From: a virus
Lineage: Duplodnaviria; Caudoviricetes
IMG/VR virus record: IMGVR_UViG_3300023194_000002
Coordinates: 1-64,000 of that record
Length of the DNA stretch: 64,000 nucleotides
Strand: one strand, 5' to 3'
Shown: piece after piece, positions 1-64,000 of the stretch
Position numbering within the stretch: the stretch's first letter is position 1
How the letters are laid out: each line of letters opens with the position of its first letter
Program-made: the position numbers and the translations under genes
Notes under the pieces: generated by a model
The model's input: only the letters and a program-made list of their open reading frames with translations
Database searches by the model: none
Told to the model about the DNA's origin: nothing

Positions 1-225
1 CGCGAGGATAAGATCCACTATGCGAGCCCGTTCAGCACGCAGGTCGAAGCGGGCAACGTCGACATCGTGCGCGGCGCGTGGAACGACGACTTCCTGCGCG
101 AGCTCGAAGCGTTCCCGGATAGCAGGCACAAGGACTGCACGGATGCCGCGTCACGCGCGTTTATGGGCATCGATCGGAAGGGCGCGATGGCTTACATCAA
201 CGCGTTGAAGGCTGTGAGCCTATGA
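1..225 (+). CDS. terL: Terminase large subunit, C-terminal fragment (5' truncated by window)
   Basis: Frame +1 read by hand: REDKIHYASPFSTQVEAGNVDIVRGAWNDDFLRELEAFPDSRHKDCTDAASRAF...L*, a typical TerL nuclease-domain end; upstream of portal. Confidence 0.85.
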   Translation, partial: REDKIHYASPFSTQVEAGNVDIVRGAWNDDFLRELEAFPDSRHKDCTDAASRAFMGIDRKGAMAYINALKAVSL

Positions 226-792
226 ATAACAGATCATGAGCTGAACCGACCGCTCGATATCACGCTGCAGCGACGTGACCGCAAACCGCGCTCCGCTGAC
301 GACGTCATCGTTGACCGCGCTTGCTCCGCTGCGTCTGGCTCGCAGCCATCTTGCGAGCTGAACGCGAGCATTAGGCAGATAGTCGCACGACCAACGCAGC
401 TCCCAGAGTGGGGGACATTCGTCGGCATCGGCGTGCGCTCTCGCGGCGTCGTAAAGCTCCGGGTTGGCCAAGCAGCGACTCTTTGCGAGCTCAATCGTTT
501 GGTGGGTGCGTCGTGGTGACCAGATTTTCATATAGGCCGATTGATATTTTTGAGCGATGAGGTTAACCGTTCGGCACATTCGATCAGCGTTTCGCGTTGT
601 TTTGGTGTGCGATGCGAGGTTGAACGCGGTCTGGGCTGCGGCGTCGAGTGATTCTTCCGGATACGATCCGAGGACAACGCCATCCGCAGTGGTGACGTAC
701 TGCTTGCGCGGCAGGCTCGTGCCGATGGTAATTTTGCTCGGGCGACACTGTTCGTTTTCGTCCATTCTCCGGCTTTTAGCACGTCTTGACAC
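220..792 (-). CDS. Hypothetical protein, antisense insertion between terL and portal
   Basis: 190-aa ORF fills the 600-bp gap; no motif recognised. Confidence 0.35.
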   Translation of the reverse strand: MSRRAKSRRMDENEQCRPSKITIGTSLPRKQYVTTADGVVLGSYPEESLDAAAQTAFNLASHTKTTRNADRMCRTVNLIAQKYQSAYMKIWSPRRTHQTIELAKSRCLANPELYDAARAHADADECPPLWELRWSCDYLPNARVQLARWLRARRSGASAVNDDVVSGARFAVTSLQRDIERSVQLMICYS

Positions 793-819
793 TGCACAGG
801 TCTGCGGATATGCGCGCGA

Positions 820-2295
820 GTGACAGCCGCTGCAGCCACCCTCGCGCCCGCAATTGATCTCTCAGATATCCAGACGCGTCTAGATAGCTGGAGAAACGCA
901 CTCACGGGGCTGGGGACGTCGCGAGATAAGGTCCAGTACACGCTGCCGATCGCCTCGGTTCCTATCGAGGACCAGCGGCTCGAAGCGCTGTTCAACGAAG
1001 ACGACATCGCGAATAAGATCGTCTCGAAGATCCCTAAGGAGGCGCTGCGCGGAGGTTGGTGGCTCGACTTTGAAAAGCTCGAGGGTCAGCAGTCCGGCAA
1101 GAACGAGAAGCTTGGCATGGACCTCGTGCGCGACCTCGACAAGCGTCTATGCGCCGCGAAGAAGCTGCAGGAGGCGTGGATCTGGGGGCGGCTCTATGGG
1201 GCTGGGGCGGTGCTTCTCGGAGTCGATGATGGCCGAGACACATCGGAACCGCTCGACGTCAACGCTGTTAGGTCCTTGCGATATCTGACTGTGCTGCGTC
1301 GGAGTCAGCTTCACCCGGAAGTCTGGTACGGCGACCCGCTCGCGCCCAAATACGCAGAGCCCGAGATATTCCGCATCGTCCCGATCGCGGCGCCGCGGAG
1401 CTCGATCGTCGCGACCAACGTGTTTGTGCATGAGTCACGGCTTCTCATGTTTTACGGGCCGTTGACCGCTCGGCTGCGCACCGAACAGTGGTGGAACGAT
1501 AGCGTCCTGCAGCGTGTGTTCTCAGCGCTTCAGCAGTCGGCTAGCAGCTGGATGTCTGCCGGTCACATGATGACTGACAGCAGCCAGGGTGTGCTGAAGA
1601 TCAAGGGGCTGATGGAGATCATCTCTACCCATGGCGAAGACGCTCTCCGCAAGCGCATCGCCATGATGGAGATGTCGAAGAGCGTTAGCCGCTCAATTCT
1701 CCTCGACACCGAGGAGGATTATCAGCGCATAGCAGCGAGCTTCACGTCCACTGCTGAGATGTTGGATCGCTTCATGCTGCGCGTTGCGGCGGCTGCAGAC
1801 ATGCCCGTGACCGTGCTATTCGGGCGCAGTCCCGCCGGCATGAACGCTACTGGCGAGTCGGATATTACGGCTTGGTACGACGCGATCGCAGCCGAGCGGA
1901 GTGAGTGTCTGACGCCTCATCTAGAGACGCTGGTCCGCGTGGCGATGGCTGCTCGCGACGGGCTTACCCGTGGCCGAGTGTTAGATGGTTGGCAGATAGC
2001 ATTCCCGCCGCTCTGGCAGCCATCTGCCAAGGAGCAGGCCGAAACCGATAAGCTCCGCGCGGACACCGTCGCATCGCTCGTCAACGCGCAGGTGATTCTG
2101 CCCGAGGAGGGCGCGATCAAGTTGGCCAACGACGGCGACTGGCCGGAGATCGACACGGAATCACGTAGAGCAGCGCTTGAGGTTGAGTATGCACGCCTCC
2201 GCGATCCAGAGCCGGAGCCTGCTGTCGATCCCGCTGCGCCTCCCGCGCCGGCTCCTGACGATATACAGAGCGATCAGAGCGACGACGGTGAGTGA
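820..2295 (+). CDS. Portal protein (DUF1073/HI1409-like)
   Basis: NALTGLGTSRDK, WGRLYGAGAVL, AAAADMPVTVLFGRSPAGMNATGESD motifs; position after terL. Confidence 0.9.
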   Translation: MTAAAATLAPAIDLSDIQTRLDSWRNALTGLGTSRDKVQYTLPIASVPIEDQRLEALFNEDDIANKIVSKIPKEALRGGWWLDFEKLEGQQSGKNEKLGMDLVRDLDKRLCAAKKLQEAWIWGRLYGAGAVLLGVDDGRDTSEPLDVNAVRSLRYLTVLRRSQLHPEVWYGDPLAPKYAEPEIFRIVPIAAPRSSIVATNVFVHESRLLMFYGPLTARLRTEQWWNDSVLQRVFSALQQSASSWMSAGHMMTDSSQGVLKIKGLMEIISTHGEDALRKRIAMMEMSKSVSRSILLDTEEDYQRIAASFTSTAEMLDRFMLRVAAAADMPVTVLFGRSPAGMNATGESDITAWYDAIAAERSECLTPHLETLVRVAMAARDGLTRGRVLDGWQIAFPPLWQPSAKEQAETDKLRADTVASLVNAQVILPEEGAIKLANDGDWPEIDTESRRAALEVEYARLRDPEPEPAVDPAAPPAPAPDDIQSDQSDDGE

Positions 2296-2298
2296 GCG

Positions 2299-3885
2299 AT
2301 GGCGGATGGCGATCATGCGCTGCGCTACGACGCTCGCAGGCTGCGCATAGCGTCGCCAAGGTTCAATGACGCGCCTCACACAAGCTTTCCCTTCGCTGCG
2401 TCGCTGCTGCATCTGAAGGTGCTGCGCAGCGTGCTCGCGGCCGTGCGGCAGGCCGTACGCGAGCGCTTCGTGCCACCATATACGCATCGCGGCGCGGCGT
2501 ATTTTGACGTGCAGGTTGCGCTGCAGAGGATGCCGCTGGAAGCGCGTTTCCGCGACATCGCGCAGCGCATTAGCGCGCACAACGAGCGCGAAGTCGAAGC
2601 GCAGATGCTGTGGGCGATCGCGGACTGGCAGCGCCGACGCCACAATCTGAAGCGCAGTCGCCAGCGGCGTGCGAAGCAACAGCGTGAGCGCAGACGACGC
2701 AGCGACAGCAGCGTCATTCGTCTGGATGCTGGTTCGAAGTTCGGCGCAGACGATGCGCAGATCGTCAACTTCGTGCGCGAGAACATGCAGCTCGTGCGCT
2801 CGCTCACAGGGCGTGCGCTGCAGCAATGCAGCTCGGTCGTCGAACGCGGTCTCGCTGAAGGCCTGCGTCACGAGGAGATCGCGGCGCAGTTGCAGGATCG
2901 CCTAGGAGTTGCTGAGGCGCGCGCAGCGCTGATCGCTCGGGACCAGGCGAACAAGCTCAACGGCAGGCTCACGCAGGCGCGTCAGCAGCGTCTGGGCGTG
3001 TCGCGTTACCGCTGGTCTACGTCGCAGGATGAGCGCGTACGTAAAAGCCACGCGCTGCTCAACGGCACTATTCAACGCTGGGATGACCCGCCGTTTGTAG
3101 ACGGTGCATATCAGAATCCAGGCTCGCCAATACAGTGCCGTTGCGGCGCCATAGCAATTGTCGACGACGTCTTCGCCGAGCTGGGCCTGATCGATCCGGA
3201 CGAGGTCGAACTCGAGCAGCCCGAAGACGTCCTCGCACGTATGCGCAATGCCGCAGGCCTCTTCGGGCCCGAGGAAGCGCCGACGATCGACATCACACGG
3301 GCAACGCCGCCTGCGGTACCTGCAGCATCTACCGTCAGGCCTTCACCGCGAGTGCCGAGCCCCCGCTATGTGCCCGAGCTCGTGCCGGCGTCAGCCACGA
3401 CACCGGAGAGTGTGGTCACTCCCCGCGTGCCCGAGTCGACGGCACAGCCAGAGATTACGACCACTGCTCCTACGCCTGACACGCCTACTCTGCCGCCGCA
3501 GGCACCTTCTGAGACGACAAAACTCCCTTCAGTGCCGGGTGTCAGAGCGGCCTATCAGCAGCGTGTGTCCAGCGCGCTGGCCGAGCTGATCAGCGGTATG
3601 AGCGAGGAGCAGATTGGTTTCCTGCGCAGCGGATATAGGGTCGACCCCGTAACGCTCGAAGCCAGTGTCGCCGAGGGGTTGCAGTCGGGCACGCTGAAGC
3701 CACTCGATATCGACGTCTATTTATTCGCCGACGAGACTAAATATGAATTGGTAGACGGCCGGCACAGATTGGCTGCGCTCCAAAATATTGGGGCGGAAAA
3801 TATGCCTGTACATATTCGATTTTGGGGCCGGCGCGGCGGACTCGTCGGTGAGGTGGTCACAGAGATCCCAGTGTTCGGCAAATAA
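2299..3885 (+). CDS. MuF/SPP1 gp7-like head morphogenesis protein with Pro/Thr linker and C-terminal ParB/Srx-like domain
   Basis: LIARDQANKLNG, YRWSTSQDERVRKSH, PGSPIQCRC; C-terminal YELVDGRHRLAALQNIG. Confidence 0.85.
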   Translation: MADGDHALRYDARRLRIASPRFNDAPHTSFPFAASLLHLKVLRSVLAAVRQAVRERFVPPYTHRGAAYFDVQVALQRMPLEARFRDIAQRISAHNEREVEAQMLWAIADWQRRRHNLKRSRQRRAKQQRERRRRSDSSVIRLDAGSKFGADDAQIVNFVRENMQLVRSLTGRALQQCSSVVERGLAEGLRHEEIAAQLQDRLGVAEARAALIARDQANKLNGRLTQARQQRLGVSRYRWSTSQDERVRKSHALLNGTIQRWDDPPFVDGAYQNPGSPIQCRCGAIAIVDDVFAELGLIDPDEVELEQPEDVLARMRNAAGLFGPEEAPTIDITRATPPAVPAASTVRPSPRVPSPRYVPELVPASATTPESVVTPRVPESTAQPEITTTAPTPDTPTLPPQAPSETTKLPSVPGVRAAYQQRVSSALAELISGMSEEQIGFLRSGYRVDPVTLEASVAEGLQSGTLKPLDIDVYLFADETKYELVDGRHRLAALQNIGAENMPVHIRFWGRRGGLVGEVVTEIPVFGK

Positions 3886-3923
3886 CCTCTTGCCATCCTT
3901 CGAGACTGCAGATATGCGCGGCG

Positions 3924-5114
3924 GTGACAGAGGTCCGCCGCTACGATTCCGCTCCGCTAGGCAGTGCCACGCGCACCACGCAGGGATTTTTGCGTGCGCC
4001 AGCCCGTCTGACGCGTACCGGCATCCTGACCTACCGCCGCGCCGACGGGAGCGTGCGCAAGGAGCTGCGTCGACCTGAGCAGGTATTTGCTGCCGAGTCG
4101 CTGTCTACGCTGGGGGACGCTCCAGTCACGGACCTGCACCCGAGCGAGATGGTCAGCGCCGAGAACGCGCGCCAGCTCGGCGTTGGGCACGTCTCACAGT
4201 CGACCGTACGTCAGGATGGTCAATTTGTTGAGGCGTCGATCGTCGTCACCGACGCCAAGATCATCAGTGCGATTGAGCAGGGCGATCGCAAAGAGGTCAG
4301 CTGCGGATATAGCTGCAGGCTGATCGAAAAGCCTGGTGTCTGGCAGGGCCAGCGTTATGACGCTGAGCAAACAGACATCACATATAACCATGTTGCGCTT
4401 GGCCCAAAGAATTGGGGTCGAGCTGGCAGCGACGTCGCGATCCGTCTCGATGATGGTGACGCGATCGTAGACGTCGATGACGCATCTAACACTTCGCCGC
4501 AGCCGGTGCCGCGGCCCGAGGAAAAAAGAATGGATATGATCGCGGTCCGCGTAGACGGCATCGAAGCACAGGTGCCAAAGGAATGGGCTCAGCTGATCGG
4601 GCAGGCGCTGGAAAAGCGCGATGGAAAGATCGCGGGCCTGAATGCTCAGGTGGAGCAACTCAATAAGGACGTCAGCACGCACAGCGCACGCGCCGATAGC
4701 CTGCAAAACAAGCTGGATTCGGCGACCGAAGATCTGAAGAAGGCGACCGACCCCAAGGAGTTCGAGAAGGCTCTGCGCGTGCGCTTCGCGCTCGTGGACC
4801 GCGTTCGCAAGATCGTGGGCAAGGAGGCGAAGCTCGACGGGAAGTCCCCCCGCGAGCTGATGGAGCTGGCGATCCAGCACCAGGATTCTAACGCCGATCT
4901 AAGCACGAAGGCTGACGCCTATGTCGAAGCGCGCTTCGATATGCTCGACCCGGAGAAGGGCGAGGCTGAGCGCGAAACACACCGTCGCGTGCGTGACATC
5001 TCGAACGACCGCGCACAGCAGCAAGCGCAGCGGTCGGATGAAGACGACGTGTACGAGCGAGCGCCGTGGTTGGTGCCGCTGGAAAACAGCAAACGTCGCG
5101 TAGCCGACCGCTGA
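3924..5114 (+). CDS. DUF2213 putative prohead protease/scaffold
   Basis: GFLRAPARLTRTGILTY, EVSCGYSC, YNHVALG..GRAGSDVAIRLD; coiled-coil C-terminus. Confidence 0.85.
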   Translation: MTEVRRYDSAPLGSATRTTQGFLRAPARLTRTGILTYRRADGSVRKELRRPEQVFAAESLSTLGDAPVTDLHPSEMVSAENARQLGVGHVSQSTVRQDGQFVEASIVVTDAKIISAIEQGDRKEVSCGYSCRLIEKPGVWQGQRYDAEQTDITYNHVALGPKNWGRAGSDVAIRLDDGDAIVDVDDASNTSPQPVPRPEEKRMDMIAVRVDGIEAQVPKEWAQLIGQALEKRDGKIAGLNAQVEQLNKDVSTHSARADSLQNKLDSATEDLKKATDPKEFEKALRVRFALVDRVRKIVGKEAKLDGKSPRELMELAIQHQDSNADLSTKADAYVEARFDMLDPEKGEAERETHRRVRDISNDRAQQQAQRSDEDDVYERAPWLVPLENSKRRVADR

Positions 5115-5127
5115 GGAGCTATACACA

Positions 5128-5652
5128 ATGCAACTCTCTTATGAAGATCCCCAAGCAACGGCGACCGGCTTTCATGGTCAGCACATTGAGGTGATTGGAA
5201 GCGTCGTAGTGACAGCGATCGCGCAGGCTGCTGCTCTGCATGTGGGCGTGCCTGTCGTGTTTGACGCAACCGCGGGTTATGCTGACAAGGCCGCACGTGC
5301 AATCGCCGCAACGGGCGATGTTACCACCGTGGCCGCGGTGCTCGGCGTGAGTCTGCTTGACCCGACCTATCCGCAGCTTGAAGCTGCGCTTGCTACGGAC
5401 CCGCTCTACCGACAGGGCACACTGTTTCCTGTGATTCGGCGCGGGCGGATCTTATTGGGCAGCGAGACCGCACTCGTCAAGGGAACCAATCCTTTCGTCC
5501 GGTTCGCATCCGGTACAGGCGGCACGAAGCTTGGTGCGCTTCGTGCGGACGCTGACACGGCGACCGCGGTCGCTGCAACGTGGCTCAAGATTATCGGTTC
5601 GGCAAACGTGGTCGGATACACGTACGGCGCCGTCGTCGAAGTGAATCTGTGA
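5128..5652 (+). CDS. Head decoration/cement protein
   Basis: 174 aa between scaffold and major capsid; FVRFASG..KLGALR..AD motif. Confidence 0.7.
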   Translation: MQLSYEDPQATATGFHGQHIEVIGSVVVTAIAQAAALHVGVPVVFDATAGYADKAARAIAATGDVTTVAAVLGVSLLDPTYPQLEAALATDPLYRQGTLFPVIRRGRILLGSETALVKGTNPFVRFASGTGGTKLGALRADADTATAVAATWLKIIGSANVVGYTYGAVVEVNL

Positions 5653-5685
5653 TCACTGCTTTAGCTTAGAGAAGGACTAACACGT

Positions 5686-6786
5686 ATGCCTTTTGATGGA
5701 GTAGTAAGGGTCCCACAGCTGCGGCGCGATGCTGTGGCTGACGTGTGCCAGAAAATCGGCTTCGAGGTCGATCGAGAGAAGCTCGAAGGTGTGATGAATG
5801 CCATGGCGCGCGCTCGTGCGCTCTGGATGGGCACGCACCGTCTCGATGCGAACGACACCGCGTTTTTCACGGAGCAGCTGCGTTTCATCAGCCAGCGCTC
5901 CCGCGAGATTCGCAAGCCGCTGCTGAAGTGGCGTCAGTATGTGCCGGTGACCAATGAGGCGCCTCCGGGTGCAGAGTCGTGGTCCTACTATCAGTGGGAC
6001 GGGAACGGCATGGCCGAGATGATTTCCAACTATTCGGACGATGTCCGATTGGTTGGTGTCAACGCTAAGCCTTTCAGCTTCCCGCTATTGCCGTACGCCT
6101 CGGGCTACGAATGGTCGCTGCAGGATGTGGAGCGTGCTGCACTCGCGGGGCAGCCCGGACAGAACGGCCTAACCAATGACTACTTGGCGAAGAAGGTTAC
6201 CGAAGTTGCACGCAGCTTCGAGAGGCGCTTCGAGCAAGTTGCTGCGATCGGTGAGAAGGGCACCAGCATCACAGGGTTGATCAACAATCCGTATGTGCCA
6301 GTGACGACCGCTGCAAACGTGGGCGGCACGACTGCATGGGGCAGCGGCACGAAGACGCCCAAGGACGTGCTCGACGACCTGTTCGCGGGCGAGAGCGCGA
6401 TCATTACCGCCACCAAAGAGGTGGAGCGGCCTGACACGCTGCTGATGCCCCTTTCGAAGCTGCTCTACATCAAGAACACGCCGCTCTACACGGGCGCCGG
6501 TAGCGACCCTGCTGACACGATCATGAGTGTCTACCTGGAGCGTTCTGAGTACGTCAGGAGCATCGGCAGCTGGGCGTTCCTCGGCACGGCAAACGCCGCT
6601 GGCAATGGTCCGCGCGCAATCTGGTACCAGCGCGATCCAAGCGCGGTGCACATGGAGGTTCCGCTTGAACCTACGGAGATTCCTCCGCAGGCAGTGAACT
6701 TCGCGATCAAGGTGCTCAGCCGCGCGAAGTCGGGCGGCGTCGTCTTCGAGCGTCCACTGAGCGCTCTCTACATGGACGGTATCTGA
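5686..6786 (+). CDS. Major capsid protein (DUF2184, HK97 fold)
   Basis: YEWSLQDVERAA, ITGLINNPYV, ERPDTLLMP, KSGGVVFERPLSALYMDGI. Confidence 0.9.
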   Translation: MPFDGVVRVPQLRRDAVADVCQKIGFEVDREKLEGVMNAMARARALWMGTHRLDANDTAFFTEQLRFISQRSREIRKPLLKWRQYVPVTNEAPPGAESWSYYQWDGNGMAEMISNYSDDVRLVGVNAKPFSFPLLPYASGYEWSLQDVERAALAGQPGQNGLTNDYLAKKVTEVARSFERRFEQVAAIGEKGTSITGLINNPYVPVTTAANVGGTTAWGSGTKTPKDVLDDLFAGESAIITATKEVERPDTLLMPLSKLLYIKNTPLYTGAGSDPADTIMSVYLERSEYVRSIGSWAFLGTANAAGNGPRAIWYQRDPSAVHMEVPLEPTEIPPQAVNFAIKVLSRAKSGGVVFERPLSALYMDGI

Positions 6787-6788
6787 TC

Positions 6789-7091
6789 ATGTCGCTGACA
6801 ATCACGAACAACGCCGAGCGCAATGCTCGCGTATTGACGCTCAACCTTGGTCTGGATGACCTGGTGCAGTTGGCGCCGGGCAACAGCGTTACCTTGGACG
6901 GTGAGCGCGCGAAGAGCGCACGCGTCATCCTGGCGGGGCCATTCAAATACTTTGTCGAAAAGTATGAGCTGTTGGTCCTCGACGAAACCCCGCCTGCAGC
7001 ACCGGCGGAGACTGAGGAAGTGGCCCCGCCGCCGCCTCCATCTCCGGCTGCAGCACCAGCGTCTGCGAAGAAGGCAAAAGCGACCGAGTAA
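6789..7091 (+). CDS. Hypothetical virion-associated protein
   Basis: Coupled ORF after capsid; Pro/Ala-rich tail. Confidence 0.6.
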   Translation: MSLTITNNAERNARVLTLNLGLDDLVQLAPGNSVTLDGERAKSARVILAGPFKYFVEKYELLVLDETPPAAPAETEEVAPPPPPSPAAAPASAKKAKATE

Positions 7092-7098
7092 TAGTTAG

Positions 7099-7638
7099 AT
7101 GGCCGTCACGCCCAAATTTACGATCGTCGACAAGGACCATGGTTACGCGGCCATGCAAAGCCTTGTCGCGCGTATTGGGCGTATGAGACAGGCCACGGTT
7201 ACTGTCGGCATCCAGGGCGCCAATGCTTCACGCACGAAGCGTGGGCGCCCAAGGTTCTCCTCGCGAAAGAGCAAAAGTGTTAGGCGACGTAAACGCAGCG
7301 GTGCGGCTCTCACAGTCGCAGAGGTTGGTGCGATCCATGAGTTTGGCTCAGGTCGCATCCCCAAACGCTCGTTCATCAAGGGCACCATCGACCAGCAGCG
7401 CGCGCAGATTCTCCGGCGCATGGAGATCGGTGGTGAAGGTGTTCTGACTGGCAAGCTGGACCAGCGCACCGCGATGGAGCTGATCGGCGAGTACACCGTC
7501 GGCCGCATCAAGCAGCGCATGGCGAACGGTATCTCGCCGGCGAACGCGCCCAGCACGATCGCGCGCAAGGGCTCCAGCACGCCGCTGGTCGACACTGGTC
7601 AACTGCGGAACTCCATCACCTACGAGGTGCATGAGTGA
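7099..7638 (+). CDS. Neck/tail-completion protein
   Basis: GAIHEFG..IPKRSFI, NAPSTIARKGSSTPLVDTGQLRNSITY. Confidence 0.8.
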   Translation: MAVTPKFTIVDKDHGYAAMQSLVARIGRMRQATVTVGIQGANASRTKRGRPRFSSRKSKSVRRRKRSGAALTVAEVGAIHEFGSGRIPKRSFIKGTIDQQRAQILRRMEIGGEGVLTGKLDQRTAMELIGEYTVGRIKQRMANGISPANAPSTIARKGSSTPLVDTGQLRNSITYEVHE

Positions 7639-7925
7639 CTGTCACAGCGGCGCAGCTCAAGGCCGAGTTTCCCGAGTTCGTTGGGGCAACTGACGCGCTC
7701 GTGGAGGCGAAACTTGCTGACGCTGAGCGCATGGTGCACTTGTCCCTCGGGCAGTGGCGTGACCAGGCGATCAAGCTGTTAGCATGTCACTACCTCTGCA
7801 TCTCGCCGCACGGCGAGTTTGCGCGCTTGGTCGAAGATGACCCGAAGCAGGGTCAATGGACGACATACGAGCGCGAATACAAGCGCATTCTTAGCCATAC
7901 CATTCCCGCGGTGATGGTGATCTGA
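7635..7925 (+). CDS. Head-tail adaptor (DUF4054-like)
   Basis: LKAEFPEF, LLACHYL, TTYEREY. Confidence 0.75.
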   Translation: MTVTAAQLKAEFPEFVGATDALVEAKLADAERMVHLSLGQWRDQAIKLLACHYLCISPHGEFARLVEDDPKQGQWTTYEREYKRILSHTIPAVMVI

Positions 7926-8665
7926 TGTCAGAGTTCGACTGGCAGGCCGCAGAGATTGGGCTGCGTGGGTGGCTAATGGCCATCGCTCCGGCTGATGCAG
8001 CGCACGTTGCGTGGGTGCAGGAGCCAGTAGGCTACCGCTCTGCCAGCGATGGTACGCGCGACCAGTGGGACCTCGCATTCTCCATGATCGCGAAGCTGGA
8101 GGGCCACCGCGACTCGGTCAGCTTTTCTCAGCATCCCACGTACCCCGATCGCGAGATCGCCACGGTCACAGGCCAACGCTCGCTGATGTGGATGGTCACG
8201 CTCACCACGCGCGATCAACATGCCGCGCATAAGGCTTACGCGCAGCTAGACAGGCTGCGCACTTTGCTTAGCTTACCTCGTTCTTTCGACCTGTTTCGCA
8301 GCTTAGGCCTAACGCTTGGCGATACGCATCGCATCGACCCGGAATATTCTGATGAAGCGCATCGCAAACTGAGCGTCGCGACGCTGGGCGTCGAGTTCTT
8401 CTTCGTGCAATCGATCCGCGATCCTGACATCGAGCTCGGTGCGACCGATTGGATCGAGCACGTGATGCTGCGCGGTAAGTTCTACGAAACGCGCGAAGCC
8501 TTTGCCGCAGACGCGCCAGACGTTGAAATCCCCGTGTCGCCGCAGCAGTTTGTGGTGAATGACGACGGCACGCTCGTCTCGGACGCCAACGGCAACGTGG
8601 TCACGGTCGATGATCCAGCGGGAGGCATGATCGTCAGCGATCCGGATGGAGGGAGCGGCTCATGA
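7925..8665 (+). CDS. Neck/tail terminator-like protein
   Basis: Position in neck module; overlapping start/stop codons. Confidence 0.55.
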   Translation: MSEFDWQAAEIGLRGWLMAIAPADAAHVAWVQEPVGYRSASDGTRDQWDLAFSMIAKLEGHRDSVSFSQHPTYPDREIATVTGQRSLMWMVTLTTRDQHAAHKAYAQLDRLRTLLSLPRSFDLFRSLGLTLGDTHRIDPEYSDEAHRKLSVATLGVEFFFVQSIRDPDIELGATDWIEHVMLRGKFYETREAFAADAPDVEIPVSPQQFVVNDDGTLVSDANGNVVTVDDPAGGMIVSDPDGGSGS

Positions 8666-10485
8666 GCTCTCCGATCAAGCTCCGCGAAACTGTGGAGTAC
8701 ACGGAGTTAGACGGCCGGATCGACGAGCTTGAAGCTGGCGGAGGAGGCGGCGGCGGGACTTCGGGCGTTGCGGTGGCCGATGACAGTGGCCTAACGGTCG
8801 ACGTCGACGAAGAGTCAGGCGTCGCGACGCTGGGCACCACGCGCGGAACATCCACCGCGGCGCAGATTCCAGCGGGCAATCATGGGCACACTCCTGCATC
8901 GATTGGCGCGGCTGCAGCCTCGCATACGCACGCGCAGGCCGATGTTGTGGGACTCGTGGATTGGCTCGCCACGCTCGGCATGCCGATCAAGAAGCCTGCA
9001 GACGATTTCCCCGACGGCCCGCCGGCATCAGGTGCGGCGGTGCTTGGGCGCAGATACCTGGTGAGCGGTGGTTCTGGTGGCAGCGCCACCGGTCCATGGC
9101 TAGGTCAATCAGGAAAGATCGCTACATGCACTGACGTCGCAGAAAATACTTACTCTTTTGAAGAGTGTGAGATTGGGGCTCTGGTCATGATCCCGTCTTG
9201 GTGGCAGGCGTTTTGGAAAGCCGACAGCTTGACGTGGAACGCCCTGGAAACGCCTCCCTTTGCGCACGCACCGTCTCATGCATCCGACGGTTCTGACCCC
9301 ATTGCGCCTGAGAGCATCGGCGCGGCTGCGGCAAGCCATGAGCATGAGATCGCGGACGTTGACGGGCTGCAAACGGCGCTGGACGCGAAAGCGGCAACGA
9401 CTCACGCAGCGTTACATGCGACTGGACAGTCAGACGCGATCACGCCCGCAAGCATCGGAGCCGCTGCATCGTCACACACGCACGTTCTGGCAAACATCAC
9501 AGACGCCGCTGCAGCGCTCGCGGGAAAACTGAGCGCCGAGGCTGACGACTACAGCGCAAAAGCGGCTCCTATTGGGGCCGACCACGTCGTCGGCTTCGAC
9601 TCTTCGGCCGCTGATACGGCGGTCAAGATTCCTGTTAGCACGCTGTTAGGGGGCGGCGGCGGAAGTGTTATACATCCGTTACCATCACTATTTACCGCGC
9701 CCCCGTCACCTTCCGAGGTCGATGACGAATTTGATTACGACATCAATCCAGCGTTAGATCTACTAACGCGCGGGTGGAGCGGCTACGCGGGTTCTGTTGA
9801 TAACATCACTCGTGCGGGCGAAGTCGACCTTTCGCGCGACATCAGCAATGCTACAGTTGCGAACGCGGGCACGTACTGGTCGTCCTGGCTGACGATCGGC
9901 GGCAAAAAGCACTTTTGCATTCAGTGCTTGTCCCCGAACGTGCTGATCAGCAAGGCTATGACCGGGGAACTCGCGGGGGATTATGTCTACGCCGCGAGCT
10001 TTGTGCCCGCGTTGAACGCGGGCACCGTACAAGGCACAACCCACGGGCTGTACATCTGCGATAACATCAACTGGAACAGTACATCCAGATACGTTCGCGT
10101 GGGCCGCGGAAGCCTAACCGCGGCAGCGCGAGATATGGTGCTCGCGTACAGTAACCTGGGGTCGGGCGCGAACCTTGTCACAAGCGGTGTGACGGGTGCT
10201 GCGCTACCGCAGAGCGCATCATGCTATCTGCTACGTATCGAGACCAATGGCAGCAACGTTGTGTCGCGGTACACGTTCGGCATTATGGATCTGCCCTATG
10301 GTGCCACTGGGCAGATAACCCGGACAGCAGAGGCCTCGACGCTCACAGTCGACACGTCCTCTTGGTTCACGACCACGCGTCGTGCCGGTTTTGTTTGGCC
10401 GGGCGATGGCGTTGACGGTCGCAAAGGTTTTGCGATTTTACATTTCTTCCGGAAGCTGCCGTTATACACCTTCAAAACGTGGTGA
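8662..10485 (+). CDS. Fibre protein with three His-containing repeats and DUF2793-like segment
   Basis: Three SIGAAA(A/S)SHxH repeats, Gly linkers, beta-rich C-terminal knob. Confidence 0.7.
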   Translation: MSSPIKLRETVEYTELDGRIDELEAGGGGGGGTSGVAVADDSGLTVDVDEESGVATLGTTRGTSTAAQIPAGNHGHTPASIGAAAASHTHAQADVVGLVDWLATLGMPIKKPADDFPDGPPASGAAVLGRRYLVSGGSGGSATGPWLGQSGKIATCTDVAENTYSFEECEIGALVMIPSWWQAFWKADSLTWNALETPPFAHAPSHASDGSDPIAPESIGAAAASHEHEIADVDGLQTALDAKAATTHAALHATGQSDAITPASIGAAASSHTHVLANITDAAAALAGKLSAEADDYSAKAAPIGADHVVGFDSSAADTAVKIPVSTLLGGGGGSVIHPLPSLFTAPPSPSEVDDEFDYDINPALDLLTRGWSGYAGSVDNITRAGEVDLSRDISNATVANAGTYWSSWLTIGGKKHFCIQCLSPNVLISKAMTGELAGDYVYAASFVPALNAGTVQGTTHGLYICDNINWNSTSRYVRVGRGSLTAAARDMVLAYSNLGSGANLVTSGVTGAALPQSASCYLLRIETNGSNVVSRYTFGIMDLPYGATGQITRTAEASTLTVDTSSWFTTTRRAGFVWPGDGVDGRKGFAILHFFRKLPLYTFKTW

Positions 10486-10494
10486 GGTCAGACT

Positions 10495-10920
10495 GTGCCA
10501 ACGCGACAAGACTTGTTAGACCAATTTGGTATTGATAGCTTTCAAAACGTGGACCTGCGACGCGTGAGCTTTCAAGGCGTTGCTCTTCAAAACGAGAACT
10601 TCTCAGGTTCGACGTTTTATGACTGCGACTTCAGCAGCTGCAATCTCAACGGCGCCAGCTTCGACGACTGCGACATGCTGAGGTGCAACTTCGATCATTG
10701 CACGTGGGTCGGCACGTCGTTTACCAATGTCGACTGGCCGCGAAGCACAGCTAATGACTGTGACTTCCGGGGGGCCGAACACCCGTACGGCACGAGTTTT
10801 ATCGGCATCGCTGTGTGGGGATCGCAGTTTGACCAGCAGCTCTATGACGACCCCAATTATCTAGGCTTCGCTGGAGCCGAAATGGGCGGTGCTGTGTTTA
10901 CGTGGAACTATGGACTCTGA
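10495..10920 (+). CDS. Pentapeptide-repeat protein
   Basis: FSGSTFYDCDFSSCNLNGASFDDCDMLRCNFDHC periodicity. Confidence 0.8.
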   Translation: MPTRQDLLDQFGIDSFQNVDLRRVSFQGVALQNENFSGSTFYDCDFSSCNLNGASFDDCDMLRCNFDHCTWVGTSFTNVDWPRSTANDCDFRGAEHPYGTSFIGIAVWGSQFDQQLYDDPNYLGFAGAEMGGAVFTWNYGL

Positions 10921-11087
10921 TCCGCAGACGCGGTGGTGCTATTGATGGCAGAACTAGAGCTAACAAACACCTCGATCACGCAACAGCTCGCGGATAGTCG
11001 CGTACGTTGCCATCTGCCACGTTGTACGAAGCGCTGATGACAGCGGTGGCGACCGACACGCCCGAATGATTCGCGACGGGAAAAGCC

Positions 11088-13997
11088 ATGTCGAAGAAAC
11101 TGCGAGATACGGTTGAATGGGCCGAGGTTGACGAGCGGCTGGATACGATCGAGGCTGGCGGGGGTGGTGGCGGCAGCGGCACGGTGCTAACCACGGCTTC
11201 GTTTGCAGCGTTGCGCGCTGCTGATCGCGGAGCTCTGACGACAGCGGTTATTAGCAGTGTCACGGGCGGCTTGTTTCGTTGGACGTCAGACACCACATCT
11301 GCAGACGACAACGGCACCATCGTTGTTCCATCGGCCACGCCACGCACGGGTGCATGGAAGCGCGCATCAGATGGAGCCGTCAACGTGCGCTGGTTTGGTG
11401 CGACCGGCGACGGTTCAACTGACGACAGAGCGGCGATCCAGGCGGTGATCGATGTGTTCACTGCTTCGACATTAACTGTTCCTCTTGGTGGCGTTGGCGC
11501 ACGCACGATCTACTTCCCCAACGGTACCTATATGATTTCGTCCGCTCTCGTGATCAAGAGCGGACATCAGCTCATTGGCGAGGGCCAATCGGCGGTCATC
11601 AAGGCGACGTCAGGATTTTCAGACACAGCGCTGGTCAAGATCGCGGGAAGTACGGGAGTTTCATCGGGGTACGCGCAACAGTTCATGGTGCGCGACCTGG
11701 GGTTTCATGACGCTTCCAAGAATATCTATGCCGTCAAGGTGAACGACGGTGTAGCTGCCATCAACGCGAAGATTGAGAACCTGCAATTCAACACCGGCTA
11801 TGGCCTCGACCTCGGCGGCTATGCACAGGGATGTGAGGTCACGCGGCTATTTAGCTATGGTGCATGCAACCAGATCATTGCGATTGCGGGTAATCACAAC
11901 CGGGTATCGTGGATCGATAAGGAATCTGGCACAGGAACCGATGCCGTTCCGTATGCGCACTTCAAGCCACACTCCGATTCGTCGCAGTCTGGAGAGCTTT
12001 TCATTGAAGGCATCTTGATTGAGGGCACTGGAAACGCGGCCAAGGTCCCTATACGTATCGAGTCTTTTGATGCCGTTGTGATCGTCAACTGCTGGTGCGA
12101 AAACACGCCAACGAATGGGCATGCGATCGAGATTGTGGGCTGTGGCGTGGTGAAGTTTTTGAATCAGCCCACGCACGTCTTCTCTCCCAGCAAGCTGTAT
12201 ATACGGACAACTACACTTGTGGATCTGGATACGTTTGCGATCTCATCCGAAGATGTATCGTTGTCTTCTGTAGTGGATATAGATGATGTATCTCAGTTGC
12301 GGATCGGCACTCTATACACGCGCCGAAACGGCGATCTCCTGCCGATCGTGCAGAGCAAAAACATAAGCATCGACCGATCATTCACTCAAACAGCGGTGGC
12401 TACGGGCCATCTAGCGGTAGCCCAGGATGTGAAGGACCGCGGGCAGGAAAACTTCCTCCAAAACGGAAGTTTTGAAGCGGGCTCCTATGGGTGGCAGTTC
12501 GTTGGAACGGTTTCATCGTCAGCGTTCGTTCAGTCGAGATTCGGGCGCGGTCTGATGGCCAGGTACCAGTTCAATACTGGTGCCGCGCAGATCTATCAGG
12601 TCGTGGCTATTCCCGCGGAACTGGTTGGACGACGTTTCGCGTTTCGCATCGCCATTAACATGGATGCTCCGGCCTACGCGACGGCGATCACCAACGGCGC
12701 AGGCGTAAGCAACGATTCTTCTAACTATCTAGCGCACGGTGGTATCCCCCAGGTTTTGACGTCTACGTTCATCCCAACAGCCGCGGGTAACATTTCCATC
12801 GGCGTATATGTTGTAGGGATGACGGCCAATACGACTAATGTCGAGTTGGACAACGCCGTGCTCAGCTGCGGCAGTGAGACCATGGCGACGTTTTCAGCGC
12901 CGTCGATGGATCTTGGCGGGCAAACCATCGTCGTGTCTGCGACAGTCCCCACGTCGGGCACGTGGAAGGTTGGCGATCGAGTCTACTACACGACGCCCAC
13001 TGCTGCAGGCCATGTTGGCGCGGTATGTGTTACGGCGGGTACTCCCGGCACATGGAGCGAGTTTGGAAGACAAATTTCTCTAGGCACTGGCGCGTCAGAT
13101 GCGTGTGCTGGCAATGATGCTCGCCTTTCGGATGATCGCGTCGCCTCAGGAATTAGAACCGCAACGACAGTGGTATCCGCAAGCGGTTCAGCGGCGCCCT
13201 CCGCTGGACAGGTGCTCGTGGCAACCGGACCAACGGGCGTTACCTGGCAAACGCTATCGGGTGATGGCATCGCTTCCAGTGGTTACAGCGCTTCAGACAT
13301 CATTAAAGCCACGGTCGTACAACCAAATGGCGCGATCGCGCTAGAGTGGCCGCGTTACATTGGCCGTGACGCGGTCTCATACGCGACTACGCCGCCAGCA
13401 ACACCATCCCTGTATGACATGCACATGGTGCTTACCGGGGCAACCGGGGCATGGAATGGTTGGGGCGGATCCCTCGCACTCTGCACCGATACGGTCGGGC
13501 CTGTTTGGCAACGCATCCAGGTGCCCACCGGTACATACTGCAAAGTCGGAAATGGTATCTACGTTTGCAGCGGAACAACGTGGACAACGCTGATTGCTGC
13601 GTCCAACCCGGCGAACGGTATTTCCGTGATCGCTCAGTCGTCAGGTCAATACCTGCTGCAGGGCACGAATGGACCGCGTTTTGACTTCGAATTTGCTGAA
13701 TCCGAGGTATCTGTTACGAAGCGTAGACTCTCCCTGAGGGCGGGCAGTATCGCAGCGGCTTTATCGGGATCATATGGATGGGCTAGCGCAGTGACCGGCG
13801 CCAGCCGGGTCTTCAGCGTGCAGAAGAACGGATCGGCTGTCGGAACGGTTACGATCGCATCCGGAGCGCAGGTTGCTACGCTCGCCGCGGCGTCGGCGAC
13901 CACAATAGCGATAGGCGACAGGGTAGAGCTCGTGAGTCCCGCTGCGCTGGATGCCGGCGTGACCTATTACTTCGCGATCAACAGCACCACGACCTAA
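11088..13997 (+). CDS. Tailspike/depolymerase-like protein (pectate-lyase-3 beta-helix, CBM-like domain)
   Basis: VNVRWFGATGDGSTDDRAAIQAVID, TIYFPNGTY, NFLQNGSFEAG. Confidence 0.8.
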   Translation: MSKKLRDTVEWAEVDERLDTIEAGGGGGGSGTVLTTASFAALRAADRGALTTAVISSVTGGLFRWTSDTTSADDNGTIVVPSATPRTGAWKRASDGAVNVRWFGATGDGSTDDRAAIQAVIDVFTASTLTVPLGGVGARTIYFPNGTYMISSALVIKSGHQLIGEGQSAVIKATSGFSDTALVKIAGSTGVSSGYAQQFMVRDLGFHDASKNIYAVKVNDGVAAINAKIENLQFNTGYGLDLGGYAQGCEVTRLFSYGACNQIIAIAGNHNRVSWIDKESGTGTDAVPYAHFKPHSDSSQSGELFIEGILIEGTGNAAKVPIRIESFDAVVIVNCWCENTPTNGHAIEIVGCGVVKFLNQPTHVFSPSKLYIRTTTLVDLDTFAISSEDVSLSSVVDIDDVSQLRIGTLYTRRNGDLLPIVQSKNISIDRSFTQTAVATGHLAVAQDVKDRGQENFLQNGSFEAGSYGWQFVGTVSSSAFVQSRFGRGLMARYQFNTGAAQIYQVVAIPAELVGRRFAFRIAINMDAPAYATAITNGAGVSNDSSNYLAHGGIPQVLTSTFIPTAAGNISIGVYVVGMTANTTNVELDNAVLSCGSETMATFSAPSMDLGGQTIVVSATVPTSGTWKVGDRVYYTTPTAAGHVGAVCVTAGTPGTWSEFGRQISLGTGASDACAGNDARLSDDRVASGIRTATTVVSASGSAAPSAGQVLVATGPTGVTWQTLSGDGIASSGYSASDIIKATVVQPNGAIALEWPRYIGRDAVSYATTPPATPSLYDMHMVLTGATGAWNGWGGSLALCTDTVGPVWQRIQVPTGTYCKVGNGIYVCSGTTWTTLIAASNPANGISVIAQSSGQYLLQGTNGPRFDFEFAESEVSVTKRRLSLRAGSIAAALSGSYGWASAVTGASRVFSVQKNGSAVGTVTIASGAQVATLAAASATTIAIGDRVELVSPAALDAGVTYYFAINSTTT

Positions 13998-14159
13998 TTT
14001 GAACGGGGCTTGGTCCTCGTATAAAAATAATATTCAGCAGCTGCCACGCGTCTAAATATCCACGCATCAGCCTGCCGAATCTACCGTTGACACTGGGGGT
14101 GACTGCGGATACCAGCCGCAGCATTCCGCCGTGGAGTGCATTTGCCATGAGGCTTAGAC

Positions 14160-15557
14160 TTGGCCGACGCACTCCGGAAAGTCCTAAAAATCACCGCGTC
14201 TGTGAGCGACGGTGCGGTAGGCGAAAAGGGATTCAACGTCCCGATGTTCGCCTGCCACCACACGCTGAGCACGGCGCGAGTAATCACGATTTCAGACCCT
14301 GACGCGCTGCTGGCCGCACCCTATTCGTTGACGCCAGCCAGCCCGAATTACCATGTTTACCTGGGCGCGAGCGCGTTTTTCCGCGGACGAGATACCAAGA
14401 TCTCGACGCTGAAGATCGGACGTCGCGCGGGCGCTGCTACGCAGATTTACTCGCTCACCCCCAGCGCTCCGTCTGTGGCAGGCGGCGATGTCTACAGCTT
14501 CAAGATCAACGGGATCACGGTCTCCTACACGAGTGCAGCATCGGACACGGTGGCGATCGTATGCACTGCGCTAGCTGCTATCGCGGTGACCGGATACACG
14601 CTCGCGGTGTCGTCCGGTAAGGTGACGGTCACTTCGACTGTCCCCGGGCGTCGCCAGGACATCACCGAGAAGACGTCGAACCTCGCCAAGAAAGAGACGA
14701 CTGTCGAGCCGGCAACTACGCTCGCGCAGGACCTGTCTGCGATCTACGACGTGGACAAGGACTGGACTGTCTTCTCGATCGACTCTGCAGGCGCCGCGGA
14801 AGTGCTTGCCGCTGAGGCCTGGTGCGCGACGCACGAGACCGCGCTGGTGGCCACGGTTAGCGACGACGAAATCATTGACCCTGCCATCACGACTGACATC
14901 GGGAGCGCCTCAAAAGCAGCATCTTACGCCAACAGCATGCTGATCTACCACGAGGCTCCATACACCGAGTGGGCCGCTGCGACGTGGATCGGGGAATGCG
15001 TCTCGGACGAACCAGGCACGGTCAACTGGGCGCACAAAACGCTGCAGGGCGTGACTGTCAGCAATCTGACTGACACCGCAATGGACACGCTGATCAGCAA
15101 TACCGGCACTGCGAAGAACGTCAACTTCTACGTCGACATCGGTGGTAGTGGCTCGACGTTTGACGCACGCTCTCCGAGCTGGCGCTACTTCGACATCACC
15201 ATGTCTCTGTATTGGCTGCTCGCGCAGCTCCGACAGGACATGCTGTCGATCCTCAAGTCCACGCGCCGCATTCCGTACGACGAGAGTGGTCGCAGTCTGC
15301 TGGAGTCTGTGTGCTGGAACGTGATTGAGCGCGCGCAGCGTCCGACGCGCAATATCATCAGCACCGAGCTCGACGAGAATGGCAAGCGCACGTGGGGTGT
15401 ATCGCTGCCTGCGTTGAGCGAAATCTCTTCGGTGACACGTCGCAACCGCGTTTTCCCAGACATTCAGCTCTGGGGGATCATCTCGGGTGCCGTCAATTCC
15501 ATGGAAATGAAGCTGAGCCTAGCGGTCGCGCAGTCGATCTCCGCTCAGGAGTCCTGA
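14160..15557 (+). CDS. Contractile tail sheath (DUF3383-like)
   Basis: 465 aa; WAHKTLQGVT, IPYDESG, SGAVNSMEM; precedes tube. Confidence 0.85.
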   Translation: MADALRKVLKITASVSDGAVGEKGFNVPMFACHHTLSTARVITISDPDALLAAPYSLTPASPNYHVYLGASAFFRGRDTKISTLKIGRRAGAATQIYSLTPSAPSVAGGDVYSFKINGITVSYTSAASDTVAIVCTALAAIAVTGYTLAVSSGKVTVTSTVPGRRQDITEKTSNLAKKETTVEPATTLAQDLSAIYDVDKDWTVFSIDSAGAAEVLAAEAWCATHETALVATVSDDEIIDPAITTDIGSASKAASYANSMLIYHEAPYTEWAAATWIGECVSDEPGTVNWAHKTLQGVTVSNLTDTAMDTLISNTGTAKNVNFYVDIGGSGSTFDARSPSWRYFDITMSLYWLLAQLRQDMLSILKSTRRIPYDESGRSLLESVCWNVIERAQRPTRNIISTELDENGKRTWGVSLPALSEISSVTRRNRVFPDIQLWGIISGAVNSMEMKLSLAVAQSISAQES

Positions 15558-15584
15558 CAGTCAGATGGAGCTGGGAGCTAGCAT

Positions 15585-16043
15585 ATGAGCACTATCATCT
15601 CGCAGGGCTGGGCGTTCTCGGACGTCGACTTTATTTACAATGGCAAGAACCTCTCGAAGCTTGCAGGCTGGGCTGGCGACAAGGCGATTACCATCGCTCC
15701 CGCTCGCACATTTGCGAGCGTGAACGGGCCTGACGGCGCGCGCGTGCGGCATCTGACGGGCGACTTCTCCGCGCACGTCAGCATCACGATTTTTAACACC
15801 AGCCCCATCAACGACTATTTGATGACGCAGTTGGTGATCGACGTTAACACGCCCAGCGTCGTTGTCGCCGGGGCGCTGAACATCAAGGACCACTACGGGA
15901 CGTTCTTGCTGAACAGTCAGGCATGGCTCGACGGTGCGCCTGCTGACTTCGGCTTTGGCGCTGCGCCGCAGGTTGTGACCTGGGCGTGGGATTGCACAAA
16001 CGGTACTGCTACCTCGTTCTATGGAGGCCGTGCGGCGATATGA
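15585..16043 (+). CDS. Tail tube protein
   Basis: 152 aa after sheath; SITIFNTSPINDYL, WAWDC. Confidence 0.75.
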   Translation: MSTIISQGWAFSDVDFIYNGKNLSKLAGWAGDKAITIAPARTFASVNGPDGARVRHLTGDFSAHVSITIFNTSPINDYLMTQLVIDVNTPSVVVAGALNIKDHYGTFLLNSQAWLDGAPADFGFGAAPQVVTWAWDCTNGTATSFYGGRAAI

Positions 16044-16582
16044 GTAATACGTTGGAAGCCCGTGAGTCTGTCATCGACGGCATCACTTACCGCGTGAAGC
16101 TTTTTTCAACGTCGCAGGCGTTGGACGAATACGCGCGGTGGGTGAAGATGTTTGGCCCATCGTTCGCGCGAGCCATCGGCGGCATTGGCAGGGGGGCTCC
16201 GCTCGGCAATCTGTTGAGCGCGCTGTCGGTTGGTGGTGAGATGGCTGCGCTTGAGTTCTTCGATAGGCTCGCGAGCGCCGAGCTGAAGAGCATGATCAAA
16301 GCGCTCGCCGCAAACACGGTCATCATCGAAAAGGCCGGACAGAAAGAGCCAGAACTCGAGCGCGTATTCGATCAGCACTTCGCAGGCAAGCTGCATAAGC
16401 GGCTATTCCCGTGGGTGCTGTTCGCGTTGCAGGCGAATTATGCTGATTTTTTAGATGGTCAGAGTGGCGGCAGCGTCGCCACTCAGGTCGTGAACCAGCT
16501 CCTATCTCTATACGAATCCCTGAAGCCCTCCGCTGGGAAATCTGGCGAGTCGCCAACTCCGGGCGATTCTCCAGCTCCCTGA
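16040..16582 (+). CDS. Tail assembly chaperone (G-like)
   Basis: ATG overlaps tube stop (ATGA); lies between tube and tape measure; ANYADFL slippery context. Confidence 0.8.
   Translation: MSNTLEARESVIDGITYRVKLFSTSQALDEYARWVKMFGPSFARAIGGIGRGAPLGNLLSALSVGGEMAALEFFDRLASAELKSMIKALAANTVIIEKAGQKEPELERVFDQHFAGKLHKRLFPWVLFALQANYADFLDGQSGGSVATQVVNQLLSLYESLKPSAGKSGESPTPGDSPAP
16447..16453 (+). promoter_or_regulatory. -1 ribosomal frameshift slippery heptamer T TTT TTA
   Basis: X XXY YYZ in frame with chaperone; -1 frame has TGA at 16444-16446 immediately before. Confidence 0.8.
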
Positions 16583-16722
16583 TCGAGATCAAACACCAGT
16601 GGACACTCAACGACTTGGCCGAGGCGCACGTGATGCTCGATCTACAGGAGGAGTTAGACCGTAAGGCTGCGGAGCATGTGCGCGAACAGCAGCGCATAGC
16701 CGAACTGCAAAGGCGGCGGTAA
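16447..16722 (+). CDS. Frameshift extension of tail chaperone (T-like, -1 frame); absent from ORF track
   Basis: -1 frame open from 16447 to TAA 16720-16722: ...IPEALRWEIWRVANSG...WTLNDLAEAHVMLDLQEE; stop overlaps TMP ATG. Confidence 0.8.
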   Translation, partial: FFRWSEWRQRRHSGREPAPISIRIPEALRWEIWRVANSGRFSSSLIEIKHQWTLNDLAEAHVMLDLQEELDRKAAEHVREQQRIAELQRRR

Positions 16723-19286
16723 TGAGCGTTGTTGCTGAACTGATCGCGAAACTTGGCTTCGCTGTAGACCAAGGCACCGTTGCGCGCGCTGAACAAGCGT
16801 TGAAGCGCATCGGTGAAGAGTCCAAAGGTCTAGAGTCGAAGTCTTCGACGATCACGCCAAAGGTCGACACACACCAGGCCGAGAACAAGCTGGCGAAGCT
16901 CGCGGAGGGCTTCGAGAAGCTGATGCAGTTCGCCGGCGGTATAGGCCTTGCCGAAGTCGGGCGCCAGCTGCTGGAAATGGGCAACGCGGCCAACGAGACG
17001 CAGGACACGCTGCGCGATCTGTTCGGCGCGGACGGGGCCGCGCGTGTCAACGCGTGGGCGGATCAGTTCGCGAGCGCCGCGGGTCAGTCACGCTTTCAGA
17101 TGCGCAAGTTCGCCGAGGATCTCGGCGTGCTGTTAGAGCCAGCGCTCGGTCATAACTCTGCGGCTGCAGAGAATATGTCCGAGAAGCTGGTCGAGGTCGC
17201 AGTCAACCTCGGCGCGATGAAGAACATCAAGCCTGAGCAGGCTGTCGACGATATGCGTTCGGCACTCGCTGGCAGCACTGAGGTGTTGGCGAAATACGGC
17301 ATCCGTTTGCAGGAGAACGTGCTCAAGGAAAAGGCCAGGAAACAAGGCCTTTCTGACACGATTTCAGAGCTCACGCAGACGCAGAAGACTCAGCTCATCT
17401 ACAACACGATCCTAGAGCAGTCGGCCAAGCATATGGGTCGAGCTGCGGCCGAGTCGCACGAGTTTGGAGGCGCGTCTGTAGCGCTTCAAGGCAGGCTCCA
17501 TGACCTCGGCGTGACGCTGGGCCAATCAGTCATAGGTCCGGCAACGCAGTTCCTGAACTGGGCAAACAGTGCTGTTGTTGGGCTGCAGGATCTGGTCGAG
17601 CATACAGACGGCGCTGAGTCAGCGATGTATGCCTTGGCGATAGCTGCCGCTGCACTGGCCGCACCGATGCTCGCGTCATTTGCTGTGCCTGCTGCAGCCG
17701 CAGCTGCGCTGGTGCTCGCCATCAGCGAGATTCACACCACGCTTGCCGGCGGCGACTCGTACATTCGTGATTGGCTGAATGAGCTGTATGGCGTCGAGGG
17801 CGCGCAGCGTGTGATCGACGAGTTCGACGAAGCGCTGAAAGGCGCAGTCGGTACCACCAAGGATTTACTGACCAGCGCGCATGAGCTGCATGAAGGGCTC
17901 AAGCCGCTGCTCGAAGTGCTGAGCGCGATCGCTAAAGTCGTAGGCTCTGTCACGGGAACCGTGTTCGGAGGCATCTACCGATTTGCGGGCCAGCTGGGCC
18001 TGTCTGCGACAAGCGCGGATGAGCGAGATCGAGATGCACGCATCCCGCAGCTGCAACAGGAGATTGAGCGCACGGAGCAAAGTCTAGACCGTGGCGAGAT
18101 CGCTCCTCAGGACCGCAAGCGCGTCGAGTTGGAGCAGGCTGCGCGACGACGTGAGCTCACGCAGTTGGAGACGGCGCGCGATGAGCAAATTGACTTGGCT
18201 CCGGGCGCCGAGCTCGCCAAAGCGCGTGAGCGGCGTCGGCGCAACATCGAGCAGTTCGGCAATGCGTACGGCGTAGACCTGCCGTCAGCGCGCGCGCAGC
18301 AGGCCACTAACGAGAGCGTGCCCGTAGCGCTGCGAGCTGCTAACGCGCCGTCAGCGCCCGCCGCGAGGCCGTCCATCATGCTGACGCCCGATGAGGTTAA
18401 TCAGCGTGAGAATCAGCGCGCACGCGTCGCGTCGACAGAACATGGTCAGGTCGCAACCCCGCTCGACGACAGCCGTGTGGCTGCTACGCAGGCGGGCGCT
18501 GTTGGTGCGTCGTCTGAGGACGCTTTCCGGCGCGCGAGAGCGGACTATGAGAGGTCGCACAGAGCGGTCCCAGCGCAACCTGCGGCGCTGGCACCAGAAG
18601 CGCAGTTGGCACAGCTAACGTCAACGCAGCCCGCGCTACCAGAGACGCTGGAGCAGCGTCCGCAGCCAGCTCCTACTGTGGTGGTCGAGCCTGCTCCGGC
18701 TGCTCCAGCAAACGTCGCGCCGTCCATCGAGGTCGCCGCGCCGCAGCTCCCTACCGCTCAGCAGCCTGATCAGCCTTTGCAGCTCACAGCGGCGCCGAGC
18801 CCTGCGCCCATCGTTGAAGTAGCGTTGCAAGCGCCGCAGGCCGCGCCAGCGCCATCTATAGAGCGCCCTCAGCTGCAGCCGCTACAATTGGAGCAGCCGC
18901 AGAAGCTTGAGCAACCCACGCAGCTGTCGGCTGCGCCTGCGCCGGCCGAGCAGCTCCCACGCCTAACGCCTTCGCTCGCTACCGCGGACTCGCAGCTCCA
19001 ATCCCCTGCAGTGCTGCAGCCCGCTGTGGCACCGCTGCTCGATCGGCAGATGACCGCATCGCCGCTCGTGCTCGCACAGGCCTCGGCGACTGCAGAGACG
19101 GCAGGCGCGACATCAGGCGCCGCAGCAGGCACGCAGGACGCCGCCCCCGTCATCAACCAGACGAACACGATCAACGTTAGCACCAGCCAAAACGCGGATG
19201 AGATCGCGCGCGTCGCACGCCAGGTGATGGACGACAACGCGCGTCAGATTGGCGCGAACCTCCCACGCAGAGGCGCGCCGCGATGA
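16722..19286 (+). CDS. Tape measure protein with Pro/Ala/Gln-rich C-terminal third
   Basis: Helical Ala-rich protein, ELIAKLGFAVD N-terminus, after chaperones. Confidence 0.85.
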   Translation: MSVVAELIAKLGFAVDQGTVARAEQALKRIGEESKGLESKSSTITPKVDTHQAENKLAKLAEGFEKLMQFAGGIGLAEVGRQLLEMGNAANETQDTLRDLFGADGAARVNAWADQFASAAGQSRFQMRKFAEDLGVLLEPALGHNSAAAENMSEKLVEVAVNLGAMKNIKPEQAVDDMRSALAGSTEVLAKYGIRLQENVLKEKARKQGLSDTISELTQTQKTQLIYNTILEQSAKHMGRAAAESHEFGGASVALQGRLHDLGVTLGQSVIGPATQFLNWANSAVVGLQDLVEHTDGAESAMYALAIAAAALAAPMLASFAVPAAAAAALVLAISEIHTTLAGGDSYIRDWLNELYGVEGAQRVIDEFDEALKGAVGTTKDLLTSAHELHEGLKPLLEVLSAIAKVVGSVTGTVFGGIYRFAGQLGLSATSADERDRDARIPQLQQEIERTEQSLDRGEIAPQDRKRVELEQAARRRELTQLETARDEQIDLAPGAELAKARERRRRNIEQFGNAYGVDLPSARAQQATNESVPVALRAANAPSAPAARPSIMLTPDEVNQRENQRARVASTEHGQVATPLDDSRVAATQAGAVGASSEDAFRRARADYERSHRAVPAQPAALAPEAQLAQLTSTQPALPETLEQRPQPAPTVVVEPAPAAPANVAPSIEVAAPQLPTAQQPDQPLQLTAAPSPAPIVEVALQAPQAAPAPSIERPQLQPLQLEQPQKLEQPTQLSAAPAPAEQLPRLTPSLATADSQLQSPAVLQPAVAPLLDRQMTASPLVLAQASATAETAGATSGAAAGTQDAAPVINQTNTINVSTSQNADEIARVARQVMDDNARQIGANLPRRGAPR

Positions 19287-19816
19287 CAGTCCCGGTCACA
19301 CACCTAGAGATCGATGACGTGTGGTTTGACGGCACGCTGACGCAGACGATCGTCTACCACACACTCGTCACAGACTTCCCGACCGAGGAAGACAACATCT
19401 CGGACAACTACATCCTGACGGGACGGTCTGTGCAGATCGAAGCGCTCGTATCGGAGTATCCGATCGAAGAACCTATGTCACATGCGGGAGACCGTGTGTT
19501 CGGTACTTATCAGGCGATTCAGGAGATCATCAATCAGCACAAGTTGGTCAACGTGATCGTCGGGTTAGACGTGCTGCGTAACTGCGCGCTCGAAAACCCG
19601 AGGTTTGATCTCATGGGCGCAGGCCGAGCTCACAAATTCACCTGCACCGCGCGTGAAGTAAAATTCGCAACCACGAAGGAAGCATCGGTCCCTAAGCCTG
19701 TCGTCGCGAAAAAGAAGTCAGCGGATAAGGGGCAGGTAAACGCGACGCCTGCAACCGATGCACAGGCTGCGAAGGCCAAACAATCACTCGCGAAATACGT
19801 GTTAGGCGGCGGATAA
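19283..19816 (+). CDS. Baseplate/distal tail (tube initiator-like) protein
   Basis: VTDFPTEE..ISDN motif; position after TMP. Confidence 0.65.
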   Translation: MTVPVTHLEIDDVWFDGTLTQTIVYHTLVTDFPTEEDNISDNYILTGRSVQIEALVSEYPIEEPMSHAGDRVFGTYQAIQEIINQHKLVNVIVGLDVLRNCALENPRFDLMGAGRAHKFTCTAREVKFATTKEASVPKPVVAKKKSADKGQVNATPATDAQAAKAKQSLAKYVLGGG

Positions 19817-20265
19817 TGGCAATCCTCGTCATACCCACTTTCGCAGAGTACCGCTTCACTGAGCAGGTCACGCTAGAGGGTGTCACCTATACATTAGCGT
19901 TTGATTGGTCTGACTTTTCAGGGCTGGTGGATACGCAAGTGTTGGTTCTCGACGCCAATGGGTTGCCTGTGGTGGATGACAGCGGCCAGTTTGTGACCAC
20001 CGATGCGTCGCCGGGCGAATCCGGCGAAGTCATTGGCGCGTCTCCCTGCTGGCATATGGACCTGCTGACGGAGGGTGGCGATCCGATCCGCTACGGCATC
20101 AAGCTGGTGACCGACTATCCGTTGTTGCGCCACGTGAGCCACGTTGATCGTCCACCCGGCGAATTGATACTGATCGACATGCAAGGCGACGCTGAGCCTG
20201 AGTTTGAGGGTTTCGGCTCGCGCTGGCTTCTGATGTACGCAGAAACCGGGACGGTGCTGACATGA
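19816..20265 (+). CDS. Baseplate protein
   Basis: EQVTLEGVTYTLAFDW...WHMDL...GIKLVTDYPLL. Confidence 0.7.
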   Translation: MAILVIPTFAEYRFTEQVTLEGVTYTLAFDWSDFSGLVDTQVLVLDANGLPVVDDSGQFVTTDASPGESGEVIGASPCWHMDLLTEGGDPIRYGIKLVTDYPLLRHVSHVDRPPGELILIDMQGDAEPEFEGFGSRWLLMYAETGTVLT

Positions 20266-21083
20266 GCACCGATCTCTGGTTGCGCAAGATCAAGCTGCAG
20301 GTCGAGGGGTTACTGTTAGAGGACTACCATGTCCGGTTCAATGTCGCGTTGAGCGACAACCCGAAGACAAGCAACACGGCGACGATCCAAATCTCCAACT
20401 TAGGCGAGCATCACCGCCATCAGTTGGAGCGCATGAAGAAGGTCTACGTGGACCTCTATGCTGGATACGAGACCAGCATGCCGCTGCTGTTTCGCGGGGA
20501 TTTATACACAGTATTCTCCGAGCATTCCGGCGCCACATGGACCACGACGATCAGCGCCGACACATCACGTGTTGCGAAGAAGAAGCGCGTGGTCAAATCG
20601 TTCGCGCCCGGCGCAAGCATTGGCGACATCTTCCAGCATCTCGCCAAAGAAATGGACCTCAAAATCAGCAGTGGGTCCATCAAGGTCGCGGAGGCCGCGA
20701 TCAAAAAATCGCGCGCCCGACAGTTCTTCAACGGTTACTCGCTCGCTGGGACTACGCGCGATGAACTGGAGCGCCTGTGCAGATCGTGCGGGTTCGAGTG
20801 GCAGGCGCACAACGGCAAATTGCACCTGGTCCCACTGTCGAAAGCGTTGACCGACTCAGAGTTTGTTTTGAGCGCGAAAACGGGGCTCATCGGGCGGCCG
20901 AAAGTCGGCAACTATGGCCTTATCGACGTGCAGTGTTTATTGATTCCCGACCTCTATCCCTACCGTCGGGTCTATCTAGACTCAGTCCAGATCAACGCTC
21001 CGTGCGTCATCAAGACTGCAAAACTCGCAGGAGACACGCGCTCGCAGCAGTGGGCCGCCAACCTAGAGCTAAAGCTGGAATGA
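20262..21083 (+). CDS. Baseplate hub protein
   Basis: NTATIQISNL, LYAGY..MPLLFRGD, LSAKTGLIGRP. Confidence 0.8.
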   Translation: MSTDLWLRKIKLQVEGLLLEDYHVRFNVALSDNPKTSNTATIQISNLGEHHRHQLERMKKVYVDLYAGYETSMPLLFRGDLYTVFSEHSGATWTTTISADTSRVAKKKRVVKSFAPGASIGDIFQHLAKEMDLKISSGSIKVAEAAIKKSRARQFFNGYSLAGTTRDELERLCRSCGFEWQAHNGKLHLVPLSKALTDSEFVLSAKTGLIGRPKVGNYGLIDVQCLLIPDLYPYRRVYLDSVQINAPCVIKTAKLAGDTRSQQWAANLELKLE

Positions 21084-21087
21084 CGAC

Positions 21088-21990
21088 CTACCACGCCGGC
21101 TCAATCACGAACGCCTGGACCGTACGCCGGCTGCCGATCACCTCGTTGTACAGGACACGGACTTTTGTCGTGCCCGTGACCTTGACCGCAGTGAAGTCGA
21201 GCGCGTTCAAATACGTGCCCTCAAACAGGTTGTCACCGCGGTATTTGCGCAGCACGAGCACGATGTTTGAGTTGTCGGCAGTAAACACCGCTGACTGCTT
21301 GTTGATCGATGATTCAGCGGTGAAGTATCCGTCGTCGCGATCAACGACGATCGCCGCTCCGCGCAGCGTTGAAAGTGGCTCGCCGTTGTCCACGTGGCCC
21401 TGCAGCTCGAGGGCCACGCCGATCCCTGTGATGACCTTTTTGAAGCCGTGGCGCTTGCCGTCCGCGATCCACTCGCGTTCGGCTTCTGCCTGCTCCTGCT
21501 CCGCGCGCTTGCTGATCTCGGCATTCGCGCGCGCTTGCTGCATCTCGCGCTCTTCTTTCGCCGCGCGTTCGGCCCTTTCTTCGCGAACGACGGCGCTACG
21601 CTTCAAAAGGTTCACGCGGTGCGCGGGATTGGCCCCACACATCTCGGGTGAATCCTCACGAAGCTCGCCAGCGTATGCCAAACGCTTTGCATCATCGGCG
21701 GTGTATGTACACGCCTCGCTCGGCGTAGGCGCAGTGATAGTCGCTTGGGCTGGAGCAGACGTGTTGCGCGCGGTCCGTTCGCGCACGCCTTCGCTGATGC
21801 GACTCAGCTGCGCTCGGTGGTTGGGCGCGGCGCACAGCTCTGGTGAGTCCGGTTGGAGCTCGCCTGCTTGGGCGAGGCGCATTGCGTCCGCGAATTCATA
21901 CGGGCAGTCCGCGTGCGCGATTGAGGCGACGGACCAGAGAGCGACTAGTGCGAATGTGGTGGTGCGCATGGTGCGTCGAAATAAACGCAC
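21088..21990 (-). CDS. Putative exported protein (moron) with duplicated Cys motif
   Basis: Signal-peptide-like TTFALVALWSVASIAHA; two C..AGEL..DSPE.C repeats; alternative ATG at 21969. Confidence 0.65.
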   Translation of the reverse strand: MRLFRRTMRTTTFALVALWSVASIAHADCPYEFADAMRLAQAGELQPDSPELCAAPNHRAQLSRISEGVRERTARNTSAPAQATITAPTPSEACTYTADDAKRLAYAGELREDSPEMCGANPAHRVNLLKRSAVVREERAERAAKEEREMQQARANAEISKRAEQEQAEAEREWIADGKRHGFKKVITGIGVALELQGHVDNGEPLSTLRGAAIVVDRDDGYFTAESSINKQSAVFTADNSNIVLVLRKYRGDNLFEGTYLNALDFTAVKVTGTTKVRVLYNEVIGSRRTVQAFVIEPAW

Positions 21991-22056
21991 AACCGCACGC
22001 GATCCAGCGCGAAAAATCGCAACCTACCCGCGTCTTTTGTGGGCGGAGGTGGCGGC

Positions 22057-22827
22057 ATGAGCACGCCATCGGCGCTCGACAACATGGAGCTGGTGGCGGA
22101 GAAGGCGCTCTCCGAGGCCCACTTCTGCCTGCCGGCGCGCGTAGTGCGGGTCCGCACGGGCAAGGACGCTCGACAGTTCGTCGATGTGCGTCTCGCGATG
22201 CAACGAGAGGTCGTCCAGGGCGACGACAACGAGGAGGCCGACGAGGAGTACGACGTACTCTATTCGCGCCCCGTGGCGTATGCGCAGGGCGGCGGATTCA
22301 GCGTCAACATGCCGCTGCAGCCTGACGACCCAGTGATGGTGCTGTTTGCGGAGCGATCCATCGACGCGTGGATCGAACTCTCAAGGCGCGGCGGCAAACC
22401 TGTTGCCCCTGGAGACACGTCGCTAAGCCCTCTGCAAGGCGGCATCGTGCTGCCAATCGGCCCAGCAGCGCGCTCAGAGCTCGCGGATGTGGGCGCGCAC
22501 GACTCCAGCGATTTCACGATCGGTCGTCGCGACGGCACGGTGATGCTGCGTCTCACGCAAGATGGCCAACTTGCCTCGCTCATGGAGGGCGAGGACTGGA
22601 TAGCGCTCGCAGCGAAGGTCGATGCTGAAATAGCGCGTTTGGACGCGCGCATCGACTCAGAGGTGAACGCGCTGAAGCAAGCGACCGTCACGGGTCTAAC
22701 AGCTGTCGGCGCAGCACTCGCGGCAAACGGTGCGACCGCAGCAACAACCTTCCAGGGCGCATCCGCAACCATACCCGCACCGACGAATCCGCAGTCGGTC
22801 GCAGCATCAAAAAGTAAGGCGACATGA
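22057..22827 (+). CDS. Baseplate spike (Gp138-like)
   Basis: HFCLPARVV, RPVAYAQGGGFSVNMPLQPDDPVMVLFAERSIDAW. Confidence 0.85.
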   Translation: MSTPSALDNMELVAEKALSEAHFCLPARVVRVRTGKDARQFVDVRLAMQREVVQGDDNEEADEEYDVLYSRPVAYAQGGGFSVNMPLQPDDPVMVLFAERSIDAWIELSRRGGKPVAPGDTSLSPLQGGIVLPIGPAARSELADVGAHDSSDFTIGRRDGTVMLRLTQDGQLASLMEGEDWIALAAKVDAEIARLDARIDSEVNALKQATVTGLTAVGAALAANGATAATTFQGASATIPAPTNPQSVAASKSKAT

Positions 22828-23513
22828 ATAACGCACGTCCCGCAGCTTTTCCGGACTGGGCCAGCGACAGCACGGCTCAAGTCGTCCAGCCACCGACTGG
22901 TAAGCAGGAGGTCGGGTTCCTTCCTGGAGAGGAGGTTCCTGCCGGCTGGTACAATTGGATACTGAAGCTGATCAACAGTCAGCTCAAATATATCGATGAA
23001 TCGGTCAAGATCTCGACCGAGAAGATCGAACTGTCTTCAGGACAAGCCTGCTATCGGCATCAAACAGGCAAGCCATCGTTTGGGCAGGTCGGCACTGCGT
23101 TTACCGCGAGCACCGCAAAATACTACGGATATGCATGGGTCAGCGGGGGCTCGAGTTCAGCCGTGACCTTCCCTCTGCGCGTGCAGCCTGGGCGTCGCTT
23201 ATTGAGCGTCGATCTCATCTGGTCGGCTCCGAACGAAACTGTCAGAAACAGCGCCAGCGTGTCGTCGGGACAGATCAACTGGTCGACGCTGCCATCGTCC
23301 ACCGCGCTATTGGGGGTAGGCGCAACCCTGGGCACTATCGTGCAGACGCAATTCAGTGGCGGAAATTCCCTCCTCTGGACGAAGAGTACGGTCAACGTCA
23401 CGCAGCCGCAGCCCGCGTACTCCGAGACGCTGGAATATTGGCTAGATATCACGCTGGGCAGCACTGCGGAGTTCTGCGCGCTGCGCGCGATCCGTATCAA
23501 CACGCAGGGGTGA
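22824..23513 (+). CDS. Tail fibre-like structural protein
   Basis: N-terminal FPDWAS...PPTGKQEVGFLPGEEVPAGWYNW fibre-anchor-like motif. Confidence 0.6.
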   Translation: MNNARPAAFPDWASDSTAQVVQPPTGKQEVGFLPGEEVPAGWYNWILKLINSQLKYIDESVKISTEKIELSSGQACYRHQTGKPSFGQVGTAFTASTAKYYGYAWVSGGSSSAVTFPLRVQPGRRLLSVDLIWSAPNETVRNSASVSSGQINWSTLPSSTALLGVGATLGTIVQTQFSGGNSLLWTKSTVNVTQPQPAYSETLEYWLDITLGSTAEFCALRAIRINTQG

Positions 23514-23517
23514 ATCT

Positions 23518-23931
23518 ATGGCAGCGAGCGCGTATGCAGATCTCAAGGTGGACCTAACAACGGGCGATATCGTTGTTACGGGAGGCAAGCTGCAGACTGT
23601 GAGCGGCATGGAGTACGCGATCCAGCACTGGGTTGCCGCGCTCCACCTGTTCGAAGGCGAATGGTATTACAACGCGCTGCTGGGGCTTCCCTACAAGAGG
23701 CAGATATTCGTCAAAAATCCCAATATGACAGTGGTCCGCGCGTTGTTCGCCGAAACCACGCGCGGTGTGCCGCTCATCACGGCGGTCCGCTCGATGAAGT
23801 TCGGGTTGGATACAACCAAGCGCATCATGACCGTAGAGGCTGTTGCTACCGTGGACGGCGAACAGGTGACGCTGACAACCGACCTGCTTATTGCGCCAGG
23901 TAAAGGCGGGCCAGGTTCCTCAGACGACTAA
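23518..23931 (+). CDS. Baseplate wedge/sheath initiator (gp25-like)
   Basis: LFEGEWYYNALLGLPY motif; precedes baseplate J. Confidence 0.75.
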   Translation: MAASAYADLKVDLTTGDIVVTGGKLQTVSGMEYAIQHWVAALHLFEGEWYYNALLGLPYKRQIFVKNPNMTVVRALFAETTRGVPLITAVRSMKFGLDTTKRIMTVEAVATVDGEQVTLTTDLLIAPGKGGPGSSDD

Positions 23932-23977
23932 CCATCCGCCCACTTGCATTCAGCGTTGACTGCGGATATGCGCGCGG

Positions 23978-25204
23978 GTGGCTGACTATGGGCTAACACC
24001 TGAGGGCATAAATATTAGGACGTTTGCGGATATTCGCCGCGACGTCCTTGGTCGTCAGCGCGCGTGGATCCATGCCGGTTTTCAGGACTCCGCAAACGAC
24101 GTCGTCGGGCAGATGAACGCCGCGGTTGCTGAGATTGCTGCGGAGATATGGGAGCTGATGCGGGCGATCGTTGAAACACGACACCCCGACGCGGTCACCG
24201 GCGCGTTGCAGGACGCGCTCTATGCGATTCAAGCGATCGTTCGTAAGGGCGACGCGGTAAGCACCGTGAATGCTCTGGTGACGCTGGATGCAGGCGCCAA
24301 TATCGCGATCGGTGATGCTGTAGCGAGCGTGAACGGCAATACGGATGCGCGCTTTGAGAACGCTGAGGCGATGGTGAATTCGTCGGCGAGCTCGAAGTCG
24401 GCCGTCATTAAATTCCAGGCGCTAACAGCCGGTCCCGTGGTCGCCAACGCAGGCACGCTCACAGTGCGGGAGACGCTGCCTACGGGATGGCAATCGATCA
24501 CAAATCCCGGCGATGCGACGTTAGGTTTTTTCGCCGAGTCGAACGCAGCGTTTCGCGCGCGGCGCGAGCTGTCGATCATGCGTGGCTCGCGACACGTGAA
24601 CGGCATCCGCGCTGAGTTACTGAACCTGAGCACGGTGCGCGACGCGCTTGTGCGCGAGAACATCACGAACTCGACCGACCCTGACACCGGCATGCCCCCG
24701 CATGCGATCAACGCAGTGCTTAACTCCAGTGCGAGCGATGATGCAGAACTTGCCGAAGTTATCAGCGAAACACGCGCTGCGGGCATTAAGTCGTGGGGCT
24801 CGACCACGGTCGCGGTGACAGACGAGGGTGGAACGCACAACGAGTCTTTCTCTCGACCCGTCAAAACGCTGTTATATCTCAACGTCCGAATATACGTCGG
24901 ACCCGACTATATAGGCGATGACGCACTCAAAGCGTTGTTGATCCAGTCGGCTGAGGATGCTTCGTCACCAGGATTCTTGCGCCTCGGAACGGATGTATTC
25001 GGCGGGCAATTCGTCGTTGCGATGATGGCGTCGGGCACGGGCATCCGCACCGCAGAGGCGCGCATCTCGACGGCGTCGACCACGTTCGATCAGGCGCAGC
25101 AAGGGATCATCGTCGCGCCGAGTGTCCAAATGGTGTTGGACGCGAATCGCATCACCATCACGCGCCTTGTCTATCAGGCGCCTGCAAATTGGAGTGACGT
25201 CTAA
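23978..25204 (+). CDS. Baseplate J-like protein
   Basis: YGLTPEGI, FQALTAGPVVANAGTL, GWQSITN, ESNAAFRARR. Confidence 0.9.
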   Translation: MADYGLTPEGINIRTFADIRRDVLGRQRAWIHAGFQDSANDVVGQMNAAVAEIAAEIWELMRAIVETRHPDAVTGALQDALYAIQAIVRKGDAVSTVNALVTLDAGANIAIGDAVASVNGNTDARFENAEAMVNSSASSKSAVIKFQALTAGPVVANAGTLTVRETLPTGWQSITNPGDATLGFFAESNAAFRARRELSIMRGSRHVNGIRAELLNLSTVRDALVRENITNSTDPDTGMPPHAINAVLNSSASDDAELAEVISETRAAGIKSWGSTTVAVTDEGGTHNESFSRPVKTLLYLNVRIYVGPDYIGDDALKALLIQSAEDASSPGFLRLGTDVFGGQFVVAMMASGTGIRTAEARISTASTTFDQAQQGIIVAPSVQMVLDANRITITRLVYQAPANWSDV

Positions 25205-25641
25205 TGGCCTCAAAAGGACTCTCGAGGACGGCGCGTGTAGCGTCGTTGACCGCGTTCGCGTCTGGTACGACTTACGCCGGACTGTCGACTGTGAACCCCG
25301 GCGACGATGGGCAAAGCCGCGTTGAGCCGGCATTTGGCACAGGAGGCTATGCGCGTGTCGCCGTGAGCTGGAGCGCCGTCTCTGCACCCGGTGCGCTAGA
25401 CGCCGCGGTGGAGCTGGTCAACTCGGCGCTGATCACGTTCGGCGCGAGCGGTACGGCGTATTCAACCGGCGCGACACAGCTAGCGTGGCTGACGCTCTGG
25501 AACCATGCGACGAATACTGCAGAGGCGAACTTCCTAGGACGTTTTCCGCTCAACACGCCTAACGCGATCAGTGCAGATGGCGCGAGTATCGCAATCGCAG
25601 CTGGACAACTGAAGGTCACGCTTACCCCGCAGACCGTGTGA
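25204..25641 (+). CDS. Tail fibre-associated structural protein
   Basis: YAGLSTVNPGDDG, GGYARVAVSW. Confidence 0.65.
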   Translation: MASKGLSRTARVASLTAFASGTTYAGLSTVNPGDDGQSRVEPAFGTGGYARVAVSWSAVSAPGALDAAVELVNSALITFGASGTAYSTGATQLAWLTLWNHATNTAEANFLGRFPLNTPNAISADGASIAIAAGQLKVTLTPQTV

Positions 25642-25649
25642 TCGGATAG

Positions 25650-27344
25650 ATGACTCGACGGTATACAGGTGGGCGTGACGAGGCGGCTGGTTTTAACCTG
25701 CCGTCCAATGGCGCGTACACGATCCAGTGTTGGATACACGTCGACACGTTGCCGGCAACGAATGCCGGGTTGATCACGCTCACCACGTCCGACTATTGGA
25801 CCAGCAGTCAGACGACAGAGCTCGCTATTCAGTCGACCGGGTATCTGTTCTTCCGAAACCGTTTCTGGAGCTCGTCGCCTGAGTTTTACCGCGAGACGAG
25901 CTACACGACGCCATCGAGCATTGCGCTCAACGACTGGATACACGTTGCCTATACATACGATGGCACTAACGCGCTTGCGTATGTCAATGGTGTGTTAGTC
26001 AACAGCAGCACGCTGGACACGAACACCGGCGCAGTGCGCCCAAATTTCGCATATTGCGCGCTGGGTAGCTCTGGATATACGGGCGAGGCGCAGGCGTTAG
26101 GAGTCACGCTGCAGTCGGCGATGGTGTTCGCCTCGGCGCTATCCGCCTCGCAGATCAAAGAGTCGATGTCCACGTTGGAGCCGCCTCCTGGGGTTGCTCC
26201 GTATGCGTGGTGGCGCCTGGACAACGGGGGTGTTTGGTCGAGCGACCAATCGGGCAACGGCCACACGCTTAGCACCGTGGGCACAGCTGTAGGCGCAGGG
26301 ACAGGCCAGCTGTCTACTGCCATCGGCGGATCAATCGTCAGTGGCGATGCCACGGTGATCGCCGGCACGTCGACTGCCGCCTCGGGCGGGGCGATCGCCG
26401 GTGGGTCTGCGACGAACTCTGCCGGCATCACGACGAGCGCGTCAGGTGGCGCGGTCACCGGTGGGTCCGCAGTAAATCGCTACGGCGTATCCACCTATGC
26501 GATCGGCGGATCTGTCGCCGGCGGCGTCGTGGCCAACGCGATCGGAGCGTCGACGTCAGCGACTGCCGGAGCGGTCGCGGGTGGCGAAGCAAACAACGCA
26601 ATCGGCATTGCCACCAGTGCGTTAGGCGGGGCGATCTCCGGTGGCGAGGCGCTCGTCTTCGGTAGGGTATTCAGCGAGACGTCGAAACGCGGCATCTCGC
26701 GCCTAACATCGTGGTATCGAAAACCTAACAACTCCGCTCTGCTTGCGTCGTGGCTCGAAGAGTTCCACCTGATTCGCGTCGTTGCGCTTCAGCTGCTCGA
26801 GTCCACTCTGGACAACGCCGAGGGCGTGCATCTCGACGTATTCGGTAAATACGTGGGGTTAGAGCGTGGATGGTTCAGCGACGACGACTTCTATCGCGAG
26901 CTGCTCTACATCAAGGCCCTGATCAACCGCTGCAAGGGCACGCGTCCTGAGATCGTCGAGATCGCAAAGCGGCTGGTCAACCTGACAGTCAGTCCACCGG
27001 TCAACACGGTTGATTTGGTCGACTACTACCCAGCGGGTTGGGTCGCCTATTCGAACAACGCGATCGATCCGGACTACGGCAATATCGTTGCTCGGCTGCT
27101 GTCGCTCACGCGTGCGGGCGGCGTGTGGATGAACTTTGTCTGGGCGTCGTCGCGGCCCGAGCACCACTACACACCGTTCAAGTTCGCTCCCTCCACCAGC
27201 GTGATTTCCAACTCCCCCAACGGCTTCGACGCTGGGGGTCTATCCGCAGTGAGCGACGGCACGACGGTTGTCTCGTGGGAACCGCCGCCGCTGTATTGGG
27301 GGCCTGACCCGCTCTACTGGGGAGATGACCCATTGGTCTGGTGA
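25650..27344 (+). CDS. LamG domain + Gly-rich repeats + DUF2612-like baseplate domain fusion
   Basis: WIHVAYTYDGTNALAYVNG (LamG); A(I/V)xGG repeats; LDNAEGVHLDVFGKYVGLER. Confidence 0.75.
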   Translation: MTRRYTGGRDEAAGFNLPSNGAYTIQCWIHVDTLPATNAGLITLTTSDYWTSSQTTELAIQSTGYLFFRNRFWSSSPEFYRETSYTTPSSIALNDWIHVAYTYDGTNALAYVNGVLVNSSTLDTNTGAVRPNFAYCALGSSGYTGEAQALGVTLQSAMVFASALSASQIKESMSTLEPPPGVAPYAWWRLDNGGVWSSDQSGNGHTLSTVGTAVGAGTGQLSTAIGGSIVSGDATVIAGTSTAASGGAIAGGSATNSAGITTSASGGAVTGGSAVNRYGVSTYAIGGSVAGGVVANAIGASTSATAGAVAGGEANNAIGIATSALGGAISGGEALVFGRVFSETSKRGISRLTSWYRKPNNSALLASWLEEFHLIRVVALQLLESTLDNAEGVHLDVFGKYVGLERGWFSDDDFYRELLYIKALINRCKGTRPEIVEIAKRLVNLTVSPPVNTVDLVDYYPAGWVAYSNNAIDPDYGNIVARLLSLTRAGGVWMNFVWASSRPEHHYTPFKFAPSTSVISNSPNGFDAGGLSAVSDGTTVVSWEPPPLYWGPDPLYWGDDPLVW

Positions 27345-27351
27345 CTGAACT

Positions 27352-29007
27352 ATGGCTACACCTATCCAGTTTCTATCTAAAATCTCCGAGGTGGCTACGG
27401 CGTTGGAGCCGTACTTGCTCTATCAGCGCCCAGTCATCAGCGATGAGCAGACGACCGCTCCCGGTGCACCGGTCAACTTCGATCGATATGTAGCGCCCAC
27501 CAATGCTACGGGCGGGTGGATTCCCACGTATATCTATGAATATAGAAGTGGGTCTTGGACATCGATTCTGCCTCGTCACGGGATGACCTGCCGTGTGATG
27601 TCCGGCGTTCGCGCCGGTAGACTGATTTGCTATAACGAGAACACAGCTGCATGGGAGGTGGTGTCCGGCGGCTCCACCGTATCGGGCAATACCGCGCTCA
27701 CCACGCCTGTTCGCTGGTACGTAGACAGCGTCGCGGGCAACGATGAAAACACGGGCTCATCCAGCGACCCTCTGAAGTTGCTCGAATTCGCTATTGCGCA
27801 GCTTCGACAGTTCCGCCCGATCGCAGCGCGGGCCGTGATCGAGCTGATGGACGCTGGTCCTCACTATTTGTCTCAAACAGCGTTGCGCGACCTAATCATT
27901 CTGCAGTCAGACCAAGGTCAAGGCTTTGTGGTGATTAAGGGCGCAGGCCGTAACGTCATTAATACAAGCGTGGTGAGCAGTCTAGGCGAGACGCCACGCA
28001 TTTACGTCGACACGAACACCTCGCTTCCAACGGATACCGCACTTGGCGCCACGCTCCGGCTTACGAGTGGTGCAGCGCAGGGGCAAGAGCTCCTGGTCAT
28101 GCACAATGGCGTAGAAAACGGGCAGAACCGCGTTTGGGTGGGCCCTTCTGTGCCGGCTGAAGTTGCTGCCGGTGACACCTACGAGCTCTCGCGTCCCCAG
28201 GCCGAGATCATCGTTGCAGGCGATGCCGGCCAGCGCACCCTCAACCTAACAGATATCCGCGGGCCACTCATTTTCCGCAACGTGAAGATCACCACGGATC
28301 TCATGCTTGCGATCAACTCGTTCACCGCATTTAGCGCGTGCGAGACGTCAGACAACTGTTGGCTGCTGGCGCAACAGAGTTGCAGCATCGGCTTGTCTGC
28401 ACCATTCCCGCCCGCTGCATGGGATCCCGACCTGGAGAGCAGCAGCATCACGCAGCTCGCCAGCGGCATCCATTTGCCCGGTGGAGGCGTATCGAGCCAG
28501 CTCGGGAGCCGAGTAGCAGGCACGTGCCGAACTGGCACCGTGACCGCGGCAGGCGCGGAGATAGAGTTTGAAGGCCGCGCGGATAACATTCATGCGCTGG
28601 CTGATGGGTACGTCAGGCTGATGTACAGCCAGGCGTATAAGACGCTGCAAGTTCACCCTGGCGGATTCGTAGAGGCCGAGAACTATCTCTACCTCGACAC
28701 CAACGGATACGAGCCTGCGATCACGATCAGACAGGGACTCCTGCGCATATTGCCAGGCACCACGGTGCGCGGTGGCTACTTCGCAGGTGAAGGTATCCCC
28801 ACGATTAAGCTAGACCCTGGTGGGGTGTTGGAGCTGGCGAATCTGCCATCTGGCGAAGGCGGAGCTGGCAATCCCGTGATCGCCCCATGGAACCTGGGCG
28901 GCTACGTGCAGCTGTACAGTGGGACGCAGATCCCGATCAGCTCGATCACAAACAGTCCGAGCGTATGGAGCGACAACTACGGCTGTCGTCTCATGGTGGC
29001 ACCTTAA
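27352..29007 (+). CDS. Tail fibre/tailspike with beta-helix-like region
   Basis: WYVDSVAGNDENTGSSSDPLKLLEFAI pectin-lyase-like start. Confidence 0.65.
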   Translation: MATPIQFLSKISEVATALEPYLLYQRPVISDEQTTAPGAPVNFDRYVAPTNATGGWIPTYIYEYRSGSWTSILPRHGMTCRVMSGVRAGRLICYNENTAAWEVVSGGSTVSGNTALTTPVRWYVDSVAGNDENTGSSSDPLKLLEFAIAQLRQFRPIAARAVIELMDAGPHYLSQTALRDLIILQSDQGQGFVVIKGAGRNVINTSVVSSLGETPRIYVDTNTSLPTDTALGATLRLTSGAAQGQELLVMHNGVENGQNRVWVGPSVPAEVAAGDTYELSRPQAEIIVAGDAGQRTLNLTDIRGPLIFRNVKITTDLMLAINSFTAFSACETSDNCWLLAQQSCSIGLSAPFPPAAWDPDLESSSITQLASGIHLPGGGVSSQLGSRVAGTCRTGTVTAAGAEIEFEGRADNIHALADGYVRLMYSQAYKTLQVHPGGFVEAENYLYLDTNGYEPAITIRQGLLRILPGTTVRGGYFAGEGIPTIKLDPGGVLELANLPSGEGGAGNPVIAPWNLGGYVQLYSGTQIPISSITNSPSVWSDNYGCRLMVAP

Positions 29008-29023
29008 TGCTTAGGAGCATCTT

Positions 29024-30019
29024 ATGGCACTGACACGCTCTCGCGGACGGCTAGGTCTATTAGTCGTCTCTATGGTGGGCACGATCGCATGCTTAGGCAG
29101 CGGCGTACTGCCGTGTCCCGTTTGCCCGGACCCGTCGTTAGACAGTGTCGTGGGCGAGTGGACGACGCTGAAAAACTGGGACTTCGGCACGGGCGCTGGC
29201 AACAACATCACGACGATTGCTGCCGTGAAGTCGGAGTTCAACGCGTACCAAGTGTTCGGTACGTACAACGTCGGCGACGGTAAATACGGCGCTGACACCG
29301 TTGCGTTCGATGCGGGGTCTGCACTCTCGGGGCAACCTATAGATACCGTGGTTAGCAGCACGGCCACTCGCTATCGCGAGCTGAACGCCAACAGCCTGAT
29401 CGTGCATGTGAGGCCGAAGAGCGACTCGCAGACAACTGTGGGCCCCGCTCATCTGCATGACGCTGCCACGGGCAGCATCTACAGCAAATACCTATACCAG
29501 CACACGAACACCAAGGATCTGCGCTGGTCCACGCGATTCCGATTGAACACGGTAGCCAAGGGCTACTGGTTCGCGATCTGGAACGTTTCGCAGACCTGGA
29601 ATAACGGCCCCGAGATGGACTTGATCGAGGCCTTCTCGGCGTGGGACTGCTGCGTCGGCAATTTCTGGCATTCGGATGTCGTGACCGGCAATGGTGGTTA
29701 TTTCGGCACCAACGCGATCAACTACTGGCCCGCATGGGGGCCTGCGTTGTCGAGCACCGGAGTCAATCCAGACCTGACGCAATGGCACGACCTCGTGTTG
29801 ACGTATTTCCACGACGACACGTACGTCATTACGTACGACGGAAAGACTATCCAGAAGGGCGTATACCACTGGAGCTCGCAGCCGTTTCAGTTCTTGTTTG
29901 AATACAGCGTCGGGCACACCGAGGTGTCCGACTATCAAAGCTTCGTGATGCCCGTGTCAGCGTTCCCGCTCGACATGGAGGTCGACTATTCGCGAGTTGA
30001 GGAGAGGGAGATCTTATGA
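29024..30019 (+). CDS. GH16-like glycoside hydrolase with signal/lipoprotein-like N-terminus
   Basis: GYWFAIW...PEMDLIE (ExDxxE), WHDLVL..ITYDG. Confidence 0.7.
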   Translation: MALTRSRGRLGLLVVSMVGTIACLGSGVLPCPVCPDPSLDSVVGEWTTLKNWDFGTGAGNNITTIAAVKSEFNAYQVFGTYNVGDGKYGADTVAFDAGSALSGQPIDTVVSSTATRYRELNANSLIVHVRPKSDSQTTVGPAHLHDAATGSIYSKYLYQHTNTKDLRWSTRFRLNTVAKGYWFAIWNVSQTWNNGPEMDLIEAFSAWDCCVGNFWHSDVVTGNGGYFGTNAINYWPAWGPALSSTGVNPDLTQWHDLVLTYFHDDTYVITYDGKTIQKGVYHWSSQPFQFLFEYSVGHTEVSDYQSFVMPVSAFPLDMEVDYSRVEEREIL

Positions 30020-30630
30020 CTTATGCACCTCATGTTCCTGGAAGCGCGCGTCCTACAACCTTGATCAGCATTTCGACGTCGCGAACGAGCGGCGCAAAGC
30101 TTCCTGGCGCACTCGATGTCGCGCTCGAGCACAGCCCGCGCCTAAAGCGTTTCCTCGCCATCGCTCCGATCGTGGCTGCAACAGCGTGCATGCTCTCATG
30201 CTGCAGCGCGCTGAGCACGGTGGAGCATGTGCTCACGAGCGGGGATATTTCGCGCGCTCTGCAGGCTGCGGCGACAGCTGCGCCCAGTGCGGAGGCTTCC
30301 GTGAAGGCCCTGCTGAGCGCGTGGGAGGCCGGCGACAACGATGGATTTGGAGCTGCAGTACCATGCGCGGTAGAAGCGCTCTCGAACGCCCGTGACGCCG
30401 TTGCGGCGGCGGACAAAGACGCTGCGGCGCTGGAGGTTTTTGATCGCGTCGTCTCCATGCTGCGCGTGATCGCCGGATCAGAGAGCTGCACGCAGGCAAG
30501 CACGGGAACGGTTGCGGTGACAGCTTCAGCTTTGAAGCTGACGCCAGCAAACAAACCTGACAAGCTCGTGCTGCCGATGCCGCTCCCGCTGGAGCTGTAT
30601 CCAGGCGGCAAGGACTTAAATAATCAATGA
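30016..30630 (+). CDS. Hypothetical membrane/lipoprotein (possible spanin)
   Basis: Hydrophobic stretch followed by Cys; Ala-rich helix; upstream of holin-like ORF. Confidence 0.4.
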   Translation: MTYAPHVPGSARPTTLISISTSRTSGAKLPGALDVALEHSPRLKRFLAIAPIVAATACMLSCCSALSTVEHVLTSGDISRALQAAATAAPSAEASVKALLSAWEAGDNDGFGAAVPCAVEALSNARDAVAAADKDAAALEVFDRVVSMLRVIAGSESCTQASTGTVAVTASALKLTPANKPDKLVLPMPLPLELYPGGKDLNNQ

Positions 30631-30875
30631 CGAGCTCGACAGCGTTTCGCATCGCCCTCTTTGTACTCGGCGCCGCCACCGCGGTAGTCGAAGCCCTCTC
30701 GAATCTGCCGAAGCTCGACAGCTCGGCAGTGATCACAGCGATCGCAACCACTGCGATGGGTTACGCCGTCCGCTACCATGCGGATGTGGCTGCAAAGGCG
30801 CAGCAAACCAAGGTGCAGACGTCGGCGCCTGACAAGCCCGTAGCGCAAATGGCGCCGACGCCTGACGACGAGTGA
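30627..30875 (+). CDS. Putative holin
   Basis: 82 aa, two hydrophobic segments, last gene before terminator. Confidence 0.5.
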   Translation: MTSSTAFRIALFVLGAATAVVEALSNLPKLDSSAVITAIATTAMGYAVRYHADVAAKAQQTKVQTSAPDKPVAQMAPTPDDE

Positions 30876-30900
30876 GAGTCCGTGCTTTGGTGGCATGCAG

Positions 30901-30939
30901 AGCCGGTGCCGCTGTTGCGGTGTCGGCTTTTTGTTTGTT
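30901..30939 (+). terminator. Rho-independent terminator ending the late operon
   Basis: AGCCGGTGCCGC-TGTT-GCGGTGTCGGCT stem (3 G-U pairs) followed by TTTTGTTTGTT. Confidence 0.7.
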
Positions 30940-30951
30940 AGGTGGTGAGAT

Positions 30952-32289
30952 ATGGCGTTGAGTGCACAGGCCTATGAGGTGCTTACAGAGCTGTTCAACA
31001 TACTCAGCGCCTGCATGGCGAAGGAGCGCGCGAACAGCAATGCGGCATACACCCAGGTTGCGGCGCTCGACGAATTGCGGAAGGGTGGATATGTGCCAAC
31101 CGACGAGGAGAGCGCTGTGTACTCGCAGCTGTTCAATGCGGATTTGAGTTGGGACATATTCAACAAGCTGCGCGAGAAAATAGAGACCGTGCAGGCAGGC
31201 GGAGACGCGTTCGACGGATCTGGAGATTCTGGATCTGGCAGCGGTAGCGATGGTAGCGGCGGAAGCGGTGACGGCGATTCTTCTAGCGGCGGAGATTCAG
31301 GCGGAGACAGCTCGGGTGGTGATTCCAGTGGAAGCACGTCTACCACCAAGTGGCTGGCCATCTATTGCAGCGGATACGGCGCGAACCACGAAGGCGACAC
31401 ATCGACGCTCGCGTTCGAGTCGTGGCTAGGGCGCAGCGTAGATTACGTGATCGACTTCGGCGCGCATGAACTGCAGGCGAACAACGCGCAAGGCGCGTGG
31501 GGCAACTACCTTGGATCGATCACGTGGGGCGTGAATCAGTGGACGATTGGCAGACCCGTTATCTGGGCCATTCCGATCATCCCTAATAGCGACCAATATG
31601 GGCAGCACACAGGCGCCAATATGGCGGACGCTGCGAACAACGCCTATGCGGCGTATTGGCGACAGCTCGCGCAAGCAATCTATAACAAGCAGGGGCCGGG
31701 CCAGATCGTCAGAATCGGTTGGGAATATCAGGGTGACTGGTACCCCTGGGGACGCAACCGCAACCAGCTCGGAATCAACAACTCGGTGCTATCGACTGCA
31801 ACCTATGAGGCGTATTACAAGGCCGCGTTCCAAAATATCGTCGCCGCGTTCAGATCGGTGGACCCAACGTTCAAGTTCACCTGGAACCCGAATCTGCAAA
31901 ACCAGTGGCAGTGGATGGATTTGCAGCTGGAAAACTCATATCCGGGTGATTCGTTCGTCGATTACGTTGGACTGGACGTCTACGAGCAATCGTCATGGAG
32001 CGAGACGGATGCTACGACGCGCTTCAACAACCAGGTGCTGAATGCAAAGTATGGGCTGAAATGGCTCGCTTCGTTCGGCGCGCAGCACGGAAAACGGCTG
32101 TGCATTCCCGAGTGGGGCGTCGGTCAGAAGGGCGACAACCCGACGATGATCCATTTGATGGCGGACTTCATCGAGGCAAATGATGTCGCCTGGCACGCGT
32201 ACTGGAACGGCGGCGTCGATTTCTACAACGGGCTGCTAGACAATTTTCCAAACCAGAAGGCTGCGTATAAGCAGCGGTTTGGATGGTGA
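30952..32289 (+). CDS. GH26-like glycoside hydrolase with N-terminal helical domain and Gly/Ser linker
   Basis: RIGWEYQGDWYPW, YPGDSFVDYVGLDVY, CIPEWGV. Confidence 0.85.
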   Translation: MALSAQAYEVLTELFNILSACMAKERANSNAAYTQVAALDELRKGGYVPTDEESAVYSQLFNADLSWDIFNKLREKIETVQAGGDAFDGSGDSGSGSGSDGSGGSGDGDSSSGGDSGGDSSGGDSSGSTSTTKWLAIYCSGYGANHEGDTSTLAFESWLGRSVDYVIDFGAHELQANNAQGAWGNYLGSITWGVNQWTIGRPVIWAIPIIPNSDQYGQHTGANMADAANNAYAAYWRQLAQAIYNKQGPGQIVRIGWEYQGDWYPWGRNRNQLGINNSVLSTATYEAYYKAAFQNIVAAFRSVDPTFKFTWNPNLQNQWQWMDLQLENSYPGDSFVDYVGLDVYEQSSWSETDATTRFNNQVLNAKYGLKWLASFGAQHGKRLCIPEWGVGQKGDNPTMIHLMADFIEANDVAWHAYWNGGVDFYNGLLDNFPNQKAAYKQRFGW

Positions 32290-32293
32290 CCGC

Positions 32294-32575
32294 ATGAGTC
32301 GATCGCGCCGCAACAAGCCTAGGAAGTGCCTGCACTCAGCCCGTCCGCGCAAGGGGCATGACGACTACCACTGCGACTTATGCCTGGAGAACGCGCTGCA
32401 TAAGCACATCCGGCAAGCGCAACTTCACGATGACGAGTCTGGCTCTCGCGAGCAGATGGCATCCGCCCGCAGGGTGAGCCCGTTTGCTGCGCCCGGCGGC
32501 ACCGGGAACATGGGGTATGGACTGCACACGTATCGTGACATCCAGGCTGGCTGGCGCACGAGGCGTACGCGATGA
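32294..32575 (+). CDS. Hypothetical basic Cys/His protein
   Basis: ORF follows GH26; no family recognised. Confidence 0.4.
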   Translation: MSRSRRNKPRKCLHSARPRKGHDDYHCDLCLENALHKHIRQAQLHDDESGSREQMASARRVSPFAAPGGTGNMGYGLHTYRDIQAGWRTRRTR

Positions 32576-32826
32576 GCCGATCCAGAAAGAGCAAGCTTTG
32601 TCGCACATGCGGCCTTTGTCGATATATCTCAGGAAGCACGCGCTACCGGCGCATTCGCGACCGAGATGCAGACGCCTCCTGCGTGAAGACATCCGTGAAT
32701 CGACTCAAGCAGCGCGATCAGGTCTTTTTGCCAGATTGCCGGTTTGTGAACCCGCGCTGCGCCCGAGATGAGAGATCGGGCCCCAAATATCAAAATGTGA
32801 TATTTGGGCGTTTTGAAGGTTTCGAG

Positions 32827-33117
32827 CTATGCGGGTGCGTTTCGCTCAAGCCATTCAATATCGCCGCCGCTGATCCAGTAGTGAGTCCTGCACGGGATCT
32901 GATAGTTGCCGATCGACGGGCTAAGCGACGGGCCGCATGGCGCATCCGCAAACGTCCACCCTGTCGGACCGAGAGGTGTCACTACCTTGTTTCCGCATCC
33001 GCAAGCACAGAGGTGAATCGCGACGTCGAACTCGTCCGAGACGTACAGGATGCCGGGTTCCAGATCCTCTGGCATGTACCGGACGTGCCGGAGACCTAGT
33101 CTTGTTAGCTTTGCCAT
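32827..33117 (-). CDS. DUF6527-like Cys/His protein
   Basis: IHLCACGCGNKVVTPL..GW..SLSPSIGNYQIPCRTHYWI. Confidence 0.75.
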   Translation of the reverse strand: MAKLTRLGLRHVRYMPEDLEPGILYVSDEFDVAIHLCACGCGNKVVTPLGPTGWTFADAPCGPSLSPSIGNYQIPCRTHYWISGGDIEWLERNAPA

Positions 33118-33371
33118 CGCCGCTGACCATGTTACCCATTTTGCCGACGCCAGCAAAATGGTAGATTGCCTCTCGGCAACGCACGCCGCCGGCAATCCGG
33201 TTTCACACAACTCGCCGCATAGGCATTGGCCCGCTGAGCTCCCCAGCTCGCGGGCCTTTTCGTTGCTGCAGCTGATCGGCAGCGTCCATACGTGTAGACG
33301 ACGCTACTAGTCGATACTGTCCAATCGACCCTGGAAGCTGATCCCGAAAACGTAAAGGCGCACTTGCCGCT

Positions 33372-33791
33372 TTACCCAAAATCCGCCCAGGACCATGGAG
33401 GCTCATCGCGGGTGTCGCCGTCCTGGTCTGGCGGCGGCGCAAGCGTTTTAGAATACTCCAAAAGCCAGTGCGAAAGCGCTGACTCGGCCGTCAACATCAC
33501 GCGCTCCGCGATGTCGAGCGCGCCGTCGACCGTCCCTCTTAAGAAGGAGGAATGGCCCGTTGGGGGACTGAAATAGATACGATACACCCAGAGCAGCTTC
33601 TCCTCGCCATGAGCAAGCGGAGAAAGCTCGTCTGTCTCGGGGTCAAGCGAGAACAGTTCTCCCGTGTCCGAATCGCATTCGTCGGCAAAGGAATGGGTGA
33701 TCGTGCAGAAGAATACTCCCGATTGCGCTGTATATTCGGCGTCCGAGACGCCGGGGTCTAATGGCTCCTCTTCTTTCCATTGTAGCTTCAT
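33372..33791 (-). CDS. Hypothetical acidic protein
   Basis: ORF MKLQWKEEEPLD...; no family recognised. Confidence 0.55.
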   Translation of the reverse strand: MKLQWKEEEPLDPGVSDAEYTAQSGVFFCTITHSFADECDSDTGELFSLDPETDELSPLAHGEEKLLWVYRIYFSPPTGHSSFLRGTVDGALDIAERVMLTAESALSHWLLEYSKTLAPPPDQDGDTRDEPPWSWADFG

Positions 33792-33902
33792 GCGTGGGCC
33801 CCTCTTATTTAATCGCAAACCGTTTCCGCTCACTACAGGAGCAGCAAACGCCTGTATATGCAGCGTTTGCTTATTTAAGCAGAACATCCGCTGTGCGAGC
33901 CG

Positions 33903-34283
33903 CTACCGAGAAACGCCAACCTCGAAGCCGTGCACCTTCAGTCGTCGTGCGCAATCCCACGTGCCGCGGCTATCCGGCCCGGGCAGCGCCAGACAGATAA
34001 CATCCCAGCCGTGATCACGGGCCTCTGCGGCTTTGTCCGCGATGCGCTGATTGCGTTCGAGCAGCGCGACTCGGGTGCGCGGGCCTTCGACGCGCATCAC
34101 GCGTAGAGGCTTGCCCGCGGCCGTCGCGATCTCGACTGCGAGCGCGTCAGCTCCAGTCGGGCAGTCACCGACGATCACGACGTCGGCCAGCGCCGTAATC
34201 GTGGCATCGATATCGGCGCGCTGATTGGCCGTGAGCTCTCCACGCGTGCCCGTGATCACGACTGCGGTGCGAGGCTTGGTCAT
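33903..34283 (-). CDS. SLOG/YspA-like (DUF2493) protein
   Basis: VVITGTRG, GDCPTGADALA, RNQRI, SRGTWDC; ATG overlaps FtsK stop. Confidence 0.8.
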   Translation of the reverse strand: MTKPRTAVVITGTRGELTANQRADIDATITALADVVIVGDCPTGADALAVEIATAAGKPLRVMRVEGPRTRVALLERNQRIADKAAEARDHGWDVICLALPGPDSRGTWDCARRLKVHGFEVGVSR

Positions 34284-36451
34284 GGATTGAGCACAGGCCG
34301 TTGGTTCTTCTGCGCGGGATCCATGGGCCCGAGGATGCCCTCGCGCTCCAGCTGCATCAGTGCACGTTTGGCGCGTGGCTGGCCGATCGACATTTCGCAC
34401 ATCACTGCGCTGACAGACACCCAGCGTTGTCCTCGGACGTACGTCAGTAATCGATTGTGCAGCTCATCATCACTCAGCTGCACGGGCGCTGCTGGTGCAG
34501 CGGGCTCGGTTGTGGTGGGCGTCTCGATGACAGCCTGTTTACCGCTCTGCGCGCGCCATGCGGCGCATACGGCCTTCACCTCGTCCGGGCTGATATACGC
34601 GCTGTGCACGCGCTGCCATTCGGTCGACCCAGGCAGCATGCAGAGGCTATCTCCACGACCGAGTAGCTTTTCGGCGCCGCGGATGTCCATGACGGTCTCG
34701 CTGTCTTTGCCGGATGACACCTTGTAGGTGATACGAGTGGAGAAGTTGGCTTTGATAATGCCAGTAACGACATCCACGCTCGGGCGCTGCGTTGCGAGTA
34801 TGAGGTGCATTCCGGCTGCGCGTCCCTCTGCGGCGATGCGTGAGATCAGCAGTTCAGCCTCTTTTGCCTGAGAGATGAATGACGCGAACTCATCGATCGC
34901 GATCACGACGCGGTGATAGGGCGCATTGGACCGCGCGTTGTATTCAGCGATCTCCGACTCGCCGACTGCAGCCATGGTGGTGTAGCGGCGTTCCATCTCC
35001 TCGAGCGCCCATCGGAGCAATGCAATCCCGTCTGCAGACTGCACCGCGATCGGCGCGAGCAAATGAGGGATGCCAGCGTAGCGCGATAGCTCGACGCGTT
35101 TGGGGTCGATCATCAAGATGCGCATCTCGCTAGGTTTGCGCGTGAGCAACAGTGCCGTGAGCCAGCAGTTGAGGCCGACGCTCTTGCCTGAACCGGTGGT
35201 GCCAGCGACCAACAAGTGTGGAGCGCTGGCGAGATCGAGATACACGGGCGTGCGATCTGGAGCGAGGCCGAGCGGCATGGGGAGTGCGGCCGAGCGGCGA
35301 AGCGCGGTCCACTCGTCGCACTCCATCAGTTCACGCAGCATGACCGTCTGACGATCCTCCTCGTCGAGTGGGACCTCCATTAGGGTGACCTTCCCGCGCT
35401 GAGTTACGTTCACATGCAGCGTGTCGAGCGCCTGCGCGATCTCGGGCGCGAGCTTCTTGATCGTGCTGATTTTCGTTCCTGCAGGTGGCTCGTACTCGTA
35501 ATACGCGAGCATCGGCCCCACGTCGCCGCCAGAGACCTGGCCGCCGATGATCTCGTGCTGGTAGAGCGCACGCGTGATCTTTTTGCGGCCGGCGTCGAGC
35601 GCGCGCTGCTTGCCTGCTTTTGTGCGCTCCTTCGGTGTTGCGAGGCGCCGAATGTCCGGGAGTACGTACACAACGGGAGCAGCGTTTGGCGCTGCAATTC
35701 CCGGTAAATCCTGCTCATCGCTGTCCACCGAGGACTCGATGATGTCCGGACCGTTGTCCACGCTGTTGTCCGGCGCGTAGTCCCTCACATCAACGATGCG
35801 AGCACGCGGCGTCGGCAGCGGAGGGCGCTTCGACGGCGCCGGGTGTGACGCGGGCACCGACTCGCGCACAGTCTCTCCGTGCGTGTCGATCACGGCCTGA
35901 GGCGCGTACACACGGGGCCGTGCAGCAGCGGACGGAGCGGGTGCACGCGTAGACGCAGACAGCGCACGCGCAGCAGCAGCCTGACGCTCGATTTCACGAG
36001 CGCGAGTCCATTCGGAGGCGAACCGACGGGCCATCGAGCCGACGCGCGCGCTCAGCTGCTGCGCATGCGCAGGGCCCATAGCGCGCCGCGCAATTGCCAC
36101 CAGCACGATGGCCAGCAGTACGTAGGCCCCGAGCCCGAAGCCGCGATGAAGCCCCCCGCCCACCATTGAGCCGACGTGCCCAGACGGCGCGCCCAGCAGA
36201 TCGAGCGTCGCGGGCAGGCCCACGAGCGACAGGCTCCACCACACGCGCACGATGCCGGGGCTGCGCTGGCTGACAGTCCACCACGACTCCGCGGCGAGCC
36301 AGCCCACACAGCACCATGTGGCCCAGCCGAATGACGATGATAGCCACGCAGCAAGGCCATCCCCTGCGCGACCGAGTAGGCCGGCCAGCGCTGAGGCGAG
36401 CAGCAGCGCTGTGCCGGCGTAGGTGATTGCGTCCTTGCTGCGGCGGGTCAT
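34280..36451 (-). CDS. ftsK: Full-length FtsK/SpoIIIE-like DNA translocase (N-terminal TMs, motor, C-terminal gamma wHTH)
   Basis: Walker A GTTGSGKS, IAIDEF, HLILATQRPSVDVVTGIIKANF, GAEKLLGRGD; C-terminal DDELH...REGILGP. Confidence 0.93.
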   Translation of the reverse strand: MTRRSKDAITYAGTALLLASALAGLLGRAGDGLAAWLSSSFGWATWCCVGWLAAESWWTVSQRSPGIVRVWWSLSLVGLPATLDLLGAPSGHVGSMVGGGLHRGFGLGAYVLLAIVLVAIARRAMGPAHAQQLSARVGSMARRFASEWTRAREIERQAAAARALSASTRAPAPSAAARPRVYAPQAVIDTHGETVRESVPASHPAPSKRPPLPTPRARIVDVRDYAPDNSVDNGPDIIESSVDSDEQDLPGIAAPNAAPVVYVLPDIRRLATPKERTKAGKQRALDAGRKKITRALYQHEIIGGQVSGGDVGPMLAYYEYEPPAGTKISTIKKLAPEIAQALDTLHVNVTQRGKVTLMEVPLDEEDRQTVMLRELMECDEWTALRRSAALPMPLGLAPDRTPVYLDLASAPHLLVAGTTGSGKSVGLNCWLTALLLTRKPSEMRILMIDPKRVELSRYAGIPHLLAPIAVQSADGIALLRWALEEMERRYTTMAAVGESEIAEYNARSNAPYHRVVIAIDEFASFISQAKEAELLISRIAAEGRAAGMHLILATQRPSVDVVTGIIKANFSTRITYKVSSGKDSETVMDIRGAEKLLGRGDSLCMLPGSTEWQRVHSAYISPDEVKAVCAAWRAQSGKQAVIETPTTTEPAAPAAPVQLSDDELHNRLLTYVRGQRWVSVSAVMCEMSIGQPRAKRALMQLEREGILGPMDPAQKNQRPVLNP

Positions 36452-36582
36452 GGGCGGCACTCCTGGAGCAATTGAAGCGCGATGCAGGTCGCACAGCGGC
36501 GCTCGAGGAGCGCGCAGAACACGCCGCCTGCTGCAGCTGTGATGAGCATGGTGATCACGATCGCGCGGCTCATGGGCGTCAT
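36448..36582 (-). CDS. Small membrane protein (44 aa), absent from ORF track
   Basis: MTPMSRAIVITMLITAAAGGVFCALL...; overlapping start/stop codons on both sides. Confidence 0.65.
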   Translation of the reverse strand: MTPMSRAIVITMLITAAAGGVFCALLERRCATCIALQLLQECRP

Positions 36583-36812
36583 GGTGGTGTCCTCACAGAT
36601 CGGCAGAACGCGCAGGTGCACCCCTGCTTTGCGCGCGGATATGACCTGCCGTATTGGTCGAACGAGAAGCCGTGCGGCGCCTCGTCTCGCGGTCGAGGTG
36701 GTAGAGGCGGATTGTCAGATGCCCGCAGCGACGCGAGCAGCACGAGCCACCCGCGACGCAGTACACGTGCGATCTGCACCCCGAGCGCGTCTAGTAGGTC
36801 GTAGAGCATCAC
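36579..36812 (-). CDS. Small protein with C-terminal CxCxxC
   Basis: Translationally coupled to both neighbours. Confidence 0.6.
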   Translation of the reverse strand: MMLYDLLDALGVQIARVLRRGWLVLLASLRASDNPPLPPRPRDEAPHGFSFDQYGRSYPRAKQGCTCAFCRSVRTPP

Positions 36813-36979
36813 GACTCCCCGCGATCGCCGTCGTACGAGTAGTCATAGGACTCGACACGATCGCGATGACCGCCTACGCGGATCGGCACGAAGTAGCCAT
36901 GGGGCGCGGTCGACTCCAAATAGAGGCCGACCGCGATCGTCACGAACCATGTCAAAAAGAGGCCCTGCCAAAAGGTCAT
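36809..36979 (-). CDS. Small membrane protein
   Basis: MTFWQGLFLTWFVTIAVGLYL; coupled. Confidence 0.6.
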   Translation of the reverse strand: MTFWQGLFLTWFVTIAVGLYLESTAPHGYFVPIRVGGHRDRVESYDYSYDGDRGES

Positions 36980-37389
36980 CGGCCCCTCCGGACGTGCATG
37001 CGCGTGCGCGCTGGTCTCTCGGGCTCGGGCTCGTAGTCCCAGTCGTCGCGCTGCTGGTCCCAGATGCCGTCTGGGCCTGGGGAGTAGAACCCAGCACGCA
37101 CAGATCCGCCCGTACGCACAGGGTCGTGTGTATCCCGACGCGCGGTCTCTCCCGTCGATGACCACCAGCCGCCGATCGCCATCGCCAGCACGGCGATCAG
37201 GATCATGAGGGGTACTGATGAGATCGTCTCTACAGCTGCGGCGGCGGCGGGTGCAGGCGGATCCGTGGGCGTGATTGCCCTCAGCCGGTCCAGCGCGTCG
37301 GACTTCGACGCCCGGGCCTTGATTTCGGCGAGGTGCTGCTCGGCCATCTCGGCCTCGATCTGCAGTCTCATTGTGTCGTTTGATGCCAT
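36976..37389 (-). CDS. Single-pass membrane protein with N-terminal coiled coil
   Basis: AAGGAGA RBS; LMILIAVLAMAIGGWW TM segment. Confidence 0.7.
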   Translation of the reverse strand: MASNDTMRLQIEAEMAEQHLAEIKARASKSDALDRLRAITPTDPPAPAAAAAVETISSVPLMILIAVLAMAIGGWWSSTGETARRDTHDPVRTGGSVRAGFYSPGPDGIWDQQRDDWDYEPEPERPARTRMHVRRGR

Positions 37390-37492
37390 TTGTCTCCTTT
37401 CGTGCAAATCGTATGCGTTTGCATAGATTGTATACAATGTATCAGACGTTGACGCTCGCCACGTTCGCTGTGACAGTAGCGGACGCTTACAC

Positions 37493-37708
37493 ATGACTAA
37501 GAAGCCCCGAGAATCCGTCTCGCTCCGCCTATCCCCCGAGATCATCGAGGAGGTGGACGAGATCATCGCGCTCGCTCAGTCGATCCTCGGCACGGAGGCG
37601 ATGACGCGACCTGCCATCTATAGAGAGATCGTGCAGGCTGGGGCGAAAGCCGTGCGGGCTAAGTACGAAGCGCTGGCTAAGCACCAGGCTTCGCAGAAGA
37701 AGCGCTAG
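37493..37708 (+). CDS. Ribbon-helix-helix regulator
   Basis: ESVSLRLSPEIIEEVD; divergent from FtsK operon. Confidence 0.7.
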   Translation: MTKKPRESVSLRLSPEIIEEVDEIIALAQSILGTEAMTRPAIYREIVQAGAKAVRAKYEALAKHQASQKKR

Positions 37709-38556
37709 GCCACTCCCCTCCTGCTCGGCAGTCGCGTCACCTGACTCTCAGGCTCGCTCTCCATCGAGGGCATGAGCGCTCGGCGACGCAGGTCACCGAG
37801 CTGAACGGCAGACATGATCAACGGTCGAGGTCCACCAGGCACGGGTGCGCCGACGACGCCGTCAGCCTCCAGCCGAGCCACCGTGCGGGCGATTTTGTCC
37901 GTGCCCATGCGCAGGTCACGCTTCAGGGCTGCCCCGCTGCACTGGCCAGCGCGGGCGATGTAATCGAGCACGCCGGCATACTCGGCGTCAGGGGATGTGG
38001 TGGCTAGGGGTGGCTCGTCTACCATCGCCTGCAGGGCTGCCCTGGTCGCCTGCGCTGGCAGAGCAGCCCTGGCCGGCTTCGGGCGAGGGGCTGGCACCGC
38101 GATCACCTCGATGTCGGTCGCTCGGTCCGCGGCATCCTGCAGGGCTGCCTGGCAGGCTGCCCCGGTAGCGTTAATCAGCACCAGGACCGCGAGCGCGGCC
38201 AGGTCCACCCACGGATGGAGCTGCACCGCGACGATGCCCTCGGTCAGGGCAACCAGCCCAATAGCGTGGCTGACCGGCCAGTGCCGGCGGAAGAGGTCGA
38301 CCCCGACGCGGAACACCGTTGGTGAGGAGGCGTAGAGACCTAGACCCCACAGGTACCAGTAGGGGTTCTCGGGACCAGCAAAGGTAATCTCGCCATCCTG
38401 CCAGGTGATCAGGTGGCCGAGGTGGCTCAGCGCATAGAGCGCGAGCGGGATAGCCGCGCCGATGGGCGCAGCCATCAGGGCAGCACCGGGGTTGCGGCGA
38501 GCGATCCTCAGCTGATGGAACAGCCCGGGTCGCTCGCTCGTGTGCATCGTGTCCAT
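37705..38556 (-). CDS. Multi-pass membrane protein with C-terminal FtsK-gamma-like winged helix
   Basis: Several hydrophobic segments; EYAGVLDYIARAGQCSGAALKRDLRMGTDKIARTVARLEADGVVG. Confidence 0.7.
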   Translation of the reverse strand: MDTMHTSERPGLFHQLRIARRNPGAALMAAPIGAAIPLALYALSHLGHLITWQDGEITFAGPENPYWYLWGLGLYASSPTVFRVGVDLFRRHWPVSHAIGLVALTEGIVAVQLHPWVDLAALAVLVLINATGAACQAALQDAADRATDIEVIAVPAPRPKPARAALPAQATRAALQAMVDEPPLATTSPDAEYAGVLDYIARAGQCSGAALKRDLRMGTDKIARTVARLEADGVVGAPVPGGPRPLIMSAVQLGDLRRRALMPSMESEPESQVTRLPSRRGVA

Positions 38557-38746
38557 ACGTATCAATCGTATACGAAACGCACGCCAGGGCAACCAGCCAC
38601 CCTTGGCCGGGTCGCCTGCATGTGAGGGACCCGGCCAGGCAATGGTCAGAGCAGGTGATGGCTACCGGTGGATGAGCTACCGGGGGAGATGTGATGACGT
38701 CTCGCTGGACCGCCCCCCGGCATCCTGTGATAATAGGAGCCGCCCT

Positions 38747-38911
38747 ATGTCGACCAAACAACAACCCGTCATCGATGTCCCTATGCAGTCCGATGCCGAG
38801 CGCGCCGAAGACAGCGCAGTTGTGACGCGTGACGCTCACGATGCGTTCGTGTGGTCGGCCGCGCGCATTATGCTGGCGTTCGACGAGACCTTCCGACGGC
38901 TTGCCGAGTGA
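38747..38911 (+). CDS. Putative Phd-type antitoxin
   Basis: 54 aa ending FDETFRRLAE; overlaps doc start (GTGA). Confidence 0.6.
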   Translation: MSTKQQPVIDVPMQSDAERAEDSAVVTRDAHDAFVWSAARIMLAFDETFRRLAE

Positions 38912-39339
38912 GCAGCGCTGAGCCGCGATTCCTGACGCTGGACGACGTGCTGCGTCTTCATACGTGGCAGCTAGAGCAGTACGGCGGAAGCGCCGGTGTG
39001 CGCGATCAGGGGCTGCTCGAAGCAGCGATCGCGCAGCCTCAGGCAGGCTTTGGCGGTGAATATCTGCACGCTGACATCTGGGAGATGGCCGCGGCATACC
39101 TGTTCCACATCGTACAGAACCATCCCTTCATCGATGGAAACAAGCGCGCGGGCCTATACTCAGCGCTTGTGTTTCTGGACGTGAACAGGCACTCGCCAAT
39201 CGGTTGGTCCAATGCCGAGATGTTCGCGCTCACCGTGCGCGTCGCATCTGGCGAACTCCACAAGCCTGGAGTCGCCGACGCATTTAGGCGCCTGGGGGTG
39301 CTTGAACGTCCCCCCCAGGTTCCTCTCCTCTGCCGATAA
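38908..39339 (+). CDS. doc: Doc/Fic family toxin
   Basis: HPFIDGNKRAG Fic motif; GVRDQGLLEAAIAQP. Confidence 0.9.
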   Translation: MSSAEPRFLTLDDVLRLHTWQLEQYGGSAGVRDQGLLEAAIAQPQAGFGGEYLHADIWEMAAAYLFHIVQNHPFIDGNKRAGLYSALVFLDVNRHSPIGWSNAEMFALTVRVASGELHKPGVADAFRRLGVLERPPQVPLLCR

Positions 39340-39416
39340 TGTGTCTCAAACCCCGTTATAACGGGTTTGGAGACATCTTTCCGACGGAGGAGGGGAATCG
39401 TGCCCGGGGGAGACGT
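39306..39416. repeat. Long imperfect hairpin element, copy 1
   Basis: Near-palindromic core TGTCTCAAACCCCGTTATAACGGGTTTGGAGACA with paired purine/pyrimidine flanks; shares exact blocks with 42596-42703. Confidence 0.8.
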
Positions 39417-39422
39417 GCCGGC

Positions 39423-40538
39423 CTACCGCCCGATGAGCACGCGGCGACGACGGGTCACGGGGTCCACCGTGCTCACCACGCCCGCGGCTTCCAGGCGAGC
39501 CACCAGGGGGTAGACACGGTCCCCCAGCATGAGCTTGCGCTCCAGCCAGGAGGGCGTGAACGCGTGCATCCCCTGGAGCAGCAGGATCGCCTTCGCGTAC
39601 AGGGCATCATCAGCCGCGGTGTAGGTGGGCGTCGACGGCGGAGACATCAGCAGGGGTAACTGCTGTGGGGTTGCCTGGTCAGCGGACGAGGCGAGCGCGG
39701 CTGGGGGAGTGGTTGCTACGGGGACCAGGGCAGGCACCGGTGCAGGGGCAGCCACCCTCTTCATCAGGGCATCCAGTTCATCGACCGACGCGATGCACCA
39801 CTCGCGTGCACCCTGTAGGGCAGCGATGCCAGTCGAGGTGGCCAGTAGGCGATGGCGGATGCGCTGGATGGACTCCACGTCCGGAGCAGGTGCGGGTGGG
39901 GTTGGTGGTGCAGGGGGTGCCGGTGCTCTGACCAGCACGCGGGAGAACGTGCCTCTGGGCGCCAACTCGACGATGCCGTCGCTGATGAGGCGGCGGAAGA
40001 TGCGCTGTCCTCGGCCCGACCCAACGTGGAAGGTGCGCTTCAGCCACTCGCACGAGACCGTCTCTCGCGTCTTCACCACGGCCACGACCTGCTCGTAGAG
40101 GGGGTCGGAGGCGGGCGGAGTCGAAGCCCTGAGCGCCGGGGGAGTGGTGGGCTGGATGGCAGTGTTTGCGGACTGGGCGCGCAGGGCGCGCTTGATCACG
40201 TCTCGTGCCCAAGCGCGGAACGCATGCGCTTCCGGCGACTTCACGCGCCACATCACGTCGATCACGACGTCCGATGCGTAGTGCTTCGTGCGGTAGGCTT
40301 TGCCGTCCGCGGCAGTGCACAAGTATTCCTTGTGAACTGAATCCCAAGCACTTCCATACAGTTCTGAGATCGACCTCAGATGCAGAGCGATGTTCTGCTG
40401 TGTCGTACCGCTCATCTGGGCCATTTGGGCCTGGGTTGGCCAGAGCTCATCTGCCTCCCAGCGCACTGCCACCACGGCGCCGGTCTGCATGCTGTACTCG
40501 TACGTCACGACTTCCGTGGTACCAATCGTCTCACTCAT
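39423..40538 (-). CDS. RhuM-like DNA-binding protein with two FtsK-gamma-like domains
   Basis: LWPTQAQMAQMSGTTQQNIALHL..VKSPEAHAFRAWA; DPLYEQVV..CEWLKRTFHVGSGRGQRI; DDALYAKAI..SWLERKLML. Confidence 0.8.
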   Translation of the reverse strand: MSETIGTTEVVTYEYSMQTGAVVAVRWEADELWPTQAQMAQMSGTTQQNIALHLRSISELYGSAWDSVHKEYLCTAADGKAYRTKHYASDVVIDVMWRVKSPEAHAFRAWARDVIKRALRAQSANTAIQPTTPPALRASTPPASDPLYEQVVAVVKTRETVSCEWLKRTFHVGSGRGQRIFRRLISDGIVELAPRGTFSRVLVRAPAPPAPPTPPAPAPDVESIQRIRHRLLATSTGIAALQGAREWCIASVDELDALMKRVAAPAPVPALVPVATTPPAALASSADQATPQQLPLLMSPPSTPTYTAADDALYAKAILLLQGMHAFTPSWLERKLMLGDRVYPLVARLEAAGVVSTVDPVTRRRRVLIGR

Positions 40539-40606
40539 AGGAGTTTCCTTCCTCGTGGGTCACGACCCGGGCGATGGCCGTCGCGCCGGGTCATTTCATA
40601 CGAGCA

Positions 40607-40670
40607 CTTTTTCATACGTAAAAGTTACGCGCAATGAGGCGCGTGATTTTTACGTATGAAAAAGTTACGC
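40607..40670. promoter_or_regulatory. Operator-like 17-bp inverted repeat between divergent genes
   Basis: CTTTTTCATACGTAAAA (40607-40623) / TTTTACGTATGAAAAAG (40648-40664); direct repeat AAAAGTTACGC. Confidence 0.7.
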
Positions 40671-40891
40671 TGTTCGCTGTGGCTGCGAAGAAAAAGCCGA
40701 CAAAGCGCATGGGAAGGCCCGCCGTTCCAGACGATCAGCGTCTGACGGTGCAGATTGGCCTGAACATGACCCAATCCGACTGGGAACTGCTTGAGTCAAC
40801 GGCTGAAGAGCGAGGCGTCCGTCCGGCTGAGCTACTGAGGCAGCTGATACGCGGGCTCACGAAGCAGAAGGCGGGCAGTCCCACCCGCTGA
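40634..40891 (+). CDS. Ribbon-helix-helix regulator (start uncertain)
   Basis: GRPAVPDDQRLTVQIGLNMTQSDWELLE...RPAELLRQLI. Confidence 0.65.
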   Translation: MRRVIFTYEKVTLFAVAAKKKPTKRMGRPAVPDDQRLTVQIGLNMTQSDWELLESTAEERGVRPAELLRQLIRGLTKQKAGSPTR

Positions 40892-41002
40892 AAAATTCAG
40901 CCCGACGTCGAATTGATTGGCGCGGCTAGCAATAATTCCCTGATGGTCGCCCGGGTATTTTTACGCTCGTCGTGGAAACGGAACCGACGAACGAGGGAAC
41001 CT

Positions 41003-41188
41003 ATGGCTTTGGTGAAATGCGGCGAATGCAAGGGGCAGATCAGCACAAACGCTAAAGCGTGTCCGCACTGCGGTTCGCGGCTCAGCCCAATCACGTCGAG
41101 CATGAACCGGTTGGGCTGGGACATGATGAAGCTCGCGGTTCTTCTGGTGCTGGGGTTTTTCGCGCTGATCGTGTTTGGTAAACGCTGA
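41003..41188 (+). CDS. Zinc-ribbon membrane protein
   Basis: MALVKCGECKGQISTNAKACPHCG plus C-terminal TM. Confidence 0.75.
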   Translation: MALVKCGECKGQISTNAKACPHCGSRLSPITSSMNRLGWDMMKLAVLLVLGFFALIVFGKR

Positions 41189-41333
41189 CCAGCGGTAGCC
41201 GTGCTGGCGCGGGGGAGAGGTCCTTCGCAGCACGCAACTATGCGTATTAGCCCGCCGCCGAGCGTGGCGTCACGCCGGCGGAAGTGATCCGCCAGTGTGT
41301 ACGCGCACAGCTATCGCGCAGCTTCTAGCTCAC

Positions 41334-41597
41334 TCACCATTCATCCCGATCTTTTGGGCGCGTTATGAGCCCGTGCTCGAGCATGTGCTCGAACCACTCC
41401 TTGAAAGCGCGATGCGTATCCGCAAGCCTTTGAATCCCGGCGTTTAACTCAACCAGCTGCTCGATCAGAGCGACCTTCCAGTCCGCATCCAAACGCCTCT
41501 CGTATTCTGCGGCCTTGCTGGCGTCGCTTATCGCTTCCTGAACGTCAGCGAGCGTTTCCCGCAGACTTTCGAGTGGAATCTTCTCTTCATCCGACAT
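41334..41597 (-). CDS. Hypothetical coiled-coil protein
   Basis: MSDEEKIPLESLRETL...; helical. Confidence 0.55.
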   Translation of the reverse strand: MSDEEKIPLESLRETLADVQEAISDASKAAEYERRLDADWKVALIEQLVELNAGIQRLADTHRAFKEWFEHMLEHGLITRPKDRDEW

Positions 41598-41731
41598 CCC
41601 GCCATGGTCACGGATCAAGCGTGATCCGATCCATCGGTGGTTAGCTCGCATTTTCGCCGCCATATGAGGCCGCGGCACTAGGGAAGAGGTGGCAGGTTGC
41701 GAGCTACTAGCCACCTAGTACACTGCCGGGT

Positions 41732-41971
41732 ATGAGCCGCACCACCAGCTACACCCTGGGCCCCGACCTCGACACCTTCGTTCAGGAGCAGGTTGACAGC
41801 GGCGCATTCAAGTCGGCCAGCGAGGTTGTGCGCGCTGCTCTACGCGCCATGGCAGACGAGCAGCAGAAGGCCGCAGCGCTGCGCGCCGCGATCGACGAGG
41901 GCCTAGCCAGCCCGCTAGCAGAGCCAGGCACCTGGGCCAGGGTCCGGGCAGCTGCGCAGGCGAAGCGGTGA
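41732..41971 (+). CDS. parD: ParD-type antitoxin (RHH)
   Basis: FVQEQVDSGAFKSASEVVRAALR, ALRAAIDEGLAS. Confidence 0.9.
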   Translation: MSRTTSYTLGPDLDTFVQEQVDSGAFKSASEVVRAALRAMADEQQKAAALRAAIDEGLASPLAEPGTWARVRAAAQAKR

Positions 41972-42255
41972 ACGTCCGTTACACGCGTCGCGCAGAGGAC
42001 GATCTCGTTGAGATCGGCGTCTACACGCTGATCGAGTGGGGGCCCGAGCAGCGCGACAAGTACCTCGATCTGCTCGAGGCAGCGTGTGAGCGCATCATTC
42101 CGCGCAACCTCAAGCACGCGCGTGACGTCCCTGGGTACGAGGGACTGCTGCGCTGGCGCTGCGAGCGACATGTGATCGTTTTCCGCCGCGTGTCAGACGG
42201 CATTGAAATTGTGCGTGTGCTCCACGAGCGCATGCTGCCGTCCAAGCATCTATGA
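41968..42255 (+). CDS. parE: ParE/RelE family toxin
   Basis: YTRRAEDDLVEI...WGPEQRDKY...HVIVFR...IVRVLHERM. Confidence 0.9.
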   Translation: MNVRYTRRAEDDLVEIGVYTLIEWGPEQRDKYLDLLEAACERIIPRNLKHARDVPGYEGLLRWRCERHVIVFRRVSDGIEIVRVLHERMLPSKHL

Positions 42256-42584
42256 GGAGACAGGCGCTCTATATGGTGGGAATGGACACTGAGAAGCCTT
42301 CAGTCTACGTCGTCGCGGCAATCGACTACGACGCGCGATGGACCATCGCCGTGTACACGACGTTAGCCGCGGCCGAGCAGCACCAGGCCGAGGCTGAACG
42401 GCTCGTGAGCGAGCTGGCCGAGCTCCGAGGTCGTGGCATTGACACGGTCGAAAGCCTGGAACTCCTACCCAGGGTCAAGAGCGTCCTGAATAGACCATGG
42501 GACCCGGGCACGCCGTCCATCGAGATCGATGAGATGGAGTTGCGCGATGCGGTGCCGTGGTCGGAGCAACCAGCCGGCGAGTGA
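42252..42584 (+). CDS. Hypothetical protein
   Basis: Coupled to parE; VYVV...AVYTTLAAAE. Confidence 0.55.
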   Translation: MRRQALYMVGMDTEKPSVYVVAAIDYDARWTIAVYTTLAAAEQHQAEAERLVSELAELRGRGIDTVESLELLPRVKSVLNRPWDPGTPSIEIDEMELRDAVPWSEQPAGE

Positions 42585-42595
42585 GACCCGCATCT

Positions 42596-42703
42596 CTCCC
42601 CTCCTCCACTCTCCTCTGCCGATTAAGTGTCTCTAGAGCCGTTCTGGTGGGGGTTGAAACACATTTCCGACGGAGGAGACGTGGCGCTGAGCAGGGGGAG
42701 ACG
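42596..42703. repeat. Long imperfect hairpin element, copy 2
   Basis: TCTCCTCTGCCGA, TTTCCGACGGAGGAG and GGGGGAGACG shared with copy 1; first two blocks 54 bp apart in both. Confidence 0.8.
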
Positions 42704-42734
42704 AAAAAATATTGCTGGCGCGCGCCAGCTGTGA

Positions 42735-42840
42735 GATTTATTCGTCTTGCTTGCGCGGCCCCATTGAGGCGTTTCGAACCGCTACCCGCATCCGCGCAAA
42801 TTTGCAGTCATCCGCAGTTCAGCTGCGGCCCCATTGAGAC
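42735..42840 (+). CRISPR. Mini-CRISPR array (degenerate repeat - 36-nt spacer - repeat), type I-G-like repeat, no cas genes in window
   Basis: GCGGCCCCATTGAG at 42755 and 42825 (70-bp period); second repeat GTCATCCGCAGTTCAGCTGCGGCCCCATTGAGAC has a CCGCAG/CTGCGG stem. Confidence 0.75.
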
Positions 42841-42853
42841 ACGCTAAATTGAC

Positions 42854-42883
42854 AAAGCCCGCTCAACTTTGAGCGGGCTTTTT
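42854..42883. terminator. Bidirectional rho-independent terminator
   Basis: AAAGCCCGCTCAA-CT-TTGAGCGGGCTTTTT. Confidence 0.85.
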
Positions 42884-42894
42884 GCGTTATGGGG

Positions 42895-43662
42895 TCACTG
42901 GGATCTCCCTCCGTACCACATCAGCGGAGGTGGTCTCGTCGGCCGGCGAGTGTCGACCCAGCGCCGCCCGATCAGATGCAGCGCTAGGTGGATGCGCCAC
43001 TCGCCGCGGTGCTCCAGGGTCAGCGTGAGCGGCCTCTGCGCGTGCACCACCTCGACGCCCGCGAGCACCAGCCCGGCCCGATCAAGCGTCTCCGCGGTAT
43101 AGCGCTCGATGTACGCGCGCTCCGTCGGCGTGGTCTCGCGTGACTCGCCGGGTCTGATCTCAGCCAACGGCTCCGGGCCGAGTTCGACGGGCCACAGCAC
43201 CATCAGCTCGATGCCGCCGACGCGATCGGCCTCCTTTGCCTGACGTCGTGAGAGCGTCAGGGGCTGCATAATCTGCGCCCGCACTGGTGCCCGCACAGCC
43301 GGCGGTGCGTCGTCATCCGCCGGCCAAAGCCTATCTGCGAGCGTACGAGCGGTCGCGAGATCTCCACCGCGCACCGCGTCCACCAGCTCCATCACGATGT
43401 GCTGGTGGCGCGCTGCGCTCTGCGCTGCTGACTCAGACTGCGTCGCCTGGCCGCACGCATGGCAGCGTCGCAGGCCTTCGCTACGCGGTCGACCACGTGG
43501 CTGACCGGTGATGCGCGCAGGTCGCAGTGCGGCGTAGACCGTGCTGCGTGGGTGGCCCTCATCGATGCGAGCGCGTATCCACGCAGCGCGGTCTGCGCGC
43601 GACATGTGAGCGACCCCGTCGCGTTTGGCGAGGTCGCGGAGTGATGTCGGTGGTGAGGTCAT
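42895..43662 (-). CDS. Hypothetical protein with N-terminal HTH-like region and CxxC
   Basis: SLRDLAKRDG..PRSTVYAAL..GRPR..CHACG. Confidence 0.55.
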   Translation of the reverse strand: MTSPPTSLRDLAKRDGVAHMSRADRAAWIRARIDEGHPRSTVYAALRPARITGQPRGRPRSEGLRRCHACGQATQSESAAQSAARHQHIVMELVDAVRGGDLATARTLADRLWPADDDAPPAVRAPVRAQIMQPLTLSRRQAKEADRVGGIELMVLWPVELGPEPLAEIRPGESRETTPTERAYIERYTAETLDRAGLVLAGVEVVHAQRPLTLTLEHRGEWRIHLALHLIGRRWVDTRRPTRPPPLMWYGGRSQ

Positions 43663-43958
43663 GCGCGCTCACGCAGATCGACGGGACGGCACTCCGCGCG
43701 GTACATCCCGCGCGGATAGAGCCATCTCTCGGGCTCATCGGCTGGAATCGTGAGGTCCACGCTCTGAACTGCCAGGCCATCTGGCCCAGTGCACCGCAGA
43801 GCGGCCACGTTACGGATGAGATCGTCAGGCATCCAGACGATATCCACTATCGCCAGGCCGTACTTAGCGAGGTCGGCCTCGACACGCGCGCGATGCGAGC
43901 GTGCCCACGACGCTGGAGCCTCCACACAGTATGTGAGAGTGCCGCGGAAATCAGGCAT
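43659..43958 (-). CDS. Hypothetical protein
   Basis: Coupled ORF. Confidence 0.5.
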   Translation of the reverse strand: MPDFRGTLTYCVEAPASWARSHRARVEADLAKYGLAIVDIVWMPDDLIRNVAALRCTGPDGLAVQSVDLTIPADEPERWLYPRGMYRAECRPVDLRERA

Positions 43959-44015
43959 GATCGTAAACCTCTCTCAGCTGAACGCTAGCGACATGCTATC
44001 GGCAGCTGTGTGAGG

Positions 44016-44046
44016 GCGACCTAACAGGTAGACACTGTTAGGTCGC
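44016..44046. promoter_or_regulatory. 12-bp perfect inverted repeat
   Basis: GCGACCTAACAG-GTAGACA-CTGTTAGGTCGC in intergenic gap. Confidence 0.6.
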
Positions 44047-44052
44047 GTGCGC

Positions 44053-44481
44053 CTACCACCAGCGCGGGTCCTCGCCGCCTGAGATCCTCTCTGCATCCTC
44101 CCACGTGAATGGCTTGTATCCTGGCAAAGTGCGTTCGTGGCGCACTTTGCATCCCTGGATCACGCACCGATCGGCGCGATTTTGCAGTGCCTCCCGTGCA
44201 CGCTGCAGTTCCGTCGACGACATGTCAGACGCTGCGACACGAGGTCCTGGATACCGCCCACGTCTCGGGCCGAGGGCCTCCGCCACGCTGACAATGCCAC
44301 GTTCGTCAACCTTGCCCACGAACTGCCAGTCTCGTGGGCCTTCCTCAACGATTCTATCGCTGTAGCAGCGATAGAGCTCTTTCAGAGCCGGATCTACAAA
44401 CCCCGCGTAGCAGGGCTGCCAGTCTGGCAAACGCGATAACCGCGCCAAGGTATGACTGTAGTCAGGCACATGCCCCTCCAT
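44053..44481 (-). CDS. Hypothetical protein
   Basis: 142-aa ORF; no family recognised. Confidence 0.45.
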   Translation of the reverse strand: MEGHVPDYSHTLARLSRLPDWQPCYAGFVDPALKELYRCYSDRIVEEGPRDWQFVGKVDERGIVSVAEALGPRRGRYPGPRVAASDMSSTELQRAREALQNRADRCVIQGCKVRHERTLPGYKPFTWEDAERISGGEDPRWW

Positions 44482-44539
44482 TTATGCGAGCCTGAATGCT
44501 CGGCTGAGGCATCTCCGCAGAGATGCCAGCGCCCAGCTG

Positions 44540-45007
44540 TCAGGTCTCGTGGTCGTCGCCCCAGTAGTCGTCGTCCCACGCGTCGTGATACGCGTTGTCC
44601 CAGTTTTCCGCGCCCTCCCATGAGAGAGCGCAGTGAACCGAGATGTGCTTATTGGTGTCGTCGGCTGTTAGGCCTTCTGCGGCCAATGCCACGGTCAGCG
44701 CCGACTCGGCGCTGTCGGCGATCAGCTGATAGGAGTGAACATCGAGCGCCGTGACGTTGCCAGCGCCGATGTTCAGTTCAAAACGCGACCTCACGGTCAC
44801 GTCCCAGAGCCGAGGCTCTTGCGAGCCTTTGAGGCTGCCGCGCGCCTCAAAGACACGCGCGGCAAACTTCTGTAGCCGCACTTCTCGCGACTCCGAGGAG
44901 TCGCTGAAGTCAGCCAGCTGACGCGAATACTCCGCGTCAGCTGCCGCGACCGCGCGCGCTAGCGGGCCGGGAACGTATGCAATCGGCGCTGATGATGTGT
45001 AAGCCAT
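44540..45007 (-). CDS. Hypothetical acidic protein
   Basis: Coupled to upstream gene; Asp/Trp-rich end. Confidence 0.6.
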   Translation of the reverse strand: MAYTSSAPIAYVPGPLARAVAAADAEYSRQLADFSDSSESREVRLQKFAARVFEARGSLKGSQEPRLWDVTVRSRFELNIGAGNVTALDVHSYQLIADSAESALTVALAAEGLTADDTNKHISVHCALSWEGAENWDNAYHDAWDDDYWGDDHET

Positions 45008-46137
45008 CAGACCGCCTCTTCGCCGGACTCGGCATCACCCAGCACGGGGTGACACATGAGGTGCACGAGCGCGTTCGGCGTGCTCGTGCGCAGCGCGTCG
45101 TACCAGGCTTCGATGACGCGCTCTGCGTCGACGCGATCGTCGAAGCGGTCGCCGACCTCCGGCGCACCGCCGTCGGGATCAATCCACAGCACGCAGTACG
45201 TGCCGTCTGCAGAAGCGCGACCTTTCGCCTCTTCGGTGAGGCGCGCCTCCATGGCCTCGGCGTCTTCGCCAGCCAGGGCTTCATCTTGCCCGCTGGCGTA
45301 CTCCTCGCCAGCGGCGACTGCCACGTCGCGGTCGAGGAATACGTGTGTACCGTCGATGTCCCCATAGGAGCCATCGTCGGCCCAGTACACGCGGTAGATG
45401 GTGAGCCCATCGACGTCGGCACTCTCGATGTAGACGTTGACGTCGCCGGGCTCGACGCCCTGCGCACCGTAGCAGCAGGATACGAAGCTCGCGATCGCCT
45501 TCTTATTCCGCCGATCCCAGTCGGCGCGATCGGCGAGCTCGTCAAGCTCCTCGGGCTCGACGTACTCGGCGTCGTGCTCCAGGTCGGCGTCTGCGCGGTC
45601 AAATCCCACCGCGTGTTGATGCAGGTTGGCGAGCGTCTGCGCTCGCTCGCGTGCCGCGTCCTCGTCGCCGTGAAGGCGGTGGAGGTGAGGGGCGCGCTCT
45701 AGGTAGTGACCATCCGCGTCAAAGAACGCCCAGTCGCACGGCGCGTCGTCGTCATCGCCGGATGAATCCTCCGGCTCCTCATCCGTGAGATCCGCGGGAT
45801 CCGCGGGCGTGGTAACGCCGCTATCCCACGCGACCATCACAGTAGCATCGTCAACAAGCTCCGTGACACGACCCCACTCGGAGTCGTGTCCAGCCTCGAC
45901 GAACACACGGTCGCCGACAACGAAACGATGCGTCACCATGCCAGCGACGCGACGACGGGCGACATCAGCATCGAGCGCGTCAACCTGCGCGCTCTCGACC
46001 GCGTCAAGCGCGAAGTCATCGCAGTTCTCATCGAGAGCACGGGCCGCAATCGCGGCGCCTAGGATGTCACCGGCCGATCCGGCGGCGGTGCGAAAGGACT
46101 CGATGGCGGCGTCGGAAATGGTAGCGTACTTGGACAT
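45007..46137 (-). CDS. Hypothetical highly acidic multidomain protein
   Basis: Asp/Glu-rich; SH3/KOW-like FVVGDRVFV..WGRV..VMVAWD; AGGAAGG RBS. Confidence 0.7.
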   Translation of the reverse strand: MSKYATISDAAIESFRTAAGSAGDILGAAIAARALDENCDDFALDAVESAQVDALDADVARRRVAGMVTHRFVVGDRVFVEAGHDSEWGRVTELVDDATVMVAWDSGVTTPADPADLTDEEPEDSSGDDDDAPCDWAFFDADGHYLERAPHLHRLHGDEDAARERAQTLANLHQHAVGFDRADADLEHDAEYVEPEELDELADRADWDRRNKKAIASFVSCCYGAQGVEPGDVNVYIESADVDGLTIYRVYWADDGSYGDIDGTHVFLDRDVAVAAGEEYASGQDEALAGEDAEAMEARLTEEAKGRASADGTYCVLWIDPDGGAPEVGDRFDDRVDAERVIEAWYDALRTSTPNALVHLMCHPVLGDAESGEEAV

Positions 46138-46246
46138 GGGAGATTCCTTCCTGTGTCGGGGTCAGGGTGTTGGTAGCGCCGCTGGCCCGTTTTCTTGTCG
46201 GCGGCTTCAGCGCCGCGTCGATGAGAAGACTATGCATCAGGCCTTC

Positions 46247-46288
46247 GCGTTTGTCTACAGATTTTCAGAAAAATCTGTAGACAAACGC
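46247..46288. promoter_or_regulatory. 19-bp perfect inverted repeat (operator or hairpin)
   Basis: GCGTTTGTCTACAGATTTT-CAGA-AAAATCTGTAGACAAACGC. Confidence 0.75.
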
Positions 46289-46351
46289 AAGTCATGCCGA
46301 TTTCATTAAAGATTTAGCCACGCGACGAGCGCGCGCTCGGGCATGCGAGCC

Positions 46352-46543
46352 GTAGACACGGGACAACCCTCCGCGTGTCCACTCAGTGGCCAATCAGGCC
46401 GCTAACGCTTCAGAATCACTGGCGTTTCTTACGTCTGTTAATCGAATGGTCCTAGGTTCGAGTCCTAGTTCCGGAGCTAAATGATTTCGTGTGGTTAGGT
46501 CGGGGAACGTCCCTGGTTTCGGTGGACACTTCAGTGGACACTT
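46352..46543. mobile_element. attP: core matching the 3' half of a tRNA-Asn(GTT) (46435-46477), with arm-type repeats
   Basis: CT-GTT-AA loop, CTAGG-TTCGAGT-CCTAG T-arm, TTCCGGA-G acceptor; GTGGACACTT at 46522 and 46534, inverse GTGTCCAC at 46375, GTAGACAC at 46352. Confidence 0.85.
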
Positions 46544-48149
46544 TCCCCTGCCTCAGTATCTGCTCCAGCGCCGCGCGGATGTTGTCGCGCCGCGCATGTG
46601 GATAGGCTGCGAGAATGGTGTCCAGTGGATCCGGCGCTGTCTCGGATTGTGCCCTGGATGGCTGCACACCAGCGGCCAGCTGGGCCTTGGCATCCGTCGT
46701 CACGCTGGCGTAGCGATCCTGCGTCACCTTGACGTCGCTGTGGCCGATGAACTCGCTGACGTCGCGGATATCCCAGCGCACGCCCCATGTCCCTGAGAGC
46801 AGATGCGTCGCGGCCGTGTCACGAAAATCGTGGAAGCGGCGACGGTTTTCAATGCCGAGCTTCGTGACCCATCCGGGCTTGATTCTGCGCTCGCGGGTCA
46901 CTGGGTCGCGGTAGGGGGTGTCCGTCCATCCAAAATCATAGCCACACGCGAACATGCGATCGCGCAGCTCGTAACGACGATCGGCGCGCGCGCGCGCTTC
47001 CGATCGAAGTACCTCGATATGATGGAGATTGGTCGCAAACCCGTCTGCCTGAGCGCGTGCGAGTAAATCGCGATTCGTCAGGTCGGGGTGACGCGTCACA
47101 TATTTGGCCAACTCCCCGAGCGCGCGTTTTGGCGCCGCATCGGACGCCGCGAATATGAGTCCTGTGCCAGGCTCCCCTTTGTGTTGCCACCAGCGGTGCA
47201 GCAGACGCGCAGCCATCGGAATCAGCGCCTGGATGCGGTCCTGTCCATTTTTTGTCTCGTCGTGCCAGCTCGTCTCTACGAGCCACACCTGCCCGGTCCA
47301 GTCGGGCGCCTGTGTCCACTCGACACGATTCCAGCTGTGACGCGGGCCGGCAGGTGCAATGCGCTCCCAGCGCTGGCTGACGATCTCACCCTTGCGTAGG
47401 CCCTGCATGACCGTGACCGAGAGCGCGACGCGATAGAAAAACGGCACGTGCTCGCACTCGACCAACTGCTCGAGGTCATGCCGTGGAATGCCTGTGCGAT
47501 CGGCGCATGCCTCACAGTAAAAGATCCGATCGCAGTCGCTTTGCGGCAAAAAGTCTAACCGTGTGCGGCTGCGCTTCTCCGCCTTGGTGCGAAGGCGACC
47601 GGTGAGTTTGTGGCGCTTGTTTGGGAGCTCGACGCCCTCAGCGGGATTACTGTCAATCAGACGTGGCGAGCGCTGTTTGGCTGCGTTTAACGCCGTGCGA
47701 ACGATCGACAACGCCTGCTTTGCGTAACTGCGGGCTATGGGCGCGTTGAGCGTCACCAGCGTTCGTTCACCGCGATGCAGCTCGGAGCGCGTAGCGGGTA
47801 TAGTGGGCAACACATTCGACCACGCGGTCACGTCGTCTGGCGTGATGTCCTCGATCGGGAAGTCGAGGAACGGACACGAGCGTGCGATTAGCGCGTCCCA
47901 TGTGCTGCGATAGCTATGCGAGTAGTCATGATCCTTGAGCCAGACCTCACCCCACTGACGCAGGGTGATCCCAGCGTTCACGTCATTCGACTGCGCGATC
48001 GCTTCGCGCGTGAGCTTCGCCTCCTCTTCGGAGTCGAAGAACTTCGACACGTCGCGCCCGTTGCTACGGATGCGCAGTCGCCACTTTTGTTTTTGAGGGT
48101 CCCAGGATACCGACCCTGCGCCGTGACGGCGTCTATTAGAGCCGGTCAT
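46452..48149 (-). CDS. int: Tyrosine integrase (long, with insertions)
   Basis: GLRKGEI, FHDFRDTAATHLL, IGHSDVKVTQDRYA; N-terminal arm-binding GSVSWDPQKQKWRLRI. Confidence 0.9.
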   Translation of the reverse strand: MTGSNRRRHGAGSVSWDPQKQKWRLRIRSNGRDVSKFFDSEEEAKLTREAIAQSNDVNAGITLRQWGEVWLKDHDYSHSYRSTWDALIARSCPFLDFPIEDITPDDVTAWSNVLPTIPATRSELHRGERTLVTLNAPIARSYAKQALSIVRTALNAAKQRSPRLIDSNPAEGVELPNKRHKLTGRLRTKAEKRSRTRLDFLPQSDCDRIFYCEACADRTGIPRHDLEQLVECEHVPFFYRVALSVTVMQGLRKGEIVSQRWERIAPAGPRHSWNRVEWTQAPDWTGQVWLVETSWHDETKNGQDRIQALIPMAARLLHRWWQHKGEPGTGLIFAASDAAPKRALGELAKYVTRHPDLTNRDLLARAQADGFATNLHHIEVLRSEARARADRRYELRDRMFACGYDFGWTDTPYRDPVTRERRIKPGWVTKLGIENRRRFHDFRDTAATHLLSGTWGVRWDIRDVSEFIGHSDVKVTQDRYASVTTDAKAQLAAGVQPSRAQSETAPDPLDTILAAYPHARRDNIRAALEQILRQGKVSTEVSTETRDVPRPNHTKSFSSGTRTRT

Positions 48150-48158
48150 TGGGCGCGC

Positions 48159-48380
48159 TTATTTACCGCGAGCGAGTAGGGTGCGGGCATGAGCAAAGTG
48201 TCGCTCTTGAGGTTGCTCTGTTTGGGCAAGAGATTCTTCGCGCAGCTTTCGCCGGCGAGTCGCCCGTCGCTTGCCGTTCTTCACGATCTTCTCGCTGCGC
48301 TGAGCGAGCAGTTGCTTCAGCATGCCCTGGATATCCGCGAGCACGCGCAGGACTTCGGGGTCCGTGGTTGGGCCGCTCAT
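48159..48380 (-). CDS. Small basic hypothetical protein
   Basis: ATGA-coupled to upstream gene. Confidence 0.55.
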   Translation of the reverse strand: MSGPTTDPEVLRVLADIQGMLKQLLAQRSEKIVKNGKRRATRRRKLREESLAQTEQPQERHFAHARTLLARGK

Positions 48381-49051
48381 AAGTGAAGCTCCAATGAACG
48401 AGACGACTTGCCGAGATTGCAGTCCTGGCATGCGGTTGTTAGGTTCGACGGCTCGTTTGTCCCGCCGTCCTTTCGAGAACGAACGTGATCCACGTGTAGA
48501 GTCGCGCCTGGAGCTGCTCGCCCGCAGTACCTGCATCGAAAGTTGTCGCGCTTCAGAATATCGAAACGCAATCGCTTAGACAGCGCCGGTGCGGCTTTCA
48601 GCCTAGCGTCGGGCTCCGGTTCTTCACGCAGCGCCTTTGCCTGAGACGAAACGATTTCGCGCATTCGGCTCGCAACGATAAAAGCTGTCTCCTTTGAATC
48701 CGGATGACCGTCGTCATAGATTCCAGTCGACATAACAAATCGCCGTTTGGCGCCTTCAACATCGAGATACCAGAACTCCGCCTGCCATTTAGGAGATCGG
48801 GCTCTACGGAATAAGCGAGCTTCGGACGGCGGCTCCTTGCATTGCATCCCAGCAACTATCAGACGCGGAGTTCTGGCGTGAGCGTTGCCGTTTGCATAGT
48901 CATGCAGCGCAGCCTCGCTGACGCGCCAACCTACCCCCGGTATTTTTCGCCCGCCTAGCTGACGCATCACCGCGTATGCAGCAGTGCGGCCACAAGCCAT
49001 CGCTCGCATCACGACATCTGGACCAACTAGGCGGGGTGTGCTGACGCTCAT
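48377..49051 (-). CDS. Excisionase-like HTH + arm-type DNA-binding + HNH endonuclease fusion
   Basis: CGRTAAYAVM..GWRVSEAAL; RLFRRARSPKWQAEFW; RFDILKRDNFRCRYCG..LHVDHV..NLTTACQDCNLGK. Confidence 0.75.
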   Translation of the reverse strand: MSVSTPRLVGPDVVMRAMACGRTAAYAVMRQLGGRKIPGVGWRVSEAALHDYANGNAHARTPRLIVAGMQCKEPPSEARLFRRARSPKWQAEFWYLDVEGAKRRFVMSTGIYDDGHPDSKETAFIVASRMREIVSSQAKALREEPEPDARLKAAPALSKRLRFDILKRDNFRCRYCGRAAPGATLHVDHVRSRKDGGTNEPSNLTTACQDCNLGKSSRSLELHL

Positions 49052-49109
49052 TGGCTAACTCGCATCCGGATGCACGAAGTTGAGCGCAGTCGCCGCGCAC
49101 CGTGTCCGC

Positions 49110-49385
49110 TCACGACTTCTCCTCCGGTTCGGCTAGACCTAGAACCTCGGCCTCGCCTGCTGCGCGATAGGCGTCGGCCAGGGCTTCCTGTGCCTCCGAC
49201 AGATGCTGCGCCATCTTGACGAGCGAGCGACGAAGGTTCTGTATCCTGTCTATGATATCGCCTGCGGGATCCTCGCACACCACCGCGAGAGCAAGCGCAC
49301 TGAGCTCAGCTAGAGCGATGCGATACTGATCCTCGCCATGTGTCACACGGTTGATGGCTATTGATATTTTCGATCTCATGGCCAC
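49110..49385 (-). CDS. Hypothetical protein
   Basis: Helical 91-aa ORF in early operon. Confidence 0.5.
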   Translation of the reverse strand: MAMRSKISIAINRVTHGEDQYRIALAELSALALAVVCEDPAGDIIDRIQNLRRSLVKMAQHLSEAQEALADAYRAAGEAEVLGLAEPEEKS

Positions 49386-49609
49386 TCGCCCTTCACCGCG
49401 AGTTCGAAGGCGCGCTTTGACATCCGCTCGCCCTGATAGGTTTTCGCGACCTCTTTCCAGGCCGCTGCGCTGAGCACGGTGGTGACGCGCACGGTGTAGC
49501 TGCCGTCTGCGTTGCGGATTCGCTGCACCATGCGCCCACGCTTGCTGTGCTCGTCAAGGATAGTCGCGGCTAGAGAAACTCTGCCGCGCTCGGGGGTTAG
49601 GCTCTTCAC
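49376..49609 (-). CDS. Hypothetical protein
   Basis: GTG start; 3' part of the listed 174-aa ORF. Confidence 0.4.
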   Translation of the reverse strand: MKSLTPERGRVSLAATILDEHSKRGRMVQRIRNADGSYTVRVTTVLSAAAWKEVAKTYQGERMSKRAFELAVKGEWP

Positions 49610-50136
49610 GGCTTCGCCTCTGAAGCTTCGAGCATGTCGCGCACCAGATAGGCGGTCTGGAGCAGCGTACTTGCGCAGCGCTGCTCCAGATTCATCGTGT
49701 GAGCGCTGAGCGCGCCTGTAGCGCGGTAGAACTCGTGCGCGGCACTGAGCAGCGCCTCCAGCGCCTTCTTTGCTTCGGGACTCATCGCCCACGCCTCGCA
49801 GCTGCACGACGCTGCTTCCGGTTGAGTTTGGATGCGTTTGGTGCGCCCGGAAGCGCTTGGCCGCGACGGCGAATCTCATTCGCAACCGTATTAATCGCAC
49901 TCTGCAGTTCGATATTGAAGAAGTAGTTCATGCGACAGTGCTCCATTCGCCGTGACGCACGGCTGACTTCGGCACAAGAGCCTCTTGTCCAGGCTCAAGC
50001 CATCGATTGCGACCAGCTAGCCGCGTTCGCGTGATGGCGCGAATACGAAACATGCATGGCGTCATCCCAACCGTAATAACCTTGGTGGAAGACGATCCGT
50101 GCCAGCCTGAAATCACGAGATATGAGTAGACGGGCG

Positions 50137-50859
50137 TCATGGCTCCGCAAGCTCCCAGCGCTCATGAGCCCAGTAGCCGCCATCTGCCAACAGTCCGTCA
50201 GCACTTCCTAGATCACTCCACGGCGTGAACCGGCCGACGCAGTCATCGCAGAGCACACCATCGATGTGACGCATGCGCGTGCCGATCAGGTCCTTCACCT
50301 CAGAGCGCACGCACCGGATCGTGCGCCCAGCAGCAAGCTGCTCGTTCGCCCACGCCAAGCCGTGTCCGTCAGTGGGCATCCCGGGCTCTGACTGTTTGAC
50401 GGGCTCAGGCTTCGTGCGTGAAATAACGGTAAATCTGCAATTGGCATAACACGCCAAAAACAGCTCGCGCTGAGTGAGCCTACGGGGCGACACGCCGGTG
50501 TTGTGCGGAAGCTCTCGCCACTCCCGGTCATATCGATCCAGCCCCCACAGTACACCGCTGCGAAGCTCGAAGCTGTCGCCTAACCGGTGCGAGATGCCAG
50601 CGCGCTCATTCACAGCGTCTACGCACACGCGAGCACCCCGCTGAATCCATTGCCAAGCGCGACCAGGCCCATGCACACAGCTGCACTCGTGGTGACCGCA
50701 GCTGAAGCATACAGCGAAGTCATCGCCCAGCGCAGCGCGCCGGCGACCCTCGTCGACGAGTCGTATGCCCACAGGCGCGAGTTCCAAGCGCTTCGCGCTG
50801 ATGGCTCTGCGGCTCGCGAGCCGTGCCATATTCCAACCGTCTCTTACTGATTTATTCAT
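50137..50859 (-). CDS. Hypothetical protein with CxxC motif
   Basis: CFSCGHHECSC; coupled operon. Confidence 0.55.
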   Translation of the reverse strand: MNKSVRDGWNMARLASRRAISAKRLELAPVGIRLVDEGRRRAALGDDFAVCFSCGHHECSCVHGPGRAWQWIQRGARVCVDAVNERAGISHRLGDSFELRSGVLWGLDRYDREWRELPHNTGVSPRRLTQRELFLACYANCRFTVISRTKPEPVKQSEPGMPTDGHGLAWANEQLAAGRTIRCVRSEVKDLIGTRMRHIDGVLCDDCVGRFTPWSDLGSADGLLADGGYWAHERWELAEP

Positions 50860-50983
50860 CGCTCAATCTCCATATGCATAGGAAAACACGGAACGACACA
50901 AATCCAAACGTGCAGCACGTTGGCGCGAAGCTCCCAATACGCGCCGACCCACAAGTCCGCGGCCTTGAACTCGATGCGCGCTT

Positions 50984-51418
50984 TCACAGGCAACTCCCGT
51001 GTGAAGCGGCAACCACGCGGCCGCATTTTCCGCAGATGGTCTCTCTGCAGACGTCGCATTCGTAGCAATCGTTAGATCGCATGACCTGCCAATCCTCAGA
51101 CCCGATGCATGAGCAGTCGGGCCGAGAAATGTCGACGCCGTGTTGGCATTGCGCGTCTTCTTCCGCGCTCATACCGCTAACTCCAGTTGGCGGTATGAGC
51201 GCATATGTCATGAGAGCGTCCGCGCGAAGCGGCGTCTCATGCGTCGGATCGTCGTCCGTATAGCACGTCGCAATAAGCTGAATGCCGTTATGGTAGATAT
51301 GAGTGATGGTGCCGTGAGACGTATTCGTGACACCGTCACCGTCGACCCAAGTCCAGTGAACCCGCGTTCCCGCTGGGTCTGACTCTCGCAGCGGTCGCTC
51401 GATCATATCAATGCTCAT
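50984..51418 (-). CDS. Hypothetical protein with C-terminal Cys cluster
   Basis: CQHG..CSC..CDVC..CGKC. Confidence 0.55.
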   Translation of the reverse strand: MSIDMIERPLRESDPAGTRVHWTWVDGDGVTNTSHGTITHIYHNGIQLIATCYTDDDPTHETPLRADALMTYALIPPTGVSGMSAEEDAQCQHGVDISRPDCSCIGSEDWQVMRSNDCYECDVCRETICGKCGRVVAASHGSCL

Positions 51419-51645
51419 CGGTTGGTCTCCGCTTTCCGCTGAAGCTCAATGAAGGCCACAATCAGCTTGTTGCAGATATTCTGCATGAGTTTTTCTGTTG
51501 ATAACGCTGAGTGCATAGGAATGCATTCTTCCTGCGTCAAGAAGAAGCGATATCCCCACTTGCCTTCGTCGGTGATGACATCAACTATGTACACAATGTC
51601 GGCATCGACTTTGTCCAACATCGGACGCCTAACATGGACCTTCAT
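51415..51645 (-). CDS. Hypothetical protein
   Basis: ATGA-coupled 76-aa ORF. Confidence 0.55.
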   Translation of the reverse strand: MKVHVRRPMLDKVDADIVYIVDVITDEGKWGYRFFLTQEECIPMHSALSTEKLMQNICNKLIVAFIELQRKAETNR

Positions 51646-52070
51646 CGCTCCAGCTCCATGTATTGCGCGTGCATCGCGCGGATAACGTCATCAGGCACCC
51701 GCGCTACTCCGGTGCGCTGCGCGTTGCGGTGCAGGCACAGGTCGAGGTCTAGCGAGTCGTCGAAGTACATCCAGCGCAGCGGAACCCCGCACGTGCTCGC
51801 CAATAGTTCCATATGGAGGCGCGCTGCGGCTGATAGGTTTGTGTTGTCGACTAACAGAGAGTTTCCCGTTTCAATCGCTCGTTTGGCGAGAAAGGTAGTT
51901 ATATCCACCAGTAGCGTCGCCGCCATCTCACTACGAACCAGGCCTAACATCTCGCCTAGCTCATCGTTGTTGAGCCGCAGGTAGCTGGGGTTCGCCGCAA
52001 TGAGCTCCCGCGCAAACGTGGTCTTGCCGCTGCCGGGGATGCCGCACAGCGCTAGTATTTCTTGGGTCAT
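51642..52070 (-). CDS. P-loop kinase (AAA_33/polynucleotide kinase-like)
   Basis: LCGIPGSGKTTFA, LNNDEL, LLVDNTN, CLHRNAQR. Confidence 0.85.
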   Translation of the reverse strand: MTQEILALCGIPGSGKTTFARELIAANPSYLRLNNDELGEMLGLVRSEMAATLLVDITTFLAKRAIETGNSLLVDNTNLSAAARLHMELLASTCGVPLRWMYFDDSLDLDLCLHRNAQRTGVARVPDDVIRAMHAQYMELER

Positions 52071-52357
52071 AACGTCTTAGCTCCCTTCCTCAAATTGCAA
52101 ACCTCGTGCGTGGTCCGAAGATTACGGACCTCATCACCGCCGCCGCGGATCCACGGCCAACGGTGATCCACGTGCAGATCGCTCCACTGCACGTGGCCAC
52201 CGCACAAGTAGCAGCGCGCGCCGTCGCGCAAGTACACTAGCTTGCGCGTGCTATCAGACAGCGGCTTGCGCCGCACGAGCCCCAAGCGCCGCGGAATGCT
52301 GCGTAGGAGGTCTCGTGCGGCGATGCGTGTGATGGCATATGGAGACAGCGAGTTCAT
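52067..52357 (-). CDS. HNH endonuclease
   Basis: VYLRDGARCYLCG..LHVDH..NLRTTHEVCNLRKG. Confidence 0.85.
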   Translation of the reverse strand: MNSLSPYAITRIAARDLLRSIPRRLGLVRRKPLSDSTRKLVYLRDGARCYLCGGHVQWSDLHVDHRWPWIRGGGDEVRNLRTTHEVCNLRKGAKTL

Positions 52358-52602
52358 TCGCACTGCTCCGCGATGCGGCGTATAGCGTCGGCCTGTTCCG
52401 ATAGACACTTCCGGTGCCGCTGTCGACCTGTCACATCCGGGCATCTGTATGTGTCAGCGCTTTCGTCGATGATAGCAAAGCTGGGGTTTGTGCACGACTC
52501 GGCATCTGAGTCGCCGGGGTTTACCGCGACATGCGCGTAGAATGGGCACCCGCCGCATTCGATATCGGTTGGCGCGTCGAACACTAATAGCAATTTGCTC
52601 AC
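52354..52602 (-). CDS. Cys-rich hypothetical protein
   Basis: CGGCPF..C..C..C; coupled. Confidence 0.5.
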   Translation of the reverse strand: MSKLLLVFDAPTDIECGGCPFYAHVAVNPGDSDAESCTNPSFAIIDESADTYRCPDVTGRQRHRKCLSEQADAIRRIAEQCE

Positions 52603-52829
52603 GGGTGGAACCCCTCTTCTTTCGTCTTCAAGTAGACCAACATGCCAGGCAGGTGCAGTTCGAGCGCCCCCCGAGTGTTCTCGGCTTTTGCGATGCGCAT
52701 GCGCAGCAGCTCCATATCAGTGCTATCGATCTCGGCCTGTACGGCGAGCAGTGCGATTTGCGCGATGTCGGACTGCAGGGCAGTCACGCGTTTGCGGGCC
52801 TGTTCAATGGAGTCCTTTTCGTCGTTCAC
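52599..52829 (-). CDS. Coiled-coil hypothetical protein
   Basis: Coupled ORF. Confidence 0.5.
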   Translation of the reverse strand: MNDEKDSIEQARKRVTALQSDIAQIALLAVQAEIDSTDMELLRMRIAKAENTRGALELHLPGMLVYLKTKEEGFHP

Positions 52830-53128
52830 AGCGCATCCTCCACGCGCGCGAGTGTGCGGTCGCAGTCCTCATTGTATTCGCGGCCGTCCTCTAAGATGGC
52901 CGCAACCGAGCTCAGTACGACAGACGCGCGCTGCAGCGTATCGGCGCTGCGCTCAGCCTGCACGCACACGGGCAAGCGCTTGCCATCTCCACCCAATAGC
53001 TCGCCCTGGCCTACGCCAGAGGTGCACCATTCTTTCGCCTGGTCATACAGCAAATGGGGGCAGTGGTTGCAGTCGGTGCCTATAGCATCCCCCAAATCAA
53101 TTTCTACCAACAGCTTCCGTTTGGTCAC
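52826..53128 (-). CDS. Cys-rich hypothetical protein
   Basis: CNHCPHL..C..C; architecture resembles 52354-52602. Confidence 0.55.
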   Translation of the reverse strand: MTKRKLLVEIDLGDAIGTDCNHCPHLLYDQAKEWCTSGVGQGELLGGDGKRLPVCVQAERSADTLQRASVVLSSVAAILEDGREYNEDCDRTLARVEDAL

Positions 53129-53919
53129 TGATTGGACTCCATAACCATTGAGTAAAACTCCACCACCTTACAAAAAGCGCGAACGTCCAGGCCACCACCT
53201 CTGGCGTGGTGTGCAAACGTCTCCGACAGAAGCATTGATACGACGCCACCTGCGTCACTCTCCGTTCCAGCCCCGTCTTCCCGAAATGCATTTAGCTTTG
53301 TGCAGAACTCAGAAAGTTCACCGTTCAGCAGCTCGCCGGAAACCGTCCCGCGTACGCGATCAATCCCAAGAAAAATACGACTCGCATGGTTTCTATAGCA
53401 ATCGATCCTGTTGTCGAAAGCGTCTGACTCAACCACTGCGCTGGATTCGTTTTTGTTTGTCACAAGCACAACTCCTTGTTGGTAGCTGTCGTAAATAAAT
53501 GAGCGGTATTGTTTGCCGCCGCTCTCGGACCCTTGCCGTGCCCAGCCACGCCCTGTCTGGCCCCACCGAGCCACGTCAAAATCGAATCTATTGTCCCATC
53601 TCAGCGTCTACGCGCTGGCTCGGACGGAGTCACATACTCATATCTCATATATCCAAGAGCACGCCGCTCCATTTCCGCGGCTTGCTCGGGGGTGGGTTGC
53701 TTTCGCGGTTGCTCCACGCCACACAGGGTGAGTAGCCAGATGATGAGGTTCACTTCCACCCTGCTTCTGAGGCTTTTATTAGCTCAGCGAGTTGCATCGA
53801 CTCGTGCAGCGCCTTTGCGTGGTTGTACAGCGTCACACGGTCACCGGCCTTAAATACGGCCATGAGGTCATCGAGTGCAGAGATTACGGCTTCTACGCAC
53901 TCCGTCGCGAGTGCGTCGT

Positions 53920-54231
53920 TCACGGCTGCGACTCCGCTTCGGTGATCGAGTCGAAAACCGCATCACCCTCAGTCATGATGCGGACGGCCACGCACGCGAC
54001 CTGCTTAGCCTCCTCTCTGATTTCCGCATGCGGTTTGTTCTGCAGATATGCCTGCGCGAGTTCGCCCACCTCCTCCATCAACGCTGTGAGCAGGAAGCGG
54101 TTGCCTGGAAACTTGGCGCGTGCGCGCTGGATTTCCGCGTACACATTGCCCAGCGCGAAGTGCGTGTCGATATCCGTGCACTCGCGCATCTTGGCGTCAA
54201 GGATTTCGCCGAGCAGGTGATCGCTGCTCAT
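53920..54231 (-). CDS. MazG-like nucleotide pyrophosphohydrolase
   Basis: ALMEEVGELAQA..IREEAKQVACVAVR. Confidence 0.75.
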   Translation of the reverse strand: MSSDHLLGEILDAKMRECTDIDTHFALGNVYAEIQRARAKFPGNRFLLTALMEEVGELAQAYLQNKPHAEIREEAKQVACVAVRIMTEGDAVFDSITEAESQP

Positions 54232-54536
54232 GACAGCTCCGTATGGCCGTTGCTGACGCCTGTAGCCTCGGGCTTCGGCTTGCGACCTGGTTTACGCCCA
54301 GGTTTGGCCTTGGGCTTCTCTGGGGCCTGCGCGCGCCGCGCACGCAGCACACTGAGACGCGCCTCAGTCTCCTGCTCGCGATGGGCCAGCTCGGTCTCAA
54401 CGCGTGCCGTGTGTTCGTTGAGCTCGTCGTCTTCTGCGAGTTGCACGAGTCGCCCTAACAGCGCGTCGCGCTGCTCGCGGCTGCCGAGAAGCTTCTCGGC
54501 GTACTCGTTCAGCTGGTCAACGGATTCATCGCTCAT
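54228..54536 (-). CDS. Coiled-coil protein with basic KPGR tail
   Basis: Coupled ORF. Confidence 0.6.
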   Translation of the reverse strand: MSDESVDQLNEYAEKLLGSREQRDALLGRLVQLAEDDELNEHTARVETELAHREQETEARLSVLRARRAQAPEKPKAKPGRKPGRKPKPEATGVSNGHTELS

Positions 54537-54730
54537 TGCGTCACCTCAATAATCCGGTCTGGTGTCAGCCAGGCCTCGACATCGCGGCCGAGTAGGTTGC
54601 GCCGTCTGCCGAGCACGATGCCGTAGTCACCGTTCATTCCGCGCATGATGACGGTCGCGGTCTTTCCGGCGAAGCGATCGCTGGTGCCGTGCTTGGGGTT
54701 TCTGATCTTTACGTGTTGCGGTGTTGACAT
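54533..54730 (-). CDS. Small SH3/KOW-like hypothetical protein
   Basis: FAGKTATVI..YGIVL. Confidence 0.5.
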   Translation of the reverse strand: MSTPQHVKIRNPKHGTSDRFAGKTATVIMRGMNGDYGIVLGRRRNLLGRDVEAWLTPDRIIEVTQ

Positions 54731-54731
54731 A

Positions 54732-54947
54732 TCAGTTGAATCCGATTCTCCGAGCGCTGGGACGCGCCGGGGTTGAGGTTGCTGGTTTTGCGTAGAGAAG
54801 AGTCCGCAGCCCTAGCTGCAGCGCTGCGCGTGAGATGGCCGCATGTATCGCGCGATCCTGCAGCACACCGAGGTAGTAACGGTGGACGGTTAGGACGCCG
54901 CACCCTGCGATCGCGGCTATGCGCTGGCGGTCAAGCGCGCTCGGCAT
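54732..54947 (-). CDS. Small HTH-like protein
   Basis: RQRIAAIAGCGVLTVHRYY. Confidence 0.5.
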   Translation of the reverse strand: MPSALDRQRIAAIAGCGVLTVHRYYLGVLQDRAIHAAISRAALQLGLRTLLYAKPATSTPARPSARRIGFN

Positions 54948-55569
54948 CGGTGGTCTCCTGCTTGGGTGCGGGGAGTAGGATACGAGCGCGTTGTGAGTCG
55001 TACCGGACCCCTTTCAAAACCTGATCTGCGACGCCCCCGTCAAATGCGCATAGCTCTCGACATAGGCGGGTACCGCGCTCTTCGAGTTCATTTGCGACGC
55101 CAGCGGACTCACTCACGCCTAAGACTTCGACGTGTGCCTCAAGGTCGCCGTAGTTGTTGATGTATGCGCGTGACGCGAGGACAACGAACATCTCAGACGG
55201 TGTGGATGGCGCGGTCGAAGTGGTTGTCAGCTCCTCAATACGTTGACTGAGCGTCTCGCGCTCAGACTCTAGCTCGGCAATCCTCTTGTTGAACGTGCCA
55301 CGCTCAGCGCGTAGCCGCCGGATCTCCTCCGAAGCAGCGAGCATCGTGTCGGAGCCCTCTCTAAGCTTGGCGCGCTCAACTAGCCGAGCGATTGCCTGGG
55401 ATAGATTGTCTCCGGTTTGCGCCCGCGCCTCTTTGAGCCACTGGTTTTCGAGCTCCACAAACCGTCGGTACACCTCCGCAAGCGCGCGTAAATGTACGTT
55501 ATCAGGATCATGATCTGCGCGCTGTAGCGCAGCGTCTAGCTGTTCTTGGGTATACGCATTGTCCATCAT
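54931..55569 (-). CDS. Coiled-coil hypothetical protein
   Basis: 212-aa ORF in early operon. Confidence 0.6.
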   Translation of the reverse strand: MMDNAYTQEQLDAALQRADHDPDNVHLRALAEVYRRFVELENQWLKEARAQTGDNLSQAIARLVERAKLREGSDTMLAASEEIRRLRAERGTFNKRIAELESERETLSQRIEELTTTSTAPSTPSEMFVVLASRAYINNYGDLEAHVEVLGVSESAGVANELEERGTRLCRELCAFDGGVADQVLKGVRYDSQRARILLPAPKQETTDAERA

Positions 55570-55833
55570 CGTCGTCCGTTGCCGGCGTCTTTCTTGCCTC
55601 CGAAGAGGAGGGCGTCAACGACGTGCCCAATGACTACGCCGACTAGTAACCAAATCAGCAGCATATCAGCCATCCTTTGTTTTTGGGGTCCATGTGTAGA
55701 CCTCCAAATACCCAAGTTGCCGTTTGTTGAGTTCTGCCAACGCGGCCTGCGATGGCTGCTTTGGCGGCTTTTTGTGCTCGTTCTCCACGGCTTTAGCCGT
55801 GGCTATGAGCGCCGCTATCACTGTCAGCATGTG

Positions 55834-56154
55834 TTAGTCCTGTTTGCACGCGGCTTGTGGGGCCGCGGTCCTGTGGGGTTTGCCAGCTATCGCTCCGAGC
55901 GCAGTGATGCCGATGAGTAGTACGAGGATGAGCTTCGCGGTGAACATCGCCGCGTCTATCACCGCGTCCATCGCCCCCTTCGTGGGCATCGAGTATTCGC
56001 GGTGCTCATCGCGCTGCTGGTGCGACGGTATATATGCAGTTCGTTCCGGACTTACGCGACGACTGCTAATGACGCGCGCCAGCAACGGAGCGTGACGCGT
56101 TTCCGTGAATTCAGCGTCAATGATGCCTGGGTCATGTCTTACAATCTTTTTCAT
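55834..56154 (-). CDS. Hypothetical membrane protein
   Basis: MKKIVRHD..; C-terminal hydrophobic segment. Confidence 0.5.
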   Translation of the reverse strand: MKKIVRHDPGIIDAEFTETRHAPLLARVISSRRVSPERTAYIPSHQQRDEHREYSMPTKGAMDAVIDAAMFTAKLILVLLIGITALGAIAGKPHRTAAPQAACKQD

Positions 56155-56354
56155 CGCGTCGCCTCCGCCCAGAGCGCGGTGCATTCCTTCAGCTGATGCG
56201 CCTGCGCTCCGTTCACTGCGGTGACGTATAGGTTCCACAGCGTGAGCACCATCCCGAACAGCCACAGAAACTTGAACATACGCTTCTCGACGCGCAGGCT
56301 CTTTTCGAGCTCTGCTATGTGGTTTCTTAGAAATTGTTCGTAGTCGTCTCCCAT
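56151..56354 (-). CDS. Small membrane protein
   Basis: GGAG RBS; MFKFLWLFGMVLTLWNLYV. Confidence 0.6.
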   Translation of the reverse strand: MGDDYEQFLRNHIAELEKSLRVEKRMFKFLWLFGMVLTLWNLYVTAVNGAQAHQLKECTALWAEATR

Positions 56355-56584
56355 GTCTCAACTCCTATCCGAATCACCGTCAGCATGTGTTAGCCCCGCT
56401 TATGCTTTTCGCGCGCTGCCATGTATTCATCCCGCGCTTCTGCGCAGTTGTCCCAAGCCTCCATGAACTCGTCTTTGGTTTCGGCGCAAACGTCAACCCG
56501 GTTGAACTCGACGAAAGCGTCTGCAAACTTGTCCGCTGACTTCAGTAACTTATCAAACAGTCCCATGTCTCAACTCCTATCCGA
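56349..56584. repeat. 24-bp perfect direct repeat spanning RBS and start codon of two adjacent genes
   Basis: TCCCATGTCTCAACTCCTATCCGA at 56349-56372 and 56561-56584. Confidence 0.85.
56390..56566 (-). CDS. Small helical protein (58 aa), absent from ORF track
   Basis: MGLFDKLLKSADKFADAF...; same RBS as neighbour. Confidence 0.65.
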   Translation of the reverse strand: MGLFDKLLKSADKFADAFVEFNRVDVCAETKDEFMEAWDNCAEARDEYMAAREKHKRG

Positions 56585-56793
56585 GACGCACGAATCCGAG
56601 CGCTCGAAGCGCAGCACCGCGGCGCAGTCAGCATGGGGGTCGCTTCCCCGCGCTACTCGTTCGGTGCTGCGCTTCCAGCGTTAGGAAGCGTACCTGTTAG
56701 ATTGTCGGCCGCTGCGCGTGGTTTTGCGAGGGGCACCCTTTCTTGTTTTGCCACGCGCAGCAGCCCGGCCCCGCGTTGGTGCGGGGGTACGTT

Positions 56794-58077
56794 TTATTCG
56801 AGCGCGTCCGCCGCGTCGTCCTGCGGCGAGCTCTCACCATCGAGAGCCTGCTCGGCGGCTGCAGCCTCCAGCTGCTGGAATGCCGCCTCTGCGGCCTGCA
56901 GCGTGGCCTGGACCTGGCCCTTCAGGTGCGCGGTCAGGCCTGGCTTCTGAATCTCCGTCTCATAATGAGAGATGTAATTGCCGAGCTGATCTAGGGCGAG
57001 CTCGGAGAGTGGCCTTCCCGCGACGGCCTTGTCTGGATAGCCCTTGGCCGCAAGGGGTTGAGCGCGTCGTGTTGCCGGCGCCTGAGTCGACGTCTGCGAC
57101 TGTGCAGGAGCCGCGGCGGATTGCTGCTGTGGCTCTGTCGCGGGCGCTGCATCTGCTGCTGACACTGGTGTGGACTGGACCGCTGCAGCGAGCTCGTCTA
57201 CGCGCTGATCGCCGCTCTCTAGCTGCGCGGGTGTGTCCACGATGGATGCGTCATCGTCATCCACCCGCAAACCCTGCGCGGCCAGGGCATTGGCAACGAC
57301 AGGATCGACAGTGGACGCGGTAAACTGTGCGCGCCCATCCTCGGCAGCAAGGTCCACCGCAATCGCGCGTGACAGTTCAACGCTCTTCGTCATCCAGGTC
57401 CACAGTGCCCGGACGGCGGTCTTTCGGAACATGGCCTCCTCGTCCGTATCCCATGGGGTCTGAAAGTCCTTTTCGCGAGCCTGCTGCACGTTCGAACTCC
57501 GGTCTCTGCGCGCAAACACCTGTCCGCGCGTAAGGCATTCAAACTGCGGATTGTCCGGATAGTCGCGGTGCACGGCCACCGCATAGACGTGCGTGATCGG
57601 ATGCTGCTCGTAGTCATCAGCGTCGGACGGCTCGTGAATAAGGTCCTTTCGCAGACCCAATGTCCTCTTGAATAGGTCGCCCTCGCGCACGACGTGCGCG
57701 TAGACGCGGGCTCCGGCTCGGCTGCCGAGCTCAATAAAACCCTGATAGCCAATCTGCATCGTGCACTCGAGTACGCGCTTCTTTCCATTCCACCGAGGAA
57801 TGAGATACGCGTGTCCCAGTGGAGTGTTAGCCTCAAGCCCGAGCTGCGACAGTTGCATGACGCAGCCGAGGAAACTCACAGGCGTGCACTGCTGCAGCTT
57901 TTCGTTGCTGTTTAGCGCCGTGACGAACAACCGCGTCATGCGGTCGGCCGTCACGTGCTTCGGCAGCGCCATGGCAATCTGGCTCTGCATTTTGAGCAGC
58001 ATGTCTGACAGCTTCGGCTGTGACGCCGAGGTCTGTCGCTTCTGGATCTGTCCCGTGGCATCCGTACGAGGTGCCAT
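56794..58077 (-). CDS. recT: RecT-family single-strand annealing recombinase
   Basis: QIAMALPKHVTADRM, QLGLEANTPLGHAYLIP, QIGYQG, MFRKTAVR. Confidence 0.92.
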   Translation of the reverse strand: MAPRTDATGQIQKRQTSASQPKLSDMLLKMQSQIAMALPKHVTADRMTRLFVTALNSNEKLQQCTPVSFLGCVMQLSQLGLEANTPLGHAYLIPRWNGKKRVLECTMQIGYQGFIELGSRAGARVYAHVVREGDLFKRTLGLRKDLIHEPSDADDYEQHPITHVYAVAVHRDYPDNPQFECLTRGQVFARRDRSSNVQQAREKDFQTPWDTDEEAMFRKTAVRALWTWMTKSVELSRAIAVDLAAEDGRAQFTASTVDPVVANALAAQGLRVDDDDASIVDTPAQLESGDQRVDELAAAVQSTPVSAADAAPATEPQQQSAAAPAQSQTSTQAPATRRAQPLAAKGYPDKAVAGRPLSELALDQLGNYISHYETEIQKPGLTAHLKGQVQATLQAAEAAFQQLEAAAAEQALDGESSPQDDAADALE

Positions 58078-58109
58078 ATCTAGTGCCTCCTAAATCAAAT
58101 AGTAAGGTG

Positions 58110-59051
58110 TCAGCGTTTCTTGGTTTTGGACTTCGGCGCCGCTTTCCGGCGGAAGTCCGTGTAAGTAGTGTCGGCCACGGTGTAGCCAGCGCGTGTTAGG
58201 GTGCGCTGCGTATAGCTGACGCCCGATGGCAGCACGCCTACCTCTGCATCGGCCATCGCGGACCGAAACTGCGCCTTGATTTCTTGGACTCTCTTTTCCG
58301 AGGCCTTCACCTCGGCCTTCAGCTTTTCGCACTCGTCATCGAGCGCGAGAAAGCTCGCGTCGAGTTCGACAGCGCCCTGTCTAGAGTCCGCATACAGATG
58401 ATCCAACGCCTGAAAGCTTGACTCGCTGCCGTCTGCTGGCGGCGGCGCGAGTGTCTGCACACGCCCCCAGAACTCCTCACCTGCGTGGATGATTCGTCGC
58501 ATCAGAGTCTCGTCGCGCTCGATCAGATCCCACACAAACTTCTGTCCACCGATCAGGCACGCGATGCGGCACATCGGGGCTCCAGTCACCAGCATCTGCT
58601 GGTGACACTGAACGACGTGGCGCATGGGCGCCCCCTCGGTCCACTCACCATCTAGATATAGAGTGGTGGTCTTGCACTCGAGCGGTAGGCCGTCAGCGGT
58701 CTCCGCGTCGAGCGTGGCCAGCGCCCATGGGTGCTCGACAGACTGCAGTAGCAGTCCATGCATCTGATGCCGGATTCCGGTGCGCCGGGAAAACTCAGCA
58801 GCGACGATAGGCTCTAACACATGGCCCCAGTGGGCCGCCTCTGACTCTTCATCAGCGTCGATCGGAACTGCGCCGACCTTGCGCGCGTACACGTGCAGTG
58901 CGCTCTCCCAGCGATTTTCTCCGAGGATTGCGGGCATTTCGGATGCGCCGATTCCGGACTGACGTAGACCTAGCCACTCGTCGCGGTCGGTGCTGCTGCC
59001 CAGGACCCTGTATGGTACGACGGGCTCAGCTGATAGAGCTGCAGCTGTCAC
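58110..59051 (-). CDS. YqaJ/lambda-exonuclease family protein
   Basis: EWLGLRQSGIGASE, WGHVLE, ATLDA, LECKT, QCHQQM. Confidence 0.92.
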   Translation of the reverse strand: MTAAALSAEPVVPYRVLGSSTDRDEWLGLRQSGIGASEMPAILGENRWESALHVYARKVGAVPIDADEESEAAHWGHVLEPIVAAEFSRRTGIRHQMHGLLLQSVEHPWALATLDAETADGLPLECKTTTLYLDGEWTEGAPMRHVVQCHQQMLVTGAPMCRIACLIGGQKFVWDLIERDETLMRRIIHAGEEFWGRVQTLAPPPADGSESSFQALDHLYADSRQGAVELDASFLALDDECEKLKAEVKASEKRVQEIKAQFRSAMADAEVGVLPSGVSYTQRTLTRAGYTVADTTYTDFRRKAAPKSKTKKR

Positions 59052-59320
59052 GGCTGCCCCCCTTTGCTCGGATGCGTGACATCGGAGCGCGCATATGTCT
59101 GACTGGTAGATGCGAGGCTATCGAACGGGCAAGGCTCCCACGGGCCCATCCCGGTGTGCTTGTACTCGTCGTTGAGCGCCTCTAGCGCCCACAACATTGT
59201 CTCGTCAACAATCTCCCAATGCCACAGGGCGCCGAAGTGAGGATCCGCCTCGGAGACAACGCCCCCGGCCTCGACGACCGCCTGTGCCGCCGCACCGGAC
59301 AGTAATTCTCGCTCGCTCAT
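59048..59320 (-). CDS. Hypothetical protein
   Basis: Coupled ORF. Confidence 0.45.
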   Translation of the reverse strand: MSERELLSGAAAQAVVEAGGVVSEADPHFGALWHWEIVDETMLWALEALNDEYKHTGMGPWEPCPFDSLASTSQTYARSDVTHPSKGGQP

Positions 59321-59628
59321 GGCTGCACCTCGATGAGGGTGAGCAACGTCGTGAGCAGTGCCATCGCGCCAGCCTCGCCGCGATGAATGACAGACGCTGG
59401 GCCTGGAACTGCTCCAGAGGACTGCAGCCCCCGCAGCCAATCGCGAGCTTCAAGCGCGGCTTGAGTACCGCGTAGGCGCGGCGCGATGCCAGCATAGTGG
59501 AGATGCTCCGCGGATTCCTCCGCGTCTAGCAGACCCTCGCACAGCGCGCGGATCTGCTGTTGGTGAAGCGATGTCAGTCGGTCAAGGGCCTCCGCCCAGT
59601 CGACCATGCGGATCACGGGCTTGGTCAC
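59317..59628 (-). CDS. Hypothetical protein
   Basis: Coupled ORF. Confidence 0.5.
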
Positions 59629-60293
59629 GGCACCACCTCAGCGGCCTTCGCGGCCTCGATCTCACGCTCCGCGCACGCGCGGATATCCGCAAGCGCAACC
59701 TCATTATCGATCGCGCTGAAGTCCGGCACGCGCTCCATCCACGGGCACGATGCGAGATGGATGAGAGCACCCGCGGCGCCCGGGCCGATCTTGGCCTCAA
59801 GCGCGTACCCAGCCTCACCGGCTAGATGGATGGCCCATCCCGCGCGGCAATGCGTGGTGCTGCATGCTGGCTCACTCGCCTCGTTATGCCAGCTGCCCAT
59901 GTCGAGGCCTGCAGCCTCGGCGCCGATTGCCTCGAGCATCCGCTGGTGCAGACGCTCAACAACTGGGATGCCGTTGAGGTTCGCGCCGCTGAGGTACGCG
60001 CCGTTGAGGCTCGCGCCGCTGAGGTTCGCGCCGTCGAGGTCCGCGCCGTTGAGGTACGCGCCGATGAGGTACGCGTCTCTGAGGTTCGCGCCGTTGAGGT
60101 TCGCGCCGCTGAGGTTCGCGTCTCTGAGGTCCGCGCCGTCGAGGTCCGCGCCGTTGAGGTACGCGCCGATGAGGTACGCGCCGCTGAGGTTCGCGTCTCT
60201 GAGGTTCGCGCCGCTGAGGTTCGCGCCGTCGAGCGTATCCGCATCAACAGTCATCAGGACCAACCCGGTCCATCGGTGTTTGATCTCAATCAT
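59625..60293 (-). CDS. Pentapeptide-repeat protein
   Basis: About 16 A(N/D/Y/S)LxG-type repeats; C-terminal THCRAGWAI. Confidence 0.92.
59990..60236. repeat. 15-bp tandem repeat encoding the pentapeptide repeats
   Basis: Units such as GCCGCTGAGGTTCGC with variants. Confidence 0.9.
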
Positions 60294-60416
60294 ATCTCAC
60301 GCTCCAATCAAAACAATTATCGGTAAAAGACACCGCGCAAAGCGCCAGGCCGGTAAACCTCCTGGCAAATCGCGCGTAGCGCCTGCACGCTCTGCGGCGG
60401 TGTCTGAGTCTCGTGG

Positions 60417-60578
60417 TCAGTCCTCGCTATCCTCGTCCTCATCGTGATCGCCGTAGTCGGCATCAAGCTCGTCATCGGGCTCGACCTCTGCGTCGAGCAC
60501 AGGCGCCTTGACGATGGGGATCTCTACGGTCGCGTCGGGGTCAACGGTATGAGTGTCGGTATCGCTGTGCATAGTCAT
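60417..60578 (-). CDS. Small very acidic protein (53 aa), absent from ORF track
   Basis: MTMHSDTDTH...EPDDELDADYGDHDEDEDSED; GAGGAG RBS. Confidence 0.65.
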   Translation of the reverse strand: MTMHSDTDTHTVDPDATVEIPIVKAPVLDAEVEPDDELDADYGDHDEDEDSED

Positions 60579-60743
60579 AGCGCTAGTCTCCTCTGTGTGA
60601 GTGAATCGAGCTGCGAGCGCTCGAGGTGACGATCCAGGAATCCACCGGACACGGTGTTTGCAGTCTCAACTCCGCAACCCGCGCCGGGTTGAGATATTGG
60701 CCCTTGGGTCGCCACCTCCAGAGCTCGCGCGCTGGAGCAAAAT

Positions 60744-61130
60744 TCAGAACTGTACAGCCAACGCGATCTGCGGGTACTCCCGCCAGCCGCGGAAACGGAA
60801 CACCTTCACGACGCGGACGCTGCCGTCAGGCTGCGTCTGCTCGTCAGATACACGCTCCGTGGTGCTGGCTACGGGGATAATCCCGCGCGCCTGCAGAAGC
60901 GCTACGACTGCGGTGACGAAGGTCGGCTCGCCCTGCACCATCGCGTAAGCGTGGCCATCTGGTAGGGACGCGACCAGCTCGCGCGCCGCTGCTAACACGT
61001 CGGAAGTCGTGGCCTCTGGGCCAATCTCCGGGTGGCTGACGTCTACGACATCGCCAACAACAGCCTCTTCGTGGTCGAGCGGGCCAACCCCGCGCGACTC
61101 GCACAGCTGCCTGTAATCCTCGTATGTCAC
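60744..61130 (-). CDS. Csx20-like CRISPR-ancillary (candidate ring nuclease) protein
   Basis: VVDVSHPEIGP, AMVQGEPTFVTAVV, VASTTERV..DG..VKVFRFRGWREY; resembles remembered Csx20-type motifs. Confidence 0.6.
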   Translation of the reverse strand: MTYEDYRQLCESRGVGPLDHEEAVVGDVVDVSHPEIGPEATTSDVLAAARELVASLPDGHAYAMVQGEPTFVTAVVALLQARGIIPVASTTERVSDEQTQPDGSVRVVKVFRFRGWREYPQIALAVQF

Positions 61131-61327
61131 ACGCCATCTCCCGCGCCGCTTACAGCGACCGCATACGCTGCGCGCGCCTGCATCTCATTCTTGATGATGT
61201 ACTTCTTCTCCCGGCCCTTGGCCGGGGTCACGTAGACCGCCCACGTGTTGGCGATCTCGTTTCGCATGAGGTGGACCGTCGCGCGGTCTCCTCTGTATAT
61301 GTCTGCTGTGTAGATGCGCTGGTCCAT
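61127..61327 (-). CDS. Small hypothetical protein
   Basis: MDQRIYTADIY...; coupled to Csx20-like gene. Confidence 0.55.
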   Translation of the reverse strand: MDQRIYTADIYRGDRATVHLMRNEIANTWAVYVTPAKGREKKYIIKNEMQARAAYAVAVSGAGDGV

Positions 61328-61591
61328 CTCGCCTCGCTCTCCATCGCGCCGCGTTGATGGGTGGAGCATGGGACGTTTGAGACTGGACGTCAACGTCCAT
61401 ACGTCATTTTTTTTCGGCGACCGCCCTGGCGCCACGATTCGGCCACTTCCGACGGTCGTGTGCGTCAACCGGCGATGGGTGAGCACCGCGCGCTAACCGC
61501 TCGTCTGCGCGAAAAATATGGGCGGAGCGTCAGATCTCTCTGGATCGCAGCGGTCCGATCGTCGATCGTCCGCGCACTATAGGAGGGCATT

Positions 61592-62140
61592 GTGGCGCTA
61601 GGTAAATGTCGCGAGTGCGGTGTTGAGGTTAGTTCAGAAGCGAAGACGTGTCCGAAGTGTGGGATAAAAACACCGATCCGCACAACGCGATGGATCCGAT
61701 TTTCTATCATCGGAATCCTCGGCGGGCTTTGGATGATTGGCGCAATAGTCTCGAAGGAGACAGCAAATCTCTCGACGGCGTCCGGATCTTCATCCGCATA
61801 CGAATCGGCAGAATCTGCAAAGACACCGTTGGTCGTGCCCATACGCGCGCTACTCAATGCGTACAAGGCAAATGAGGTTAGCGCTGACGCACAATATAAA
61901 AAGCGCCTCGTTCAGACCACGGGCGTCGTCTCGAAAGTTGCGAAGGACATCCTCGACAAGATCTATGTGACACTCGGAACGGGGGCTCGTTTCGAGATCC
62001 CGGAAGTGCAGTGTTTCTTTTCGGATTCGGACGCGAGCGCAGTTGGCCAGCTGCGACCGGGGCAGCAGATTACGGTCCAAGGACGTGTGCACGGCAAGAT
62101 GATGAACGTCATCGTGCGCGATTGCGCATTAGCACAATGA
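61592..62140 (+). CDS. Zinc-ribbon + TM + OB-fold (tRNA_anti-like) membrane protein
   Basis: KCRECG..CPKCG, TM segment, LLNAYKANEVSADAQYK..TGVVSK. Confidence 0.8.
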   Translation: MALGKCRECGVEVSSEAKTCPKCGIKTPIRTTRWIRFSIIGILGGLWMIGAIVSKETANLSTASGSSSAYESAESAKTPLVVPIRALLNAYKANEVSADAQYKKRLVQTTGVVSKVAKDILDKIYVTLGTGARFEIPEVQCFFSDSDASAVGQLRPGQQITVQGRVHGKMMNVIVRDCALAQ

Positions 62141-62150
62141 ATTGCTGCGC

Positions 62151-62675
62151 TCACGGCGACGGCCGCGGATCGATATCGGACAAACGGTCGCGCCGAGCTC
62201 GCAGATCCGCGAGCCGACGCACAACCGCGAACTCGTGCACATCGTACCGCTGCGCGAGCTCGCGGATTGGCCGCGCTGTATTGATCGACCATGCAGGCAT
62301 GAGCAGAGCGCGTCCCATTCGCTGCGCCGTCATGTGATCCACCTGCATATCTCGCTGATACAGCCACCAGCACGCAATGAGATGCGCGATGCGCTCCCGA
62401 CACTGGCGAGCATCGAATCGAGAGTCGTACCGGATCGTATGCAGCGCAAGCATTGCTCCGCCCGGGACATGAGACGTTAACGGCACGAGATCGAGCCCAT
62501 ACGCCTCCGCCATGGCGAACACGTCCACGGGTAGGGTCGTGACGCTTAGCTCGTCTAACAGCTCACGAGCGAGCGCCTCCGGATCCGCTTCTATTTTAGA
62601 AGAATCGATACAGGCCAATGCACACCAACCAAGCGAGAGGATTAGCCTACGGCTATCCGTCACGCCTGTCTGCAA
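62151..62675 (-). CDS. ImmA/IrrE-like protein with degenerate metalloprotease motif
   Basis: PVDVFAMAE, RERIAHLIAC in place of HExxH, RALLMP; downstream of repressor. Confidence 0.65.
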   Translation of the reverse strand: MQTGVTDSRRLILSLGWCALACIDSSKIEADPEALARELLDELSVTTLPVDVFAMAEAYGLDLVPLTSHVPGGAMLALHTIRYDSRFDARQCRERIAHLIACWWLYQRDMQVDHMTAQRMGRALLMPAWSINTARPIRELAQRYDVHEFAVVRRLADLRARRDRLSDIDPRPSP

Positions 62676-62742
62676 TGACCTTGCAAGTTTGAACGCTTAT
62701 CGAGGCAACGATGTGCGTTCGGCGTCGACATCAGACCGCATA

Positions 62743-63474
62743 CTATTTCTTTGCGCGCTTCGCGGTTGAAGTAAATTCTGGCTTTTTTTTGCGATACTTA
62801 GGCGCAGGAACTGCAACTGTAGGCGGCGTTCTGACGTCAGCTAATATCTGGTCCAACACCTCGGACGTCACAGCACTGCCGTCTGCAATAAACGTCGCTC
62901 GCGCCCGTCGCCGGACCTCTTGCCGTTGTACCTCGGTGGCGCGTCGTGCTTCAGCCGAATGGAGCCATGCGGACCAAACGTCCTCATCGAGGGTCGAGCG
63001 CGTATGTGTCATTGGCGGTGGTAAAATAGCAGGTGAACCCGTAGCTCCGCCGCTCGCATCTGACCCAGACTGCGCCGCCGCCAATAGATGGAGCAGCGCC
63101 ATCGTGCTCGGGATGCCGTTGAGCCGTGTGGCCATTTCTGCCACACACGCAATTTCACTCGGATCAGCTCGTTGAGCCTCGGGTGTTTGGGTGAATCCCA
63201 GCCAGTACGGGTTCTGCGCGATCATAGCTGCCGCGCTCGACCCTGCCTCCATCCTGGGCCCATCTGCCAGCCAGTCTTCGCTCACTCCAAATTTGAGCGC
63301 GAGCTTCTTTAGCAATTCTCGGCGTGCACCATGCTGGTCGCTCTCAAGCCTGACAATTGTTTTCAGGGTTACGTTAATATCCCTGGCGAGCGCCTCCTGC
63401 GTCATCTTTGACTTGGCGCGTAACATGCGCAGTCGCTTACCCAGCGTGTCGGCTTGATCGTCAGATTTGCTCAT
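62743..63474 (-). CDS. CI-like XRE repressor
   Basis: LGKRLRMLR..MTQEALARDINVTLKTIVRLE..LALKFGVSEDWL; no S24 peptidase domain recognised. Confidence 0.85.
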   Translation of the reverse strand: MSKSDDQADTLGKRLRMLRAKSKMTQEALARDINVTLKTIVRLESDQHGARRELLKKLALKFGVSEDWLADGPRMEAGSSAAAMIAQNPYWLGFTQTPEAQRADPSEIACVAEMATRLNGIPSTMALLHLLAAAQSGSDASGGATGSPAILPPPMTHTRSTLDEDVWSAWLHSAEARRATEVQRQEVRRRARATFIADGSAVTSEVLDQILADVRTPPTVAVPAPKYRKKKPEFTSTAKRAKK

Positions 63475-63482
63475 GGTGTCGC

Positions 63483-63575
63483 GGACATTTCTGCGATACC
63501 TAGCACGGATCAAGGGACGTTTTAGGGTAGACGTTTAGCCGTGCCGTTGACGTATGGACGTTATCGTCTCACAAT
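63483..63575. promoter_or_regulatory. Divergent immunity promoter/operator region
   Basis: TTGACG (63547-63552), 17 bp, CACAAT; four GACGT(T/A) repeats at 63516, 63530, 63549, 63557. Confidence 0.6.
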
Positions 63576-63581
63576 GCCTGC

Positions 63582-63827
63582 GTGAAAAACGAAACGCCCA
63601 CGCTCGGTGAGCGCGTTCGCGCGCGAAGGCTTGAGCTAGGAATCAGTCAAGAGGAGCTGGCCGTTCGCTCGCAGCTGCGAGCGAAGTCGATATTAAGGAT
63701 CGAGGCGGGCGCGGACCCGCGTTCGTCCAACCTACGTCGGATCGCTGCCGTGCTGGGGGTGACATCTGACTGGTTGCTCGCCGGCACTGACCCTCGGCCT
63801 CGTATCCGCCGCGAGGCAGCAGCATGA
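63582..63827 (+). CDS. Cro-like XRE regulator
   Basis: LGERVRARRLELGISQEELA..SILRIE..IAAVLGVTSDWL. Confidence 0.85.
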   Translation: MKNETPTLGERVRARRLELGISQEELAVRSQLRAKSILRIEAGADPRSSNLRRIAAVLGVTSDWLLAGTDPRPRIRREAAA

Positions 63828-64000
63828 ATACCCCGATCAGGGTGATGCTCAGCCCCACCGAGCACATCGACATCGAGCCCTGCGCCGTGACCCGCGAGTT
63901 CGCGGTGCATCGACCAACGCTGCACATCACGCACGCGCATATCCCAGCGGTGGCGGAGCGCAGGGAGCGCATGATCGCGGTACTCCGCGAGCAAAGCCGA
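63824..64000 (+). CDS. Hypothetical protein, 3' truncated by window
   Basis: ATGA overlap with cro; open to window end. Confidence 0.5.
   Translation, partial: MNTPIRVMLSPTEHIDIEPCAVTREFAVHRPTLHITHAHIPAVAERRERMIAVLREQSR

Follow-up and report, generated by a model that had tools for sequence, protein, structure and literature searches.

A conserved gene cassette pairing an FtsK translocase with a membrane-anchored gamma protein on mobile elements of likely Polyangiales hosts

Why would a temperate tailed phage carry a complete FtsK translocase in an operon with membrane proteins of its own? The question is raised by a stretch of 64,000 nucleotides (positions 1 to 64,000 of IMG/VR record IMGVR_UViG_3300023194_000002; hereafter the window), for which the original prediction was a TraB/Spd-like DNA-translocation module made up of a coupled operon, a divergent regulator and four FtsK-gamma-like domains in three genes. 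The features of the locus are collected in Table 1. The predicted coupling is borne out, as all six operon genes overlap stop-to-start from 37389 to 33903. All six also have a GC3-rich codon pattern, and purine-rich sites lie upstream of five.

Table 1. Features of the cassette and its neighbors, with positions in the window.
Feature	Position	Strand	Description or basis
Membrane partner, 283 aa, core	37705..38556	-	Four-helix N-terminal membrane domain, Pro/Ala linker, C-terminal FtsK-gamma winged helix
RHH-type repressor (predicted), core in most loci	37493..37708	+	Divergent from operon, convergent on partner gene
Divergent promoter region	37390..37492		Short box common to DNA upstream of partner gene (~38554-38580)
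137-aa protein, core	36976..37389	-	N-terminal helix, one membrane helix, low-complexity tail
56-aa single-helix membrane protein, variable part	36809..36979	-	Hydropathy
77-aa protein, optional part	36579..36812	-	C-terminal CxCxxC motif
44-aa single-helix membrane protein, variable part	36448..36582	-	Hydropathy, gene overlaps, ribosome site
Full-length FtsK translocase, 723 aa, core	34280..36451	-	Membrane domain, linker, alpha/beta motor, diverged gamma
SLOG-like protein, 126 aa, accessory	33903..34283	-	Pfam YAcAr E 0.019; PHROG 289 E 3e-9
RhuM-like N-terminus plus two gamma domains; neighbor outside conserved cassette	39423..40538	-	Gamma profile matches
Fic/Doc gene, between RhuM gene and cassette	38851-39339		

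The unit that is conserved in related loci is smaller than first proposed and consists of the membrane protein with a C-terminal gamma domain (the partner), a small single-helix membrane gene and the full FtsK, with the RHH repressor lying between these parts in five loci. This cassette occurs in seven loci, mostly at 25-40% identity, namely three phages, a satellite-like element, an integrase/VapE element, an unclassified contig and a Polyangiales genome (G471). Identity to the window is ~25-35% for the partner and mostly 33-40% for FtsK. The expected synteny was found, with partner, repressor and small genes co-occurring with FtsK on unrelated mobile elements. As G471 has a separate chromosomal ftsK, its cassette copy is an additional one. 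Profile searches of ~400 Polyangia and ~400 Polyangiales genomes, in which few candidates were scored per genome and which are therefore not an absence test, returned one membrane-only homolog (G295) and one full cassette (G471). The host of the phage is likely a Polyangiales myxobacterium, which would hence have two membranes. In the available DNA of the related loci, the cassette is not accompanied by any of the RhuM-gamma, SLOG and Doc genes. The RhuM-gamma protein, which had been counted as part of the module, has no match in that DNA and is separated from the cassette by the Fic/Doc gene, and we no longer include it.

The four small proteins had been described as mostly membrane proteins, which fits the three that contain a hydrophobic helix; the 77-aa protein has no such helix and carries a conserved Cys motif. 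The 137-aa protein is homologous to a 141-aa gene of locus L021 (0 of 500 shuffles) and is connected, through a series of significant pairwise matches, to L031, L035, and L029. A similar level of support (0 of 500 shuffles) relates the 77-aa protein to a 99-aa gene of L158. The 56-aa gene has a counterpart by position in L021 with undetectable homology, and no homolog of the 44-aa protein was found. The assignment of the last operon gene to SLOG is weak in Pfam and stronger in PHROG 289, with no counterpart in the available DNA of the related loci. The coupling of a SLOG-like gene to ftsK is seen in this phage alone among these loci.

The predicted repressor gene has no Pfam match of its own, but is homologous to its positional equivalents in L021, L031, and L158, of which the L158 gene matches Pfam RHH_1 over the cut-off; the proposed divergent RHH regulator is upheld by this homology to a gene of the G471 locus that is positive for RHH_1. 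A box is common to the partner and operon promoters in the window (local alignment p ~0.01), and the corresponding alignments gave p 0.005 or less in three other loci (mononucleotide shuffles). The box is locus-specific and was shared by partner and operon in 4/4 loci tested, with cognate pairs outscoring cross pairs.

The cassette FtsK is complete, as had been predicted, with Pfam matches to the alpha (E 6e-11), motor (E 1.5e-41) and gamma (E 1.2e-5) domains and intact Walker A, Walker B and arginine-finger motifs; these catalytic motifs are kept in 9/9 FtsK copies. At its N-terminus the window protein matches the Pfam 4TM domain at just E 0.29; a profile of the cassette membrane domain finds the N-termini of Polyangiales FtsKs at E values of the order of 1e-7 to 1e-11, the lowest being 3e-11, which places the domain in the FtsK 4TM type. 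Motor identity is 51-68% to Polyangiales chromosomal FtsK and 48-64% to that of Polyangium (48-68% overall), as against 21-33% to three TraB/Tra proteins. Under a mixture model, eight cassette-type FtsKs form one clade (SH-aLRT 98) that is sister to Polyangiales chromosomal FtsK (SH-aLRT 99). The window FtsK itself is on a long branch and, by itself, has roughly the same similarity to other chromosomal FtsKs (52% for one from a gammaproteobacterium); single-protein scans with it found no close relative in IMG/VR. When TraB and TcpA were added to the trees, the TraB proteins of pSN22 and pJV1 fell within the cassette group, on a branch ~10 changes per site long. We discount this placement as long-branch attraction, the TraB branches being too long to place, and cassette monophyly was not rejected in these trees (p-AU 0.44). 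Based on the position of the clade and the difference in identity, the sequences indicate that the cassette motor is an old capture of Polyangiales chromosomal FtsK and not a TraB; it belongs to an old, diverged clade rather than among recent host captures. The chromosomal protein would be its direct ancestor, homologous in membrane domain, alpha/beta motor and gamma. In contrast to that ancestor, the cassette protein is a second copy on mobile elements, is fast-evolving with a diverged gamma recognition helix, and has its gene in an operon that comes with membrane proteins dedicated to it and with a repressor.

All four gamma-like domains predicted in three genes have profile matches, that of the partner (38556-37705) at E 1.3e-6 in Pfam and the two of the RhuM-like protein (40538-39423) at E 8e-14 for the whole protein, and a fifth lies outside the window (G000 69486-69635). 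The matches of all five are to the three-helix winged gamma fold, and for the partner the structure was also compared. Its AlphaFold model (pLDDT 83; 92 for the membrane domain alone) has FtsK gamma 2ve8 as its top structural match (Z 8.7, level with other winged helices) and superposes on 2j5p with an rmsd of 1.5 A over 56 columns. The winged helices are of gamma type. The partner query alone recovered just itself; a family of 35 proteins emerged with a profile only, and in seven loci ftsK adjoins the partner gene. Scanning GTDB genomes for the partner family by pattern gave no match. The membrane domain is also seen in proteins that lack gamma and have no ftsK beside their genes. It has no match above background among solved folds (best Z 5.9) and no significant match in BFVD. 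It is a family without a name, and the partner represents a new membrane-anchored family with predicted DNA binding.

The diverged copies have gammas 21-39% identical to the host type, vs. 62-67% for the two basal copies, and the recognition helix of the host type is lost from most gamma heads. Because of this drift the phage FtsK probably no longer reads host KOPS. The 84 kb phage genome contains just three E. coli-type KOPS. Except in G471, the partner and motor gammas of one locus are no more alike than non-cognate pairs, which does not support a common DNA target for the two. The sequence GGGGGAGA has four copies in place of ~0.9 expected and is not conserved in the other loci, and no conserved cis site was found.

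Tailed phages with an FtsK motor have been described previously, in Bastille-like Bacillus myoviruses (PMC4528723) and in cluster J mycobacteriophages, whose gamma domains are also hypervariable (PMC3706429). However, both are lineages separate from the cassette FtsK (37-53% identity), neither has been described with a membrane-gamma partner, and the cluster J protein has no membrane domain. Gamma also serves as a portable DNA-binding module in the Sam46 small terminase, solo gamma ORFs (PMC8190038) and PHROGs 6576, 13700, and 22882, and the RhuM-gamma protein and the protein encoded at 69462-71081 fit this pattern of motor-less phage gammas. The supposed novelty of the architecture in a myovirus is accordingly narrower than thought: both FtsK in myoviruses and solo gamma genes are in the literature, whereas we found no published description of a membrane-anchored gamma fusion that goes with a cognate motor.

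What might such a cassette do? We consider it probable that it carries the DNA of its own element across a membrane, be it in segregation or in transfer, and the best reading, which we advance tentatively, is that of a septal pump-and-tether for this DNA. An ancestral mobile element of Polyangiales myxobacteria would have captured the host ftsK, around which the cassette was then built. FtsK has kept the membrane domain of septal FtsK and an intact motor, the partner would hold a second gamma head in the membrane, the small membrane proteins would join the complex, and the RHH repressor would control both transcription units. When the element is excised or replicates as a circle, the partner may tether its DNA to the membrane while the motor, localized at the septum and specific for the element's DNA, may pump it through the closing septum, which would lead to its inheritance by the daughter cells. 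In line with such a role, no ParA/ParB pair was noticed in a non-systematic ORF survey. The presence of an integrase counts against the segregation reading, since a prophage, once integrated, could do without a segregation system of its own. The lack of a conserved cis site, the absence of cognate similarity between partner and motor gammas outside G471, the membrane domains with neither gamma nor an adjoining ftsK and the long branch of the window FtsK count against it as well.

The main rival is a convergent, TraB/Spd-like transfer system whose motor would pump the element's dsDNA into a touching cell through a channel of partner and small proteins, independently of virions; we think this possible, though on the whole unlikely. 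The cassette resembles the systems of Streptomyces plasmids and AICEs (pSVH1, pSN22, pJV1, and pIJ101) and of pZL12, reportedly a Streptomyces plasmid-phage with published transfer, in having one FtsK-type motor, a multi-pass membrane protein predicted to bind DNA, small membrane proteins, an adjacent predicted repressor and a location on mobile elements. Some elements with the cassette have no capsid genes in view, an array of pentamer inverted repeats lies 3' of ftsK in L021, and SpdB2 homologs are present in actinophages. The layout also parallels TraR/SpdB2/TraB of pSVH1 (PMC4447253), and several sub-threshold leads connect the partner to DUF2637/SpdB2 (Foldseek E 0.086 and 1.4 with TM 0.35 or less; Atlas features 0.76-0.77). 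However, hhalign does not establish homology of the partner to SpdB2 (probability 12%, score 23.9 vs. a shuffled maximum of 21), 37 family members gave no Pfam match, pIJ101 SpdB gave no match, and the repressor is of the RHH type where theirs is GntR. The non-coding DNA of window positions 32801-41300 contains no clt-type array of 8-bp direct repeats, whereas the same scan finds the arrays directly behind traB in pSN22 and pJV1. Moreover, the inferred host is Gram-negative and non-mycelial, with two membranes and a wall, yet the cassette has no hydrolase, wall or outer-membrane part, and a survey of Actinobacteria found AICE-type transfer only in Actinomycetales (PMC3218068). Membership in the TraB/Spd systems is therefore not supported, given a motor from Polyangiales FtsK with a septal membrane domain, a partner whose homology to SpdB2 is not established and the lack of a clt array in the scanned part of the window. 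It also seems doubtful to us that the Gram-negative myxobacteria evolved from their own division FtsK, apart from Streptomyces, a relaxase-free and T4SS-free dsDNA transfer by which temperate phages, satellites and islands spread without virions from one cell to another in contact with it.

A takeover of the host, in which host FtsK would meet competition at the divisome or on KOPS from the phage motor and the membrane-bound gamma, with division delayed or the host chromosome displaced during induction, would agree with the retained septal membrane domain, the closeness of both G471 gamma heads (~62% identical) to the host type, the five gamma domains in this phage and a tight RHH control that would suit toxic genes. 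We regard it as improbable because a decoy would need no intact motor, yet every copy keeps it, and because the host-type recognition helix is missing from most gamma heads and the cassette is also on islands without lytic genes in view. Defense against or exclusion of competing phages by a membrane complex that senses or ejects their incoming DNA would fit the neighboring conflict genes (SLOG, Doc, Panacea, and zeta toxin), but these differ at every locus and the conserved core has no effector domain, which makes it very improbable. Marginally less credible again is a recombination helper, whose gamma would switch on XerD or the tyrosine recombinase of the element and so promote integration, excision or the resolution of dimers: tyrosine recombinases are encoded in the window, L034 and the VapE element, and gamma alone activates XerD (PMC3130261), but a search of the phage genome with an E. 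coli-type pattern found no dif-like site and the membrane proteins would be left unexplained.

The roles of phage-encoded FtsK (PMC3706429) and of solo gamma domains (PMC8190038) are stated in those studies to be unknown, and the cassette offers a compact, self-regulated and conserved unit in which to test them. If the cassette segregates DNA, it would represent a mode of partition without ParAB or filaments; if it transfers DNA, TraB-like conjugation would have arisen twice and would not be confined to mycelial actinomycetes. Few mobile elements or genetic tools are known for Polyangiales, and either segregation or transfer would matter for this group.

The complete 84.2-kb virus record, of which the window is the initial 64 kb, has terminal repeats and is a temperate myovirus, based on its genes for portal, major head, tail sheath and baseplate proteins, a tyrosine integrase, RecT and a repressor, all in the window. 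The host is probably a Polyangiales myxobacterium, given the ancestry of its FtsK and the presence of the cassette in one genome of that order. Between 37389 and 33903, six genes on the minus strand overlap stop-to-start and all appear to be coding, as expected of the coupled operon that had been proposed. Of its four small proteins, described at first as mostly membrane proteins, three have one hydrophobic helix each and the 77-aa protein has none. FtsK (723 aa) has alpha, motor and gamma domains with intact catalytic motifs and is the complete translocase that was claimed. Gamma profile matches were obtained for FtsK, the partner and the RhuM-like protein (twice), bearing out the four domains expected in three genes, and for a fifth site, at position 69486 of the full record. 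A confident structure model of the partner also matched FtsK gamma best, with other winged helices at most one Z unit away.

Seven loci carry the cassette. The best full-length FtsK relative, P0002, led to locus L021, where the partner gene is accompanied by ftsK, by genes for membrane proteins of 141 and 51 aa and by a regulator on the reverse strand. Searches with the FtsK N-terminus gave five further relatives, and among their contigs L029, L031 and JGI 3300050046 contain partner and FtsK genes together, the last read from gene sizes and Pfam calls only. A partner-family search added L035, and a Polyangiales genome search added G471, where an ordinary ftsK is also present on a separate contig. 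The contexts are the window myovirus, a phage encoding terminase and portal proteins (L035), a context resembling that phage (L029), an element with recombinase, primase, helicase and isolated virion genes (L021, the same element as L034), an integrase and VapE element (JGI 3300050046), an unclassified contig (L031) and, in G471, an island in the chromosome that also encodes a zeta toxin. The L021 element is a candidate satellite for relatives of the window phage.

The RHH genes are homologous among the window, L021, L031 and G471, and significant homologs were found for the 137-aa and 77-aa genes; in L029 and L035 the partner, a small gene and ftsK form, in that order, a single operon without an RHH gene in between. 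A locus-specific box is common to both promoters in all four two-promoter loci compared, which is consistent with the partner and operon promoters forming one regulon. The proposed module was upheld in part: the partner, RHH, 137-aa and 77-aa genes recur with FtsK, and SLOG and RhuM-gamma do not. As SLOG, Doc and RhuM-gamma have no counterpart in the DNA examined from related loci, they are local neighbors of the cassette. The position after ftsK is occupied by SLOG in the window phage, and a Panacea antitoxin gene is nearby in L021.

Coordinates of cassette genes, neighboring genes and repeats in the window phage and related loci
Sequence	Position	Feature
Window	33903-34283	SLOG gene
Window	34280-36451	ftsK
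Window	37493-37708	RHH gene
Window	38556-37705	Partner gene, 283 aa
Window	38682-42694	Span of octamer GGGGGAGA
Window	38851-39339 (+)	Fic/Doc gene (Pfam E 4e-18), between cassette and RhuM-like gene
Window	ending 38911	Short ORF just upstream of Fic/Doc gene; probable small antitoxin gene
Window	39323-39392, 42609-42678	Two copies of an imperfect 70-nt hairpin (77% identity), separated by 3.3 kb
Window	40538-39423	RhuM-gamma gene
Window	40606-40665	Near-perfect 27-bp inverted repeat upstream of RhuM-like gene, overlapping start of second RHH-like gene
Full record	69462-71081 (+)	Beyond window; 539 aa, N-terminal gamma, remainder without Pfam match
L034 (L021 element)	13913-14024	Pentamer repeats, then inverted copies
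L021 (IMGVR_UViG_3300023194_000076)	4421-6005	Isolated virion-region genes in satellite-like element: one 86% identical to window 7099-7638, another 58% to window 19283-19816; small-terminase-like gene 29% identical to full record 82134-82607
L029; L031; L035	3294-3803; 4207-4734; 13375-13881	Conserved 168-175-aa gene after ftsK, no known family, one sub-clade
L037; L038	10001-10639; 10001-10684	Gamma-less partner relatives in 94-kb and 289-kb phage-like contigs
L155	9781-10251	Gamma-less partner relative in small Polyangia integrative element

In a mixture-model tree, from which very long branches were left out, eight cassette-type FtsKs form one clade (support 98), with chromosomal FtsK of Polyangiales as its sister group (99); P0129 and P0002 are represented here by the FtsK sequence. 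Motor identity to Polyangiales FtsK is graded, at 63–68% for P0129 and G471 and 48–60% for the other cassette copies, and the membrane domain is likewise of the Polyangiales type. Filing the module under TraB is not supported, as the motor is 21–33% identical to TraB in all cassette-type FtsKs; nor is this a recent host copy, the clade being old and separate. The two basal copies (P0129 and G471) have a host-like recognition helix in gamma; in the diverged copies this helix is different in each case. This history reads as a single old capture of a host ftsK followed by apparent loss of host DNA specificity.

The N-terminal 150 residues of the partner were confidently modeled as four long helices, three of them above the hydropathy threshold, and a beta hairpin, and this membrane domain matched no Pfam family or solved fold. 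The family numbers at least 35 proteins, and gamma is present in roughly one third of them; many gamma-less members terminate in a conserved acidic motif, VIDAEI, and no ftsK was found near those of L037, L038 and L155. Weak leads to possible homology with DUF2637/SpdB2 came from Atlas features and from Foldseek matches to DUF2637 proteins and phiC31 gp25, itself a DUF2637 relative; a profile-profile comparison scored barely above shuffled controls.

A repeat-cluster scan that recovers the known arrays behind traB of pSN22 and pJV1 found no array in non-coding DNA of the window cassette region. L021, alone among the loci, has a pentamer array immediately 3' of ftsK, a candidate loading site. 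The octamer GGGGGAGA, picked after the fact, has four copies on one strand versus ~0.9 expected genome-wide, two of them within one duplicated hairpin, and is not conserved in other cassette loci. Across the full record the heptamers CCTAACA (22 versus 3.7 expected) and TATCCGC (33 versus 11) are more frequent than expected on both strands, with no skew.

The intact motor, retained septal-type membrane domain, altered DNA-reading head and a second head, anchored in the membrane and co-regulated, suggest a membrane machine that would handle the element's own DNA. We tentatively favor pumping of that DNA through the division septum, at somewhat below even chances, since this would be the shortest step from the ancestor, requiring no new envelope-crossing parts. 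Transfer of element DNA between cells fits the cassette layout and its spread over capsid-less elements, yet there is a Gram-negative envelope to cross and no hydrolase, outer-membrane part or clt was seen; this reading is the main rival, somewhat less likely than septal pumping. Weaker still are host takeover, which we consider improbable, defense, which is very improbable, and activation of a recombinase, the least probable of all. Judged by its components, the cassette would work like TraB/Spd or SpoIIIE, but it is not a member of the TraB/Spd system.

The claim that such an arrangement has no precedent in myoviruses was too strong, because both Bastille-like myoviruses (PMC4528723) and phages of cluster J (PMC3706429) have already been described with FtsK, solo gamma genes have been reported, if unexplained (PMC8190038), SpdB2 homologs occur in actinophages (PMC4447253), and pZL12 has been published as a plasmid-phage with transfer. 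Searching the literature for FtsK together with myxobacteria yielded nothing relevant. No protein of similar sequence to the partner was found in the other genomes surveyed alongside this one. The cassette as observed is real, and what appears to be new is a Polyangiales-derived FtsK clade that, with a membrane-gamma partner family, moves among phages, satellites and islands.

Follow-up and report, generated by a model that had tools for sequence, protein, structure and literature searches.

A cas-less, phage-borne array of type I-G CRISPR repeats with a single spacer probably specifies one guide RNA for host CRISPR machinery

The window, that is, the whole 64-kb stretch of DNA considered here, is the first part of a complete phage genome record of 84,209 bp with 121-bp direct terminal repeats and a G+C content of approximately 60%. 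The genes and other features found at the locus of interest are listed in Table 1. When the ORFs lying next to this locus were compared with known protein families and solved structures, no matches were obtained, and no known acr genes were found nearby. The 110-aa ORF, for its part, yielded no homologue among 5.8 billion proteins and could be assigned to no family; its location makes it a candidate anti-defense or regulatory protein. Placed between the ParDE module and the integrase arm, the locus belongs to the accessory/lysogeny region of a temperate phage.

The portal and capsid proteins of the phage share only some 30% identity with those of known phages, which infect a mixed set of hosts, while portal homologues at about 50% identity were found on metagenome contigs. 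A look-up of the capsid protein in a protein atlas led to viral clusters only. Likewise, no close relative was found when either the flanking proteins or 10 kb of DNA served as query.

Two further features were seen in this part of the genome. An imperfect hairpin element of ~110 nt, with conserved arms CTCCTCTGCCGAT..GTGTCTC and the complement TTTCCGACGGAGGAG, is present in two copies lying 3.3 kb apart, at 39290-39440 and 42585-42700, the second of which stops just short of the repeat-containing unit. The copies bracket a RhuM/FtsK-gamma protein, small ORFs, the ParDE pair and the orphan 110-aa ORF, and could represent either a cassette boundary or a pair of regulatory sites. In addition, ARAGORN calls a tRNA-Val with anticodon AAC at 35759-35849, in the FtsK-like region, which at 91 nt is unusually long.

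The unit itself is organized around GCGGCCCCATTGAG, a sequence that appears at 42755-42768 and 42825-42838, 70 nt from start to start, and nowhere else in the phage genome. An initial annotation of the window had pointed to two copies of this type at a 70-bp period, and their positions are as described there. The second copy belongs to a full 34-nt stem-loop repeat, as had likewise been proposed and as both folding and a covariance model (see below) now indicate. Its hairpin, at 42812-42828, consists of 7 bp, including one U.G pair, of an GTCATCCGCAG-type stem and a 3-nt loop, followed by CCCC at 42829-42832 and an 8-nt handle, ATTGAGAC, at 42833-42840. The first copy, here termed psiR1, had been described as retaining only the 3' half of the repeat. 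The 3' part is indeed kept; however, psiR1 spans 34 nt like the second copy and lines up with it in register, its hairpin having decayed. Having lost its hairpin, psiR1 adopts no stable fold, although the tail CGGCCCC and the 8-nt handle ATTGAGGC (42763-42770) are kept, with the last 14 nt, handle included, being intact in the form of a 14-nt exact repeat, and its 5' flank, TTATTCG, is still similar to TCATCCG. The handles of the two copies together read ATTGAG(A/G)C. With a period of 70 and a repeat of 34 nt, the spacer measures 36 nt, and the 10-bp palindrome that had been noticed within it is present. As such, the locus offers what defines a CRISPR array, namely, two repeats at a period of 70 separated by a unique spacer of typical length, with the first copy being degenerate.

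Table 1. Positions of the features found at and around the phage mini-array (coordinates refer to the window).
Feature	Position	Strand	Remarks
Mini-array site			310-nt gap separating convergent genes (ORF map)
ParD-ParE pair, then orphan 110-aa ORF	gene block stops at 42584	plus	upstream of mini-array
110-aa ORF	42252-42584	plus	same strand as mini-array, directly upstream
GC palindrome	42714-42729	minus	perfect, 16 nt; terminator-like, AATATTTTTT follows on minus strand; left boundary of unit (terminator scan)
Degenerate first repeat (psiR1)	42737-42770	plus	34 nt, in register with second copy (covariance model)
Predicted mature crRNA	42763-42832	plus	70 nt; would comprise 8-nt handle, 36-nt spacer and 26-nt 3' part, stopping 4 nt past hairpin
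Spacer	42771-42806	plus	36 nt; palindrome GCAAATTTGC at 42796-42805
Intact type I-G repeat	42807-42840	plus	5-nt flank, 7-bp hairpin, CCCC, 8-nt handle
Linker	42841-42853	plus	13 nt, ACGCTAAATTGAC; repeat to terminator; TTGACA when read on into 42854
Bidirectional intrinsic terminator	42854-42885	both	13-nt perfect arms, A-run before, T-run after
255-aa ORF	42895-43662	minus	no family found; convergent with mini-array
Four further family-less ORFs, then tyrosine integrase	46452-48149 (integrase)		beyond 255-aa ORF

The terminator that had been placed 13 bp past the second repeat is a strong hairpin followed by a T-run (-21.8 kcal/mol, z -4.9 by folding), for which Rfam returned terminator-type alignments. 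Its description as belonging to the mini-array has to be amended, however, since the hairpin is flanked by an A-run as well as a T-run and so also serves the convergent 255-aa gene, the terminator being common to both transcription units. The AT-rich stretch at 42704-42713, which had been noted as preceding the unit, corresponds to the T-tail of the minus-strand terminator-like palindrome and is not evidently a leader. The unit is thereby delimited as a 125-nt island with a hairpin terminator or terminator-like hairpin on either side. A scan for a sigma-70-type promoter for the unit detected none, and the leader motif of natural arrays (of the CTCGCAA type) is absent from it; the unit may have a promoter of its own or may be reached by transcription coming from the ParDE operon. 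Neither the rest of the genome nor the loci fetched for comparison contain a match to the linker, and the possibility that these 13 nt and the terminator constitute a second pseudo-spacer was rejected, as no match was found anywhere. In the predicted primary transcript, TTGCGCGG (42750-42757, just 5' of the first tail) pairs without mismatch with CCGCGCAA (42791-42798, in the 3' part of the spacer), such that the first handle and the greater part of the spacer lie inside a long-range helix; this may be due to chance in a G+C-rich sequence or may affect 5' maturation.

To assign the repeats to a CRISPR type, natural arrays were sought in genomes and metagenomes. When one genome per species was searched for paired copies of the 12-nt tail CCCCATTGAGAC, seven loci came to light, all of which are true arrays of 36-nt repeats and which adjoin genes encoding Cas4g/Cas1g (735 bits) and Csb2, signature genes of type I-G. 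Two of these loci (L003 and L006) stem from a single genome, G001, on which no claim made here rests. Among 401 genomes sampled from the phylum to which one I-G genome, a Bradyrhizobium MAG, belongs, none contained a repeat with the phage stem. Metagenomes were scanned with the phage stem and tail as query (CCGCAG, 3-9 nt, CTGCGGCCCCATTGA; 21 specified bases), and this combination was present on at least 120 contigs, with three or more copies at regular spacing on at least 80 of them. The repeats of these arrays end in CCCCATTGAAGC, and the nearest natural repeats among the matches listed are identical to the phage repeat at 30 of 34 positions. One array with such a repeat, on contig L108, adjoins genes for Csb1/Cas7g, Csb2 (282 bits), Cas3g (738 bits) and an I-G Cas3-extension protein, thus providing the likeness to a real I-G repeat on which the initial annotation had staked its reading.

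A covariance model gave the same answer. Because circularity was to be avoided, the model was built from 13 I-G repeats, all with stems unlike that of the phage, the underlying alignment showing compensatory changes in the stem, and was run with filters off and on both strands. In the 64-kb window, the intact repeat ranked first (29.8 bits, E 3.4e-6) and psiR1 second (21.1 bits, E 1e-3), followed by a match of 12.2 bits (E 0.34); in the remaining 20 kb of the genome, nothing was found. It is this model, and not a 16-mer search allowing three mismatches, that excludes a chance origin of the two copies. Together with the natural arrays found beside I-G cas genes, it bears out the earlier proposal that the repeats are type I-G-like.

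An origin unrelated to CRISPR, be it a chance repeat, a small protein gene or some other small RNA, was also considered, since a mechanically called 96-aa ORF at 42557-42847 spans the region and since Rfam returned no match above threshold there, CRISPR-DR16 having aligned with the intact repeat end to end but with 17.5 bits, under the threshold of 35. The ORF, however, has no homologue, with not even its own translation being present in the collection of 5.8 billion proteins, whereas the 21 specified stem and tail bases are found as arrays on at least 80 contigs and the model gave an E of 3e-6. In light of the metagenome arrays, the cas neighbors of the L108 array and the covariance model, this reading is effectively refuted.

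The fold of the intact repeat, comprising a 7-bp stem and a 12-nt single-stranded tail, is like that of the L108 repeat and can be compared with what is known of repeat processing. In Thioalkalivibrio sulfidiphilus, the 36-nt repeat is cleaved by Csb2 at a site 4 nt 3' of a 7-bp hairpin; an 8-nt 5' handle results, and the enzyme remains bound to the hairpin (10.1101/2022.08.08.503147). Read from its sequence and predicted fold, the layout of the phage repeat (7-bp hairpin, 4 nt, 8-nt handle) matches this cleavage geometry, and the tail CC(C/T)CATTGAAGC with its 8-nt handle, which had been named in the initial annotation, agrees both with the fetched arrays and with the published cleavage site. 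Canonical I-G arrays, as in T. sulfidiphilus (10.1101/2022.08.08.503147) and L108, thus share with the phage unit the 7-bp hairpin and 12-nt tail, the 8-nt handle and the 36-nt spacer. Unlike them, the phage unit is phage-borne, has a single spacer, a repeat of 34 rather than 36 nt and the handles ATTGAGGC/ATTGAGAC, and is accompanied by neither cas genes nor a recognizable leader.

Natural arrays of the phage-stem family (among the at least 80 array contigs) have periods of 71-74 with 36-nt repeats, such that their spacers measure 35-38 nt, 36 nt being the commonest among the matches listed. Both phage handles depart from the commonest handle, ATTGAAGC, at one or two positions. The exact phage repeat was found neither in IMG/VR nor in the metagenomes, no array combining the phage stem with the handle ATTGAGAC was found in the metagenomes, and a two-tail scan of IMG/VR with a GAGRC tail returned only coding tandem repeats.

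The initial annotation had noted that no cas genes lie in the window. When profile searches were extended to the complete phage genome, again nothing was found with profiles for Csb1, Csb2, Cas3g and Cas1, nor with that for TnpB/Cas12 (PF07282), to which control genomes did respond. A phage-encoded effector, comprising Csb1, Csb2, Cas3g, Cas1 or TnpB, was thus rejected, as was the possibility of a TnpB/Cas12-coupled phage mini-array, no such signature having been found genome-wide. Given that the phage carries no Cas or TnpB gene, any effector must be that of the host. Moreover, since cas genes, a leader motif and a detected promoter are all lacking, the unit is an orphan mini-array rather than a CRISPR-Cas locus. 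Taken together, the unit, as judged from its sequence, is a cas-less, phage-borne, one-spacer array of type I-G repeats.

Similar units exist on other viral contigs. A scan of IMG/VR for two I-G-type tails revealed 53 viral contigs with full arrays as well as many two-repeat mini-arrays. Twelve of these contigs (L137, L140, L144, L149, L151-L153, L158, L159, L161, L175 and L185) form one mini-array family, with conserved flanks, TTGACA just upstream and four different spacers. In this family, as in the phage and in L178, the last repeat ends in ATTGAGAC and not in ATTGAAGC, and L178 displays the same GAAGC to GAGAC change as does the phage. A hairpin-less first repeat followed by an intact second repeat is seen again elsewhere, among the viral contigs in L164/L165 and L162 and among those from metagenomes in L027 and L055/L060. 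A terminator hairpin directly after the last repeat is also seen in L160 and L166.

The recurrence of this layout bears on the possibility that the unit is a decaying passenger, that is, a fragment of a host I-G array gained by illegitimate recombination and now devoid of function. Repeats recombine readily, and this reading would account for one repeat being badly degenerate, for both handles being off consensus, for a hairpin that falls 2 nt short of that in natural repeats of 36 nt and for the failure to find a promoter, a target or a conserved relative. The decay is, however, non-random: 14 nt of tail and handle are kept upstream and hairpin and tail downstream, in register and separated by a 36-nt spacer, such that the upstream copy retains the handle and the downstream copy the hairpin, which is as little as a single crRNA requires. 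Natural arrays have no end of this appearance, their ends decaying in the opposite manner. In addition, unrelated contigs, viral as well as metagenomic, display this layout again, and terminators neatly bracket the unit. Such non-random conservation, with the handle upstream, the hairpin downstream and the spacing correct, argues for a working guide, and the layout, as far as can be read from the sequence, argues for selection rather than for a captured array end. A functionless passenger is accordingly considered unlikely.

On this basis, the phage probably makes one guide RNA for host CRISPR machinery. In the scheme proposed, a plus-strand RNA of approximately 140 nt would be transcribed from near 42745 to the terminator at 42885. 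Host Csb2 would bind the hairpin of the second repeat, cut 4 nt past the stem and remain on the 3' hairpin, with psiR1, as is evident in the sequence, contributing only the 8-nt 5' handle. For the 5' end, the transcription start or host RNases, and not Csb2, would have to be responsible, this being the weakest step of the scheme. The resulting 70-nt crRNA-like RNA, bearing a full 36-nt guide, would then load into the type I-G Cascade of the host. Its most likely use would be to direct Cascade-Cas3 at a competing phage or plasmid, amounting to superinfection exclusion by the lysogen. The decay of psiR1 would further stabilize the unit against repeat-repeat recombination and against insertion of spacers by the host. 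The same layout is found in the psiR1/psiR2 of CreA, where degenerate repeats resist recombination (PMC9458426).

Guidance of host I-G Cascade against a rival element by this single-spacer mini-array is the reading that is tentatively preferred here, although it falls somewhat short of being probable. In its favor, the twelve-contig viral family combines conserved flanks with four different spacers, the phage unit is bounded by hairpin terminators with the same layout recurring independently in viral and metagenome contigs, and the setting beside ParDE and the integrase would fit expression from a prophage. On the other hand, psiR1 lacks the hairpin that is bound by T. sulfidiphilus Csb2, leaving formation of the 5' end unexplained, no sigma-70-type promoter was detected, the handles are off consensus, with no metagenome array combining the phage stem and ATTGAGAC, and no close relative of the phage was found.

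The search for a target is also pertinent here. In agreement with the earlier statement that the window contains no self-target, none was detected in the phage genome even at up to 10 mismatches. Comparison of the spacer with 50,697 phage records and 72,556 plasmids revealed no protospacer (best E 0.4), nor did a search of IMG/VR with the full spacer or its first 23 nt as query and every sixth base left free. As such, no protospacer with a PAM in another virus or a plasmid, as expected of inter-virus conflict, was found in the phage, plasmid and IMG/VR collections, a result which, given the limits of the databases and of the mismatch tolerance, means that no target was found and not that a target is absent. 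In the reverse direction, none of 1,618 unique I-G spacers from the retrieved arrays matches the phage, the longest match, 16 nt, being at chance level. A CATCCGC sequence shared by the spacer and the start of the repeat was judged to be a chance 7-mer match.

The PAM published for type I-G is TTN. One IMG/VR contig, L147, holds an I-G spacer at the contig end (~7935) for which a perfect protospacer and one with 4 mismatches are present in the same contig, near reverse-strand 1692 and 2035; both are preceded by TTG, in agreement with the published PAM. The contig reflects either self-targeting or a host array co-assembled with a prophage.

A guide of this type could instead serve regulation, as do the viral crlRNAs or 'Cracrs'. 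Here, I-G Cascade would bind, without cutting, on the strength of a match of only 9-15 PAM-proximal nt, and the presumed targets would be the promoter of a cas operon, of a CRISPR-guarding toxin or of another defense gene, which would be silenced. Indeed, the order of degenerate psiR1, spacer, repeat and terminator is the layout of host CreA/CreR and of viral Cracr, and targets such as operators or promoters would be in keeping with the spacer palindrome and with the TTGACA just past the second repeat. In CreA/CreR and Cracr, as in the phage unit, psiR1 is degenerate with the handle kept, psiR2 is better kept and a terminator follows directly (PMC9458426; 10.1101/2024.10.29.618823). Cracrs are, however, defined by likeness to host CreR/CreA and at least nine PAM-proximal matches (10.1101/2024.10.29.618823), none of which was found here. 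Specifically, the spacer seed (first 9 nt) has six matches in the roughly 120 fetched I-G loci, as compared to 4.4 expected, and counts in five I-G genomes are likewise at chance level, in no instance with a TTN PAM; these loci and genomes are stand-ins for the host's own. A 12/13 seed match in L108 was rejected, given that the PAM there is GGC, that the site is probably coding and that as many such matches are expected by chance. Unlike CreA/CreR and Cracr, moreover, the phage spacer is full length, where known viral regulatory spacers are often 2-3 nt shorter, no partial match to a cas or toxin promoter was found, and the types for which Cracrs are reported, V-A, I-B, I-C, I-E and I-F, do not include I-G. 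Finally, the unit lies in the lysogeny/accessory region and not in an early operon. Regulation is hence judged to be about as improbable as the passenger reading. In a stronger version, which is more doubtful still, the unit would be the first viral guide of type I-G with a regulatory or anti-CRISPR role; psiR1 having no hairpin, 5' maturation would proceed independently of Csb2, and the RNA would reprogram Cascade to silence a host defense promoter. The hairpin-less psiR1 and the ATTGAGAC tail, which recur in unrelated viral I-G mini-arrays, would in that case be adaptations of a class of viral I-G guides in its own right.

According to published surveys, most spacers of viral mini-arrays are directed against other viruses; a smaller share are copies of regulatory guides of the host. 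Because viral mini-array spacers mostly target viruses and because regulatory guides are not reported for I-G, guidance against a rival element is ranked first. Regulation and decay follow jointly as unlikely readings, then comes the RNA decoy considered below, which is less likely than either, and, at the very end, a non-CRISPR origin, to which almost no credence is given.

Virus-borne CRISPR mini-arrays were reportedly described in 2019 by Faure et al. and, in the same year, by Medvedeva et al. A later survey counts 835 viral mini-arrays with two repeats (10.1101/2023.03.03.530964). Like these, the phage unit is cas-less, contains one spacer and host-type repeats, lies in a viral accessory region and presumably relies on host Cas proteins; unlike them, it is of subtype I-G, its first repeat lacks a hairpin and no target was found in a related virus. 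The phage unit also recalls RNA anti-CRISPRs (Racrs), being an intergenic, phage-borne copy of a host repeat, and the I-G examples of Racrs end, as it does, in a CCTCATTGAAGC-type tail. The supplement of Camara-Wilpert et al. (2023; PMC10651486) includes, among its Racr candidates, solitary repeats of IMG/VR viruses typed as I-G; Racr activity was tested only for I-C, I-E, I-F and V-A.

Were the unit such a decoy, Csb2 and Cas7g would be titrated by the repeat hairpin and trapped in aberrant complexes, and the spacer would be of no consequence. The listed solitary I-G repeats and the off-consensus handles are in line with this, and a second Csb2 product, containing the handle, the 13 nt and the terminator hairpin, would look like a crippled crRNA. 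Still, a decoy has no need of a second handle located exactly one spacer length upstream, and it is in this partner handle that the phage unit differs from Racrs; the spacing and handle of psiR1 fit a real guide. The published definition classes a repeat as a mini-array when a partial partner lies no more than 100 nt away, and since the partial repeat of the phage lies 70 nt upstream, inside this 100-bp limit, the unit is a mini-array rather than a solitary repeat (PMC10651486). Nor was a known acr gene found nearby, and no I-G Racr is known to have been tested experimentally. A decoy is thus held to be quite improbable.

Solitary repeats and mini-arrays of type I-G have been catalogued in viruses before, and the phage unit adds one member, extending a known phenomenon to one more phage and leaving the overall picture unchanged. 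Some modest additional interest lies in the recurrence of the handle-only first repeat, which, in combination with an intact second repeat, suggests that mobile elements have repeatedly come to carry a single stable guide in this form. To our knowledge, type I-G is the least studied of the type I systems, and we know of no phage RNA acting on type I-G that has been tested experimentally. Compact (~140 nt) and well bounded, the unit could show whether an I-G guide matures without an upstream hairpin.

Two other arrangements of I-G repeats were encountered in the course of the contig scans. In contig L116, a solitary I-G repeat ending in ATTGAGGC is found on the reverse strand at 1777-2000, directly after an array that, according to its repeat sequence, is I-E-like. 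In the metagenome contig L044, at 2400-2600, a two-repeat I-G mini-array lies between perfect inverted repeats of ~27 nt (TGTCAAATGTCAAGATGTGACCCCAAT and its complement), an arrangement like that of a miniature mobile element.

Follow-up and report, generated by a model that had tools for sequence, protein, structure and literature searches.

A Phage Homolog of the Ring Nuclease Csx20 That Lacks the First Strand and Histidine Loop of Its Family

The early region of a temperate phage carries a gene for a small protein of the Csx20/MJ1673 family (NF040559, PF27247); profile and sequence comparisons make this homology secure. What sets it apart is the loss of the first β-strand (β1) and of the histidine loop. 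We infer that the protein binds cA4 and has an anti-CRISPR role; that it is a cA4-directed anti-type III protein, working as a weak ring nuclease or as a sponge, is a reading to which we give an even chance.

In vitro, Csx20 breaks down cA4, and no other extrinsic ring nuclease occurs as often in type III loci (Hoikkala et al. 2025, PMC12409355); the canonical enzyme is fully active at 1 μM against 100 μM substrate (PMC12409355). Ring nuclease activity of Csx20 had been predicted from conserved His, Arg, and Asp/Glu residues (Makarova 2020, summarized in PMC8284326). Phage-borne copies are on record: Csx20 was counted in 4 of 28,114 phage genomes (PMC12409355), and csx20 homologs in acr-aca14 operons, of which Pasteurella multocida has an example, have been described as counter-defence genes that were probably co-opted (PMC13551039). 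The preliminary description of this DNA, which put the gene forward as a candidate new anti-CRISPR, was therefore anticipated in this respect, since phage Csx20 had already been published in both of these papers. Our literature search found no report of an experimentally tested viral Csx20.

Results

The Gene Lies in the Early Region of a Complete Phage Genome

The window (the whole stretch of DNA analyzed here, 64,000 nucleotides) belongs to a viral record in IMG/VR that is 84,209 bp long, has direct terminal repeats, and is estimated to be 100% complete. A complete viral record with such repeats indicates a phage genome rather than a cellular CRISPR locus, in keeping with the phage context first proposed for the gene. 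A search of the 84-kb record with the model for Csm1-type Cas10 (TIGR02578) found no match. The neighbors of the Csx20-like gene are phage genes, and the absence of an adjoining type III CRISPR-cas locus is what would be expected of a viral copy. A repeat search of the window found no CRISPR-like repeat family, and the window has no Rfam matches.

The gene lies among the early leftward genes, with the cI/Cro switch on one side and the RecE/RecT genes on the other. A cI-like HTH repressor and a Cro-like gene lie to its right; small ORFs, a pentapeptide-repeat protein, a RecE-like exonuclease, and RecT lie to its left. These neighbors agree with the early leftward operon in which the gene had been placed, and the carrier is a temperate phage. 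Lambdoid phages often place accessory genes between the cI/Cro switch and the RecE/RecT region. The Sie-like gene (Table 1) sits on the opposite strand and breaks the leftward run of genes, which gives it the appearance of a moron. The pentapeptide-repeat protein and the acidic 53-aa protein are of types able to mimic DNA and are thus candidates for further anti-defence cargo, a possible role for both.

The ORF has exactly the extent first given for it, and all of the strings quoted from it (VDVSHPEIGP, MVQGEPTFVTAVVALLQARGIIPVASTTERV, DG, and KVFRFRGWREY) are found in its translation. It is preceded by a gene for a 66-aa protein; the stop of this gene and the start of the Csx20-like gene share GTGTGA, as read from the sequence, and the resulting 4-nt overlap suggests that the two are translationally coupled. 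The 66-aa protein has no Pfam or PHROG family and resembles only small viral hypothetical proteins (ESM Atlas), and no Aca-type regulator (HTH or RHH) was recognized in this gene or in the small ORFs downstream. The gap between the 66-aa gene and the divergent Sie-like gene contains an imperfect palindrome, 45-80 nt upstream of the former; it might tentatively be taken for an operator or a promoter element that serves the two-gene unit, and no sigma-70-like promoter was scored there. The GC content of the Csx20-like gene resembles that of its neighbors.

Table 1. Positions of the Csx20-like gene, its parts, and its neighbors in the window, and of the second short homolog
Feature	Position	Strand	Description
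Csx20-like ORF (P0001)	60744-61130	-	128 aa + stop, GTG start; from ORF list and translation
Csx20-homologous core, residues 22-121	60768-61067	-	End of α1, β2, α2, β3, α3, β4, β5
Nonmatching N-terminal 21 residues	61068-61130	-	Without β1 and without N-x-S-N-H loop; predicted helix 3-12
Shine-Dalgarno-like GGGAG	61138-61142	-	7 nt upstream of the Csx20-like GTG; consensus match only
66-aa gene	61127-61327	-	Upstream of the Csx20-like ORF; ATG at 61327, GAGG 4 nt before ATG
Imperfect palindrome with GGACGT-TG-ACGTCC	61372-61405		Repeat search, 70% complementary
Sie-like protein	61592-62140	+	Zinc-ribbon and tRNA_anti-like OB-fold; PHROG "superinfection exclusion Sie-like," E = 1e-18
cI-like HTH repressor	62743-63513	-	Right of the Csx20-like gene
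Pentapeptide-repeat protein	59625-60293	-	222 aa; Pfam PF00805, E = 2e-39; phrog_31265; downstream of the Csx20-like gene
Extremely acidic ORF	60417-60578	-	53 aa; early region, just downstream of the Csx20-like gene
Second Csx20 homolog without N-x-S-N-H motif	L013:144-524		ENA metagenome contig, 771 bp, 70% GC

Several other elements of the window were noted. At 42704-42883, the stretch called a mini-array in the preliminary description, GCGGCCCCATTGAG occurs twice, with the copies about 68 nt apart. An AT-rich gap contains, at 40608-40670, a pair of 23-nt direct repeats (TTTTTCATACGTAAAAGTTACGC and a variant with 83% identity) spaced 40 nt apart, which are possibly iterons or operator sites. 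ARAGORN calls a 91-nt tRNA-Val (anticodon aac) at 35759-35849 (+); the call lies inside, and antisense to, an FtsK-like ORF of 726 aa (34280-36460, -) and is probably a false positive. A tRNA-Asn-like 3′ half, from the anticodon loop CTGTTAATC to the acceptor end, is found at 46430-46492, at the 3′ end of the gene for a 565-aa integrase. The 43-nt tRNA-Asn-like attP core has no exact match in a genome collection of 185,579 species, the FtsK-like protein has no match in the same collection of cellular genome contigs (searched for a host), and the integrase has none among cultured phages.

The Protein Is a Homolog of Csx20

The likeness to Csx20 that had been noticed in the sequence held up in profile searches. 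NCBIfam NF040559 (CAS_Csx20) matches residues 38-119 over profile positions 42-124 of 124 (E = 1.4e-11, 44.8 bits); as the score falls under the equivalog cut-off of 70 bits, it identifies a homolog without certifying functional equivalence. Several PADLOC Csx20 models match with E values of 9e-13 to 2e-9, among them PDLC01397 (E = 9.2e-13; residues 25-119 against profile positions 24-114 of 114). With a family HMM of our own, constructed from 79 stand-alone homologs with the phage protein left out, the protein scores 110-115 bits over profile positions 24-124 of 125. Exhaustive phmmer searching returned 580 relatives at E ≤ 1e-3, comprising stand-alone proteins of ~120-135 aa and the C-terminal domain of Csx1-Csx20-type fusions of 520-640 aa. 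The evidence for homology spans E values of 1e-11 to 1e-37. A precomputed Pfam match assigns the protein to PF27247 ("MJ1673"); a local Pfam scan (E up to 10) gave a chance match to Cdc6_C alone, and PHROGs gave nothing. Among 5.8 billion protein clusters it is a singleton.

The searches also brought up unusual members of the family. The best-scoring relative (P0004, 293 aa) consists of two Csx20 units in tandem, followed by an acidic tail, and is encoded at two loci (L003:8001-8882 and L004:2052-2933); in L003 the gene adjoins a cluster of helicase, MZB, NERD/UvrD, and Vsr genes, in L004 it adjoins genes for sortase and SpaA pilin, and neither is a CRISPR locus. Canonical stand-alone Csx20 genes adjoin a Lar restriction-alleviation gene (L014:492-863) and an orphan Dam-type methyltransferase gene (L015:2317-2685); these two contexts are phage-like and anti-restriction, not type III loci. 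Two metagenome proteins (P0006, 258 aa; P0007, 239 aa) combine a Csx20 domain with an N-terminal extension and a C-terminal, zinc-ribbon-like CxxC...CxxC extension, an architecture for which no description was found in the literature looked at.

The First Strand and the Histidine Loop Are Missing and the Core Is Retained

When 80 stand-alone members are aligned, the near-invariant positions are the N, N, and H of N-x-S-N-H(P), a Q in helix 1, and eight positions of the core. Per-column conservation was computed from an hmmalign alignment of 159 domains, with positions of 80% or more counted as conserved. Within profile positions 24-124 the phage protein keeps 12 of 12 conserved positions (P34, A49, G67, E68, L79, G83, R93, D102, G103, F111, F113, and R117); its retained core motifs are G-E after β3, T-T-E-R after β4, the D-G turn, and F-x-F and R in β5. 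Of the five conserved positions of profile 1-23 it has none (N6, N9, and H10, conserved at 85-92% in the 159 domains; W15, 83%; Q19, 92%). The N, N, and H that follow β1 have no counterpart in it, just as the preliminary description had remarked on the lack of an NHP-like motif. H10 is the only near-invariant histidine of the family, and its absence makes ring-nuclease activity of the phage protein doubtful.

The missing segment is not encoded nearby: a six-frame hmmsearch with filters off found profile positions 1-23 in no frame of 60400-61900. We also considered a split or frameshifted gene, in which the C terminus of the upstream ORF (...AVAVSGAGDGV) would be the displaced β1. Fusions of the upstream ORF to the Csx20-like ORF (-1, +2, and with X at the junction) ruled this out; the match stays at 24-124, and the score goes from 115.1 to 113.3 bits. 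Reads of one soil metagenome gave tiny fragments only, none of which spans the 5′ junction at 61130. Within the core, H33 replaces a family position that is hydrophobic (F in 68%). The terminal branch leading to the phage protein is not long (0.54 in FastTree and 0.41 in IQ-TREE, against a family median of 0.58).

Structure Models Predict a Four-Stranded Core and a Homodimer

The AF2 model has a mean pLDDT of 85.5, with values of ~60 for residues 1-30 and above 90 for residues 31-120; the high core values stem from the alignment, and in the complex run the pLDDT is only 63-64. Its secondary structure (H3-12, E28-30, H42-55, E62-64, H69-81, E85-99, and E105-118) can be set against that of a canonical member (P0013; AlphaFold, pLDDT 98), which has E2-5, H15-25, E28-31, H42-57, E63-66, H70-82, E86-100, and E106-119. 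Exactly β1 (E2-5 in the canonical member) and its loop are gone, which leaves four of five strands; the predicted helix 3-12 probably stands in for α1. By analogy with Rossmann-like CARF folds β1 would be central, so the fold of the phage protein may be unstable.

Structure searches with the model gave little. Foldseek returned nothing significant, with CARF proteins at E values of about 0.03-0.2. The best VIA-align match (Z 5.6) is an unrelated deacetylase (rmsd 4.7, 95 aligned); CARF matches follow with Csm6 (8jbc; Z 4.4, rmsd 4.8, 105 aligned) and Can2 (8bao; Z 4.1, rmsd 3.9, 79 aligned). As a control, a canonical Csx20 model reached a Z of 6.8 or less, with SAVED and CARF matches at 5.1-6.4, so that the comparison is uninformative for both proteins. 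A search by sequence found no Csx20 structure in the PDB.

The protein is predicted to form a homodimer (ipSAE 0.56, against 0.02 for the best of three controls). Among proteins of solved structure, 20 of 30 homo-pairs come up to this mark, as does 1 of 23 single chains. At least 89% of contacts are common to the dimer runs, and the partner pLDDT is at least 63. The predicted interface consists of residues 37-42, 45-46, 65-70, 72-77, 88, 90-92, and 114-125; it does not include the N terminus and makes use of the retained conserved segments 65-70, 90-92, and 114-125. The dimer score may reflect a likeness to known CARF dimers.

One Other Homolog Shares the Truncation

Most domains among the best matches (148 of 160) begin within the first ten profile positions. 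Two apparent truncated homologs were set aside, one (P0087) as a gene with a mis-called start that has MVNLSNHP in frame upstream and the other (P0050) as a frameshifted canonical gene. Among the ~150 best relatives, a protein encoded on a short metagenome contig (L013; Table 1) is the sole other clear case of the truncated form. Counted from the ATG at 144 it has 127 aa, although its true start is uncertain; this ATG abuts a divergent gene. The gene contains a run of eight G, and the start chosen by the gene caller lies 34 codons too late (P0017, 93 aa). No N-motif is present in any frame of the contig. Although the frame stays open for 32 residues ahead of the profile match, that match begins no earlier than position 20.

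The L013 protein (P0017/L013) is the relative of highest identity to the phage protein P0001, with 39% identity over residues 7-124 (E = 3e-24), and a G-P-(L)-D-H segment before β2 is common to both. In trees on 101 columns the two are nearest to each other by path with FastTree but are not sisters with IQ-TREE; a constraint that makes them sisters is not rejected (p-AU 0.43). If their likeness is due to common descent, the short form has survived a long divergence. Searching with the L013 protein brought no more truncated members to light.

The other viral copies differ in this respect. Those with a readable N terminus (Rm378p002 of Rhodothermus phage RM378, which is the viral Csx20 homolog found among cultured phages, and copies in L009, L010, and L011) all keep the His-bearing N-motif, and the phage protein does not group with other viral copies in FastTree. 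No sister phages of the carrier were found in viral contigs or metagenome contigs, and cultured phages offered the distant RM378 only.

Discussion

In the mechanism that we propose, the temperate phage would probably express the Csx20-like protein early after infection or induction, together with the 66-aa partner gene. The protein would form a two-fold symmetric homodimer through α3, the G67-E68 loop, T90-T91-E92 beside the invariant R93, and the C-terminal strand; cA4 made by the host Cas10 would be bound in a pocket at the dimer interface and kept from effectors of the Csx1, Can2, or Cami1 type. Slow or absent cleavage is expected from the missing β1 and N-x-S-N-H loop, and the protein would be a stoichiometric sponge or a weak ring nuclease, not a fast enzyme. 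Besides the sequence evidence, this proposal draws on the predicted homodimer, on the position of the gene in the early region of a complete viral genome, and on the precedents of phage csx20 genes (PMC12409355, PMC13551039) and of Csx15 as mainly a cA4 sponge (PMC13148439). The notion of a captured host signal off-switch, raised at the outset, fits a true homolog in the early region of a phage genome without Csm1-type Cas10. Its companion, that the protein is a ring nuclease, stands as to the family and is doubtful as to the activity, given what is missing from the N terminus.

Support for function comes from the complete set of conserved core positions, the normal branch, and the intact anatomy of the gene, which together suggest no decay. 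These features count against an account that we consider rather unlikely, namely that the gene is an inactive remnant of a canonical phage or host csx20 that lost its 5′ end by recombination in the mosaic early region and whose product neither folds nor binds. The open frame, the GGGAG motif, and the coupled start argue against such a remnant. A recent truncation would, however, leave the core residues and the branch length normal, so these two are compatible with it. For a remnant speaks the nature of the loss, a core strand and the best-conserved loop of the family, as do the singleton status of a protein without conserved relatives and the lack of a clear second case among the ~150 best relatives other than L013. 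Against it, L013 has the same boundary and the same loop motif at only 39% identity, and two fresh accidents are hard to credit. Tailed phage genomes, moreover, tend to shed useless DNA. The likeness of the two short proteins can be carried further, to a small Csx20 lineage that lost the loop and kept the dimer and the remaining pocket, its members being CARF-derived cA4 sponges; we regard this as a long shot. Sponging has been argued to be a poor strategy against type III systems, as cOA is made in large amounts (PMC13148439).

It is equally improbable, in our judgment, that the phage protein is a fully active ring nuclease, with catalysis by other residues (H33 in the S-H-P after β2, or H20 in G-P-L-D-H) or with no need of the histidine. 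H33 stands at a family-hydrophobic position and H20 in the loop common with L013, and the other polar residues proposed for the family, R93 and E68, are retained; many CARF ring nucleases (Crn1, Csm6) position the 2′-OH without a general-base histidine. The models give no structural support for H20 or H33 at the pocket, however, and neither is among the confident interface residues; judging from the Rossmann-like fold, the α1-β2 loop would be at the edge of the sheet opposite the usual ligand site, and the 85-92% conservation of N, N, and H argues for their importance. Very improbable is a domain repurposed for another nucleotide signal (cA3 from CBASS, or a Panoptes-type decoy) or as a dominant-negative subunit with a host Csx20 or Csx1-Csx20 fusion. 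The retention of the dimer interface despite loss of the presumed catalytic loop would suit such a change, as would the occurrence of Csx20 domains fused to Csx1-type effectors and the finding that canonical Csx20 has some cA3 activity at high concentration (PMC12409355). The remaining ligand-pocket residues, however, are those of a cA4-specific family, and a poisoned host ring nuclease would raise cA4 to the harm of a lytic phage.

Should the protein still protect a phage, then either catalysis can do without the histidine loop or sequestration is enough by itself to weaken type III signaling, and each outcome would bear on the working of ring nucleases and on the escape of phages from cOA-based immunity. 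A true sponge lineage would provide the first viral inhibitor of type III CRISPR signaling that acts by sponging; a dead protein would make this merely a decaying cargo gene. The case is of modest interest unless the sponge reading holds.

Comparison with Known Systems

The phage protein shares with canonical Csx20 the homology over about 100 residues, the conserved core residues, a predicted homodimer, and a similar size (128 aa against about 120-135 aa); it differs in being without β1, the N-x-S-N-H-P loop, and the conserved W and Q of α1. Canonical Csx20 belongs to type III loci, whereas this gene is in a phage genome and not beside cas10. Like the published phage and prophage csx20, it is a stand-alone phage gene for which a co-opted anti-type III counter-defence is proposed; unlike the viral copies of RM378, L009, L010, and L011, it has not kept the His-bearing motif, and unlike the csx20-aca14 operons, it has no RHH or HTH Aca-type gene recognized beside it.

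The job proposed for the protein, removal of cA4 that disarms type III effectors, is that of AcrIII-1/Crn2 (DUF1874), and AcrIII-1 is also small and dimeric. The two are unrelated in fold and family (no DUF1874 match in the Pfam scan, E up to 10), and AcrIII-1 is very fast, whereas the phage protein lacks the presumed catalytic loop of its own family. If it binds cA4 and barely cleaves it, Csx15, mainly a cA4 sponge and a slow ring nuclease (PMC13148439), would be a possible analogue; both are small CARF-superfamily proteins but of different families, with no homology shown beyond the superfamily, and Csx15 binds cA4 between stacked dimers in filaments and is reported absent from phage genomes (PMC13148439). 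The viral SAVED-domain ring nuclease (PMC12751052) is likewise a virus-borne copy of a host cA4-sensing fold directed against type III systems; there the fold is SAVED, not that of Csx20, and the activity has been demonstrated.
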